A DNA stretch of 64,000 bases from Isurus oxyrinchus. Taxonomy: Eukaryota. The DNA lies in NCBI GenBank assembly GCA_026770705.1, contig JANJGN010000009.1, positions 158,038,001-158,102,000 of the forward strand. The letters are read 5' to 3'. Shown here one piece after another: positions 1 through 64,000 of this stretch (the first letter of the stretch is position 1; each line of letters begins with the position of its first letter). Below the pieces are notes generated by a model. The model did not search any database. It saw only the letters and a list, made by a program, of their open reading frames with translations, and was not told where the DNA came from. Both the position numbers and the translations under genes were made by a program.

Positions 1-269
1 GCCTGAGCTTCAATTCCCAGATGTTTGGTCCTTCAGTTAAGTTGAAGTGTTGTAACTGTTGACAAAGTCAGTGAAAGGTGAAAGGTACGCATTATTATAA
101 TCAATTTTTCACCTCCTGTAAAGAACTCTGTAGTACATTGCAGCAATCTGTGTCATATGAGCTCTAGGTGAACCTTCTACAAGTATTAATCTAGATGCAA
201 GCAGCAGAGGAAAAGAGTCCAAAATATATTTTTAAACAGTTTAAACTATCAAATAAACTTTATGAAATA

Positions 270-430
270 TAATCGGAAAATCTGCACCTCCAGCAATACA
301 GCGCTCCCTTAGTTCTACGCTGAGGTGTGTCAGCCCAGATAACATTACTCTTGTTTCTGGAGCGGGGCAGAAACCTATGACCATCGGGCTTGGGCAAAAT
401 TGCTACCAATGAGCCAAGGCTGGCACCTGC
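270..430 (-). mobile_element. Deu-domain tRNA-SINE (SacSINE1-like), 5' fragment
   Basis: Reverse complement resembles the head of the copy at 25296 (ctgacacacctcagcgtagaactaagggagcgctgtattgctggaggtgc). Confidence 0.55.
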
Positions 431-1270
431 CCATCCAAAACCGTGCTTCAAAGTGCCAGACTACCTGTAAGAAGAACTACAGGAAATTGAGTATATTTAT
501 GTAATTAATACAAACTAGAAATTTATTGTACTTTGTTTTTCCAAGTTATGTAGAGAAGTACCTAATAAGAGCAAATACCGATACTCCCCCTTATAAGGGA
601 AGAGGGTTAACCTGATATCTCTATAGGACTTTCCTTTGTAAACGCTTTTTTCCTTGGCATGCATTTGTGATAAGTTTAAAGTCGCACGAATCATTATCCA
701 AACTCTTGTTTTTTTTTCATCTCCCCATTCTCTTTTCTTATGGCTAAGATTGGAACATCAGTGTGAAGGATAAAGTTGCAAGTTCCTGTTCTAATATTTC
801 ATGGCATCATTCCACAGTGTTAACTCTGAAACCTAGCAATTAAACCATTCTATTCATTGTATAGGGAGGAGTTTTCATAATTTCTAATGAGTCCAGTTTC
901 ACCAGCAGTTTGTTTGCACCACTGATTTCTGCGCTTTAGTGACAGGATTCCTGCTTATCACAGAACCAAAACTCTGTTGTACTGCAAATGAAAATCAGCT
1001 ATGCAGGTACATGTTCACAGGGTTCCACCACAGTCTTGTGCAATGCATTCCAGATCGTAATCACTCATTGTATGAAAAAATTTCTCGTGTCTCCATTGCT
1101 TCTTTTGTCAATTACCTTAAACCTGTGCCCTTTCGTTGTTCTTGCACTTTAACTCAGCTGCTGAGTTTGAATAATATTTCAGTGAATGGATGTCGCAATA
1201 TAGGGGAAATCTAACATTTTGATAAGTAGTAAATAGTTCTGTTTTCACAGAGCAGAGTTTATATTAATAC

Positions 1271-2296
1271 TGGCACAAAATCTTGGGAGTCTAAGACTGC
1301 AAAATTGGGCTCTGTAGCATTTGACAAGTCCAAAGGTACTGAAAATGGCAGATAGTCCACTTCTGAAATGGTCTGTATGGCGCATCATGATTGGAAGTGG
1401 GTACTAGTGCAGGAGAAGCCATGCCTGTGCTGAAACCATGCAGAGTGGGAAGATCGTGGCATCACTTAGTGCCTAACTCAGATTTGGCACCAAACCTGCT
1501 ATTTTCAACACCTCCCAGGTTCTGTTAACCATTCTCAGCCAAACATTAGTTTAGCTGCAGGATGGACCCTGGAACCCCTCCAGCAGGAGCACTATTTAAA
1601 TGCATTAACATAGGACTTCAGGCTGAAGTGCTTTTGACCTTTTCTTCTGTTGGTATGAGGCTTGCATCATTGATTAATGTGAGAGGTTGAGGTAGAGCAT
1701 ATTGGGCATGAATCCAGGTGTGAAGGGGGTTTGGTGCACTGAGCACTGTGCAAGTTTGCTGGTGTGCTGGGATGGATAAGAGATGGCTTTTGAAGATGCA
1801 TTCACTGTTCTTGACCACTTTTATGAGGTATTTAAACCTTTTCCAGCGCTGCAGTCAGGTCCTTTAGGCCACACTGCTCGAATTGACTTCAGTGGCCATT
1901 GCTTTTGCAATGTATGCCTTGAGGGCCTCCTATCTTCCTTTCCGCCTCCTAAGCTAAGGTCTGCACCAGTGCATCAGAGAACCTAGGAGCGCATCTCTCT
2001 CTGCTCCATTGCTACATTTTTTTCTCACTTTCCAGAAACACATTTTGGAGACCATTCCACTACCTGCTTCAGTCAGAATGCACTTCCTCTTTAAGAGGTG
2101 CCCACTGGTCTTTGCCCTCCCTGCTGAGTATGTAGCTGGTCAGCAGTGCACTTAGTGCTGGACTTTATGCTGCAATCAAGGAAATGAGCAAGCAACCTGA
2201 AGTTTGCAGGCTGCGTGCATCATGTCGAGTGGGCACAGAGCAATCCACACATGCAATCCCCGTGCCCAAAAACTGGCACTATCAGATTTTTGGCCC
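1271..2296. mobile_element. Degenerate non-autonomous PIF/Harbinger-like element
   Basis: GC-richer block bounded by imperfect TIRs tggcacaaaatct (1271-1283) and agatttttggccc (2284-2296). No clear TSD. Confidence 0.4.
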
Positions 2297-3629
2297 TTGA
2301 AGTTTTAAATAAAAGCAGGGGCAAAACTAACAGCAGACCTCTGTGAATCAAGTTGCTTGGATGATGGACTGCTGGAAAAGTTTGTATGTTCTTTCGTCTT
2401 TGTGATAGCCTACTGGTTTTGTTTGCCTCATAATTCGGCAGAGTAATGCAAACTGAATTGAGGAATGACCCAATCTATTTAAAAAAAAGTTCAATAAATA
2501 ACTTGGTGTAAGTAGGAGTGAATATATGATTAAAAGTATAATTTAGAAAATCAGTTTACTTTATGTAAAGATCCAATGATCTTGTACAAGGATAAACTTG
2601 TTTTTCAAGTTTTTAATTGCGTTAATATGTAGAGAAGGGACATTGTCTGCTGGATTAGTGAGTTAGGTTTGGGTGTGATTTTCTTATTGTATGGTCTGTT
2701 AATAAATGGACTTTGTACATCTTTACACCCGCTAGACAGTAATATTTTGGAAGGCAATATGGTAGCTGGTTTACAAGGAAGTCTGATTCATTAGCAACGA
2801 TACTTTTGAACTAAGCATGAGTTGATTTTTACTTTAGAAAAGTGGTTTCAGGCAGCCTGGAAAAGTCTGTGATTGTCAAAGGGCATCGTAATTATAAACA
2901 TTAATTATTTGCATCGGATATGTGCAAAAATGTTTCACTTGCTTATTGTCTATCTCAAAGTTTGGTTATTGGGGGGATAAAAACATTAGAGTGAATAATT
3001 GACCTTCATTTTCCAAGAGTGAAATGGAATAATTCAGAACACTGTACTACTGATAACTGACGTACAAACTCTCCAGGAGTAAACTTGTCCAGCATTTCAT
3101 CAAAGTTATTGCTGAAAGCTTACTCTTATTACGAACCAGTGGTTAAAAGCAATGTTCAACTGTGCCTAACTATTTTTAGATGCTAGCCGAAAGAGGTGTA
3201 CCTTTTTTGAGGCTGTTGAAGCACAGCAGTACTGGCTCATCCAGTACGTCCAGTTCTACCACAGCAAAGCTAACAGACATCACTTCTATTTAGTACCGAT
3301 ATAATGCTTCATATTTAATAAAGAACCAGGTATTGTAAATTCCAGTTAAGATAATCTGTTTATATAAATTGCACCTCTGTCATGTGTACCTCTCTTTTAG
3401 TCCTTTTTATGTTTGGTATTTTGGGAAAATACTTTAATAGTGATTTTTGTACAAGTGCTGTACATTTTTATGATTTTGCCTCTGCTATAGAATTGCAAAG
3501 TACCATGTGTTTATTGTACTTGATGGTTTATGTGTTTCGGTAGAAGTCCATCATTTTGTCTGTCTCTCCTACTCATTTGTCTCATTTTCACAACAGTCTT
3601 AAAAGTTTAAGCTGTCGTTCCTAGCTGTT

Positions 3630-4425
3630 GGGTTTCCATGACAGGTCAGTTGGTAAAGCAAATTTTATAATTGAACCATACAGACCAGAGAAGTTCCAGA
3701 TTCAAAATTCACTTTATTCTGAGTTAGCTGATCTTAGCTGGGTTGGCATTAGAGTTCCTACGATGACCCTCAGCTAAAGTGGGCAGTATCACCTAAGATT
3801 CCTCCTGATAATTATTCAGTGCTCCTGTTGGAAATTGCACAGGTGTAGACAATGCTCAAGCAACTCTGCACCATCCAGACAAAGCAGCCCCCTTGATTGT
3901 CACCCCATCTGCTACCACTAAAGTCTACTCCCTCCACCTACAGTGTGCATCATCTACAAGAGACACTGCAGCAATTCACCAAGGCTTCTGTGACAGCATT
4001 TCCAAATTCTGCAATCTCTACCACCTAGAGGAAGAAGGGCAGCAGAGGTGTGGGAACACCTGCAAGCAGCCCTCCAAATCACACATCATCCTGACTTGGA
4101 AATATATTGCTGTTCCTTCATCGCCATTGGGTCAAAATCTTAGAACTCCCTACCTCATGGCAATATTGGAGTTACTTCACATGGATTCCACCTGTTCAAG
4201 AAGACAGGTTGCCACTACATTATTGAACAATTAGGGATAAACAATACATTGTGGCATTGCTGGCGATGTCCACATCCCATGAATGAATTTTTAAAAAAGA
4301 CATTGGGCCAAGATTAAATAAGCTCCCAGTGCTGACTGCCTAAGCTTGTACACCACTCGATGGTGCTTAAGAGCACTGACACCTATGGAGCTGTTGTACC
4401 TCCATGAGTTGACACCTTTGGGAGC
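3630..4425 (+). mobile_element. Ancient tRNA-derived SINE (AmnSINE2-like), split by a LINE fragment
   Basis: Head ...catacagaccagagaagttccagattc...ctgagttagctgatcttagctggg...cctcctgataattattcagtg resembles the recalled AmnSINE2 consensus. It resumes after 4305. Confidence 0.5.
3855..4297 (+). mobile_element. 3' fragment of a CR1/L2-group LINE with (ATGA)n tail
   Basis: Remnant TIQ-KAA-LI-TP peptide; ends cacatcccatgaatgaat. Flanked by agacaatg (3847-3854) and agacattg (4298-4305), a probable TSD. Same family at 41805, 47005, 57637 and 31119(-). Confidence 0.75.
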
Positions 4426-6072
4426 TGTGCTTTTATTTTTAAAAATGACTTGTTTTCTAGGTTTTAATACTGGATTCCATTAGTTAACTTGCATCATAAA
4501 AAAATGTTAGTTAACCAGTGTTAAAACTATAGGCTGATGATTGTGAAGCTAAAGGTGGTGTCACATTTAGCATGATAGTTAAATCAGGCACTGGACTGCA
4601 AAATTTATGATCCTCAATCATTTTTTAGTGTTACAATGCTAAATCTGTTCCTTTTTAAGCAGTTAAATGTTTGTCTTCAAATTAAAATTAGCTTTTAGAA
4701 ATTCATCACAGAAATCGCACCCTGACTGTTACTGAGCTTAGGTTATTGAAGAACCAGGATTACCATTGGCCCAACGTTTACATAAGTGGCTCTTTTCCAG
4801 GAAAAACAACTGAGTGCTATTCCAAAGTCTGTTCTAGAGATCTTAAAACTGGATTGTTAACAATTTTTGAGCTGTATCAGATCTTGCTCTTTTTAGTACA
4901 AAAGACCAATCCTGTAAGTGAGCCCTTGTTCTCTGTGAACCAGTTTAACCTTATACACTCAGTATCTCACAATGTCACATTGTACAAACTTACTTTGTTA
5001 CTCTAATTTGCTCACTGAAGATACCATAAGTCTTGATGTGGTCTTCTGTTCTTTGAACAACAGAAGAAAAACGACTGTCAGACTGTGGCTTAAGTTAAAA
5101 TTTGTGATTTGAGTTTATTTAGTAATATACTAAATAGTAGCAGAAATTTATCACAGCAAACACAGTTACTTAACTGAATCAACTACATTACAATTTAAAC
5201 ATTCCTGAATTAGTAAATTTTTGACAAAAACATTGCATCTGCAAGATTGAAACTAATGACTTTCCATCAATTTATCCTCATGGAACTGACTTCAGTAGAT
5301 TTGATTCCCGGCCTAAGTATTCTGGCTTTGATGAATGTGCAACTTCCAGACTAGGAAGCTATTTTAAAATAAAACGGAATAATACTAACCTCAAATGCTG
5401 TGAAGAAAAGAGAAATAAACCATAGACCAAAAACTCCAATTTAATTAAAGGACATTAGTTTAATTCTTGTGCAAAGGGCAGAATTGCCAGCAAACTTTTA
5501 TAAGTTTTTACAAGTAGGAAGGATTTTGACGAATGAACTGCAGGGACCTTGATGACCAAAGGAGTGCATTATGTTTGGGCAGGGAATGAAAACTAGGTCA
5601 CAATCATTGGAGTAGATGATACGCACAGGGGACCTACTTGCTGAAGGGGTTTGAAGAAACAGAAGAAGTTGAGGCCATGTCTGGATTTGCAGGTAAAGAG
5701 TAGTGTCTTAGTATAGATCTTCCAAAGGGTATCAGTGCAGCTTAGTGACAACAGGACAGGTGAGGACAAAAAAAACATGCATTCTGGATGATTTGTAATT
5801 TCTATATATGGTCTAAATGGAAAGACCATAATGGAGAGTATTGAACAGACTCTTGAGATAAAAGATGCGGTTTTAGAGGCAGTGTTCTGAGCTTGAAAGA
5901 AAATGGCCTTGATGAAAGAACCATCAAACTATTGGACCCACCTTCATGAGATTTGCTCCCTGCAATACTTTGTGTACTATTTGTTAAACTTAGTTTGTCA
6001 AACTAAAGGGGGAAAAAAACCTAAGCTAACTATCATAGTCAGTCAGTGAATCTTTTGTTTTTCAGAGCAAAA

Positions 6073-6171
6073 ATGAACCTGGAAAATCTCAGCAAGCCAG
6101 AATTGCTGATGTTCTTCAGTGTGCTTGAAGGAGAACTTGAAGCAAGAGACGTAGTGATTGAAGCATTGCAA
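6073..6171 (+). CDS. CTTNBP2NL: CTTNBP2 N-terminal-like protein, coding exon 1 (33 aa)
   Basis: Acceptor ttttgtttttcAG ends at 6065, ATG at 6073. Encodes MNLENLSKPELLMFFSVLEGELEARDVVIEALQ, matching the recalled CTTNBP2NL N-terminus (MNLEKLSKPELL...EGELEARDLVIEALK). Donor GTAAGT at 6172; 99 nt, phase 0. Confidence 0.96.
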
Positions 6172-7094
6172 GTAAGTGGCACAGATTTTTCTTTATTTTT
6201 CCCACATAAGGTAGGAGCCACAGATTTTATTTTACTTCTCACATAAAAATGTCAGATATTTCAGCTTGTTGCAAGGTAAATTTATTCATTTTAATTGCCA
6301 TTAAATCATAAATATATGTGTACAGTCATCCCTTTCTCCAGTGTTAACGTGGAGCTGTCCTTGTGATGATTTTGTGAATTGACAAAAAGTCAATGATTTT
6401 AACACGAGCCACAAACCTACTATAAATATAATTTTAAATATCTGTTACTTCCCTATCACAATATTCCAGAGCTGACAACCTAACTGATACTCACTGGTCA
6501 GAAGTATAGGTAGTTGATGTGCTAACCTAATCTACTATGAAGCCATGCAAAAACTACTTTCCATTGTCCTCTTACAGGATGGCACTGGGAGGAAGTGTCT
6601 GCTCCCAGCAGATTTCTTTGTTTAATGCAGCATTAAGGAAATGACTGAGGCAAATAGGAAATTCCATTTTTATTATATATTATGTGGCAATCATATGTAA
6701 TTTTGAGCTCATCTAATGAGGTACATATTTCTATGATAAAACTTGTTGTTGCAGAGGTTAAGTGATTGTGAGGAAAAAAAACTTTATTTCATACAATCGA
6801 GATCTACTGGCTTGATGTGGGATGCTGTTTGTTTTATAGCCGTTTAGTTATGCAGAATGTGAGCTGTTTTGTAATTAATCCAGACAGTTGACATTGAAAG
6901 TAAACCTTCAGGTTTCGGATGATTGCTAGTACCAAAACCTGCTGTGCTGAAATTAATGTGTTGCCATATAAAGTCGACAGCTCACTCGGGACTCGCTCAC
7001 CATACAAATTTTGCAATCTTTGGCTACTTGATCAAAAGTTGCAGGCAAGCCACTTGACTGTAATGCTTCATTACTGGGTGTCTGGGTTAATCAC

Positions 7095-8460
7095 AGATGA
7101 TGTCTTGTTCGTCCTTTGAGGTGAAGATGACCGTGTTCATCATCTTCAATGTTTGCTAGGGTCCCGATTGGTATGTAGGTGACTGTTGAGGCCGATCTCT
7201 GCCCGAAGGTTTTGCTGCACATAGGGCAGGATGCCACATATGATTGAGTTCTGGATGAGTTGCTGGCTTGGGATTTCCCCTCCTTGCATTTTCCCTGATT
7301 TATGTTTTCAAAGGGAGCTGCATGTTCTTATTTGGTTGTGCCACGTGCAGCAATTCTGGGCAAGCTTTTCCCAGGATTCGAAGTCCTAATTGAAGCCTTC
7401 AGAGAATCCTTGTAGCACTTCCTTTGACCACTGTGAGAATGTATTCCAGACTCGAGCTTTCCATTGAAGATTCGTGTGTCTTATTCTCCAATGCATATGA
7501 CAACTTTGGCCTCACAATCAAGCACGAAGAAAACTGAAGTATCAGCCTGCTTCAAGAAAGCCCTATCTCAAGCCCAAGGTTTCACACCATGACTAGAACC
7601 CGTCAGTAGTTCACTTATCTCAGCAGCATGCTCTCTCAATCTGTTTATATGGATGATGAGACGCATGCAAGAATTGCCAAAGCCAAGTGTAGCCTTCAGC
7701 AGACTTCCAACACCAGTCTGGAAATGAAGAGGAATAAGTCTGCCTACCAAACTGAAAGTCTATACAGCAACAGTCCTGCCCACTCCACTCTGCACATGTG
7801 TGATTTGGACTGTGTACCACCATCATGGTGAGAAGTTCATTCTTGCTACGTGAGCAGCCCTAACCCAATTGTGACTGTCTCAGTATGGTGTGGATGCCTG
7901 GCATGCCAGCATGGGTGAGCACCTCCAGTGTCTGGTATTTTGTCCTGCCATCTGATCTTCAGAAACTTTGAAGGCAGCTCAAGTGAAAGTAGTTGAACTT
8001 CTCACCATGATGGTGGTACACAGTCCAAGTCACACATGCGCAGAGTGGAGTGGGCAGGACTGTTGCTGTATAGACTTTCAGTTTGGTAGGCAGACTTATT
8101 CCTCTTCATTTCCAGACTGATGTTTGAAGTCTGCTGAAGGCTACACTTGGCTTTGGCAATTCTTGCATGCGTCTCATCATCCATATAAACAGATTGAGAG
8201 AGCATGCTGCTGAGATAAGTGAACTACTGACGGGTTCTAGTCATGGTGTGAAACCTTGGGCTTGAGATAGGGCTTTCTTGAAGCAGGCTGATACTTCAGT
8301 TTTCTTTGTGCTTGATTGTGAGGCCAAAGTTGTCACATGCATTGGAGAATAAGTCCGTGATACATTGCATGTCCAGCTCTTAGCCTGCAGCCAGTGCAAA
8401 GTCATCGGCAAACAGGAAATCGCAAAATATGTCCTTGGAGACCTTCGTCTTTGCCTTCAG
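7095..8460 (-). mobile_element. RTE-clade (BovB-like) LINE, 3' part, degenerate
   Basis: Minus-strand remnants of RT/C-terminal motifs DFLFADD, FGLTI-TKKTEV, YLSS-LS, RIAKA, KLKVY-A-VL-TPL, GQRK-YKDSLKAS. Confidence 0.85.
7480..8353. repeat. Near-perfect inverted repeat: arms 7480-7839 and 7994-8353, 154-bp spacer
   Basis: Direct comparison gives about 6 mismatches in 360 bp. ORFs 7628..7831(+) and 8002..8205(-) translate almost identically. Confidence 0.97.
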
Positions 8461-9695
8461 TGATGATATATCATGTTCTCTTCAGAGATGTCCAATTAAG
8501 TCTTGGAGTTATGCTTGCAGAGCTACAACTATAAGATCAGCATCTAGCAAAATCATCAGTCTGCTAATAAAATTTATATCTAATGTCTTAATAGAAGCAA
8601 ATTACATGCTAATTTATTTAGGTTATATGTAATTTTTAAAGGTTCAGGTTTTGTTGTGTGTAAGTATGGTGCCGTAAGCATGCATTGGAATTTCATGTTT
8701 ATTGGTTCTCAAAGTTGTTGCCCTCCTATTCTAGCTGACTTTTTGCCAAATTCTACTGCACTGGAACACTGCTAATTTGAGGTCTGCGTTAGTGAGATTT
8801 TTTAAAATTTTGCTTTCTTTGTGGTTGCTCTTTTTATTGAAGCTTGAAGAGTAGTTGTTCACATAAATTTAGATGCGCATATAGTGACAGACATTGTTCA
8901 AGATAGCATGTGGGATTGTGATTATGTAGAGGCACAAGGTGACAAGAGTATCAAGTAGGCCATATGGCTAAATAAAACCTCGATTTAGTTCACACCTATG
9001 TTCCCAGATTTCTTTCTTCCACTATATTCTCTTCAAAGCTAAAGCTGAAAATCCTGGGACAGCAGAACTCAAACCTAGGAAAAGATACTTCTCTGCTAAA
9101 GGAGCAGAAACTTATCAATTATATTCTATAGTCAGGATTTTGTTGAAGACTGACTTTTCAAAAACTATGTGAGTAGCTTCCGACAAATCTCAGCAGGTTT
9201 TAGTGACTGTTCATTGAAATATGTTCAAGCGCTTGAATCAGTTCTCCTTTTGCTTGAACTCTTGGTTATCTCAGTATAGTAGAGACTATGTTAGCTTCTA
9301 ACACAAAGAAATGGTACAGTTATTAATCAAACTTTTATATTAGCTTTGTGTCAGGAACTCGTTACAAAAATGTTGAAGTCCAGAGAATCCCCATTACTTT
9401 TCATTTCAAGGTTCCATTTCATGTAGCATACACTGGGACTTGTGGTCCAAGATGTATTTTAATTGGCTAACTTACTCATTCACATCAATACAGATCTAGA
9501 TGTAATTGTTTTTTTTAACTTGGTTAAATAATTTTTCCAGTTTACGGCCCAACTAGCTGGAATGTAGAAATTGTTTAAACATTAGCATGGACACAATGGG
9601 CCAAATGGCCTTCCTATGTGCCATAAACGTTTCAGTATTTCTGTGTAGCATATAATACACCCAAGGTTCTGATAAGAAGATCTGAAATGTTGGTT

Positions 9696-10307
9696 AAGCA
9701 GGATTTTTTGTACGGTGATGTTTCCCACCCGGCACCAAAAAAAGTCTACGCGAGCGCATCCTCAACTGCTGGCCAATCTGGTTGAATGGCAGCCCTGTAA
9801 TCCCAGTAGCACCACCGAGAGCGGTGACCACTGCTGGGACCTAAGGCAGTTTTCTCCCCCCACCTCTCTTGTCCCGATGCTTACCCACTGAGCCTCCGAG
9901 TTAAGCTCCAGTAGTTGTTTGGAAATAAAGACCAAAACCAAGACAGACTCCTTCAGATAGAGTTTTATTTCTGGTGCATAAAACTCTCGACATGGAGAAA
10001 TTGCCCTTGTTTTCCCCTGTATACATCCAAATGGATACTTAGGTTGTTAACTGAGGATTAGCAATTGAACTCCTTGTGAGTTAACTTGCTTCCTTCCCCA
10101 ACACTCTGGACTGTCCCTGACCTCCTTCCACCGGCCTCAAAATTGCAGCTGAGCAGGAAGCAGACCTTAAGTGACGATTTAAGGGCCTTGATTGGGACAA
10201 GGGCAGCCCTCCCCCACAAAGTTTCTGACCGGTTGGGGAAGGCAGGTAGTCGGCAGGAAGGCCACCCAGAGAATTTTACGGGCTCACCCGCCTGCAAAAT
10301 TTTGTCT
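9696..10307. mobile_element. Degenerate Harbinger-like MITE hosting the solo LTR
   Basis: GC-rich block with imperfect termini aagcaggattttt ... aaaattttgtct. Confidence 0.35.
9899..10103 (-). mobile_element. Solo LTR of the Copia (GalEa-like) family found at 19045-23432
   Basis: Reverse complement (tgttggggaaggaagcaagttaactcacaaggagttc...aagtatccatttggatgtata...ggtctttatt...cttaac) aligns end to end with LTR 23229-23432. 5-bp TSD ctccg (9894-9898) / ctctg (10104-10108). Confidence 0.88.
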
Positions 10308-11889
10308 GCTAACTCAATTTCTCTCCACTAATGTGGCCAGATCTGCTGAGTATGTCCAGCCTTTTATATTGGGAAAGTAGATATTCCAACTAGCAAGAGT
10401 TTAAAATTTAACAGTCAAGAGCCAAAATATTATTAATGCATGTAAATACGCATTCAGAGTTCTGCCAAATGGTTCTGCAAGTTGACACTGTAACCTTTAT
10501 CAACAATGTGCCTTCATATAGTGTCTCAAGGAATGACTGAAGGATAGAAAATAGGCGTAAATGGAAGTTTTTTTGATTCATAAGTGAAACTAGTGGCATG
10601 CTCTGGTGATCTCTATTGCAACCCCTTGTAACATTTTGATAATGAGCTCAGAAGGAACAATGCAAAATTTTCTGGAGAAAAATTTTAAAATGTGATAAAC
10701 TGAGGAATGATGCAGGATAGGTGAATGGATAAAAATGTTAGCATATATAGATATGAAATAATATATTTTTCTGACAATGTACTGAGGGCGGAATTGTATA
10801 CCAAACTAAAATTCTCTTGAATTAGCAGCAGACAAGAGACTTTTATATCTGAACAATTGCCTATAAAAGTCACAAATGTTTATATGAACACAATACAAAA
10901 AGGGGTGATGATGAATCTGTAAAATATATTGATTAGCTGGATTACTTTGTACAATTTTGAACAATCCTATGAGTTAAAGATATTGGAACTATAGAAAAGA
11001 TTAAACAGATTTCTCATTGTGACAACAAAGATGAGAGAGTAGAATTATAAAAATACAGGAACTCTATTCATTTGAAACAAGATAAGTTAAGGAAGGAGCT
11101 CCACATTTCTAAAGGGCTTGCAAGGGGAAGTGATAAATATGGTTGATTGATTTATTAAAAAAGGGGACATAAATATGGAATTGTGGTCTAATAATAGTTG
11201 TCATTTTTATAAAAATTTTATCCAGTAATTCTAATTAAGCAGCATCAAATTAATAGGAGTAGACAGCAATACTAGAAGTGTGGTTTTAAATTGTGCAGAA
11301 GAAATTTTTCAGGTAAAGTGTTAATAGAATAAGGAATTTTAGAAGTAGATACTAAAGTCAAGTCAATCACAATCTTTAAGCGGGCATTAAATAAATATTC
11401 TAGAGGGAAAAGCATTAATAGTAAGCAAAGGACCAAGGAAATGTAATTTGAACAGTTTCTGTGTGGACCCAGTACAATAAGTAGGACAGTGAGCCAGATA
11501 GATTCCTCTGCTGAATTTGCTGTGATCTACACCATGGTTGTTATACACATTAAAATGCCTATTCATCTTGACAGCATCATCTCCATGGTGATGATTTCAA
11601 AACTGCAGTTGGCAGCAGACCAACAGCTGACAGAAGTTAATGAAAACTACTCTTTTCCTAATAAAATGCATAAGCAATGGCATAGATTTTAAGCAAAGGG
11701 TAGCACAGAAAGTTCCTATGTTTAATTCTAAACTGCAAAACACACACATGAACATCAAAATCATCCTTGATCTGTCAGTTCAGTCACATTTGTGCTTAAT
11801 GCTTTTGTTTTGCTAAATGTGGTTTTGATCAACTGAACTGATGTTGATATTGAACACACCACAGAAACAAAATATTCCTAAATTGGAAG

Positions 11890-12215
11890 AGAAGAAAGCT
11901 AATAGGAGATTTGATAGAGGTATTCAAAATCACAAGGGACTTGGACAGAGTTGATCAGGAGAAACTGTTCCCAGTCATGAAAGGATCGAGAACGAGGGGG
12001 CAGTGGTCTCTGCTAGTGGGATTCGCTGCCTGAGAGTGAGGAAGGAAGTAGGTTCAATCGAATCATGCAAAAGGGAATTAGACTGTTATCTGAAAAGGAA
12101 GAACGTACAGGGTTATGAGGAGGAGGGGGGAAACTGGCACTAAGGGAATTTCTCATTCGGAGAGTGGCTGCAGACATGATGGGCCTAATGGCCTCTTCCT
12201 GGGCTGTAAATTCTG
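11890..12215 (+). mobile_element. CR1 LINE 3' end
   Basis: GDLIEVFKI-KGLDRVD-EKLFP remnant plus CR1 3' UTR (gggcctaatggcctc). Confidence 0.75.
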
Positions 12216-12859
12216 AGACTCAGCTGTGAAATTTTGCATTTCTAATTTGTACATGAGTTTAAAAAAAAACATGTTCAGTTTCTGTTATGTTAGCAAAGCA
12301 GTAGTTTTTAACTGCGCACAGTATCTGCTCTAACTCTCAAGGTTGTGTTCAGCAAGCTTGGCACAGGTCTTTGCTCTTTTAATTTGTAATAGTTCCTCTT
12401 GATGTGCAGTCATTTTTGTATGATGAATGATTTTTGGTTCATAGTTTCTGTTTATGAGCAAGTAGGTCTACTTCCTGTGTTATGCCATGACTACAGTAGC
12501 ATTTGTAGTTCATGATTACACATTTGGCTAAAAGTGATGAAAATCACTATTTTTGTAGATTTGGGTCAAAATGAGATTCCTGCAGTAGGTTATTATAATT
12601 CTCTTTAAACATGAGCTGTTATTGGGCCCTGGGAGAGGTTTCCTGTGCAGGAAACAAAACCAGATGACCACAACCTTTTGTCACATGTGACTATCTCAAT
12701 TTCTCCATTTGTATCCTGTATTTGCTCCCATATGAATTCAGACAAGATGCATTCCCTTTATACTCTACCACTCTTGAGAAAAATATACTAGAGGTGTGAT
12801 TGTAAAGTTACTAAAGTCCACAGTGGGTTTTGGCTGATTCATAATTTCCTTTGAGATGA

Positions 12860-13540
12860 CTAAAGCTGCTGTCATCTTCAGCCCTGGCCACAAGGTTCAT
12901 AGTCTAGCCATCAATTAAATCCTCCTCCCTGGCCAGTGCCTCAGGCTGAACCAGATTATTTGAGACTTCAATGTCCTATTCCAACCTGGCTGCCTGTTTC
13001 CACCTCCATAACTTCACTTCCTGCCGCAATATCAGATTATTTGCTGACGACGCCCTCATCCATGCCCTTGTTGACCTCTGGACTCAAATATTGTAGATGC
13101 TCTCTTGGCAAGCCTTTCATCCACCTCCATAAACATCAACTCATCCAAAATTCTGCTGCTCGTATTCTTTTCAACACCAAATCCTGCTTATCCATCATCT
13201 CTCCTTGGCCGAAGACAATTCCAAGAAGTCGGTTCCCCCCAACACCTCCAATTTTAAAATGCTCATCCCCTTGCTGAATTCCTTTCATGGCCTCACGCAT
13301 CCCTTTCTCACAGCTCCTCGGATTCTGGTCTTTTGTGCATCATCACCCCTCACCTCACCATGTGAGGCTGTCCACCTCTACTTCCCTCTCCACTTTTATA
13401 ATTACTTTCTCAAAATCCATCTCTTACCAAGCCTTTGGTTACCCCTCCTTTAACTCTGCATCCATTTATATCTAATTATACTTCTGTGAAGTGCCTACAA
13501 ATCTTTTTCTACATTAAAGGTGTTTTGTAAATTTGTCTTG
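12860..13540 (+). mobile_element. L2 LINE 3' fragment
   Basis: LIHALLTSGL-YC, LHKHQLIQNSAARIL, FKMLI remnants; tail ctgtgaagtgcc...ctacattaaaggtg. Confidence 0.75.
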
Positions 13541-13745
13541 TTTCTGATGTCTTCCATTTGCAAATAATGCAACACTTCATGTTGAGTCGTCAGCTTGCAA
13601 CAGTTGATTTAGTTATAAAATATCTTGTATTTTTTAAAGGCAAATGCTTACATGCTTACTGACATTTGAGGAATTCACCAAACTATTCATTTTAAATTCA
13701 TTTATCCTCAGTGCTATGCAGAGTTTATGTTGCATTAGAAATTCA

Positions 13746-13926
13746 CCATTAGTTGTTTGGTAGTACAGAATTTGAGTATTGCTGAAAAAAGAGACATGTC
13801 TAAGCTTTTTGTCATGCATTCATCAGGACACCTGCAAGAATACCTGTATATGGAGAATAATTAGTATTCTTGAGTGTCCTGATGCATGCAAGATGAAAAG
13901 CTTAGACATGTGTCTCTTTTCAGCAA
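13746..13926. mobile_element. Penelope-like (Neptune-type) pseudo-LTR fold-back with two damaged hammerhead motifs
   Basis: Inverted arms ttgctgaaaaaagagacatgtctaagc... and ...gcttagacatgtgtctcttttcagcaa. Same family as 16911-17518. Hammerhead motifs at 13797-13830(-) and 13875-13908(+). Confidence 0.8.
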
Positions 13927-15029
13927 TTTTCAAATCCACCATTATGCAGTTTCCAATTTTCTGCTTGGAGAAGGAGGTTTCTTGCTAAAACTAAGCTTAA
14001 TGAATCATACAATTGCTTCTGTTCTGGATGTTGGCTAATTAACAATCAATGCAGGAAGAATACACCCTTTGTTTTTAACCCGTTGTCACATTGCAAGTTT
14101 ACTTTCTCATTGCTGAAAAATTGAAGATTTCTTATTGCCTTCTATTTCTTCGCTTCTTCTGCAATGAACCAACATGATAGGTAGCTGACCTGCTCTCAAG
14201 CGGGTATCAATGCCATGTTCGCAATTAACTCCTGAAGAGCGTGTGAGGGAACCGAGTCTCTACTTTTTAGTATTGGTTTCCTGATGATCTTTGCATTCTG
14301 TGGAGTGAAACATTAGAGGTAACACATTACACTGTTATTGGTTTGGATTGACCATTGCTGTATAGTGAATTGCTGGTGTTGACCACATTACGGACAAGAG
14401 GACAGTTCTGCCCATTGAAGCGCATAGAGTACCATTCAAAGAAGCCTGAGAGCAGTTTTGGCTGCCTGCTTACGCTTCATTTGTTTATAGTGTATAGTAG
14501 GAGCAGGCTTCGAAGAAAAATAAAAAGACAGCAAAGTGATAATGGGTTAGTGACTTGTTAGCTCTGCTTAATGTACTCAGTATGTTGATTTCAAATAGCA
14601 CTATGCACAAATCCTGGTTTCTTCAAAATTCCACTGTTCGCAGCCATACATTTCACTCCTGGTGATTTTAGTAATTTTTTGCACGAGGAAAATCAAATTA
14701 TCCAATATTTTGAATAAAACCCTATAAATAGTGGAGTAGTATGACTAATTAGTGCTAAGTTTTAAAAAAATCTAATTAGCAGCTAATTTAAATTACATAA
14801 TTAAAAAGAGTATATTGTACTGTCTCCCTGAAGCATCTGTACTGCTTGTGTTCTAACAACTGTGATTTAACTTGTAGGATTGCGCAGTGGAACACAGCAC
14901 TTTCCTAATAGGGAAATTAGTTGGGTCCTACTGGGCTATGGTCTCGCACTTCCCCAAGGCTGGTTTCTGAATTGCAAGTAAGCACTTGGAATCTGGTCAT
15001 TTGTCTAATTTGTTTTTTTTTCAAATAAT

Positions 15030-15290
15030 AATTAACAAAAGAACCAGAGGGGGAGTTTAGAATTTATTATATGCAAAGCATTATGATGATCTAGAATGCA
15101 ATGCCTGAAAAGGTGATAGGAGCAAATTTATTAGTTTCAAAAGAGAGTTGGATGTATACTTGCAAAGGAAAAATTTGCAGAACTATGGTGGAAGAGCAAG
15201 GGAATGGGACTAATTGGAAAGTTCTTGCAAAAAAACTGGCACAAGTACGATGGGTTGAATGGTCTCCTGTGCTGCATAATTTTTCTGTGC
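15030..15290 (+). mobile_element. CR1 LINE 3' end, degenerate
   Basis: agaaccagagggggag...gaatgcaatgcctgaaaagg...gggttgaatggtctcctgtgctg. Confidence 0.65.
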
Positions 15291-16962
15291 ATTAGTAGAA
15301 CGTTCCGATTAGAAGTTATGCAATCATTAAAGAAAATCTGAGGCCAAGAATAAAATACTGATAGAAGCAATCTATGGTAGCCTAGTCTGAGATTATGTTG
15401 ATCTTTGAAATACTATGGCTTTTTTGTAACTCTACAAATTCTTGCTTTTATTTGTTATAGTTTTCGAACTGAAAGGTAGCCTAAAAACAGATCAGACATC
15501 ATACACGTGAATTTAGTTAACGTTTTAGATTCTGACTTCCATTATTGGTTGAAATCTGTTTTTAATACTGGTTATTAATAAAGACAATTTATCATGGGCT
15601 CTCAATATCCATCCAAGGAAGGTGGGACTTGGCAAGCCCAAGCACTTGCTTTGTGTCTCTGTTAGTACTGAGTCCTAAGTTGACTCCTGTTTGCTCTTAA
15701 ATTAGACTTGTCTCCAGATGAGCGAAATGCGTGATCCAAGGATAACTTTTAACCCAAGTATAGAATTCTAAAACATTCCACAATATTAATACACAAATGC
15801 CTTTTATGTTGATTCTTATAATATAGAACTCCTGATCCAGGCAAACAATGCTTCCCATCTGTTTACTAATTCTAAACACATTAAATGTAAAAAATCCACT
15901 TCCAAAATTCAGTTTGAGAGAATAGCTTGCTTTAGTTTAAACCTAGTTACTTTCTTCATAATATTTACATTGGTTACACATTAAATATATATCAATCTGG
16001 ATTGACATATAATTTTAATCCATAAAAAACTTTGCTAATTCAATTCAACATGTTGGTGTTTTGTGGAGAATTAGGTCCATACTAGCTTTACTCTGGCTTT
16101 AATCTTATGTAAATAGAATTGTGATGGTACAATTCATTGTTAGTTTTAAATCTGTTTTCACTTGCTATCATATAACAGCTTATACATCAGTTGGTATTTT
16201 TGCAAAGTTTCTAAAATGTAATTTTCTGCCCTATTCTCTTAAAATTTCAGTGGTAGTTAAGAGGAGCCACATAGCCCAGGAAATGATTGCAATGTTGCTT
16301 TAGTATAGGGAAAAGATGTCAATGTCTTATCCATTACATAGTTGAGGTCTTTTAATGTCATTTACATTGTTCAGGTTAAGGAAAACAGGTGATGGCTATT
16401 AATTGTCTTTGAGCACGTATAAATAGGGGATAGCTGGGACACTGTGTGGGAGGCAAACTGTGAGATGAACAAATCAATAAACTCACTGTCAATAAAGAAA
16501 AGGTTCTGTGTCTTGGTTTGTGTTTCACCAACTGGCTTGGATCCTATTAACAGAAGGTATAAGTTAGAGTGGCTATGTTTAATTTTTTTTGCTCTACCTA
16601 TAAAAATCATTAAGATTCTTCATTATAAAGGCTTTTGTTTAGGGAACATTTTTGTAGAATACAAGGATTTCCCTTTTTCTCTGAGGGATTCTACAATTTG
16701 ATTTTTGGTATTTATTCCCCAATTCCACTCTGACCTTATCTGCAGTTAATAATGAGGTTATTATGCCTTTCACCAACTATAAAATCCCCAAGATATTTGA
16801 TCATTGCTGTGTGCTGTGAAACAATGCTCTGAAATCTTCTCAAGGACAATTGGAGATGTGCAATAAGTGTTGACCTTGCCAGCAACAATTCTATGAATGA
16901 TCAAAATAATCATTTAGCTGTTTGGTTGTACAGAAGTTGAGTATTGCTGAAAAAAAGAGACA

Positions 16963-16996
16963 TGTCTAAGCTTTTCATCTTGCACTCATCAGGACA
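16963..16996 (-). ncRNA. Minimal type I hammerhead ribozyme, intact core
   Basis: Reverse complement: UGUC CUGAUGA GU-gcaag-AU GAAA AGCU UA GACA. Stem I UGUC/GACA; palindromic stem III AAGCUU; UUA cleavage triplet. Confidence 0.75.
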
Positions 16997-17465
16997 CTCA
17001 CAAGAATACCTATATAACGGGGAAAACAACAATTGACACTGTACGTGAAGCAAGTGTTGTTTGGTTGGCAAGTGGTGTTGGTATGGAGATGGTGACTGAC
17101 AGCTGCCAACCATTGTTTAAGATTGTAGTCGGGCGCGCATTATGGCACATTTGCGCATACTGGAAGCAACATGTATACATAGGGCCCTGTTTTTTTGCAG
17201 ACAGAAGAACATGTACGTACATTGTGCCTGTTTCAGCTAAACAAAATAAGTGACAGCTGTTCGCTGACTCATTCCTCAGGACAGTTTCTTGACCAATCAG
17301 GGTCAAGCTGCCTGGTTTAAATGTTAAACAATGCCTGTCAGTTAATTGTCAGTCACCAACAGTGGTGCATTCTCCATGGCAATGCCACTTGCCAATCAAT
17401 CAGCACTCTCTTCACATACAGTATCAATTGTTGTTTTCCCCCTTAAATTAGGTTATTCTCGTGAG

Positions 17466-17499
17466 TGCCCTGATGAGTGCAGGATGAAAAGCTTAGACA
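17466..17499 (+). ncRNA. Minimal hammerhead motif with a stem I mismatch
   Basis: UGCC CUGAUGA GUgcaggAU GAAA AGCU UA GACA; C:A mismatch at the second pair of stem I. Confidence 0.6.
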
Positions 17500-19108
17500 T
17501 GTCTTTTTTTTTCAGCAAAAAACATTAATTGCGATTTCATCATGGTTCTCCTGAATGATGAGACACCATCAAAAAGCACTCTCTGCGCTCTTCTCATTCC
17601 ATTCCTGCACTTCTAACAAGTGAACATGTCATGATAACGTAGAGAAAGGAAACAAACGTTCTCCCAGTCTAGATAAAATCAGATTATCTGTTTAAAAAAA
17701 AAAAAAATTCTTTAGTATGTTAATGCAGTCCTACAAAGCAGCTGTTGTGACACTAAATTCCAGGCATCTTTTTATATTTCTCCTTTTTGATCCAATATTT
17801 TAAATTTATGAATGAAGCTTTGTGCTCTATAGGCTACATTTCTCATAAATGGTGGCTTCTTTCACACTACCAGCAGAATAAAGTATTAGTACATTACATG
17901 GTATAGTGTTTCTGCCCTTAAAAAGCTGCTTCCTCCAACCTACTTAGAAGCACCATGGGAAACCATTTGTATTTATAAATATCTCATCAAAACATAAAAT
18001 ACTTTTGCAAGTAAATATTCAAGGTTCTGTCTGAATTTGGGCAAAAGCATTCACACCAACAATTGTGATGCTCCTGGGAATTCTTTGTAACTGGAATATA
18101 GTGAAACCCTGTAAATGCTCACTGCATGTGCTCCATTGCATCAAATACCTTGAAAATGTACAAACCTTATCTCTGTTTATTCCAATGCACTTGAACAACT
18201 CTTAACATATTGAAGTGCTATAGCCTTGTGGTCAGATTCATCTCTTCTGTGTCTCACTGTCTACTTGCCACTATACATGTCATGTAGCTTCTGTTTAGTG
18301 AATAGTTATGTTCTAATAATGGCCACACATCTATTGAGCTGTCTAGACAGATTGCACAAAAGAGATTACAACACAGAAATCACATACGTGATGAGTTTTC
18401 TAGACTATTTTTGAAGTACATTATGACGTAATGTAGTCCACTTCTGTGGTTCAGCAACTAAATTTTTTTTTCTCTCTCTCCATTACTGGTATTTAGTCCA
18501 AAATCTGCTGCAGCTTTATAGTTTCATTCATAAGGAGATGCCAAGTAAAAGCCACTGATGTCCCCCACAGGGAAGGAAATTGCCCCAGTTTTGCAGTTTC
18601 AAAGCTCCTGGTACGTACCTGCTTCAGAGCAGTAATGTTAGCCTGGAATATCCTGAGAAAGTGGAGCTAAAAAAAAATCTCCCTTTGAAAACAAATTTTA
18701 CTTGAAGAAATGAAGAATATAAAAGAAAATTACTCAACTTTTCTTTCAGCTACAATATTTTCAAGATACTTAATATAATTTCACCCTCCCAGTAAATGTT
18801 CTTTAATCTTAAAAGAAACCATGTTATATGTGAATAACTTGATAACTATTTGATTGCTGGAGTGTCATCAGGAACCTGTCATTGAATTAAGTCGGAGCTG
18901 ATTTGAATGTCAATCCTGAGTGACAGGACCATTCAACAACTGACCGTGAAACTGTGACCATTTGGAATTTCTATTTACAGATGGTTTATTTTTTCAAACT
19001 AAATTCTGGAGAAGGTATTTCACTCTTGTGCTCCCATCTATATGGGAGTTGAATTGCTAATTATCAGTTAACAATCTAAGTACCCATTTTGATGTTTAAA
19101 AGGGAAAC

Positions 19109-19494
19109 CACCCAGTGCACAGGGGACGTGGGGAGGGAAGAGGACCTCCTTGTGAACCTGCTCCAGGGCCTGGCCAAGTTGGCCATCAACAGGTGCAGGC
19201 AGCGGGCAATCATGAGGACCGTCTGGCCTGATTGTCCTGACTGTTTGCCTCTCTTCCACAGCTAATTTCATGGCCGAATGCCCTTGGAGAGGCAAGCGAT
19301 TGAGGTCTTCCTCCATGCCCGATGGGCACTGTGTGGTCTGGAGTGTTTTATTGACCCTTTTTAATCACATTTTAATTTGATGTTTGTAAGTTTCCTTTTA
19401 AGAGTTTTTCTCTTTGCAGTACCCCTTTTAAGGGGCTGCTTTTTAAAATTTGTCCCTTATGTTAATTTAGTTTAATTCTTTTAGTCAAAAGAGC
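19109..19494 (+). mobile_element. Tx1-clade (L1 group) LINE 3' fragment inserted in the Copia 5' LTR
   Basis: ORF2 C-terminal remnant GREEDLLVNLLQGLAKLAINRCRQRA...DCLPLF...GLECFID, then a T-rich 3' UTR. Flanked by aaaagggaaac (19098-19108) and aagagggaaaac (19495-19506). Confidence 0.75.
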
Positions 19495-22400
19495 AAGAGG
19501 GAAAACAGGTGAGGCAAGTTCTCTCTGGGGAGTTTTATGCACCAAAAAACAAAACTTTGTTTGAAGAAGCCAGTCTTGGAGCCAGATATAGAGATGATAA
19601 TACCCTAAGATCTTTAAAAAGGATAGTGATTCCCTGGAAGATAGCTGGAGTCGATACTTCATCAGCACAGACGTAGTGTCCAGTGAAATACCATTACGGT
19701 TGAGCAGACCGTCGATGGAGAAAGTGGAAATGAAGTTGGACGTGGAAAAATGACAAGGCCATTGTATTTGCATAAATTGTAAATCCACGGGTTTTCCAAT
19801 CTGGACACTACTGTATTCCTTTAATGAAACCTAATCTTTCTACTAAGGAAATTAAAGAAGTGCTGTTCACATCAGGGTATAAGAATTTGCAGGACAAAAA
19901 GCCAATTGTGTTAAAATTGCATTGGTGGTTTGCCCACCTCTCTCCCAAAGATTAAAAAATTTGCTAAGGGTTGCAGAAATAAAAGATGGAGAGTACACTA
20001 AACTTATAGAGGAGATAAGTGCTAGGTGTGATATATATAAGAAATACAGAAGGACACCATCTTGGCCGATTAGTGAGCCTGCCCGTAGCAAGGGATTTCA
20101 ATTAAGTTGTGACGTTGAATTTAAAGGTGTGGGATAAAGAAAAGAACATTTTTATTTTGTAGATTTGGCAACAAGGTTTAGCCAGTCAACAATCATATTC
20201 ATTAGAGAAAAGAAAATAATTGTGGATCTGGTTATGGAAAAGTGGATAGGGACCGGATTGGGACCACTGGTAAAATTTCACACTGATAATGGTGGGGGTG
20301 GGGGGAGAGGGGTGGTTTGCTACTGAGTTTCAGGATATGTGAGAAAACATGAATATAATAGTTATGAATACAGCAGCAGAAAGCCCTTTTAGTAACAGTG
20401 TGTGTGAAAGGAATTGCGTGGTGATAGATAAAATGCTTCGTAAGATTTTAGCAGGTAGACCGAGCTGTAAATTAGCATCGGCTTTAACATGGGCTGTCCG
20501 TACCAAGAAGTCACTGCAGATAGTTGGGGGCAATAGTCCATATCGGTTGTTTTTTGTCAGAAATCCAAAAATTCCTTCAGTCCCGAGTGATCATCTCCCA
20601 CCTTGGGAGGGAACTGTGATTAGCTTTACCTTTTCTGAGCATTTAAATGCACTACACGTGTGTGGAAGAGCGTTCCTTAAAACCTAAGTTTCAGAGAGAA
20701 TTCGGTGAGCTCTAAGATACACTGTACAACCATCGGAATCTATTTTTAATCAGGGAGACATGGTATACGATAAAAGAGAAGGACTTAACGAGTGGAAAGG
20801 CCCAGGAAAGGTTATAGGTACAGATGGTAAAACAGTCCCTTTGCAGCCTGGAAACCAGACTATTCAGGTATATTCATCAAGGTTAGTTAGCACAGATTAC
20901 ATATTTGCAGGTCTTGAAGGGATTGTAGGAAGGGATGAGGAACCATGTACTTCTCATTACCATATGCTGCATGATTGTGAGGACCAGGTTGCTGAAGTTG
21001 ATAGGGTATCTGACGATGGACACAGTAATTCGGATGAACAAGGTGAGGCGATTTGTCCTAGAAGACAACTGCCAAAAGCTAGCACTAAAGTTGCATACTT
21101 GCCAGAAGGGGCCAGTCAATGGCGGGATGTGACAATTGTAGATAAAGCAGGGAAGGCCACTGGAAAATATAAAAACTGGTTAAATATACAAGATAAAGGA
21201 CAGGAGGTTAGACCTATGGATTGGGAACATGAAGTTCAAAAATTGATGGCACGGAAACGTAGTATCTGTTCGGACATGGAGTGGGAGTCTAGGAAGAGAT
21301 CACGAACTGTTGAAAGAACATCTATAATACCTTAAATATATACCATATGTGTATGTAGTCCTCAGTCCCAGAAGGGAGGAGATCATCACCCTTGAGTGCA
21401 TCAGCAAAAGGATTGAAGCTTAGCAGGTTTTGGCAAATTGACATACGATAGCGATGTTGTTCCTGCTTTAGTGAAGTGGGGTATGAGGCATGATAGAGGG
21501 TGTAGCTAACAAGGTCAAGGAATATGGCACAGACTGGTAATGCTACAAGGAGCAGAAGAACCCATGTGATCGAGAAGTCTTTGTAGCTTCAAACAAATTG
21601 GACAATAAATTAATAAAGGTTGCCAAACAGTAAGAACTACATAGTTGTAAAGAATTTGGGATATACACAGGTGCCAGTAAGGGACAACCAGCTCTATCTC
21701 ATTAATGGTTATGTACAGAAAAGGTGCTCTCTGATGGGACTTATAAAGCTAAAGCCAGGCTAGTGGCACAAGGGTTTGAAGAAAAATTGGATGACCAGGA
21801 GTAGATTCATCTACGGCAAGAAAAGTTATTCTGAAGATCTTATTGGCTCTGTTAGCTACAAATGCTTGGGAATGTAAGTTTATTGATATTAAAGCTGCTT
21901 TTTTTGCAGGGACATCAACTTCAAAGGGAAGTTTTTCTCCGTCCACTGAAAGAAGCATCATACGCAGAAGGGACACTCTGGAAGTTAAATGTGTATACAT
22001 ACAGTTTAGATGATGTCTCCTGAGTTTGGTATTTCTCAGCGAGGTCAGTTTTATTAAAGTTGGGCTGTCTTCAGTTGGAAGCAGACCTGGCAATGTTTTA
22101 TTGGCACCATGGAAGGAAACTTGCAGGCATCTTTGAGGCGTGTAGACGATTTTTTGTGGAAAGATAGTAGCGAATTTGAAACAGTTGTCATTAATGGGCT
22201 CAGAACAATGTTCAAAATTGGAAGTTAGGCTTCTGGTGTATTTAAATATATTGGATTAGAAATCAGGCAGAGCAGATCATTTTACATCAGCAACCCTACT
22301 TGGAGAATGTCAATCCCATTGCAATTGGTCATGATAGCCCCTCCCAGAAAGATACAGCGGCTTCTGAAATGGAAAAAGAGAAACTCGGGAATCTAATTGG

Positions 22401-23228
22401 GCAACTCAGCTGGCTAGGCAAACAAACAAGGCCGGATGTCAGTTTTGAGGTTTTGGAATTGAACACTAAAATGAATGATCCCAAGGTTGAAGAAATCATT
22501 CAAGCAAACAAAACATTGACAAAATTTAAAATGGAGCAGTGTGTTTTGAAATTTCCATCTTTGGGTGATCTTAGAAAAATGAAACTGTGTTTATTGATGT
22601 CTTATGCAAATCCATGTGATGGATTTTTGAGTTTTTCATGAGGGAAATGGTAAATGTTGCTCATTGGCATGGGAATCTAAAAAGATACAAAGAATTGTTA
22701 CAAGTACATGTCAGCTGAGGCTCTCGCCCTTGTCAAGGCAGTAGATATGGCATTATTTATATCAAAGATGCTGGCCGAAGTATTAAATGAAAAAGGGTAT
22801 TCAGCAACAGCACCTATTGAATGTCTTATAGACAATAAGTCATTTTGCGAAAATGTTCACTCTTATGAAGTGCGTTAACGAAAAGAGATTATGAATTGAT
22901 ATTGCAAGCTTAAAACAGATGCAAGAGAATAAGGAGATTGCCAAGATCAAATGGATTGATAGGAGCTGCCAATTATCTGACTACTTCATGAAAAGAGGAG
23001 CAAGCTCCTGGAAGTTACCTGAGATCTCTAAAGCGGATCTTTTCCTTTGAGAAGACTAAAAGGAATATTATTTTCATGTGGACATTTGTGTTTTTTAAGG
23101 GGGAATAAGATGGATTTATTGAATGGAAAAATATAATATATATTGATATTTGTGTTATGGAAGAGAAGGTCCATCTTTTTTTGTGATTATATATACTGAA
23201 GGGTTACTTTCTTCTTATGAGCGGATTC

Positions 23229-23432
23229 TGTTGGGGAAGGAAACAGTTAACTCACAAGGAGTTCAGTTTTTAACTGGTAATTAACAACTGAAGTATCCAT
23301 TTGGATGTATAAAAGGAAAAACAGATGAGGCAAGTTCTCTTTGAGGAGTTTTAGGCACCAAAAAATAAAACTGTTTGAAGAAGCCGGCCTAGGCCTTGGT
23401 CTTTATTACTAAACAGCTATTGGAACTTAACA
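23229..23432 (+). repeat. 3' LTR of the Copia element (204 bp, TGTT...AACA)
   Basis: Terminal inverted TGTT/AACA, internal tataaaa and aataaa. Homologous to the split 5' LTR (19045-19108 plus 19495-19579) and to the solo LTR at 9899-10103. Confidence 0.88.
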
Positions 23433-23499
23433 CCCTACTCCTCTTTCCTACTTCTCGCACATGCATGCACACAATAATCTTAGAAAAATATTCAGGATT

Positions 23500-24330
23500 G
23501 GCTGAATTTTGACAGACAATCGACCCTTGATGCAGAACTCAATAAGCCCATGGGCAAATCAGCTGCCACCTTAGGCTGATTCACAAAACATGCATGGAAG
23601 AACAAGAAGTTGACCCTTCGGACTAAGAAGCTGGTTTATGAAACTTCAGCATCTCCTGTGGCTGTGAGGCATGGACAACTTGCAGCTATCAAGAAAAGCA
23701 CAACTTTCATCTTCAACGTTTGTGGCACATTCTCGGTATTTCGTGGAAGGACAAAATCACGAATGTGATGGTCCTACCGAAGGCAAATCTCCCAATATGC
23801 TAGCACAAGTAGAGGCAACTTCACTGGCTTGGGCAAAATGGAAGACAAATTCTGTCATCCTCTTCTGCATAGGGCACAGATTCAAAATAATTGACAAAAA
23901 GAATAAAACTGATGTGAGCAGAAAAAAAAAATTCACCCAGAGGGTAGTTGGAGTTTGGAATGAACTTCCTGGGAAGATGGTGGAGGCAGGTTCGATTGAG
24001 ATATTCAAAAGGAAATTGGATTGCTATCTGAAAAGAGAGAATGTGCAATGTTATGGAGTAAGGCAGGGAGCCAGTGCAGACTCAACAGGACACCCAAAGC
24101 TTTGCTTCAAGGGTGCTTGCAGATGTAACATGAAGGTCCTAAACATTTTGATTTTTCACACGTGAGTGATACTAACCAATAACAGAGGGAAATGGCAATA
24201 TTACCTGTGGGCTAGTGCTTGCCACCATGATGATCAGTGGCTACAACAACTTGATAGCAGATGACAAAACCCAAAAACAGCACCCCACAACAATGCCTGG
24301 CCACCACATTACAGCAGAACCTGCCTCTCA
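23500..24330 (+). mobile_element. RTE LINE 3' part, interrupted by a CR1 3' fragment (~23871-24090)
   Basis: RTE remnant TLDAELNK--GK-AAT...W-NKKLT-RTK--VY...GCEAW...HILGISWKDKITN. CR1 remnant GHRFKII...FTQRVVGVWNELP. Confidence 0.8.
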
Positions 24331-24879
24331 CTGTCTCTTGAACCAACAGTAAAAATGCACCATGTGAAACAATTCCATCATCAATACATATTTTGCACGT
24401 CCATCATCTTGCATGGATGGAATGATGCTGAGCAAAATGGGTGGGGTTCTGAATTCCATTTGATTACATCTGAATCTCAAAAAAATGAGACACTCCACTA
24501 CAACATAATAGAATTGATAGGAATTCAGAATGACTAATTGGAGGGGAAAGGAGAGTTTTCTTGCCAAATACAAGCATGAAAGTTTCTGTCTCACTGCATC
24601 TTCATTAGGCTGTTGGTCATTACTATATCTCATCTACAGAGCTACTGGACCTTGCCTTCAACTTTATGTGATACAAATCCAATTAGGCAAATGAATCCAT
24701 TCTGTTCAAATATTGTGCACTCTATGTATAAAGAGACAAAGAGCAATTTGTGGTGATGGTGGAGATCCCTGGAAATTCTTCTTGGATCCCCAAAGGCAAC
24801 GATGCAAACTCTAGGACTGATAACTGATATAATTAATCCCAGCTTGCTCTCATCAACCTTGTTTAACTTGAGATGTGAT

Positions 24880-25290
24880 TTGACTAAGGAACTCAGCCAG
24901 CTGCCTTTTGAAGACCCTGGTGCATCCATGCTGCTTGTGTTTTGGAATTTATTCTGTAGGTAGATGATACTTTTGTAAAAAGAAGTGGTTCCTGGCATCT
25001 AACCTAGCTTTGCTTTCATGTTTATAAAAATGTCCCCATTCTGTCTATTCCTCCCTAGCTTAAATGACCAATCCACTCAATCAGAATCTGTTCCTTTCAT
25101 TATTTTTTTTAAATCACAATCAATTCACCTCAATATCGATTTTAAAAAAATAAAGCAGCTCTTGAGGCTATCCTGATAAGCTAACAATCTTCAGAATATG
25201 CCTCATTCTGGTTACCCTCTGTGGACCTTTTCCAGGACTCTAACATTGTCCTGCCATGTGAGGAAACCAAAGCTGAACATTGTACCCTAA
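24880..25290 (-). mobile_element. Old CR1 LINE fragment
   Basis: Similar to other minus-strand CR1 3' ends here (gaagtggttcctggcatc, attctggttaccctctgtggacc, ccaaagctgaacattgtacc). Confidence 0.5.
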
Positions 25291-25295
25291 ACTTT

Positions 25296-25712
25296 GGTAG
25301 CACACTCATCTCTTGAGTTGTAAGATCTGGCCTCAAGTCCCACTCCAGGACTTGAGAATAACAATGAAGGCTGACAATGCAGTATTAAGGGTGTACTGTA
25401 ACATTGGAGGTGCTATCTTTTGAATGAGAAGTTAAACAAGGCACGGTCTTCCCTCTCAAGTAGACATAAAATATCCTGTGGTACTATTTCGATGAAGAAC
25501 AAGGGAGGCCAATATTTATCCTTCAAACAGTTTTACTAAAACTGCTCATCCAACCATTAATACATTCCTGTTTGTGGAAGCTTGCTGCACACAAATTGGT
25601 TGCTGCATTTCCTGCATTGCAACAATGACTGCATTTCAGAAGTGCTTAATTGGCTGTAAAGCACTTTGTAACCTCCTGATGTCATGAAAGTTGATACATA
25701 AACACAAGTCAG
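25296..25712 (+). mobile_element. Deu-domain SINE (SacSINE1-like), near full length
   Basis: tRNA-like head (ggtagcac...tcaagtcccactccag); Deu core (ggaggtgctatcttttgaatgagaagttaaac...gccaatatttatcc...gcttgctgcacacaaattggttgc); L2-type tail (ggctgtaaagcactttg). Confidence 0.78.
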
Positions 25713-26179
25713 TCTTTTTTTCACAATATAGTATAGGCTTGATGGACCAACTGGTCCTTTCTTGTCCATCATTTCTATGTTTACATGTTGCTTTACTTAT
25801 TGTTGTAGGACTGTCTATAAAAATGCACACCTGCAAAAGGTTTGGCTTGCTTAGAATGAAGAAATATGGAATGCAGTGTCTCATCTCATGTACTGTAAAG
25901 GCACCAGCTACTGCTACTTTTCTGGAAAGCATCCTTTACTACAATTGTAGTGGGAGTAGCTATAAGTTTAGAAATTCAATTATCCACAAAAATACCAACT
26001 CCTGTTATCCCATTTTTGGACTGATGCCAGATCTCAGCCCATGTATTACTTCTGATCAAGTGTATTTTGTAGTAAAGTAGATTTAAGGCACTGATCACCC
26101 TAAATCTTGAGTTGGTGCCTTTCTAAAGATGCATTCTAAGAGCATGAGTAGATAATAAACATGCAATATAGTCTGGTCA

Positions 26180-27274
26180 TAAAAACAAAAAAACTGCGGA
26201 TGCTGGAAATCCAAAAAAAAACCAGAATTACCTGGAAAAACTCAGCAGGTCTGGCAGCATCGGCGGAGAAGAAAAGAGTTGACGTTTCGAGTCCTCATGA
26301 CCCTTCGACAGAACTTGAGTGAATCCAAGAAAGGGGTGAAATATAAGCTAGTTTAAGTTGTGTTGGGGGGGGCGGTTTGGGTGGGGGGAGAGAGAGAAGT
26401 GGAGGAGGTTGGTGTGGTTGTAGGGACAAACAAGCAGTAATAGAAGCAGATCATCAAAAGATGTCACAAACAACAGAACAAAAGAACACATAGGTGTTAA
26501 AGTTGGTGATATTATCTAAACGAATGTGCTAATTAAGAATGGATGGTAGGGCACTCGAGGTATAGCTCTAGTGGGGGTGGGGGGAGCATAAAAGATTTAA
26601 AAATATTTTAAAATAATGGAAATAGGTTGGAAAAGAAAAATCTATATAATTTATTGGAAAAAAAACAAAAGGAAGGGGGAAACAGAAAGGGGGTGGGAAT
26701 GGAGGGAGCTCAAGACCTAAATGTAAACAGGGCGACCGCTTTGCAGAACACCTGCGGTCTGTCCGCAAGAATGACCAAACCTCCCTGTCGCTTGCCATTT
26801 TAACACTCCACCCTGCTCTCTTGCCCACATGTCTGTCCTTGGCTTGCTGCATTGTTCCAGTGAAGCCCAACGCAAACTGGAGGAACAACACCTCATCTTC
26901 CGACTAGGCACTTTACAGCCTTTCGGACTGAATATTGAATTCAACAACTTTAGGTCTTGAGCTCCCTCCATTCCCACCCCCTTTCTGTTTCCCCCTTCCT
27001 TTTGTTTTTTCCAATAAATTATATAGATTTTTCTTTTCCAACCTATTTCCATTATTTTTAAATATTTTTAAATCTTTTATGCTCCCCCCACCCCCACTAG
27101 AGCTATGCCTTGAGTGCCCTACCATCCATTCTTAATTAGCACATTTGTTTAGATAATATCACCAACTTTAACACCTATGTGTTCTTTTGTTCTGTTGTTT
27201 GTGACATCTTTTGATGATCTGCTTCTATTACTGCTTGTTTGTCCCTACAACCACACCAACCACCAACCCCCTCC

Positions 27275-27305
<31 letters not shown>

Positions 27306-27438
27306 CCCCACCCAAACCCCCCCCCCCCCCCCCCCCCCCCCCTCCCCAAACACACCTTAAACCAGCTTATATTTCACCCCTTTCTTGGACTCACTCAAGT
27401 TCTGTCAAAGGGTCATGAGGACTCGAAACGTCAACTCT
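26180..27438 (+). mobile_element. Young Penelope-like element (Poseidon-type): inverted pLTR, GIY-YIG C-terminus, pLTR
   Basis: 26275-26719 is the reverse complement of 26950-27438. The centre encodes GDRFAEHLRSVRKND-LPVACHFN...RKLEEQHLIFRLGTLQPFGLNIEFNNFRS*. TSD tatagtctggtca (26167-26179) / tatagtccagtca (27439-27451). Confidence 0.92.
26277..26315 (-). ncRNA. Minimal type I hammerhead-like motif with CUGUCGA core
   Basis: Reverse complement: AGUU CUGUCGA A GGGUC-augag-GACUC GAA ACGU C AACU. Confidence 0.65.
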
Positions 27439-28984
27439 TATAGTCCAGTCACATGCTTTCAAAAACCAAAATACTTGCTACTGCTTATCTTTGCAAAACC
27501 CTCAGACTAAAGATGAAAAATTACAACTTAAGTTTGGCAGACAATCTTATTTAAAGTATAGTACATCAAGGTAGCTTGGTGACTGCTTTAAAGACTTGTG
27601 TTCCCTAAATAGTTTTAAAGCATCCAGTTAAATATTAAGCAATAGATGCAGTGTTTAAAGCAGTGTAATTAATTAGCATTGAGGGCTGATGTGACCAAGT
27701 GTTGATTATCATAAATTTGCATTGATTTTTTTTAAACTGTAGATCTAGCTGATGGTTGGGGAATAGACAATACTATAGCCAAAAGACAGCAAATTCATTG
27801 ATTTAGAAACTGCCTCTCTGTTACCATCAGTAAGGGCTAAAGTAAGATCCTGTCCACTACACCTTCCAATAAACATTAATGGCAGCCTAGAAGAACAGTA
27901 TCCACTAACATCTAGTTCCACACATGTTCCATTCAATGTGTTTTATAGTGAATGTATCAACACACATTTTGAATTAATGGATGGGTATGGCTCTACATTG
28001 CTTTTCTGGATATGTTGACTTTGCTTAGAGCAGGTCAATAACCGGTTGTGTACAGGCAAGGGAAGTGAAGTTGAGAGGAAACATTTACTGTGCATTCTTT
28101 AAAGTGATCTTCCAGGTTCCGTTATTTCCACCACTCTTTTGAGTATAGGTATAATAAAAACCATGCGAGTGTTACTGTGATGGTGCACCCCTGTAGCAGA
28201 TCCCAGTTATATCATAATACAACACTGATACAGAGATTTAAAAATATAGACAAAGGCCATACAGAAAAACTTTACCAAACAAATGTGCCTTATACAATGC
28301 ATGTTGTTGTTCTCCGCTTTTCCTGTTCCTGGCTTTTCACATGAGCGCACCTAACCAAGAGAGAGAAAAATCCCTCAAGTATTTCAATTACGCTTACAAA
28401 GGTCAGTGACTGTGGAGCCACAAAAATGGGAGCGGCTGCATATCTTGCTGCTGTGTAGACGGCATAATGAATAGGAGGAAGCCCTGGACTGAGCTTTCTT
28501 TGTTTTGTTTACTGGCACATGTGAACAATTTTTTAGGAAGTGCCAAACAGAAATGTGATGCTATAATGACAAGTTTAAAAAGAATAAAAAATAGTAAGCA
28601 CTAATATATTCTGAATCTGAATATAGTGAGCTTGAGTTCCCAAGGAGAGGCACTCTGGGTACAGTTGCTCTAGGTTTACAGATTCCTCCCCCGAAAAGTT
28701 TTTTGATTTGTATCGCAATAGTAGAAGAGCAGAGCATTCCATGCCGCACCTTCCCTGGTGAGCCTCTCAAGTTGAGCTTGGTTTTGTTCTCGTCCAAACC
28801 TTTTAATCTTCCTTTCAACATGTCTGGGTGAAGGTCTTGCCACTCTGATCTATTACATTACAATTCACAGCAGCTTCCTGAAATTAGTAGTGTTCAGTTT
28901 TATTTTAAATTTGTGCTTTAATTTTTATTTGTGTAGAAAGGGAATTAAGTAGTCATAGAATGAGAGTTCAAGAAGGAAAGAGCC

Positions 28985-29870
28985 AAGAGAATCCAAGTGG
29001 GAATGAGAGTAAAAGTGCATCTGGATCCAAGAAAAGCAAATTGGAGTATTTTCTTAATGAGAGACTATAAACTGTGAAGAAGAAGAAAAAGGATTTGGGT
29101 GTCCATATGAACTGATCACTGAAATCTAGCACACGGGTACAAAACGCTAATGGAATGTTGGCTTGTATCTCGAGATGGCAGTTGGATTGCAAAATTAAGA
29201 AAATTATGTTTCATTGAGTAGAACCTTGATCAAATCCCCAGGGTACTGTGTTCAATTTTGGACACCAAACCTCACAAAAGACATATTAGCATCCTTGGAG
29301 GATACTCCAGGGCTTAAAGGTATAAAGGTATAAAAAACCAGGTTGCAAAAACTTGCTTCATATTCTGAGTTTATATAGTTGAGGGATAAGCTAATTGAGG
29401 TCCTTAAATGGTATTGGGATTCAATAGGGTACCAACAGAGAAACTATTTCCTCTGATGTGGGAATCCAGCATAGTGTTAAAATTAGAGCTAAGCCATTTA
29501 GGAGTGAAATCAGGAAGCATGTTTTTTACCCAAAAGGGGCATAGTGGAAACCTGGAACTCCCTTTCCCTTCACACTCTTCCCCACTCTAAAACTCAGTGG
29601 TCGGTCAAACGAAATTTTCAAAACTGAGATAGGTGAATTTTTGTTAGGTAAGAATATAGAGAGATTATAAGAACTAAGAGTATGCAATTCAGCCCCTCAA
29701 GCCTGCCCCGCCATTCATTGCGATCGTGGCTGATCTCATTTCAGCCTTGACTCCGATTTCCTGTCCTCTCCCCATAACCTTCCAACCCATTACAAATTAT
29801 AAGATATGGTTAATGGAAGCAAAATGGAGTTGAGGGAACAATTATCTAAGATGTAATTGAATGATGCATC
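28985..29870 (+). mobile_element. Degenerate CR1 LINE, with a short minus-strand CR1 tail at ~29665-29800
   Basis: DLGV, ANGMLA, YCVQFWTP, EKLFPL remnants. Confidence 0.7.
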
Positions 29871-29899
29871 AGCGCTGTATCACTAGGCTGAATGTTCCG

Positions 29900-30632
29900 A
29901 TAGACTCAGATGTCTACAACACAAAAGGAGGCCATTTGGCTCATCGTGTCCGCACTGGTCAACAAAGATCTGACTATACTAATCCCATTTTCCAGCGCTT
30001 GGCCCACAGCCCTGGAAGCTATAGCAATGCAAGTGAATATCTAAATACTTCTTAAATGTTATGAGAGTTTCTGACTCAACCACCCTTTCAGGCAGTGAGT
30101 TCCAGACTCCCACCACCCTCTGGGTGAAACAATTTCTCCTCAACTTCCCTCTTAGCCTTCTACCTCTTACCTTAAATCTATGCCCCCTGGTTATTGACCC
30201 CTCTACTAATGGAAAAAGTGCCTTCCTATCCACCCTATCTATGCCCCTCATAGTCTTATACACCTCTATCAAGCCTCCTCTCAACCTTGGTTGCTCAAAG
30301 GAAAACAACCTCAGCCTATCCAACCTTTCCTCATAGCTTAGACCCTCCAGCCCGGGTAGCATCCTGGTAAATCTCCTCTGAACCCTCTCCAATGCAATCA
30401 CATCCTTCCTATAATGTGGTGACCAAAACTGCACGCAGTACTCCAGCCGTGACCTAACCCAGCATTTTATACGGTTACAGCATAACCTCCTTGTTCTTGT
30501 ATCCTATGCATCTTCTAATAAAGGCAAGTATCCCATATGCCGCCTTAATCATCTTATCTACCTGCCCTGCTACTTTCAGGGATCTATTGATATGCACACC
30601 AAGGTCCCTCTGAGCTTCAGTACTTTCCAGGG
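29900..30632 (-). mobile_element. CR1 LINE 3' part, relatively well preserved
   Basis: ORF 29979..30434: QFWSPHYRKDVIALERVQRRFTRMLPGLEGLSYEERLDRL...TRGHRFKV...FTQRVVGVWNSLP. Confidence 0.92.
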
Positions 30633-30646
30633 TCCTATCTTCTTAT

Positions 30647-30818
30647 CACAAAACAAAAACAGAATTACCTGGAAAAACTCAGCAGGTCTGGCAGCATCGG
30701 CGGAGAAGAACAAAGTTGATGTTTCGAGTCCTCATGACTCTTCAACAAAACTGAGTAAAACTAGGAGAGGGGTGAAATATAAGCTGGTTCATCCGCAGTT
30801 TTTTGTTTTTATTTTTGT
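30647..30818. mobile_element. Minimal Poseidon-type Penelope pLTR fold-back insertion
   Basis: Same pLTR sequence as 26180. Exact 14-bp TSD tcctatcttcttat (30633-30646 / 30819-30832). Damaged hammerhead at 30714-30752(-). Confidence 0.88.
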
Positions 30819-31118
30819 TCCTATCTTCTTATGTTTTCCACCGATAGAAATTACTCGTCAAAAAGTTAGTTTGTTTCTAAGCTGGGTGTGGCACTCCAAA
30901 AACACCAATAAAAAGAAAATGATGAATTTCAGTGTAGATGGGATAGATTTTGTGAAGACATTTTTGTTGACAAAACCCCAATTTGAAGGAAGTGACAAAC
31001 TGAGTTTAGTTCAATGCCATGCAACTATTTTCAGCAAGGTATAATTCATACCTGCCCTTTTCTCTCTGGCTGCTGCAGATCAGTCATCTTCATTGCCAGG
31101 CAGATGTCAGTGTTTTAG

Positions 31119-31560
31119 CTGTACTGGAACAGTTTGGCTAGGGGTTGGGCTAATTCCAGAGCATGAGACTTCAGTACTGTTACCAAAATGTTTTCGGGGC
31201 CCATTGCCTTTGCAGTATCCAGTGCCTTCAGCAGTTTCTTGATATCACGTGGAGTGAATCGAATTGGCTGAAGCCAGGCATCTGTGATGCAGTGGTCCTC
31301 AGGAGGAGGCCGAGATGGATCATCCACTTGGAACTTCTGGCTGAAGATGGTCGTAAATGCTTCACCCTTTTGCACTGACGTGCTGGGCCCCCTCGTCATT
31401 GAGGATGGGGATATCTGTGGAACCGCCTCCTCCTCCTGTTAGTTGTTTAACTGTCCACCACCATTCACCTGGCAGGACTGCAGAGCTTAGATCTGACCTG
31501 TTGATTCTGGGATCACTTAGCTCTGTTTATCACGTGCTGCTTCCACTGTTGTATCGCAGC
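31119..31560 (-). mobile_element. CR1/L2-group LINE internal ORF2 fragment
   Basis: ORF 31115..31399: IRFTPRDIKKLLKALDTAKAMGPENI--VLKS-A-ELAQPLAKLFQYS, the pre-RT region. Confidence 0.85.
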
Positions 31561-32259
31561 CTATTGATTAATTTATTCAGTATCTCAATCTAAACAAAAA
31601 CCTATATTGGACATTAAATTTTAAAAAAAGGAAATGCTTGGCATCAGGCTGCGTTCTTTAGTATTAAAAATCAGATAACTGTGAAATATGTTATCCTTGG
31701 ATTAGCAGTTTATATTGAAGTGCGTCACTTTGAATAATAACTGAATGTAGCTGGAGAGAATAAGAAGGAATTAATGCTTTAGAATTCTGCAATGTTGGAA
31801 TGAACCTGAAAATCCATTATAGAAAATGCATTCCTTGCCTAACCCAAATTCTTCTGCGCATGATTGCTTACTACCGAACATGAAAAATTAACTAATGGAA
31901 ATTAATGATTTGCAGTCTTTCTCAGTTTCATATTTCCTCTTGTCCCTTGTAGTTCTGTTAATTAGTTGGAATGAAAGCAGTGGCAGTAAAATTCATGTTT
32001 GTACGAGTCTTATTTGTAAATATAAAATAATATGCAGAATGCTCTTATCTTGTGAATGCTAAGACCCCTCTCCATATTTAATTTACTGTTTTACTATTGC
32101 AGGTATTGTAGAGGAACCCTACAGACATTCAGTTCATGGTTCTATTCATAAGATCCAAAACTAAATTGGATATGTTTTGATAGCTGATAAAGGGTACTAC
32201 CATATTTATAGTGTATTTTTAACTTGCTCTTTCTCTATTGCTTTTACCTTTAGAAGCTA

Positions 32260-35200
32260 TGTGAGGGGACTTATAGATATCCTCTTGGCTATTTCTAAAA
32301 TTTTTAAAACTGGACAAAGACCTTTTAAAATGGCTGAAGGTATTTCTGCTGTGACACGTGAACAAAAGGGACTACCATGGTAGTATCGCAGAAACTTGCA
32401 CCTCATTGTCTCTTAAGAGACACCAATCCCTGTGGGATGCTGACCAAATTCAAAGAAAACTATACCAAGGGCAATTTGCATTTCATAAGCCAGGCTGATT
32501 AACCGGAGTCTGCTCATCACTAGGACAAAGGGCCTTACAACTTTCCTTTCAAGTCTTTAATGTTTGGAAAGTTTAACCATCCCAGGGACCTGGACAAGCG
32601 ATACAATCACTTGTCAAAGACAATGTAGAGAGGTGGGAATCACGATGTGAATCTCTAGCTGGAGGAACCAGTCATAGTGCCTTGCTGTACTGAAAACTTA
32701 GTCTGCCTTTTTTACCATCTAACTAGCTTTATCATAGAAAAGGGGCTCTGCCCAGATGGAATACCTGGCCTCCATTGGCACAGTTTCTACTGGAACTTCT
32801 GTCCCATCGCCTACAAGACTGATTCATCTCTGCGTGCTTATCTCATTGTGTGAAGTCAACTCCACTGGAAAAGTGAATTATACAAAATCAGCTATTAGCC
32901 TGCCAAAGGACTACGTTATTGGACTTTGATGCTGGACTCTGGAACCCACGTGAAACACCATGTCTTTCCTCTGTGGTCTCTGCACTGTAAATCTTTTCTC
33001 TATCCCTCTTTTACTGTATGAATGCAAAGGGGGAAACGTTGCGACCCCACTCCAATGTTTGAATGTGTGCAAATAAACTAACCCTTCGAGTTCATCCTAT
33101 CTCGAGTTTGCTGTGGGGTTATTAATAGAAAATTGGATCAAAGCTGAGGGGTTGGGAAATACATCACCAGCTAATGAGGGGGAAGCAAATCAAAATACCT
33201 TTCTGTTTACAGGTGGTAAGAGGAGAAAGTGGTGTGGTTTAAATTAACCCCCCACCCCCTCCTGCCCATTACAGAAATTGGGGGTCTGTGCAGGATCACC
33301 AATTTGAATTTGACCAGAGTCCAAGCAGACACAAGCCAAATCTGAGATAAAAGAGCCAATTGGAAACTAAAAGGGAAAAACATAAATTTTCAAACACTAA
33401 CTTACCACAGCAAATTCCTTTTTCCTAACACTAAGAAAACGACAACCTTTTGATGCCCGTAAGTAGTTCCAGCAAGGAAATTTGAACAGTGAAACTTTAG
33501 CGGTCCTTCGCACAGAGCAATTGAAAGCTGTAGCTAGGGAGGTGCAGTTAAAATTGCTTAGTAAAGTGAAGTGAACAGTTCGGATTGTTGTTGTTAGAAT
33601 ATTTTGAACTCCCATTACTGATAGTTGGATGTAGAGCCCATCCATGACTCCGAATCCCTTCCCTTAGCTATAATTGAGCTGGAAAAGCTCAGAATGCAGC
33701 TAGAACTTCAGGAGAGGGAAAGAGAAGTGCAGGAGAGGGAGAGAGAGAGCAAGGGAACAGGAGAAAGGGAGAGAGAATTCCAGCTTCAAAAATTGGAAAT
33801 GGAGCTAGCAGGTGAAAGGGGGGGGGAAGAGAGAGAGAGACCAAACAGCTGGAAGCTGTGAGGCAAAATCTCTCTGTACGCCGTAGTACCCCCCCCCATC
33901 TCTCTGAACCAAAACCACTTTCTTGAGGCCCTGCTAAACTCATTTCCAAATTTGAAGAGAGTGATGTGGAGTCTTTTTTTTTCTACTGTTGAGAAAATAG
34001 CGGGACGGCTAAAATGGCCATCGAACATCTGGACATTTTTAATTCCAGGGCAACAGTCAGGGAGAGCCTAGGAAGTCTACTTCAAGCTGACTCCTGATGT
34101 GTCCTTGATTTATGAGCAGACCAAGGCTGCCATTCTAAGTGCGTAAGAGTTAGTCACTGAGGCATACCGCCAGCAATTCCAGAGCGCTCATGAGAAGCCC
34201 ACACAAATCTACATCAAGTTTGAACAGCTGAAGCAAACTGCATTCCACCAATGCATAAGGTCCCAAAGAATCCCTCACACCTATGAGAGGTTGCATGAGT
34301 TGGTATTATTAGAGGAATTTAAAAATTGCTTACCCTGCAACCTGTGGACACGCTTGGAAGAGCAGAGAATCCTCAGAGCCTGGAATGCAGCTGTCACAGC
34401 AGACAGCTACAATCTCAACCAGAGGACTGGAAACTCAGGAAGACTCTTTCTAATGCCTGTGGGAATGTTTTTTAAAGATATGCAGGATGATCTAGATAGG
34501 AAAGGCCCCCCACCCACTAAAGAAAACACAAATGAGCGTGTGTGAAGCCCTGCTGCGGCCACAAAGGAGAACCCCCAGAGACCAGTGTGTTGTTATTGCA
34601 ATAAAATAGGCAATTCCAGATCTGAGTGTTGGAGATTGCAAGGGAAGCTCGTAGGTCTAAAAGGGTTCCATATGAGTAGTCTCCCGACGGATGCCGCAAT
34701 GGGTAGTGCAGCAGAGCAGACAGAGACTCTCACTATAGAAATTAAGCCTGCCTTTGGAGGACATGGCACTATGTGTGTCTGAGCCAGACAAACTCCCAGA
34801 GAGCTTCTGGAGTTTAGTCCTTTCAGGAACAGTGTCTCCCTACCCGTACCAAAATGTGAGCAAGTCCTTTGCACTGCTCCAGGACGTAGGGGCCACTCAG
34901 TCCTTAAATGTTAGAGGGAAACCTAAACTAAACCTACCCTCCCTTCACCGTACCCCGCCCCCTGAAGGCCAAAGCTCTGATCAGTGGAGTGAGAGGAGGA
35001 TCTGTGTTTGCACCCCTATACAAGGTCTACCCAAAGTGTGACCTCATTTCAGGCTGTGTCATGGCAGGAATCATCCCTGAACTACCAGTAGCAGGAATTG
35101 ATTTCCTCCTTGGAAATGATTTGGCTGGCAGCAAGGTGTTGGCCGGCGAAAGAAATGAGGCCCACGTCAGCGAGCAAAAATCTGGGGAAAGTTCAGAGGC

Positions 35201-35377
35201 CCAAAAGGGTTAAATAGCACCCATAAACATTGAATCTAAAATAGATTGTGTATTCCAAAAAAGTCCTAGAACAGGGAAGGAGATAGTGAGGGAGAAAAAC
35301 ACTTTTTTCTGTTTATAGTCAGGTGGTGAGAGGAGAAGTTAGTGCAGTTTAAATTAATCCCCCTCCTGTTTGTAACA
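32260..35377 (+). mobile_element. Gmr1-like Gypsy LTR retrotransposon, internally deleted (5' LTR, gag, protease, 3' LTR end)
   Basis: Exact TSD GCTA (32256-32259 / 35378-35381). 5' LTR TG...CA at 32260-33273. PBS at 33279-33296 matches the tRNA-Pro PBS at 13/18. Gag coiled coil, PKFEESDVESFF...WP...EAYRQQF...LVLLEEFKNCLP (SCAN-like). Knuckle CYCNKIGNSRSEC. Protease LLQDVGATQSL...FLLGNDLAG. 35285-35377 repeats 33175-33273. Confidence 0.9.
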
Positions 35378-37344
35378 GCTAGCATGTAAAACAAGAGATT
35401 TGGAAGAGTTGCCTCAAAGGTGATTTTTTGCGGCAGGAACACTCAATTGGACGGTAGATGACCACTCTGGCTGTAATTGCAAGTTTATTCCCCCACTGGG
35501 ATCAGTATTCCAGGTGGTTATGAGCTCGAGTGAAAGCATTTGTTGCTGGCTGAAACTCACTATGAAGTGCAAATTTCTGGCTCATTAGCTTTCCTTCATA
35601 ATTTACAGCCTTGTAATTGTGCCCACTGGAATTTATATGGATTTTATTTGTCCTGGAATATTACTATGCTTTTAGTTTTTGGCTCATGCAAGAATGCATT
35701 TTTTTTTTAAATGCCATAATCTGATAAATTCAGCCAAAGCCCTGAATTATTTTCCATTATCAAATTCCAGTACCCTGCTATTTTATTTTAAAAAGCATTG
35801 CCTAAAGTTTTAGAATTTTTTCCACTTTATTTTCATCTCTCAATTATTTAGCAAGAATCCGTAGTGCTGAATCAAGGGTTCAAGCATATTCAACGTGTGT
35901 ATAATGCTGGGAATTTTGGAACTGTTTGGATAAGGACATTGTGTAGAGACTAAACTGCTGTTCATTATCTTTTCAACATTAGGCATTAAACTGATATCTG
36001 TACTGAAGAGATACAGCTCTGCAGTGAAAATTACTCCATCTATATTGTGGGGCAGTTGCTATAGCACCAGGAACCACACCTAAATAACTTTGTGCATATG
36101 CTTTCCCTGTACAGAGTAAGTTTGAGTACTCAGCACACCTTGACCAAATAAGTTGGCAATAACTAACAGCAATTACTCACCTTGCCCTCTGGAGTGACGA
36201 ATTTGTCAATGGGTATGATCTAACCCAGTTTCAACAAAGATTCCACCCAAAACTTCTATGTTCTCTTCTCCACAAGTTGCTGAGTGTTTCCAGCGTTCTC
36301 TGTTTCATGTTTAGATTTGTAGTATCTACAGTATTTTGCATTTTGTTCAATAAGTTAAAATCAATTATTTTCATGACCACCTCCAATGGGAAAGCTTATT
36401 AAACTTGCTACTGATAGTGTAGCTGCTACCAGCAGCAATAAATTATTAACCCCAAAAATTTCCAACTAATGGGAGAAGGTGAAGCAGCCAGATATAGTCA
36501 TAAATAGTGAAGACAATAAACTTGTCTGTGCACATTTTTTGTTTTATGCTAATATCAAATCCACCCTACAACATAAAGGGTGCAAGTTTCAAGCAAGAAT
36601 TCAGCTGGCAATGCAGATCCTGTGTTGCACAACATAAGCATATAGATGGTTATAACAGAATCCCGAGAAGATTGAAGCTATCATAATTAGCATTCTGTTG
36701 AACACCATTTTCATTGTTTTTTTGAAGAGGAAGGGTTGGAATATGTGATACAGGTGCTTTCAGTGTTCTAGTGTTAATTCTAATCACAGCAAATAGTCAG
36801 CGGGAGGCAGTGAGGAGGGTCAGCTACGAAAACTTTAGGTGATGAGGCCACATGAAGATGCAGAGATTGAAACTATTATTTGGGGGACAAATAATCAGTA
36901 TGAAGCAGAATAAAACTGAAGCGTGGTGCAAGTCTGGACCCATTCAGCCCTGATTCAACTTCACTGACAATGATAAGGGTTGAGATAATATCTGCAATTA
37001 TCATCATATTTTCCAAGAAAACACAAAATTCTTTCTTTCTTTCCATCTTTCAAATTGTCCTGCAAAATTCTTGGAAGTTATTTTATGCACATCCTCTGGA
37101 GTATTCTTTTAAAAATAAAAGCAGTTATCAATGATGCTGCTCTTTTAAAAGGAAAAACTATGTTGCCTAAAATATGATTTTTGAAGTTATTTGTGTCATA
37201 CCCTACCTACCAAGCAGGCAGTGCAATGAAAAACCTTTACATTTCAGTAGCACTTTCTGGTTTGACATATTGAATATTTTATAACCAGCTGTTCTGGATA
37301 CTGCTAGCTTTATTTATCTTATAACAACTGTTTGTTTTTAATCT

Positions 37345-37895
37345 TGCCAGAAGGCACCACCTCTGCAGCAATCCTTATACATCACAAGCATCACCTTCCT
37401 AACCACTATCTGGGACTGAACCAACTTAATGTCCTTTCATGTCCATCAGCTTCCAACTCAAAATTCACCCCATCTCTGAAGCAACTTACTTCTACCTTTA
37501 GGACATTTCCTGTCTGCACAGTACCTCAGTCTGCTTGACACCAAAATCTTTATGACATTGTCACCTCCAGAGTCAGCTGTTCCATTGTTCTCCAAACCAG
37601 CCTCCCATTCCTCTACTATCCATAATCTTCAGCTCACCCAAAATTCTAATACTCAGTCCAAGTCCTATTCACCTGTCATCCTGTCTTTGGTAGTCTTCTT
37701 TGGTTCTCAGCCCCTAATGCCTCACAATTATAATTCTGCTTCTTTTGTTTAAATCCTTCTTGGCCTTACCTCATCGAGCCTATACTCCTCCATCCCCCAG
37801 ACTTTGTTCTGACTCCAGCTACTTGTTCATCACCATCCATTCCTCCTCTCCACTCCCCTCACTGGGAGCCATGCCTTCACCCAGCTGGGCCTCAC
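37345..37895 (+). mobile_element. L2 LINE fragment, old
   Basis: STIHNLQLTQNS remnant; parallels 12860-13540. Confidence 0.6.
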
Positions 37896-38637
37896 CGTTA
37901 TCAGTTTAGCCTTGGAAGGAATGTGTTGAGCAGTGGGCAGTGGTGACTGAGCATCTCTTGTGCCTTGATGTATTGTGAGTAAAAGTATTAGCTCCAATTC
38001 ATTATAACCTCTGTTTCTCTGCTTCAGCTACAAACTTATTTTTCCCTTCCTCCTACTAGATGCACTAGCAAATAAGCTGGTATACACTTTGGTGGTAAAC
38101 AGATGTATTTTACTCAGAAATGTTCCGACCTGCTCGTATTTCTAGTACACCCAGACAAATTATCTATTGGAAACTCAGATAAGTGATAGGAAATTTTAAA
38201 AAGATGTGAGGAAATATTGCTGTTTAATGGTGCTCCATCGAAAACCCCAACAAACTGGTTTATAAATGGTCAAATTTACCTGAAAGCAGGAAAGTCTAGA
38301 ATGTCAATGAATATTCTGTTCAAATTCCTATACTGTGTGCATCAATGCCGTACAATTACGCTTGCTTCTAAATCCAGATGTCTGATAGTGACTTTAACTG
38401 TACCTTAATTATGTTAAATATAATCTACATCTCACTTGCATACACTGAATACTTGCAGCCGAGGAACGAAACAAAAAGCAAAATTTTTTGAGAAATTCGG
38501 CAAATCTTTCACCAACCAAAGAGGCTAAAGTTTTGTTTGCATTTTTATTTTCTCTCTTGGATTCTTGATAGATAGCAAATATAAACAGTGCGCTCAAGCA
38601 TAATATGACAATTGGTGCATTGTATCTCATACTGATC

Positions 38638-38725
38638 AAGTTCTCATGAAAGGTCATCAACCTCTCTCTTCCCAGATGCTGCATGACCTGCTCAGTATTT
38701 CCAACATTTTCTGCCATTATTTCAT
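38638..38725 (+). mobile_element. Old Penelope pLTR remnant with a dead hammerhead
   Basis: agttctcatgaaaggtc...cagatgctgcatgacctgctcagtatttcc; core is CUCAUGA and the GAAA is lost. Confidence 0.55.
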
Positions 38726-39219
38726 TGCAGCACACCCTTCTTCTAGAGTGGAGCAGTCAGTTCCAAATTAACCATAAAGTCACCAGCTTGGATAGATTTT
38801 GCTCTTGCTGATGGACTTAGCAGTTAAGAGTGGTGCTGTGCCAACAGGTCTGCATTTGATTTAGTACAATATTTGCCATTTAAATGAAGTGTAGCACTAA
38901 ATGGCAAGTGTAGGAAATTGAAGAGTTGATCAAAGAAGAGATCGCTTTTAAAGTAGGCAGAGGGGCTACAAAGCAGGTGACAACTCATTAAGAATTCTAG
39001 GGGAAAATGCTAGTGGCCGAACAAGCAGCCACCATTGCACTAGGAATAAATGGAAAGTAGTAGTCTCGGGTTAGAAGAGCAGAGACTACATGCAGCAAAT
39101 TAAGGCAGGAAGAGATCATTAGAGACTGACATTTGAAAGCAGTGACAAGGATTTTGAAATTGTGTACTGGGACTAAAGGAGTTTCAGGGGTACAGGATTA
39201 AAGAAACATGAGGTTTAAT

Positions 39220-39490
39220 GCAGCTAAATCTAAAGATTAGAGCCAAAGCAAGATTAGGAAACACCTCTACAGACAAAGGGGGTAGTTGAAGTTTGGAACT
39301 CTCATCTGCAAACAGTATATGATGCTAGATCAATTGTAAATTTTAAATCTGAAATTGTTAGGCCTTTGTCATCCAAAGGTATTGAAGGATATGAGGCAAA
39401 GACAAGTATTTGGAGTAGGGTCACAGATCAGTTAGGATCTCATTGGCAGAACAGGCTCAAGAGGCTAAATGGCCTACATTGTTCCTGTGT
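39220..39490 (+). mobile_element. CR1 LINE 3' end
   Basis: gtttggaactctc...gaacaggctcaagaggctaaatggcctac. Confidence 0.65.
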
Positions 39491-39833
39491 AAGATTATAG
39501 CCTGTCACGCTAAAGCAACTGAACCTTAAAAATGTGCAAAAATTTAGGTGTGGAAGTTGTGGAATGGGCTTTCTACAGGGCCAGTGGAGGCAGACAGTGT
39601 GAAAAAAATTGACACTTGGATAGATATTTATGGATTGGGATACACAGAGAGTTTCCCCCACTGGAAAGACTGCAGAGTCTTCTCTTGATCCTGTGTTTTC
39701 CTATGTATTTTACTACGTTTTTCAATTAAAAAAAATTAATATCCTGATGCCAAATGTTCATTTGGAATAACATTAAAGTAGGGATTAAACTAGCATTTTT
39801 TAAGTTCTAAATGTTCCCTGGGTTTGGTTACAG

Positions 39834-40064
39834 GCACAACACAGAGATCGTTTCATCCAAGAGCGCTATGGAAAATATGACATCAGTGACCCATTCCTTG
39901 CTCTACAGAGGGATTGTGAGTCGGTCAGGGATGGCAATCGTGGTGACAAGCAGCCTGTGTGCACCAACCCACTGTCAGTGCTCAAGGTAGTAATGACACA
40001 GTGCAAGACGATGCAGGAACGAATGGTATCCCAGTTGGCTGCTGCAGAAAGCAGACACAGAAAG
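39834..40064 (+). CDS. CTTNBP2NL: CTTNBP2NL coding exon 2 (77 aa, CortBP2 coiled-coil domain)
   Basis: Not in the ORF track; read manually. ttacAG|GCA CAA CAC gives [77 protein letters not shown], then donor GTATTG at 40065. 231 nt. Confidence 0.96.
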
Positions 40065-40241
40065 GTATTGTAAAACATTACATTGCATGTACCTCATGTT
40101 ATGCATTAAGCTAATCTTGAGGAACTTACAGGGTTACACACAAAAAAACCGGGGTGTGGGAGTCAGAGAGTCAGCACAACTAAAACCGGCTGAATAGCCT
40201 CCTTCTGTATTGTAACTTCTATGATTCTATGATTTCACATC

Positions 40242-41022
40242 CAGTGTGAAAAACAGAAAAGCAAAGTATTATTTAAATGGTGATATATTGGGAAATGTGG
40301 ATGTACAAAGGGATCTGAGTGTCCTTGTACACCAGTCAATGAAAGTAAACAGACAGGTACAGCAAGCAGTTAGGAAGGCAAATGGTATGTTGGCCTTCAT
40401 CGCAAGAGGATTAGAGTACAGAAGTGAGGATGTCTCACTGCAGTTATACAGGGCCTTGGTGAGACCAGACCTGGAGTATTGCGTGCAGTTTTGGTCTTCC
40501 TACCTAAGAAAGGATATACTTGCTATAGAGTGCAGCGAAGGTTCATTAGGCTGATGCTGGGGATGGCAGGACTGTCATATGAAGAGAGATTGGCTTGACT
40601 GGGCCTGTATTCACTAGAGTTTAGAAGAATGAGAGGGGATCTGATTGAAATGTATAAAATTCTAACAGGGCTAGAAAGACTAGATGTAGGGAGGATGTTT
40701 CCCCTGGTTGGGGAGTCTAGAACCAGGGGCCACAGTCTCAAGATATGGGGCAGGCCATTTAGGACTGAGATGAGGAAAAATTTATTCACTCAGGATGGTT
40801 AACCTGTGGAATTCTCTACCACAGAAGGTTGTGGAGGCCGGGTCACTGAATATATTCAAGAAAGAAATTGATAAATTTTTGGATATTAGGGGCATCAAGG
40901 GGTATGGAGAGAAAGCAGGAATATAGCGTTGAGATAGAGGATCAGCCATGATCATTTTGAATGGCGGAGCAGGCTTGAAGGGCCGAATGGCCTACTCTTG
41001 CTCCTAGCTTCTTTGTTTCTAT
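40242..41022 (+). mobile_element. CR1 LINE 3' ~0.8 kb, young
   Basis: ORF 40246..40554: RDLSVLV...KANGMLAFIARG...LYRALVRPDLEYCVQFWS. 3' UTR gggccgaatggcctactc, then a (tttctatg) tail. Confidence 0.93.
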
Positions 41023-41804
41023 GTATTGGAATTCTGTTTCTAGTACTAAACCTGACATTAGATCAAATATAAGTGCAAATTAACAAAAGACATTTACTAA
41101 TGGAACAGTACTTAAGTATTTTGCTTTAGAATTGAAAGTCTCCTCACTTGTGATTTCCTCTCCTTATGTTGTCTTGGCCTGTTCCTCTGTCATAAGCCAT
41201 GAGACAAGCAAGTAACCTGTTCCCAGTCGTCTTATACAGGTTTACCATTACCATTAAGGATGGGAAGAAAACTAAGCAGAATATGTCACCTTTGAAATTT
41301 CTGCCAACTCTTTCTCTTCTTTCTGTCTAATGATTCACTCATACTCAGGATGCCATTGTTTGGGAAACTTAGGAAGTGAAAATTACACTCTGCACCCTTT
41401 TGTAGATTTGATTTTAATTCAGTGGCCTAGTTTTTGCACTTTTGGAGAACAGGACAGGTCACTCATTTTTCAAAAATGTCGCCAAGACATTTTTTTTTAT
41501 TTAATTCCAGTCACCAACTCTGAACTGGCAAATGTTTGCTGCAGTTGGCGCTCTCATCCTTACTGCAAGAAGTAGATCCATAACAATGTTGTTCTATGAT
41601 TTCTAAGGATAAAGGCTGAGCAATTTTAGCAATGTCAGTGCAGAGCTGGCACATGAACACGGGTCTGACGATACCAACTGAAAAATTGCCATTGTGGCAT
41701 TTCTAAAGATTAAGCCTGTTGCAATTTTTTTTCACCCTTCCTTTGAAAGTGCCCCTGTTATGATCCGGTTAGGGACTGTTAACATTTTTCCTTGGCTCCA
41801 GCTA

Positions 41805-42200
41805 TTGTCAGAGGTGTAACTTTCATCTACCATCTCTTGAATGGATTCCTCAGAGATGCCACAGGAATTCACCAAGGTTCCTTAGACAACTCCTTCCAAA
41901 CCCTTGACCACTACCATCACCTAGAAGGACAAGGACAGTAGATAGATGGGAACACCACCACCTGGAAGTTCCCCTCCAAGTCACTCACCATGCTGATTTG
42001 GAAGTATATTGCCATTCCTTCACTGTCACTGGGTCAAAATCCTGGAACTCCCTCCCTAACAGCACTGTGGATGTACCTACACCACATGGACTGCAGTGGT
42101 TCAAGAAGGCAGCTCAGCACCGCCTTCTCAAGGGCAGTTAGGGATGAGAAATAAACGCTGACCCAGCCAGCGAAGCCACATCCCGTGAATGAATTTTTTA
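41805..42200 (+). mobile_element. CR1/L2-group LINE 3' end, (ATGA)n tail family
   Basis: Homologous to 3855-4297; ends cacatcccgtgaatgaat. Confidence 0.8.
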
Positions 42201-42994
42201 ATAAGTCCCTTGTTCTAGTTACATTTTCAGTACTTCTAAGCTAATCAGCTGGTTGCTCTCTTTGTCACAAAACATTGAGAGGTCCACAATAGATTCTTCC
42301 ACTAGAATCAAACTAGACAATCTTCCAGTTCACAAAATTCAAACTGAGACTAAGCCTCACCCACATTCCACACAGTAAATGATGAAGTTAGTTTTTCCTC
42401 TGCTTATGGTGCAGGCCAAGCTAACTATCATTTACTTCGGTCATAGTGCAACCGCACCAGGTCCAAATTGCAACTACTGAGCTTGGATGGTCTGCGTTCC
42501 TTTATATAGCCTTTCAGTCTGGCTGGAAGTTTTGATTTCCAATCCTCAGGTTCAGTTTTTGTTTCTTCACAAGCAGGGAGGGTCACTCCCCATTGCATGT
42601 TTCCCTTTTTTCTTTTTCCATTCCATTTTCTGTTTTCAGTTAGGTCATGCATTGTTTAAGTTCCTGCACCCGTTGGTTATAGTTCTTATCTCTTCTATTC
42701 TGACCTTTTTAAGTGTTTATATTGCCTTTACCCCATTTCCTACAGTTAACGTTAATTTGAAAACTGCAAGTTTTATATTCTAAAGCACATGAGCTAGAGC
42801 ATGGATTTTCATCCTTGAGGCGGGTAGCAGGAGTCAGGGAAGTTAGATTGGCCTGCCTGCCTTGAAAGTGTTCACAAAGGCGGGATCTTTATTGCCTAGG
42901 GCGGGTACAGGCTGGAATTGGGCCAGTTGACCCAGGGAAAAGTTTGATGCAACCACGGGCTGCCGAGTGCAAAGGCAGGCTGTTTGAAAGGCTC

Positions 42995-43579
42995 AAAACA
43001 AAAACAGAATTACCTTGAAAAACTCAGCAGGTCTGGCAGCATCGGCAGAGAAGAAAAGAGTTGACGTTTCGAGTCCTCATGACCCTTCAACAGAACTGAG
43101 TAGTATTAGGAGAGGGGTGAAATATAAGCTGGTTTAAGGTGGGGGTGTGGGGGGAGAGAAGTGGGGGTGGGGGGGGTGGTGGGGTGTGGTTGTAGGGACA
43201 AGCGAGCAGTGATAGGAGCAGATAGCCTTGTTCACCTTCATTGCTTTCCATTTCTCTCCTAGTGTTTGACAAGGTGTTTACTATAATACCACCTTCAACA
43301 CCTCTTTGTTCTTTTGTCTGTGACATCTTTTGATTATCTGCTCCTATCACTGCCTGCTTGTCCCTACAACCACCCCCCCCCCCCCCCCCCCCCCCGCCCC
43401 CCCCAACCTTAAGCCAGCTTATATTTTACCTCTCTCCTAATACTCAGTTCTGTTGAAGGGTCATGACACGAAACTTTTTTCTTCTCCGTCGATGCTGCCA
43501 GACCTGCTGAGTTTTTCCAGATAATTCTGTTTTTGTTTTGGATTTCCAGCATCCGCAGTTTTTTGTTTTTAACTATATA
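42995..43579. mobile_element. Poseidon-type Penelope pLTR fold-back insertion
   Basis: 42995-43224 is inverted relative to 43334-43538. 12-bp TSD tttgaaaggctc (42983-42994 / 43580-43591). Confidence 0.9.
43059..43097 (-). ncRNA. Minimal hammerhead-like motif with CUGUUGA core
   Basis: Reverse complement: AGUU CUGUUGA A GGGUC-augag-GACUC GAA ACGU C AACU. Confidence 0.65.
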
Positions 43580-44619
43580 TTTGAAAGGCTCGCCTGGATG
43601 CAGTGGGACCTTGGCCCAGCTAAGATAAAAATACACAGGCCCCCCAGCCCTCACCTTCCAAACACGCCATATGCCCCATCCATGTCACATCATGTCCCCA
43701 CGCACCGCTATGGCCCCTCATGCTCCCTATACCAAGTTCTGCCCTTCCGCACACACACCAAGCATAGATAATGAGGCATGACTGCGAGCCCAGATAGCCA
43801 TTGTGCTTATTGAAACAGCTGCATCCTAGAGCTCAGGATCTCTGGTCTCTATGGTCGATTTCATAATGTTTATTTACACAACGTTAAGTGGTTCAAGGGT
43901 TTGTGGTTTTTGTTATTGATGCTTTAAAAGCTCTGGATGATTGACACTTATTGGCTGGTAGTGAAATGACTTTTTTTCAATAAGGGAGAAAGTTATGAAT
44001 GATTTACTTTAAAGCTTTTTTAAACACATCTTACTGTCACTATAGGGTTCGTTGGTTCAATACAGTGTATAATGTGTCAATGGGCATAGAAGTGCCATAG
44101 CTTGGATGAGGTCATGAGAGGCCATGGCGGATGGATTGTAGGGCTGGGCTTGGCAATAGGGGCCATGGGGAGTGGGTGGGAGGGCAGAACTTTGCATGGG
44201 AGGCATGAGGAGAACCTTTTGAACTTACCTTTGAAAAGCCTCATGCTCTGAGGAGCTGTGAACCACGACTCTTTATAAACCTGGTCTGACTCCACGAAAA
44301 TTGCAAAGGAGTAGGATATATCTATCTCTGCAATGGAGCCGGCCAGGTCAGGAGAGCCAAATACAGGCTTTTGACAGGAACCAGCCTGCACTCTTTAAAG
44401 GCACTCCGGAAAATCAGACAGCCAGGGAATGGGGTTGGGAATCCCAGAATCAGGACCTACCCGCCATTTTTAAAGGACTCCCAAATCGTCGTGACTGAAA
44501 ATCCAGTCCTAGATATTTGTAACACCCTCTCCACAGTCCCAAATATCCATGGAAGGGCCTGGCTGCTGGGTCTATGACACTGGAGTATTAGAATCAGCAA
44601 AGTCACATGTTTGAATTCT

Positions 44620-44810
44620 CCATTGTACAAAAGAAACAATTAACATGTGTTGATGTCTTCCACGATCTCGGGACATCCCAAAGCAATTCACAGCAATTAA
44701 GTACTTTTGAACGGTGGTCATTGTTGTAATGTAGAGAAAGGAAACAGTGAATTTACCAGAAGCAAGGGAGATTTCATTTTAATTTTGTTTGTTAAGGGAT
44801 AAATATTATA
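44620..44810 (-). mobile_element. Deu-SINE 3' fragment
   Basis: gacatcccaaagcaattcacagc...gttgtaatgtag...gggataaatatt is the reverse complement of the 25296 copy's 3' half. Confidence 0.6.
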
Positions 44811-44811
44811 A

Positions 44812-45860
44812 GCTGGTCATTCTCACATTGGCAGGCTGTGACTAGTGGGGTACTGCAGGGGTCAGTACTTGGATTCCAGTTGTTCACAATATATATTAAG
44901 GATTTGGATTTGGGGACCAAATGTAATATTTCCAAGTTCGCAGGTGCAACAAAACTAGGTGAGAATGTGTGTTGTGAAGAAGATGCAAAGCGGCTTCAAG
45001 AGGATTTGGACAGACTTAGCGGGCAAGACCATGGTAGATGGAGTATTATGTGGAAAATGAGAGGTTATCCACTTTGGTAGGAGGAACAGATGGGCAGAGT
45101 ATTCCTTAAAATGGTAAAAGATTAGAAACTGTAGATGTACAAAAGATCCTGGTTGCCCTTTTCAATAAGTCACTGAAGGCTAACATGCATGTGCTGCAGG
45201 CCATTAGGAAGACTAATGGCATGTTGGCCTTTATCACAAGGCGGTTTGAGTACAGGAGTAGCAAAGTCTTGCTCCAGTAGTATAGAACCTTGGTTAGACC
45301 ACACCTGGAATACTGTGCATTTTTGGTCCCCTTACCTTAGGAAGGATATTATTGTCATAGAGGGAGTGCAACAAAGGTTCACCAGACTTGATCCTGGGAT
45401 AGCAGGACTGTCCCATAAAGAGAGATTGAGGAAACTGGGCCTGTATTCTCTAGAGTTTGAAGAATGAGAGGTGGTCGCATTGAAACCTACAAAATACTTA
45501 AAGGGATAGACAGGGTAGATGCAGGTAAGATGGTTCCCCTGGTTGGGGAGTCTAGAACCAGGGAACACAATTTTAAAATAAGGGTGAATCCACTCAGGAC
45601 TGAAATGAGGAGGAACTTTTTCACTCAAGAAGGTTGTGAACCTTTGGAATTCTCGACCCCAGAGGGCTGTGGAATTTCAGTCAGTGAATATGTTTAAAGT
45701 AGAGATTGACTGACAGATTTCTAAATGCCAATGACGTAAGGGATATGGGGATAGTGTGGGGGGAAAAAGACATTGAAGTGGATGATCATATTGAATGGTG
45801 CAGCAGTCTCGATGACCTGAATGGCCTACTCCTACTCCTACTCCTGCTTCTGTGTTCCTA
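44812..45860 (+). mobile_element. CR1 LINE 3' ~1 kb including an RT fragment
   Basis: TSGVLQGSVLG-LF-IYIKDLD...SKFA--TKLG...LQEDLDRL; IETYKILKGIDRVD...RTREHN. Confidence 0.92.
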
Positions 45861-46609
45861 AAACTTCCCTGTCTTCTGTGTAATTCAGTCATCTGTGTAC
45901 CTCGTCAAGTGTATCCATGAATTTCGTTTGACTGCATCTTGATTGGCTCAGCTATATAAATATAATTAAATCAATCTAATTTTACAGTTCCCTACATACT
46001 GGTTTTTGTAGATTGCCTCCTTGCAGTAACAGTTCATGAATTTACAGTAATTGTAAAGTTCAAGTGAAGAGACAAAATTACATGCATTGGTTGCAATAGA
46101 AAATTCCACTACTTTTATGGCTGTTTGACCATAAATTATATAGATGATACATTCACTGTAAATAATATAAGCTAAAAGATCACATCATTTACTGCAAAAT
46201 GCTGACTAAGTGAAGATCTCAATTGTGGAATGTGAATTAATCCCAAAGGACTGCACTAAATGCATACTCCTACATGTTTAATCAGGCATTTAGTTATCTG
46301 AGAATCAAGCTATTGCCAATGCTAATGAGGTGAAGTATATCTCCATATAGACTTCTCACTAAAGTTTAAATACCTGCAGTCATTGTGATTCAGAATGCAT
46401 CATTATGGGCGAATGGTAGACAAATGCTCTTTTCTTAATTAGCCTAGTAAAGATACATGTTCTACATTTATTACTTTTGCAGGCCATAGTCAGGGTTTCC
46501 AAGACATCTGTTTAGCCTTGGGCTAAAGAAATCAAAGGATCTACAGTTGAGGCACCTACTGTTACATAAGATCTCCCCTACCTCCACAAAAAGCTTATAA
46601 ACTCCAAAG

Positions 46610-47575
46610 TCAAACATGGGAGCATGACTGCTATTTGGTCCTCGACCCTGTTCTATCATTCAGTTAAATCACAGCTGATCTGTACCTTAACTCCATTTAC
46701 CTGCCTTGGTTCTGTAACCTTTAAATACCCTTGCCTAACAAAAATCTATTAGTCCCCATTTTGAAATTTTCGATTGACCTTTGCAGCCTTTTGGGGATGG
46801 TGTTTTAGGTGAGGGGTTTGGTGGGGTGGGGGGCGTTAGTTCCATATTTCTACTATCATTTGTGTGAAGAAGTGCTTCCTAAGATCAGCCCTGGACACAC
46901 AGTTTTAATTTGAAGGGTACATTCCCTTGTTCTGGAGACCCCCACCAAACACCTTAATCTTCTATATTCAAGGAATACAAGCCTATTCTAACCAACCTGT
47001 CCACATCGTTGACAGCATCTTCCAAACCTGCAATCTCTACCATCTGGCAGGGCAGCTGCTGCATAGAAACACCACCACTTGCAAGTTCCCCTTGACCGTC
47101 CTGACTTGGAAATATATCATTGTTCCTTCATCATCATTGGGTTACAATCCTGGAACTCACTACCTAACCACTGTGGGTGCACCTACAGCACAAAGACTGC
47201 AGCAGTTTAAGAAGGCAGTTCACCATCAGCTTCTCGAGGGCAATTAGGGATGGCCTTGCCAAGATGCCAATATCCCATGAACGCAAAAACAAAGTTTTTA
47301 GCCCAGTTATCATTCTGGTGAATTTGTGCTGCATCTTTCCTGAAGGTGCAGAACTGATCACTGTACTGTAATTGGAGTCCATCTAGTGTTTTATATAACT
47401 ATGACAAAACTTTCACCCCTTTGTATTCTAGCCACATTGAGAGAAAAGCCTTCATTCCATTTGCCTGTGCAGTTATTTTTTGTACCTGTCCACTAGTTTT
47501 AGTGACTTCTGTACTTGGACCCCTAAATTTCCCTGCCCCTCCACAGTTCCTAACTTCTCACCATTTACAAAATTC
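46610..47575 (-). mobile_element. CR1 LINE (minus) with a nested plus-strand (ATGA)n-tail LINE fragment at ~47005-47285
   Basis: CR1 3' UTR reverse complement at 46610-46760 and NLGV-V-KSLK remnant near 47480-47530. The nested piece matches 3855-4297. Confidence 0.7.
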
Positions 47576-49049
47576 TGTGATCTGTCTTTCTTGGATGACC
47601 TCCCTGTCAACAACTGGCTGATTAACTTATTTTCTTCACACGACTTAATTTTCACAATCCTCTTGATTCTATCCAAGTATTAACTATTCTGAAACCAAAA
47701 GAAAATCAGGCAGCCTGTTCCTAGACTGATGCCCAGACTATTGGACCATCTTTGAGGATGTTCACGGGAGGCTAGTTGTATGAATCCAGTTTTCTTGGTT
47801 TCATCCTCTCCTTTGTGGTGATGTATTTGGCTTATACTCGGATCTTCCGCTGATGTATTTTAGGTTGTGTTCTCACTGTGACAGATCTTTGACAGAACCT
47901 TGTATTCTTCACCGCCCCCACCCCAACCCATATAAGAATTGTAGATGACCATTGCCGCTCATAATTGGTTTTATTATGGAAACATTTCTGAAAGCTTAAA
48001 TACTAGACTTGACTTAAATTTAATCTAGTATTATCTGACATTTATCAGCTGATTGGGTGTATTCTAAGAATGTAATAAGGCACTAATGATATGTATTCTG
48101 AACTATATATTCCCCTTAAAAACTATTTGATGTCGGAATTTGCATAGAATGAACATTGAGCACAGCTTCTGAATGCTTATACAAGAGTTCATATGTACAT
48201 TTTAAAATGCCATAACCCAATGTGACAACTGGTTAAATTGAATATTTTGCTTACATTTTGATTGTAATTTTTATTTTTAACTTTGTGGATGAGCGGAGAG
48301 GTTGCAATCTCTAACTCAGCTGGGTAGTATAAGTCAATTGCCTAGGTCACTGCTCCACAGCTGTGGAATAGCTTGTGACCAGAATAGCCTAGCTGAAATC
48401 TGCTAGCTCCACCAACATTGAAAACAGCAGTACTAATAGGGAGAAGGAATATTACTTGAGTGGAAATTAGTATTTTTTAACTTCCATTTTTAGTTCATTG
48501 TAAACTTGTAGTACAAGCAACTGCCAACAAGAGTAGTTTCAGAACTCAGCTCCTTTTGAGGGATACTTCAGGCAAAGGAGTGTAAACATGAGAAGGATGG
48601 TGCAATAAATTAGACACTGGCTTTTCATCACTAGAACCGGGCCTTAAAACTGAGATAAATAACTGCAGGCTATAAGAAAATCTGGGCCTAGTTAGCACTG
48701 AAATGGCAAACTCATTCAGAGAAAGTAGCTATTGTGGAAATGGAAAAATGCTACATTAATGTAGCAGAGGTGTACTGACAAGCTGAGACACTTTGGGACA
48801 GAGAAAGAGGCACTGTGCCCTGCATCAAACCTTGGAAAACTAGCTTGCAGTGCTTGGCTCTGACCATTTCTCAGCACTGCAGGGAAGGTGAGAAGAAGAA
48901 TTTCAAGTTATTGGAATACTAACTGTTGCTGAACACAAGTACGTGATTGGATCTGACTCCAGTCACAATTAAATTATACATGGTTGCTAACCTGAGTACA
49001 TTGTCTAAATTTGAATATAAACTCAAAAGCAAAGAGCCCCATAGAACAT

Positions 49050-49435
49050 AGGCAAGAGAAGATTGAGAGAAGATTTATGAAGGTATTCAAAATCGAGAGG
49101 TCTGGACAGAGTAGATAGGGATAAACTATTCTTGTTGATAGAATAGTCCAAAACCAAAGGACATTGTAAATGGCAAAAGAAGCAAAGGTGATATGAGAAA
49201 ATACTTTATGGAGCGAGTAGTTAAGATCTAGATTGCACTCCCTGAGACTGTAATGGGGGCAGATTCAATTGAGGCTTTCAAAAGGTAATTGGATAATTAT
49301 CTGAGGGGAAAATATTTCAGGGCTACGGAAAACGGCAGGGAGTGGGACTGGATGAGTTGTCTTGCAGAGAGCCAGCATGGACACAATCGCCTGTATGTCG
49401 TCCTCCTCTGCTGTAAACATTCTTGTGATTCTATG
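49050..49435 (+). mobile_element. CR1 LINE 3' end
   Basis: KVFKI--GLDRVDRDKLF remnant plus 3' UTR. Confidence 0.75.
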
Positions 49436-49586
49436 TAAAATTGTGAACTCAAAACTTCTTTGAATTTGGTTTAAGATATAATAGTTAACAAGGATTGTTC
49501 AGAAAATGCAAGCAGCAAAAATAATACATCTGCAAAGTTTTCAAGAGCTCAGTGTTTTTGATGACTGAGGTAGTTGGTTTTTGCAG

Positions 49587-49694
49587 GTTATTCTGGACCT
49601 GGAAGAAGAAAGACGAAGACATGCCCAAGATACAGCTGAAGGGGATGATGTGACCTACATGCTGGAGAAAGAACGTGAGCGACTCACTCAACAG
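49587..49694 (+). CDS. CTTNBP2NL: CTTNBP2NL coding exon 3 (36 aa)
   Basis: tttttgcAG|GTT ATT CTG gives VILDLEEERRRHAQDTAEGDDVTYMLEKERERLTQQ, then donor GTATAT. 108 nt; contains the family motif AEGDDVTYMLEKERE. Confidence 0.97.
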
Positions 49695-49827
49695 GTATAT
49701 GAATCTTTGCCTGTGTGCCGTCTTCATATGAATTATATTTGAAGAAACATCTTGTATTTTTGAGAGCGCATAGATTCTCACGCTATTTTTTGCTGACAGC
49801 ACAGTGACATAAGTAGTATTCAAACTT

Positions 49828-50040
49828 ACAAAAGCAGAAACTACAGGTGCTGAAGGTCCAAAGTAATAGCAGACATGTTGGAAGTACTCAGCAGGTCAGG
49901 CACCATCTTTGGGGAGAGAAACAGAGTTAACGTTTTGGATGAAAGGTCACAGACCTTTTCATCAGAACAGAACTTTAACTCTGTTCCTCTTCCACACAGA
50001 TGCTGCCTGACCTACTGAGTGCTTTAATCATTTTATGTTT
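49828..50040. mobile_element. Older Poseidon-type pLTR fold-back (canonical CUGAUGA core, GAAA mutated)
   Basis: tactcagcaggtcaggcaccatc...cagagttaa is inverted relative to ttaactctg...gatgctgcctgacctactgagt. Reverse complement core gttctgatgaaaaggtc. Confidence 0.7.
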
Positions 50041-50094
50041 CTATTAGCATTCAAGTTTGATGGCTTCCATTTATTTGGACTGACCTGTTTATAG

Positions 50095-50660
50095 ATCATA
50101 GGAAATGGGGACAGAGTCAATCAGTTGGCCCGTTGAGCCTGCTCCACCAATGAAAAAGACCATGGTTGATCTGATCGTGGCCTTAACTCCACTTTGCTGG
50201 CTGTTGCCCATAACCCTTGACTCCCCTGAAGATTAAAAATCTGTCTAACTCAGCCTTGAATATATTCAATGACCCAACCTCCACTACTCTCTGTGGAAGA
50301 GAATGCCAAAGACTAAAAAGCCTCTGAAGGAAGAAATTTCTCATCATCTCCGTCTTTAATGGAGATGAAATTTTAATTAATTTATTTTGAAACTGCCCGC
50401 TAGTTTTAGATTCCCGCATGAGGGTAAATGTCCTCCCAGCTTCTGCACTGTTAAGTCCCTTCAGAATCTCCTATGTTTCATTATGATTCATCTGAACTCT
50501 AATGAGTAAAGGCCCAACTTGCTCAACCTTTCCTCCATAAGACAATCCTTTCATCCAGGAACCAGCCTAGTGAGCCTTCCCTGAAATGCTTCCAGTGCAA
50601 TTATATCCCTCCTTAAATAAGGAGATCAAAACTGTGCTCCGTCCTCCTAGGTGTGGTACA
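50095..50660 (-). mobile_element. CR1 LINE 3' end
   Basis: ORF 50183..50419: KTEMMRNFFLQR--SLWHSLPQRVVEVGSLNIFKAELDRFL. Confidence 0.88.
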
Positions 50661-51589
50661 GCTTTTGCATTTATAATTACGCTTTTTTTAGCCTTTCATA
50701 TGCAGAGAGTTGTTACCTACATATAGGCTTTACTGTTTTTGAGAAAACATATCAAATTCCTTTATAAGGCTATCTTATAATCTGTACTAACCCATTACAT
50801 ATAAACACACAAAAAGGTTACCAAACCCATCACACCACATTTGGACATGATATGACCATATACACTATTGACAAACCCTGTACCACAGAGCAGGGGTAAA
50901 TGCGGAAAACTCAGGAAAAGTTCTGTTTAAAAATAAATTTCCCTGACTCTTGGGCAGTCAAGCAAAGCTCTGAGACCATAGTTATTTGTAATCCCTCATA
51001 TTTGCAACTAAGTATCAACTTTCCCTGTAAATTGGAAATGTTTTCTTCATTCTGGAACTCGCCAAATTTTCCTTTTTGAAGGGCTGGAGTCAATCCGTAC
51101 CCCCCAGATGTTTGCCTAGTCTCTGAGAACAATGACGGCTGGGAAAAAAATACTACTTGGTATCTAATTTAACCCTTTTGTAGTCTAATTTTACAACCAT
51201 TCTCTTAAGTTTTTTTTATTCCTATCTATCTCAAATAACCTACCCAATAAAATTGAGTTAAATCTTGTTTAGAAAACTTCAGTCAAATCCTCACTAAGCC
51301 TGTGTTTCTCTAGATAGTTCTTACACTTGGAGCCAGACCTCTCAGTTACAAACAGGCGGGATGTTGTTCTAGTTATGCTCTTTTGCGTGATCTCCAAAGT
51401 CACAACATCCTTTACAAGGACTGTAGCTAGGCACAGTTCATTGTGTAGATGTACCAAAGCCTTATGTAGCCTGAATAATAGTTTTATACTTGATGGTCTT
51501 TGCGATTCAACCTAAAACTCTATTTTCTTTCCCTATAACCAACTTTCACTGCACGTGCACCTTTAACGAGTGATCAACAATTAGTCTCT

Positions 51590-51880
51590 GGCTTTGTGAA
51601 AGTGCAGCATTCTGTGGCCTCCTGAGCATGCCCGATTTTAAATGTATCACCATTGGTGGCTGTGCCTTCAGCTGCCAAAGCCCTAAGCTCTGGAATTCCC
51701 TCTCTAAACCTCTCTGCCTCTCTGTCTTCCTTTAAGACTATTCTTAAAAACCTACCTCTTTGACCTAGTCATCTGACCTAATTTCTCCTTATTTGATTTT
51801 GTTTTGTAACACTCCTGTGAAGAGTCTTGGACTGTTTTACTACATAAAGGAACTATATAAACAAAAGTTGTTGTTGCTGC
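51590..51880 (+). mobile_element. L2 LINE 3' end
   Basis: caccattggtggctgtgccttcagctg...ctctggaattccctc...cctacctctttgacc...cctgtgaag...ctatataaacaaaagttgttgttg. Confidence 0.8.
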
Positions 51881-53357
51881 AGGGAGAAGTAATGGAAAGA
51901 GGAATTGAAGGGCAAAGTTCCCCAGGGCCACACTTTCACATCCTTCAGTAGATGATTATATAGGTGTGGAGGTGTTTAATGTGAAAAGCAGAGGGAGGAC
52001 AACTTTTTTTTTTTCACAAAGATGAGCGACTTTGAAGTAGACATCATTGTTCAGATTTGATGGTGTTTTCTGCTTTTAAAAATAATCCAAATTGCCCCAA
52101 AATCTATCCCTGAAGAAAATCTTTGCCCCACAAAAGCATTCTTTGCCTAAATCTGCAGGAAGTTATGTGCATCTTATTGCTATGCCACGAAGCTGTGTGA
52201 TGTAATTGTTTTGGATCTCAGGCTAGTTGCTATGCAACTAACAGTTCCAAGAGTCTGGGAATCTGCTGCAGGACAACTGATTATTCAGTGAGTAAGGAGA
52301 GAAACGCCTCCTCGCTGAGCCTTTTGTGAATTGGGTTGATGTTGAGCCACCTGCTGGTGTGACACAGCCGAAGGGTCTACGCAATGCTCTTTCACCCTTT
52401 CAGTGGAATTGATGAAGTAATTTCTCTAGTCGTTATTGGTGCTGAACCAGCCCATTTATAGTATGGGTCAGATTTCGTAACCATTCCAAAATGTAAACAC
52501 AATTTTAACACTGTGCTGTGCAAGTGTGAATTTAGCTGTCAGAACTCTTGCAATTTCAGAGAGAAATAAAAGGCTATAGGAGGAACTTGTTTAGGTTGTT
52601 AACAATGCCTGGAATAATATGATCAGGAGCAGAGGAAAGGCCATTGTGCATCCCTGTTAATGATATGATCGTCATGCAACCATGAACTAAGCTTTCATCA
52701 GTCTGCCACGTGCCTGATGCTTCTCATGCTGTATGTAACAGGTGCCTTGTCTGCTTGTATTGCCCTGTCCAGCTTTGAATACTGTTTTAAAGCTTGGTTA
52801 AAGATTCATTACCATTTCATTACACTTTTTTCCCCTTGTAAATATTCAATTTAAAATCAAGATGTCCAGCTTTGGTTTCAAATGTCAATAAGCAGACATA
52901 ACCACAAATGGTGCATCGAACATAAAACAGCAAAATATGAAACATCTTGAGGGAGAGAGACTTTTTTCAAAAAGCTACATGTTTTTTTCATTTCAAAAAC
53001 CTATACTACATTTTAATTAGTGTTGTACTAAACCTCTAACCCAGCTGTTTCTGCCCTCCTCCAGCTTAGTTTGTGGCAGCTGTCAAAGCCTCAAGCTGCC
53101 TGTGAAATGGGGTCAGCTGCAGATGAGCAGGAAGATACAGCTGTGGATGTATTTTAAACAGCGGCCTTGTGATAAGTAGCAGAAGGGGCTACACTGCTTT
53201 GAACTTCATTCTTGGCAGTGATGCAAATCTTTTACTAACAGTGCCAATTTAAATATGAAAGATGCATTCTTTTCATTTGGAGGAATGCAGATAAATGATT
53301 GATTGAAATGTAATGTTTTATTTTGTTCTGCTTCTGCCCCAAAATTCACCCTTTCAG

Positions 53358-55088
53358 CTAGAATTTGAAAAATCACAAGTGAAGAAGGTGGAAAAGGAGC
53401 AGAAGAAGCTGTCCACACAGTTGGAGGAGGAACGAACACGACACAAACAGCTAACCACGGTTCTAATGAAAGAATGCAAAAAAGCAACCAATAAGGCAGC
53501 AGAGGAAGTACAGAAAACCACAGAGTTGAAATTAAGGCTGGAGAAAGAGATGTCCAGAAACAGCGAATGGGAAGAGGAGTTGGCCACCGAGAAGAGGCGA
53601 GCCTTACAAAGGGAGGCCCAAATGGAGAAACAGCTCTCTGAGTTTGACACTGAGAAGGAGCAACTGCGGGCAAGGTTAAACCGGGAAGAAAATCGGGCAC
53701 GGGCCCTCAATGAGGAAGTGGAACATTTAAAACAAGTTATTGAAGAGCTTAAAAATGGAACAGAAAACTCCAATAAAGTAGTAGCAAATGAACCAAAATC
53801 ACCAGTAGCCCTTTCAGTAGAGGCTGGGTCTAATAAAAGCAAGTCGGTGTCCCCTTCATGCCAAACTGATTGCTCTCATGTGAAAGTGTCAAATGGAGGT
53901 GATGTGAAAGAGAGACACTGCACATCATCAACACCATCCATACTTGTTCCACAACTAAATGGACATTGCTCTGCATTTATGCTTGATAATGCTGATGGTC
54001 AATCTACTGACGGGAATGGAGCAGATAGTCTTTGCTCAGGCGAAAACAAAGTAGCTTCCCCATGCCCAGGTCACATTGTTGAAAATGGAAGTGCTAATGT
54101 GGCCTCTTGTGCTTCACCTCATTTCACCGGTGGAGCCTCACTTTCTCCATGCAACACCGTAAACTCTTCAGCTGCTTCCTCAGTAACATCTTCACCATGC
54201 TCATCACCTGTGTTGACTAAGCGACTCACTAGTTCGACAAGCCCCAGCAGCAGCTTCCAGTCATCATACCAAGCTGGGCTGAATCAAAGGTTTCACGCTG
54301 CTCGGTTTAAATTCCAAGCTCAAGCAGAGCAAGATCAGCAGACCGGTGTCTTACAGAGTCCTCCTCCAAGGGATCTGTCACCCACTACCTCAGATAGTTC
54401 AGCTGCCAAACAGTTGGCTCGAAATACGGTGACCCAAGTCCTTTCTAGGTTCACAAACCAGCCAGGAACTCTTAAAACTGCAAATAATTCCCCCTTTGGT
54501 ACTGACTATCGACAATTGGGTAGTTCACCAAAAACGCCAACTGGTGATGCCAGTCATTCACCAACCTCTAGTAAAGTCTCAAGTCCACAAGGTCCATTGG
54601 CACCTGGGATAAAATCACCAACAATATCAAGGGTGGACCGAGGAAATCCTCCTCCCATTCCTCCTAAAAAGCCAGGCCTTGCACAATCACCTGCATCACC
54701 GCATCCACTGGCTAGAGCAGCTGCAGACAGCGGACCATCCCAAATTGGACCTTCTGCTAAAAACGAATCAGGCGCTTCCAATTCTGTTCAACCTCAACGT
54801 TTTTTTAACTGGCGTGAAACAGGGATTCATGAGGAAGTTGCATTGAAATCATCTTTGGAACGAGGTGCAACAATTGGCTGTGAAGACGGGACTGAGGGTA
54901 CAGTTCATGTTGTACCAGTGGGGACACTATCTAATGAACCAAATCCTACAGGCCCCCTGAAGCTTTCGACAGTTTCCACAGATGTTTGTGGCACCACCGT
55001 GGACTTGCCAAACACCTGTGGCATGAACAACAGTTTGATTACGCCATCCAGTAAAGAGATTGATATACTTCTACCAACCAGTAGTTAA
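53358..55088 (+). CDS. CTTNBP2NL: CTTNBP2NL terminal coding exon (576 aa): coiled coil, Ser/Pro-rich region, PPPIPPKKP motif, C-terminal LLPTSS
   Basis: Acceptor cccttttcAG-type site ends at 53357, in frame with ORF 53313..55088. Motifs LEFEKSQVKK, NQRFHAAR, AAKQLARNTVTQVLSRFT, SPFGTDYR, RGNPPPIPPKKPGL; ends LLPTSS* as in recalled CTTNBP2NL. Spliced total is 722 aa. Confidence 0.97.
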   Translation, partial: LEFEKSQVKKVEKEQKKLSTQLEEERTRHKQLTTVLMKECKKATNKAAEEVQKTTELKLRLEKEMSRNSEWEEELATEKRRALQREAQMEKQLSEFDTEKEQLRARLNREENRARALNEEVEHLKQVIEELKNGTENSNKVVANEPKSPVALSVEAGSNKSKSVSPSCQTDCSHVKVSNGGDVKERHCTSSTPSILVPQLNGHCSAFMLDNADGQSTDGNGADSLCSGENKVASPCPGHIVENGSANVASCASPHFTGGASLSPCNTVNSSAASSVTSSPCSSPVLTKRLTSSTSPSSSFQSSYQAGLNQRFHAARFKFQAQAEQDQQTGVLQSPPPRDLSPTTSDSSAAKQLARNTVTQVLSRFTNQPGTLKTANNSPFGTDYRQLGSSPKTPTGDASHSPTSSKVSSPQGPLAPGIKSPTISRVDRGNPPPIPPKKPGLAQSPASPHPLARAAADSGPSQIGPSAKNESGASNSVQPQRFFNWRETGIHEEVALKSSLERGATIGCEDGTEGTVHVVPVGTLSNEPNPTGPLKLSTVSTDVCGTTVDLPNTCGMNNSLITPSSKEIDILLPTSS

Positions 55089-55169
55089 TCTGTCTAGAAA
55101 TGAAATGTGAGTTGTGCTTTTCTTTCTCCTGATTGCAGATATGAAGTTTCTTAATTGCATCACAGTTTA

Positions 55170-55181
55170 TTATTTATTTAT
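55170..55181 (+). promoter_or_regulatory. AU-rich element in the 3' UTR (overlapping AUUUA pentamers, UUAUUUAUU nonamer)
   Basis: TTATTTATTTAT about 80 nt after the stop codon. Motif only, in AT-rich context. Confidence 0.35.
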
Positions 55182-56494
55182 AGGGCATTTTGTATTTGTA
55201 CAATATCCACCTTGCTATACATTATTTTCTCAAATTCAGGAATTATTTTAGATCCTTACTTGTGTTTCTGTTCATGTTAATGAGTGTTTTATATATGACC
55301 TTTTAGTACTAATGTCAAGGCCACTGGTTTATGGTTTACGTGAGAAGAATTAACAGAATGTGCTTCATGAAACATCAGTTTAAAAATCCTGAAATCCCAT
55401 AGAATAAAAGACTTCCTTATTCAGTCATGATTTTTAAAGAATCTCGAAATTAATCCCCAAAACGGTTAGAAATTCCAAAACGTATATTAAAAATGGGAGT
55501 TTTGATTTGTTCATGCAGCATAAACCAGTGACTATGACTATTCTATTTGTTTTCACTGCCTGTAACTTGTAGTACTTTAATTGTGTTGATATACTTGGCA
55601 AAACTGGCACAAATTGGGGAAGGAGTGGGAGGAGGTTATAATGCATGGGAAAGAAATAATTAGCAAACATGCTTAGGTGCATTTTGAAGTCCAAAACTTG
55701 CATTACAACTTGTGTGTAATGGATATTCACTGTGCTGAGAAGTCTACCTCAGCAGTAGTGTTCACCATTGGCTGCTACGACAATCTTCTGAAGACTACTT
55801 TGATGTCATAACAGCAAATTGAGGGGAGGGAGATAAAACATTAAATGTCAATAGATTTGAAGAACTTCTGCCTTGTATGTAAAGGGCACATGATTTTTTT
55901 TCTGTCACGTGACTGTATAGTAGCTCAACCACTCAAAAATAATATTGCAATAATGATTTAGAAAATAATTATCCTGATGGTGGTTAAGGAATGTATTTTC
56001 TTTACATAGGACTTATGACTGCATTCCAGGCCTTTAAGATGTGTTCCTTGAAGGCTTGAATTAATTTTTCTTTTAAACTGCATTATCAATGTAGCTATCT
56101 AAGGCACTCCTGGGAGTGCTTCGAAGGGGTCAGTGGTAAACTGTTTATTTTACATCTGGGATTTAGACTGTTAGTAATTTGTGCTCTGTTGTTTGTCTTT
56201 TGATACTGCATTTTTTAAATTTGATTTCTTAATTGCCAAATGTCTGCATTGTGGTATGGGAAGGTGTGGTTAATATTTCAGGCATAGCAGCAGATGCAAA
56301 TGGTTCCTTAATTTGTAAGTAACACAGTTAAACTGGTTGCACAGTGATCAAAACAATATTGTTTACACACTACTAGACAATGCATCACATTCAGTCATGT
56401 TTCTGGCTATGTCCAGTGGCAAATTTTTGTCGTACAGATTTTGAGCAATCGTATGTAGCAGTAACAGATGCAAAACTGTCAGTGGCCTGTTGAA

Positions 56495-56500
56495 AATAAA
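56495..56500 (+). terminator. Candidate polyadenylation signal (alternative AATAAA at 55403-55408)
   Basis: AATAAA near the end of the repeat-poor, U-rich ~1.4 kb after the stop codon. No transcript evidence. Confidence 0.3.
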
Positions 56501-57084
56501 TCATCTTCTAACCAAGCTAAACAAGGCAAGAGTATGACAATGGGGTAATGAATCAATAGTATGTGCAAGTCATATTATACATAAGAGGTAAAAAGCTGTA
56601 ATGTCTGTCTTTTTTAAATTCAATTCATAAAAATGCATTTCTTTACACCATTTTTTTTTTAAAAACTCCTTCCAGGACCCCACTAGCAAAAACATGTCTA
56701 TCCTTCTGCTTGTGGTCTTTCTATGCCATTCACTTTTCCGTTGGTCAAAAGGCTTAGAGAGCTTGTTCTGGATCTCTATTAATTCCAACACAACTGAGGT
56801 TGGAGCTCCATGATAGTGTCCCAGGATACCTTGCCTTATTGCTTTCTTTTCTCCTTGCAGGAAAGTATTTAATCTGGCAACCATAGTTGAGAATGGCATG
56901 AGTAAACAGAATTTAAGTAATTTCAGAGTGTAAGATTACATAATTTTATCTTACCAAACTTGAAGTACGTTATTTGTTAATTTGCATACTCAATATTTAA
57001 AGCTCCATGGTGTTGGCCATTTTAACATAAATGAGAAAATTACAGCAAATTTATTACAGTAGATTTCATTCATTTGTTTTGTAG

Positions 57085-57636
57085 ACTCAGAATCATAGAA
57101 TTGTTACAGTGTGGAAGAAAGCAATTTGACGCATTGTGTCTGCACCGGCTCTCCGAATACACTATTAACCTAGTGCCACTCCCCCACCTTCTCCCCATAA
57201 CCCTGCACATTCTTCCTTTTCAAATAACAGTCTAATTCCCTTTTGAATGCCTCATTTGACCTGCCTCCACCACACACTCAAACAGTGCATTACAGATCCA
57301 AAGCACTCGCTGCGTGAAAAGGTTTTCCTCCTGTCGCCTTTGTTTCTTTTTCCAATTACTTTACTTTAAATCTGTGTCCTCTTGTTCTTGATGTTTTGAC
57401 TACTGGGAACAGTTTCTGTCCAGATCCTTCATGATTTTGAATGCCGCTATCAAATCTCCACTCGGTCTTTTCTCCAAGGAAAATCGTCCCAACTTCTCCA
57501 ATCTATCATCATAACTGAAATTCCTCATCTCTGGAACCATTCTTGTGAATCTTTTCTGCACTCTCTCTAATGCCTTCACATCTTTCCTGAAGTGGGTTGC
57601 CCAGAACTGGATGCAATACTCCAGCTGAGGCCAACT
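57085..57636 (-). mobile_element. CR1 LINE 3' end
   Basis: Reverse complement LEYCIQFWA, F-RMVPE; 3' UTR with atcatagaa tail. Confidence 0.8.
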
Positions 57637-57995
57637 GCTGAGAGTAACTCACCTCCCGAGTCCCCAAAGCCTGTCCACCATCTACAAGTCACGAGTGTGA
57701 TGGAATACTCTCCAGTTGCCTGGATAAATGAAGCTCCAACAACACTCAAGAAGCTTGACACTATCTAAGAGAAAGCAGCCCGCTTGATTGGCACCCCATC
57801 CACCATCTTAAGCATTCACTCCCTCAACCACTGACACAATGACAGCAGTGTGTACTATCTTCAAGATGCAGCAACTCACCATGGCATCTTCGGTAGCATC
57901 TTACAAGCTCATGACCTCTATCACCTAGAAGGATAAGGACAGCAGAAGCATGGAAACACCACCACCTGCAAGTTCACCTCCAAGTCACACACCAC
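57637..57995 (+). mobile_element. CR1/L2-group LINE fragment, (ATGA)n family
   Basis: TIYK...SVMEYSPVAW-N-APTTLKKLDTI-KAARLIGTPS...IHSL. Confidence 0.82.
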
Positions 57996-58369
57996 CTTCG
58001 CCACCTCCTGCACTCTGATATGGTGCCCTTCACCCTGTGCCACTGACTCCACACGTGCTACATTCCTCCGAGGTGCTGGTATCTGTGTTGGTGGATTGTG
58101 GGCTGACCAGATCTAACAGTTCATCCTCTGATATCTCTTCCTCCTCTCGATGCCTGAGGGATCAACCGACCGTTGGAGGTGGGTGAAAGGCGATGGTATC
58201 CGTGTGAGCTCCAGTGAAGAGTTATTTTTTGTACTAGATCTGAGTCAAAATCTTTTTGCCTAGTTCCTGCCAAAGTTCAAGCTGGGGAGCCATGCGAAGG
58301 ACATTATGCAATTCAGAATTAAATTATGGGTACAACTATTAAAATGGCAAGATTTGTAAATTTTATTGC

Positions 58370-58745
58370 ATCTTACTGTGCCTTGCAGAAATGTCTCAAA
58401 GGTTTTCAGATGAATTGAGTTATCTTGAACTGCAGTGATTTTGATATTAAGCCAAATATGTCAGCCATTTTTACACAGCAGTCAATGAGATGAATATTGT
58501 TTTTTTTTATACAGAAGGAATACTTGTCATAGGGAGCTCCTTGCACTTCTTCAAATACAGGGTCTTTATTCAGCTGAAGTGACAGCCAGGGGACTTTGGT
58601 TTACTGCCTCATGCGATGGTTTGCACCCACTGGCAGTGCAGCACTCCCTCAGTACTATACAAAATTTCAGATTAGGCTAGTAATTTGAACTCTTGGTGGG
58701 TGGTCTTAAGCCCACAGCCTAATTGCTAACTGAACCAAGCTGATA
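58370..58745 (-). mobile_element. Deu-SINE (SacSINE1-like), degenerate
   Basis: cagtgcagcactccctcagtact...aagcccacagcct...gctaactgaaccaagctga. Confidence 0.65.
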
Positions 58746-61700
58746 TACTCAAACTCTAAAAGGGGTTAATATTTGGAAGTAAGAAATGAAGCATGGCTAG
58801 AAAATTACTTATTAAAAGTCACTTCTAGACGCAGGTAAAAAAAAAATCTTCCACTTTTGAAAGACCGTTAACCAGTAGAAATGGGACTCTAAAGAGGATT
58901 GAGCTCCTGTCAGCAAGGAACTGGTCAGTGGGTTGGAAAACACCCAACAAACTACAAATTCATCCAGTATAATGTGAAAGCATGAAAAATGGTTTAAATT
59001 ACCCTATTTTGCACGCACTGTGACACAAACACACATTTAATATTCCTAAAAATTCTCCATGTTCCCAATACTTTAATACATTGCAAGAACAATATCCTCC
59101 CCTCACATAGCTCCACTCATGATGTATGTAACTAATTAGGTCCAAACAAGTCCACAATTCCCAGACCAATTGTGGTTTGCAGCAGTTACAAGCAAACTTC
59201 CTATTATGCACGTGACAAATGAACTCCTCAGGTTACTATTTTATTCAGTGTATTAATTAGTTAATGTCCTTATTTTACAAATGCTAGAGAAACAATTAAG
59301 CTTTTGAGCATAGTATGCACTTTTCCTCCCAAAAGGTATTTCATGAGCGTGTATTCAAAGATTTACGGGGGTTTTTGTAGCATGAGTTGCCACACTAAGC
59401 CTTGATTTTTGAAAATTTGCATGTCTAGCCATATTTAGATGAAGGTGAGAATGTTATCTTCACCAGGTCTGATCCAGTCAGTAAAATGATGATGAATTGC
59501 TTTTCGGTCTTTAGGCGGATGGAGGAGTTTTGGGGGTGTTGTTGGCCAGAGAGTTCATTTTGGCCCAATGCACCCTCTGAAGGACCGTCAGATCCCCTCT
59601 AAAGTGTGCTGACCAGAACTGGTGAGTTAAGTTGCTAGTTTCTGGGATGTGTTGATAAATTCAGATGTTGCCAAACTAAATAGAGAAAAATAACATCCTT
59701 TGCTATTGTGCCTCATTATCCTGAATTACTTGTTAAGAATCTGTCATGGTCAGTCAACAGAAAGCTTGTGACTTTACTTGCTATGATTGGTGTATACCTG
59801 GTCATTCATCTGTGTGACTGCACAACTACCACTGTACACTGAAATTATACACATCATTCACAATGGGAAATGGTCCATCATGACCATAATGTGAGTGATA
59901 ATTTAGATCATAGTATAACACTTCATTGCTGATGCATGTTCTGCTTTGTGCTGTCAATTTTTTGTTCATTTATAAAAACAGTCTCCTTTTAAAAGATTTT
60001 TGAGGTATTTATTTCCTCAAAGCATAAAGGATACCTCATACTGATGGTGGGAGTGAAATTAGAAAGACAATATCACTGTAGCGTGTCTCTGGGCCCTTAT
60101 AAATATGGTGAGCTACCGTCGCAGCTGGATGTTCATCAGTGGCCCACATAACCATTTCTTTGGTATAGTTAGGAAAGCCTTAAGAGATTGTGGCTAGGAT
60201 GGTGATCTAATTGAAGAATATGATATAGTGAATGTTCTGATGTTGGTAAATTTTAAACACTGCAACTTAAACTGTGACAATGGACGGTGTGTAATGTAGG
60301 TGACGGGGATCGCACCCTCTGGCTGTAGAGCTGGCAAGAGCCCCATATCTCCTCCTTTGGAGAAGGCCTGCCAAGTGGCCAGTAGCTGGCCTAGCTCCAG
60401 ATTCAAGGACCTGGGGTGGAAATCCCATCCTGTGAAAGGTGTCTGCAGCGCGCCCAAGGAGAGGCCTAGGATCACCGCAGGACGCAGGCCACAGGTAAGT
60501 GAGAGTGGTATGGCTGGGGGTAGTAAGGGTGGTCAGAAGAAAGGGCAGGGGGCCTGCCCCTTTCCTGACATCAGGTCCCTCATTCAGAGGCATTGAATAC
60601 ATTAACCACCACCACCCACCCCACCAAAAATCCATAAGCAAACATATCGGAGTTTGCTTTTCAAGCTTCCCACATGGTAACTGCCCCACCTGCTGCTGGT
60701 TAAATACCAGAGGCAATGGGATGAGACACTAAATGTTCATTTAATGACGGAAGACTGTCCGAGTCTTTCCACTACGGACTTAGTCAGGACAGAGGTGGGA
60801 AGACGGTGGGATCCCCAGCCCGATTTAGATACCCCACCACCTCCAAACTCACCTTGGGGGAGGGCATTAAATTCTGGCCAATGGGCAAGCAGGTTCACAT
60901 TGAAGGGTGCATTTAGGACTAATCTCAGGAAGTCCTTCTTACAAAATGATGATCATGTAAATGAATTTCGAGTGAGGAACTGAAAGTAAGTGTATCCCAT
61001 GTAAATATTGAAGAACTAACAATTCTGATATAATAGTTTCAAGTTGATGAGAATGTTAATCAGTAGCTGAATATGAGGGGAATATGACCCTTATAACAGT
61101 TAACTAAATGGCAATATTTAAAATATGCTGGCATTGAGTTGCAGCATAGTGATTCAGTTGAACACTTCTGATGCTGCAAACTGCTGAAGTGCAAGTTTCA
61201 CTATTTAGGGAGTGTTGCAGAATAGTGAATTTTAATTGCTGCCTTAAATATGCCACCAAATGTTTTATATTTTGATACATGTATAATCTATAGTTTATTT
61301 CCTTAAGAAAATGTTTTCAGTTTTGTTGCTGTTCTGTGATACTGTATTAAGATGGTGTGAGGTAGGTGGAACATGATGATGATTGTGATGTAGAATCGGA
61401 AGAAATAGGGCATCACATAACTGGTGTTATAACGCAAGAGCTTTCCCTGTTTTCTACAACAGATTTCACCAGGAACTGTACTATACTAAGTAATCTAATT
61501 TTTTATTGTGCTTGATTGATTTTTTTCATAACAATTCAATGGATCCCACAGTTTTACAGTGCACACTGTAAAACAGCCCAAACAATGCAGTGCCTTTTTA
61601 ACACTTTTCTCCAATTGAGAAAAATCTGTTTTGACACAAGAGTTAGCCAAATCTGTTTGGATCTGAAATTGGGAGCCTTGTGCAGCCATTTCTCAACTGT

Positions 61701-63739
61701 TCAAAGTTAGTGTTCAATCAGACAGAGTTGGTACAATCATTTTGTGCTGTTTTTAGTTGTATTGAATGTGGATCGCAAGTTTTGCACACTTTAGAGCTTA
61801 TTGCGTTCACTAATGACATCGAGTAAAGGGCTGCAAGTACTGCATCACTTATCTTCAAATTGATGATTACTCTTTGGATAAATTTATAAACCTATCATGG
61901 AGCCCAGATTTAAAAGATTTAAAAGATTATCATGGAGCCCAGAACTGCTGACATCTTGCAACAGTTAAGGTGAGCCCCATGAAATTGATCCAATCAATCA
62001 ATCGATCAGTAATTCCTAAAATCACTATAAATTGTTCAAAGAAGCCTGTTAAATTGTTAGATTTAGTTATTTAGCACTCAATTAGTGCTAAATAATGTCA
62101 ACAGAACTAGGATTGCTTTTGCTACCTGCAAAGCCAGTGATCTTCTGACTCTTGCAAACCTAATTACTTTCCTTTATTACTTAAAAATTACAGCTTGCTT
62201 CAAGTTCATTTGTAGGAGCAACTGTAATATTAAATATGAAGTACAGCTCTTGATTTTTGATGATTGGGAAGAGCAACAACTGAGCTCCACTGATGACCTA
62301 AAACTTAATGTTAATTTTACTGTATTAGAAATCTGTGGCAGACTACTGAGAACAGAGTAAACCTGGCCTAAAAATCACAGGCTTTGCAGCTAATGCTATC
62401 AACTGCATTCTACTGAAATAATTATATGAGAAAATCTGCATAGACTTGGACAAACTTGAGATATGTGAACCTTCAAATTTTCTTCTCCCACCCCTTCTTC
62501 CTTGGCAGATAGCCACTTCTGGGTATGAGGCTGTTACTTAGATGATTGTTGCTGAGATTTACCAAGAAAATTCCTCTTTCTAGAATTAAAAAAAAAATCC
62601 AAGTCCTCTTGTAAAATGTTTAACCAGAATGATTTCTTGTTTTAATGTGGGCTGTTTGCCCAGGTTAAAACTAAATGCTTGATATTTGGTAAAATTAACA
62701 TATCAGAATGCGATAAATCACACTGCAGCTAGAATTATGCATTTTTCTACATCTAGTATATATGTTATGTAGACATTGTGCAGTAGATAAAATTATATTA
62801 ACATACAAAAGATTAATAACAAGGTGAATGTTTGATGTACACTATCTTAAGGGGTATAAGTAGTTCCAGAAGAGTTTTCAGAACATTTTAATCTCTGCAT
62901 TCTCCCATTCTTTAATAACTTGTTTTTTCTGCGCTGTATGTGGGAGTAAGGGTAGGAGTAGGGGTGTAGAGAAATGTATACTCCTCTTTGCAGTACAAAG
63001 GACTACCAGTAATTATGTCCCCTTGAGATGCCAAGACTGGTTTAACCAGCCTCACCTACTGTACCAGATCAATCCATCAACAGCACAAATTGTCCTAATC
63101 TCAACTACAGCAAACTCAACTGATATTATATGCTGTACATACAGGCATTAGCATTAAGACATACAACAAATCGCAGCATCAAAAATTATCTGATGTGTAC
63201 CAGATGTATTTATTTATTACAGGTTGCTTTGTATCTGATGTCTGCTATAGCTACTGGGGCTTTGGGAAAGCCAGACTTAAAAGTTTTGCCAATATAGATC
63301 AAAATTATCCTCATGCTTTGAGGGGTGTGTATCCAATTTGCTGGTCTTAATTTACTAAATAAATTAAGATGTTAATGTTATGACTTTTCCCCATTCAGAA
63401 AATAAATCCTGAAGCATTTTCAGGTTTTTTTTTTTGAAGCATGTGATTATTCTGATTGCAATCTTTCCATTTGTAAAAATTGCTGATACCAAGGTTTGCT
63501 TGCTGTAGCACAGCTGACTCTTGACAGCCTGAATATTTAGTGATTCTTGAACATGGGAAGCAACATTCTAAAGTTCTGCAAACTTGCAGATTCCACTATT
63601 ATTTGTGAATGGTCACTAAATTAGAAATTTTTTTGACCTCTTCTGATTGTTAAAAAAGTCCTAAACAGTGTATTGCTAGAATTTTTATCTGCAAATTTCA
63701 ATGAGTGTCTGTACCATATAAATGCATGTCCGATCTTTT

Positions 63740-63990
63740 TGAAGTCTGTTAAGTTAGCTGATTGAAATCTGAGTGCTACAGTCCCTCCGTTAGGGAGGGT
63801 TTACCAGCTGGGATTCACACTCCTGTTCACTATTCAGCAGTCCTTGATAGGTGTGTGTGTGTTTGTTTGTAACTGGTGAAGACAGAATTGGTCTGAAAAT
63901 GATTGCTTAAGCAGACAATAGCTGTTCCGGTGATATAAGAGAGGGCTGATCCAACCATGAAACAATGAGAAATTCACACTTTCAAGAGGG
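63740..63990 (+). mobile_element. AmnSINE2-like SINE, degenerate
   Basis: agttagctgat...gtgctaca...gttagggaggg...ctcctgttcactattcag...gtgtgtgtg...ggtgaagacagaattgg; parallels the copy at 3630. Confidence 0.45.
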
Positions 63991-64000
63991 GAGGGGAGAA

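Follow-up and report, generated by a model that had tools for sequence, protein, structure and literature searches.

The 64,000-nt stretch of the Isurus oxyrinchus genome analyzed here (contig JANJGN010000009.1, positions 158,038,001–158,102,000; hereafter the window) contains three insertions of Penelope-like material carrying hammerhead-like motifs, together with an older relative:

26182–27438, no strand: insertion 1, head-to-head Penelope-like 3′ ends, with a 13-bp target-site duplication (26167–26179 and 27439–27451)
26277–26315, minus strand: pLTR minimal type I hammerhead-like motif, intact; core CUGUCGA (U6, C7), GUC site
26719–26957, plus strand: C-terminal GIY-YIG part of the element ORF (residues 786–865 of P0001, in two frames; residues 805–865 98% identical)
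27398–27436, plus strand: hammerhead-like motif with U6 and G8A (CUGUCAA, CpG-type decay); the insertion ends just past stem I
30647–30818, no strand: insertion 2, a short pLTR and a short inverted tail, with a 14-bp duplication (30633–30646 and 30819–30832)
30714–30752, minus strand: decayed hammerhead-like motif, UUGUUGA (C3U, U6); stem II GAGUC; ACAU replaces ACGU
42995–43579, no strand: insertion 3, head-to-head pLTRs, with a 12-bp duplication (42983–42994 and 43580–43591)
43059–43097, minus strand: intact hammerhead-like motif, core CUGUUGA
43446–43475, plus strand: hammerhead-like motif with U6, lacking the GUC site and some of stem II owing to a deletion
49905–49975, minus strand: older fold-back relative in a decayed state, reading CUGAUGA (A6)

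The initial annotation had placed the five motifs correctly and had read U at core position 6 in each of them, which holds for all five (T in the DNA), but the full CUGUYGA core that it gave for the family is present in three only. Two of the five motifs, 26277–26315 and 43059–43097, both on the minus strand, are intact. The three insertions, described as independent and as bordered by intact or near-intact target-site duplications, indeed have duplications that match at 11/13, 14/14 and 12/12 bp, respectively, both differences in insertion 1 being compatible with CpG decay. The older relative announced near position 49950 does retain CUGAUGA (49959–49965, minus strand); it belongs to a more distant family and is not the direct ancestor.

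The sequence of the motif displays stems I and II, GAAA, the palindromic 15.2–16.2 stretch and an NUH site, as in a minimal type I hammerhead, and departs from the core consensus C3 U4 G5 A6 N7 G8 A9 at position 6, which is U, the remaining core bases being in agreement. No hammerhead match was returned by an Rfam scan of the window (4,227 families, E up to 5), for which the minimal form of the motif may be the cause. With the minimal hammerheads of metazoan Penelope-like elements (PLEs) described by Cervera and de la Pena (2014; PMC4209133), the shark motif has in common (i) the pLTR location, the short stem I and the extra base past A9; (ii) the G10.1–C11.1 pair, the GAAA, the palindromic 15.2–16.2 stretch replacing helix III and the NUH site; (iii) a U-rich upstream region and copies that are mostly single and truncated. 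The consensus reported there is, however, CUGANGAH, with A6 in all the alignment rows examined, no shark row being among them, whereas the shark family has U6 or C6; a core change described in this paper is U3–A8.

An exact motif pattern matched the genome 74,467 times and its reversed control 0 times. The tabulation of position 6 called for by the initial annotation gives U in 72,764 of these 74,467 copies, A in 111 and, by subtraction, C or G in 1,592, that is, a predominance of U and no A6 consensus; a looser A6 pattern had 7,667 matches. Among 130 copies anchored on the tail, and hence picked irrespective of the ribozyme, the core was readable in 85, with 69 U, 11 A, 3 C and 2 G. U is also the majority letter at this position in assembled contigs from sequencing runs coded as other organisms. 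U at position 6 of the hammerhead is a genuine feature of the whole family.

Tandem units of the element are spaced by 3.35 kb, and two neighboring ORFs are 99.1% identical across 2,598 nt. The frame at L041:6539–9133 runs over 865 residues from stop to stop, with CUGUCGA motifs on its flanks; it matches the RVT_1 profile with 33 bits (cut-off 29.6) and GIY-YIG with 20 bits, under the cut-off of 22.6 (E 8e-4), a YIGET motif being visible. The RT–EN linker of P0001, CPRKRCNTC, has the form CX4CxxC and fits the CX2–5CxxC motif that defines Neptune/Nematis-type PLEs (PMC8557442). The closest named homolog of the ORF is an uncharacterized protein of Chiloscyllium punctatum (69% identity over 69% of the query). 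The characteristics of an EN+ Penelope-like element are all found: a single ORF with RT and C-terminal GIY-YIG, tandem pLTR units, inverted truncated copies, a tail and target-site duplications. Since U6 flanks tandem units with an open RT and GIY-YIG frame, it was present in active masters, as the initial annotation had proposed, in line with the genome counts and the subfamily ladder described below. The Neptune/Nematis-type EN+ PLEs described by Craig et al. (2021; PMC8557442) share with the shark element the RT and C-terminal GIY-YIG, the CX2–5CxxC linker, partial tandems, an inverted 5′-truncated copy and an optional tail; they are described there with canonical hammerheads, whereas the shark lineage, placed among them by its linker motif, is non-canonical.

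The subfamily motifs form a ladder leading from A6 ancestors to nine U6-clade subfamilies, one of which later turned to C6. Within the U6 clade, c1 has a GUU site, whereas c10 has C7 and GUC. This side branch, c16, has the core CUGCUGA, with C6 in 9 of 11 copies. The 39-nt motif of the oldest U6 subfamily differs from that of its A6 sister c9 at position 6 alone. U6 predates the young subfamily found in the window, and about 12% divergence at four-fold sites has accumulated since its origin. Between the oldest and the youngest U6 subfamilies, the ORF differs at 22/184 four-fold sites and 9/339 second positions (p 5e-5), and is under purifying selection following the origin of U6. The age of U6 beyond the young subfamily and the further change of position 6 to C are two points that the initial annotation had overlooked.

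The motif changes that followed A6U fall at free positions, namely N7, H17, loop II and one wobble. Across the nine U6-clade subfamilies, 4/8 free sites changed versus 0/10 core bases (p 0.023) and versus 1/30 core-plus-stem sites (an A–U pair turned into G–U, pairing being kept; p 0.004), for a neutral expectation of 4.4–6.9 changes. The tree used for these comparisons was computed without c18, and for four-fold sites additionally without c9 and c11. Since changes are confined to free positions while the other ten core bases are fixed, the fold is still constrained; constraint on the catalytic bases by itself is not significant, as 1.5–2.3 changes would be expected at the ten unpaired core bases taken alone (P(0) 0.10–0.23). 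The span over which core and stems were preserved amounts to 0.15–0.23 neutral substitutions per site. The tail 16–55 nt downstream of the motif, where 3/40 sites vary, is about as conserved as the motif; therefore, the constraint on the motif may be non-catalytic.

Among young copies, no accumulation of 5′ ends was seen at the cut site: 226 copies start there versus 79,889 intact ones, and 177 start 5 nt further upstream, at a position taken as control. Of the 91 copies with an end close to the motif, the start lies within −4 to +2 of stem I in 33 and coincides with the cut site in 2. Loose ends preceding the first base of stem I also occur in assembled Logan contigs, nearly all of guessed RNA status, from runs X19, X7, X15, X1, X9 and X18 (runs X16–X18 stand for small shares, with four contigs for X18). 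Because insertions almost never start at the cleavage site and cluster at the first stem I base, the template of copying was likely uncut RNA, in U6 subfamilies and in their A6 ancestor alike. A transcript start at or near the stem I A is likely, judging from the insertion ends and an initiator-like context. For A6-type copies, 16 start at the cut site versus 2,311 intact ones, a rate 2.4-fold above that of U6 (p 0.003), although this comparison involves small numbers, differing patterns and no control position for A6. As A6-type copies also seldom start at the cut site, insertion ends say little about cleavage rate. Among the loci inspected by eye, inversions, internal deletions and direct junctions made up 19, 7 and 4 of 30 young loci and 8, 5 and 3 of 16 A6-type loci, respectively. 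Religated circles would likewise leave an intact cleavage site. A reading of the 5′ hotspot as a splice acceptor was set aside, the flanks being variable and the A of the AG mostly retained.

In folding predictions on the isolated 39-mer, stem II had a probability of 0.94–0.99 for 12 of 14 subfamily motifs, and stem I of 0.10–0.66. With flanks, the probabilities of both stems were at most 0.14 in most subfamilies, A6 behaving like U6, and the predictions for these 14 motifs did not tell the A6 subfamilies apart from the U6 ones. In some predicted folds, U6 permits pairing of the core with the GAAAC strand, resulting in an inactive rod.

Two known systems are close to the shark element in other respects. 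The hammerhead of phage Bcep176 is naturally changed at the same core position (A6C; PMC3088659; PMC7151607), and the substitution of the CUGCUGA side branch is identical; the phage case is one sequence with a low activity measured in Mg2+ and a good one in Mn2+, whereas shark U6 is a sequence change fixed in tens of thousands of copies of an animal retroelement. Natural A6C is thus already known. Neither a natural A6U nor a rate for A6U was found in the freely accessible literature, searched by terms of more than two letters, and the eLife mutagenesis supplements searched contain no per-variant table. The Poseidon PLE of Anolis carolinensis (Frangieh 2024; PMC11167929) shares tandem pLTR–ORF units, a tail 3′ of the hammerhead, copying of uncut RNA and the lack of ends at the cut site. 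It differs in belonging to the Poseidon clade, in a core that cleaves with protein and in a hammerhead that overlaps the ORF start, where the shark element has a CX4CxxC linker and U6.

The reading that we favor, at roughly even chances, is that of a Penelope-like family with U6 masters, in which the hammerhead has likely been weakened as a ribozyme and its cut is probably dispensable for making new copies. Transcription would start at or close to the A of stem I, and reverse transcription would begin in the tail, some 60–110 nt downstream, and read uncut RNA through the motif. By likeness to A6C in other hammerheads, A6U likely slows Mg2+ cleavage strongly: in one hammerhead at 0.3 mM Mg2+, kobs drops from 0.3 to 3.55e-6 per min upon A6C (PMC7151607), and almost every single or double mutation in the CUGA turn of a type III hammerhead resulted in low activity (PMC9901934). 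Residual cutting, if any, would be slow, dimer-dependent via the ACGU palindrome and aided by the protein of the element. The fold was likely retained because the RNA shape, low-level cutting or both are still useful to the element. The expansion of this jumping gene to tens of thousands of copies after the core swap suggests that the cut is weak or unneeded for jumping; similarly, mutating the core of the anole Poseidon hammerhead, which cleaves only with protein, has no effect on insertion in vitro (PMC11167929). With regard to the two options raised by the initial annotation, a functional variant or transposition without self-cleavage, the insertion ends point to copying of uncut RNA and the pattern of changes to a constrained fold, and the truth probably lies in between.

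It is less probable, though worth serious consideration, that the motif lost all catalysis with A6U and is kept in sequence and stems for another job, while the family transposes without any self-cleavage. It could act as an internal promoter located at the start site, bind the element protein or define the cDNA end for fold-back. The two successive changes of position 6, to U and then to C in c16, the cut site without a peak of ends, the exact coincidence of the motif start with the 5′-end hotspot, the equal conservation of the downstream tail and the inactive rod seen in some predicted folds would all be consistent with a dead motif, as would the unhindered proliferation of Naiads, which lack canonical hammerheads according to Craig et al. 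(PMC8557442). On the other hand, changes within the motif spare the other core bases and hit sites that are free in hammerheads, and H17 turned from U to C after U6 arose, yielding GUC. GUC is generally the best-cleaved triplet.

Rather unlikely is a scheme in which selection acts on the catalytic core except at position 6, a free site at which transposing masters have borne A, U and C; U6 would then be a working protein- or manganese-dependent variant that is cut only when bound by the element protein and remains uncut for copying. We consider it unlikely to a slightly greater degree that U6 makes a natural core variant with full function, cleaving about as well as A6 with the protein of the element, in a dimer or with Mn2+, at a step that would leave no trace in the insertion ends, such as tandem transcript processing, circularization or translation control. 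The preservation of the remaining core and stems over the neutral divergence given above fits such a variant, as do the rate of 0.31 per min that the phage hammerhead, a natural A6C variant, reaches in 1 mM Mn2+ (PMC7151607) and the need of the anole PLE hammerhead for its own protein (PMC11167929). Yet changes of position 6 led to low activity in the studies consulted (PMC3088659; PMC9901934), U6 arose without a compensating core change, as the comparison with c9 indicates, and minimal PLE hammerheads, devoid of stabilizing loop contacts, are slow even with A6 (PMC4209133). Finally, the idea that the window copies are five chance mutants of an A6 family, in favor of which no observation was found, is refuted by the count of 72,764 U6 against 111 A6 exact copies, as well as by the U6 on the flanks of the open-frame tandem units, and is vanishingly improbable.

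The role of hammerheads in PLEs has been called unclear, and the idea has been raised that they merely parasitize these elements (PMC8557442). The shark lineage constitutes a dated natural experiment, with A6, U6 and C6 subfamilies one core base apart, genomic copies of each and an open ORF in the youngest. If U6 is slow or dead, it would be evidence, on a genome scale, that strong expansion of a PLE bearing an endonuclease does not require efficient self-cleavage, in agreement with the anole in vitro results; if U6 cleaves, the hammerhead core consensus must be widened. In either case, descriptors based on CUGANGA overlook about 10 times more copies in this genome than they recover (72,764 U6 copies with one exact pattern versus 7,667 with the looser A6 pattern).

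The initial annotation had placed five hammerhead motifs of Penelope-like pLTRs in the window, all with U at core position 6 (U6) where the canonical core CUGANGA has A (A6). The sequence bears out both their coordinates and the T at this position (5/5):

26277–26315 (−), hammerhead motif
27398–27436 (+), hammerhead motif
30714–30752 (−), hammerhead motif
43059–43097 (−), hammerhead motif
43446–43475 (+), hammerhead motif

Two of the five are intact; of the others, one carries G8A, one C3U plus an altered palindrome, and one a deletion. The three proposed insertions do show target-site duplications (13, 14 and 12 bp), and insertion 1 contains the final 80 codons of the element's ORF. The older relative reported near 49950 does have a CUGAUGA core, but this copy belongs to a more distant family and is a decayed fold-back. 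A further pLTR copy, also old and decayed and with damage to its core, lies at 38641–38700 (+). An Rfam scan of the window gave no hammerhead match.

In the 4.98-Gb assembly containing the window, a 33-letter pattern, exact apart from positions 6 and 7, where any letter was allowed, matched 74,467 times, versus 0 for the reversed control; position 6 was U in 72,764 matches and A in 111, so that the genome-wide tabulation called for earlier gives U6 as the family state. Looser patterns retrieved 7,667 A6 motifs of older subfamilies, 6,068 U6 motifs whose loop II sequence is of an older type and 3,238 motifs reading C or G at this position. A pattern lying outside the ribozyme, in the tail (the element sequence downstream of the hammerhead), matched 149,095 times. 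A set of 130 tail-anchored copies, most of them located in the first 3 Mb of contig C1, gave 85 readable cores, with U in 69, A in 11, C in 3 and G in 2. In contigs assembled from public runs (organisms coded A, B and C, plus four contigs of D), non-U letters were all below 1% at this position, under a likeness filter that disfavours distant A6 relatives. The U6 variant is real.

It was also, as anticipated, present in the active master. A tandem array in the assembly (locus L041) contains three motifs on one strand, spaced by 3.35 kb, and its open-frame units are flanked by CUGUCGA throughout. In one unit the frame stays open for 865 residues, RVT_1 scoring above and GIY-YIG slightly below the cut-off, and the neighbouring unit is 99.1% identical. 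The best named protein match to the ORF is from bamboo shark (69%), which suggests a shark as the probable host, and the linker of the ORF, CPRKRCNTC, matches the CX2-5CxxC motif that the available text of PMC8557442 ascribes to Neptune/Nematis elements.

Clustering of 171 copies with the upstream pLTR retained, a sample enriched by search design that gives no family sizes, yielded 14 subfamily motifs, four A6 and ten of the U6 clade; c17, a U6-clade deletion variant with 3 copies, was excluded from the tests, which cover the other nine. The oldest U6 subfamily differs from the A6 subfamily c9 at 2/74 four-fold sites and, over the 39-nt motif, solely at position 6. Between this oldest subfamily and the youngest one (mean divergence 1.6%) there are differences at 22/184 four-fold sites, 9/339 second positions and 39/254 UTR sites. 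The neighbour-joining tree is ladder-shaped, with 0.15–0.23 neutral substitutions per site within the U6 clade. In subfamily c16, C6 (9/11 copies) co-occurs with upstream letters of its own, which argues that a C6 master transposed too. This side branch (L092, L095, L100 and other loci) reads CUGCUGA in its core and shares the A6C substitution with the manganese-preferring hammerhead of phage Bcep176.

Lunse et al. 2017 reportedly described many PLE-linked hammerhead variants. No natural A6U was found in the literature searched; Lunse et al. 2017, bioRxiv supplements or repeat databases may list one. The accessible part of the Cervera and de la Pena alignment (PMC4209133) has no row with a CUGU, CUGC or CUGG core. 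Going by the same excerpts, the motif is like the minimal PLE hammerheads in working and layout but departs from their CUGANGAH consensus, and we therefore class it, on sequence, as a hammerhead-derived variant and a putative active ribozyme.

Among the nine subfamilies, 19/40 sites vary upstream of the motif and 6/15 immediately downstream, while within it the altered positions are 6, N7, H17 (where U became C), two in loop II and one A-U pair that became G-U. Changed sites comprise 4/8 free positions versus 0/10 core bases (p 0.023) and 1/30 in core plus stems (p 0.004; 4.4–6.9 expected; probability of at most one change 0.008–0.07); for the ten core bases alone the probability of none is 0.10–0.23, and all these counts come from search anchors that favour conserved motifs. 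Structure prediction gives a stable stem II for the motif on its own and competing folds once its surroundings are included, for A6 and U6 alike. At L041:6232, a T-to-C change turning a stem II G-U pair into G-C has a depth share of 1–5% in runs X1, X7 and X9 versus 0.1% in X19.

We put at about even the chances that the U6 motif is a weakened but retained ribozyme. Published position 6 changes (A6C and CUGA-turn mutants, not A6U) would, by analogy, point to lowered activity: in the excerpts available, a natural A6C phage ribozyme has a kobs <0.1 per min (PMC3088659), a fast hammerhead given A6C slows to 3.55e-6 per min in 0.3 mM Mg2+, with its Mn2+ activity spared (PMC7151607), and CUGA-turn mutants show low activity in deep mutagenesis (PMC9901934). 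That the motif is dead as a ribozyme and kept for another job seems less likely; the unchanged core bases would sit better with retained cleavage, but the tail beyond the motif is about as conserved (3/40 sites vary), which would fit a non-catalytic role. A fully functional ribozyme, with which the conserved core and stems would also be compatible, is less probable still given the published rates. Transcripts likely start at the hammerhead, with reverse transcription from the tail copying through it. This parallels anole Poseidon, in which, according to the portions of PMC11167929 available, reverse transcription starts internally, mutating the hammerhead leaves insertion in vitro normal, and cleavage requires protein.

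If the RNA were cut after GUC, copies would start at AACU. Only 226 young copies fit such a start, versus 79,889 intact ones and 177 at a control position, and the 30 of them inspected were mostly inversions or deletions. A6-type tails gave 16 cut-site starts versus 2,311 intact, a rate 2.4-fold higher than in young copies, on small numbers and without a control position. Near-motif ends occur in 91/176 anchored copies. Of these, 2 start at the cut site and 33 between −4 and +2 relative to the base that opens stem I; loose ends ahead of this base recur in six public runs. The scarcity of cut-site starts and the cluster at stem I thus indicate that the RNA serving as template was likely uncut (or religated) at the cut site, before A6U as well as after it, and that this template likely starts at stem I. 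Across a genome-wide sample, short insertions have their 5′ ends and fold-back points concentrated at the same base (L041:6207), whose initiator-like context makes it a candidate transcription start yielding strong-stop-like short cDNAs. Directly upstream (L041:6195–6206), the youngest subfamily repeats GGACTCGAA from the 3′ half of the motif, and a hairpin with the 5′ core is predicted in read-through RNA; the repeat may be a template-jump by-product or a switch.

The window contains other features:

7480–8353, long inverted repeat, 98% over 360 nt
13749–13935 and 16914–17518, second long inverted-repeat family
20343–22641 (+), broken reading frames resembling, by eye, a decayed integrase/RT retroelement
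53307–55088 (+), open stretch of 593 residues matching Pfam CortBP2 (E 5e-7)

The inverted repeats are possibly other fold-back elements. The open stretch probably represents a large exon of a gene in the cortactin-binding protein 2 family, and the Penelope-like insertions may be intronic.
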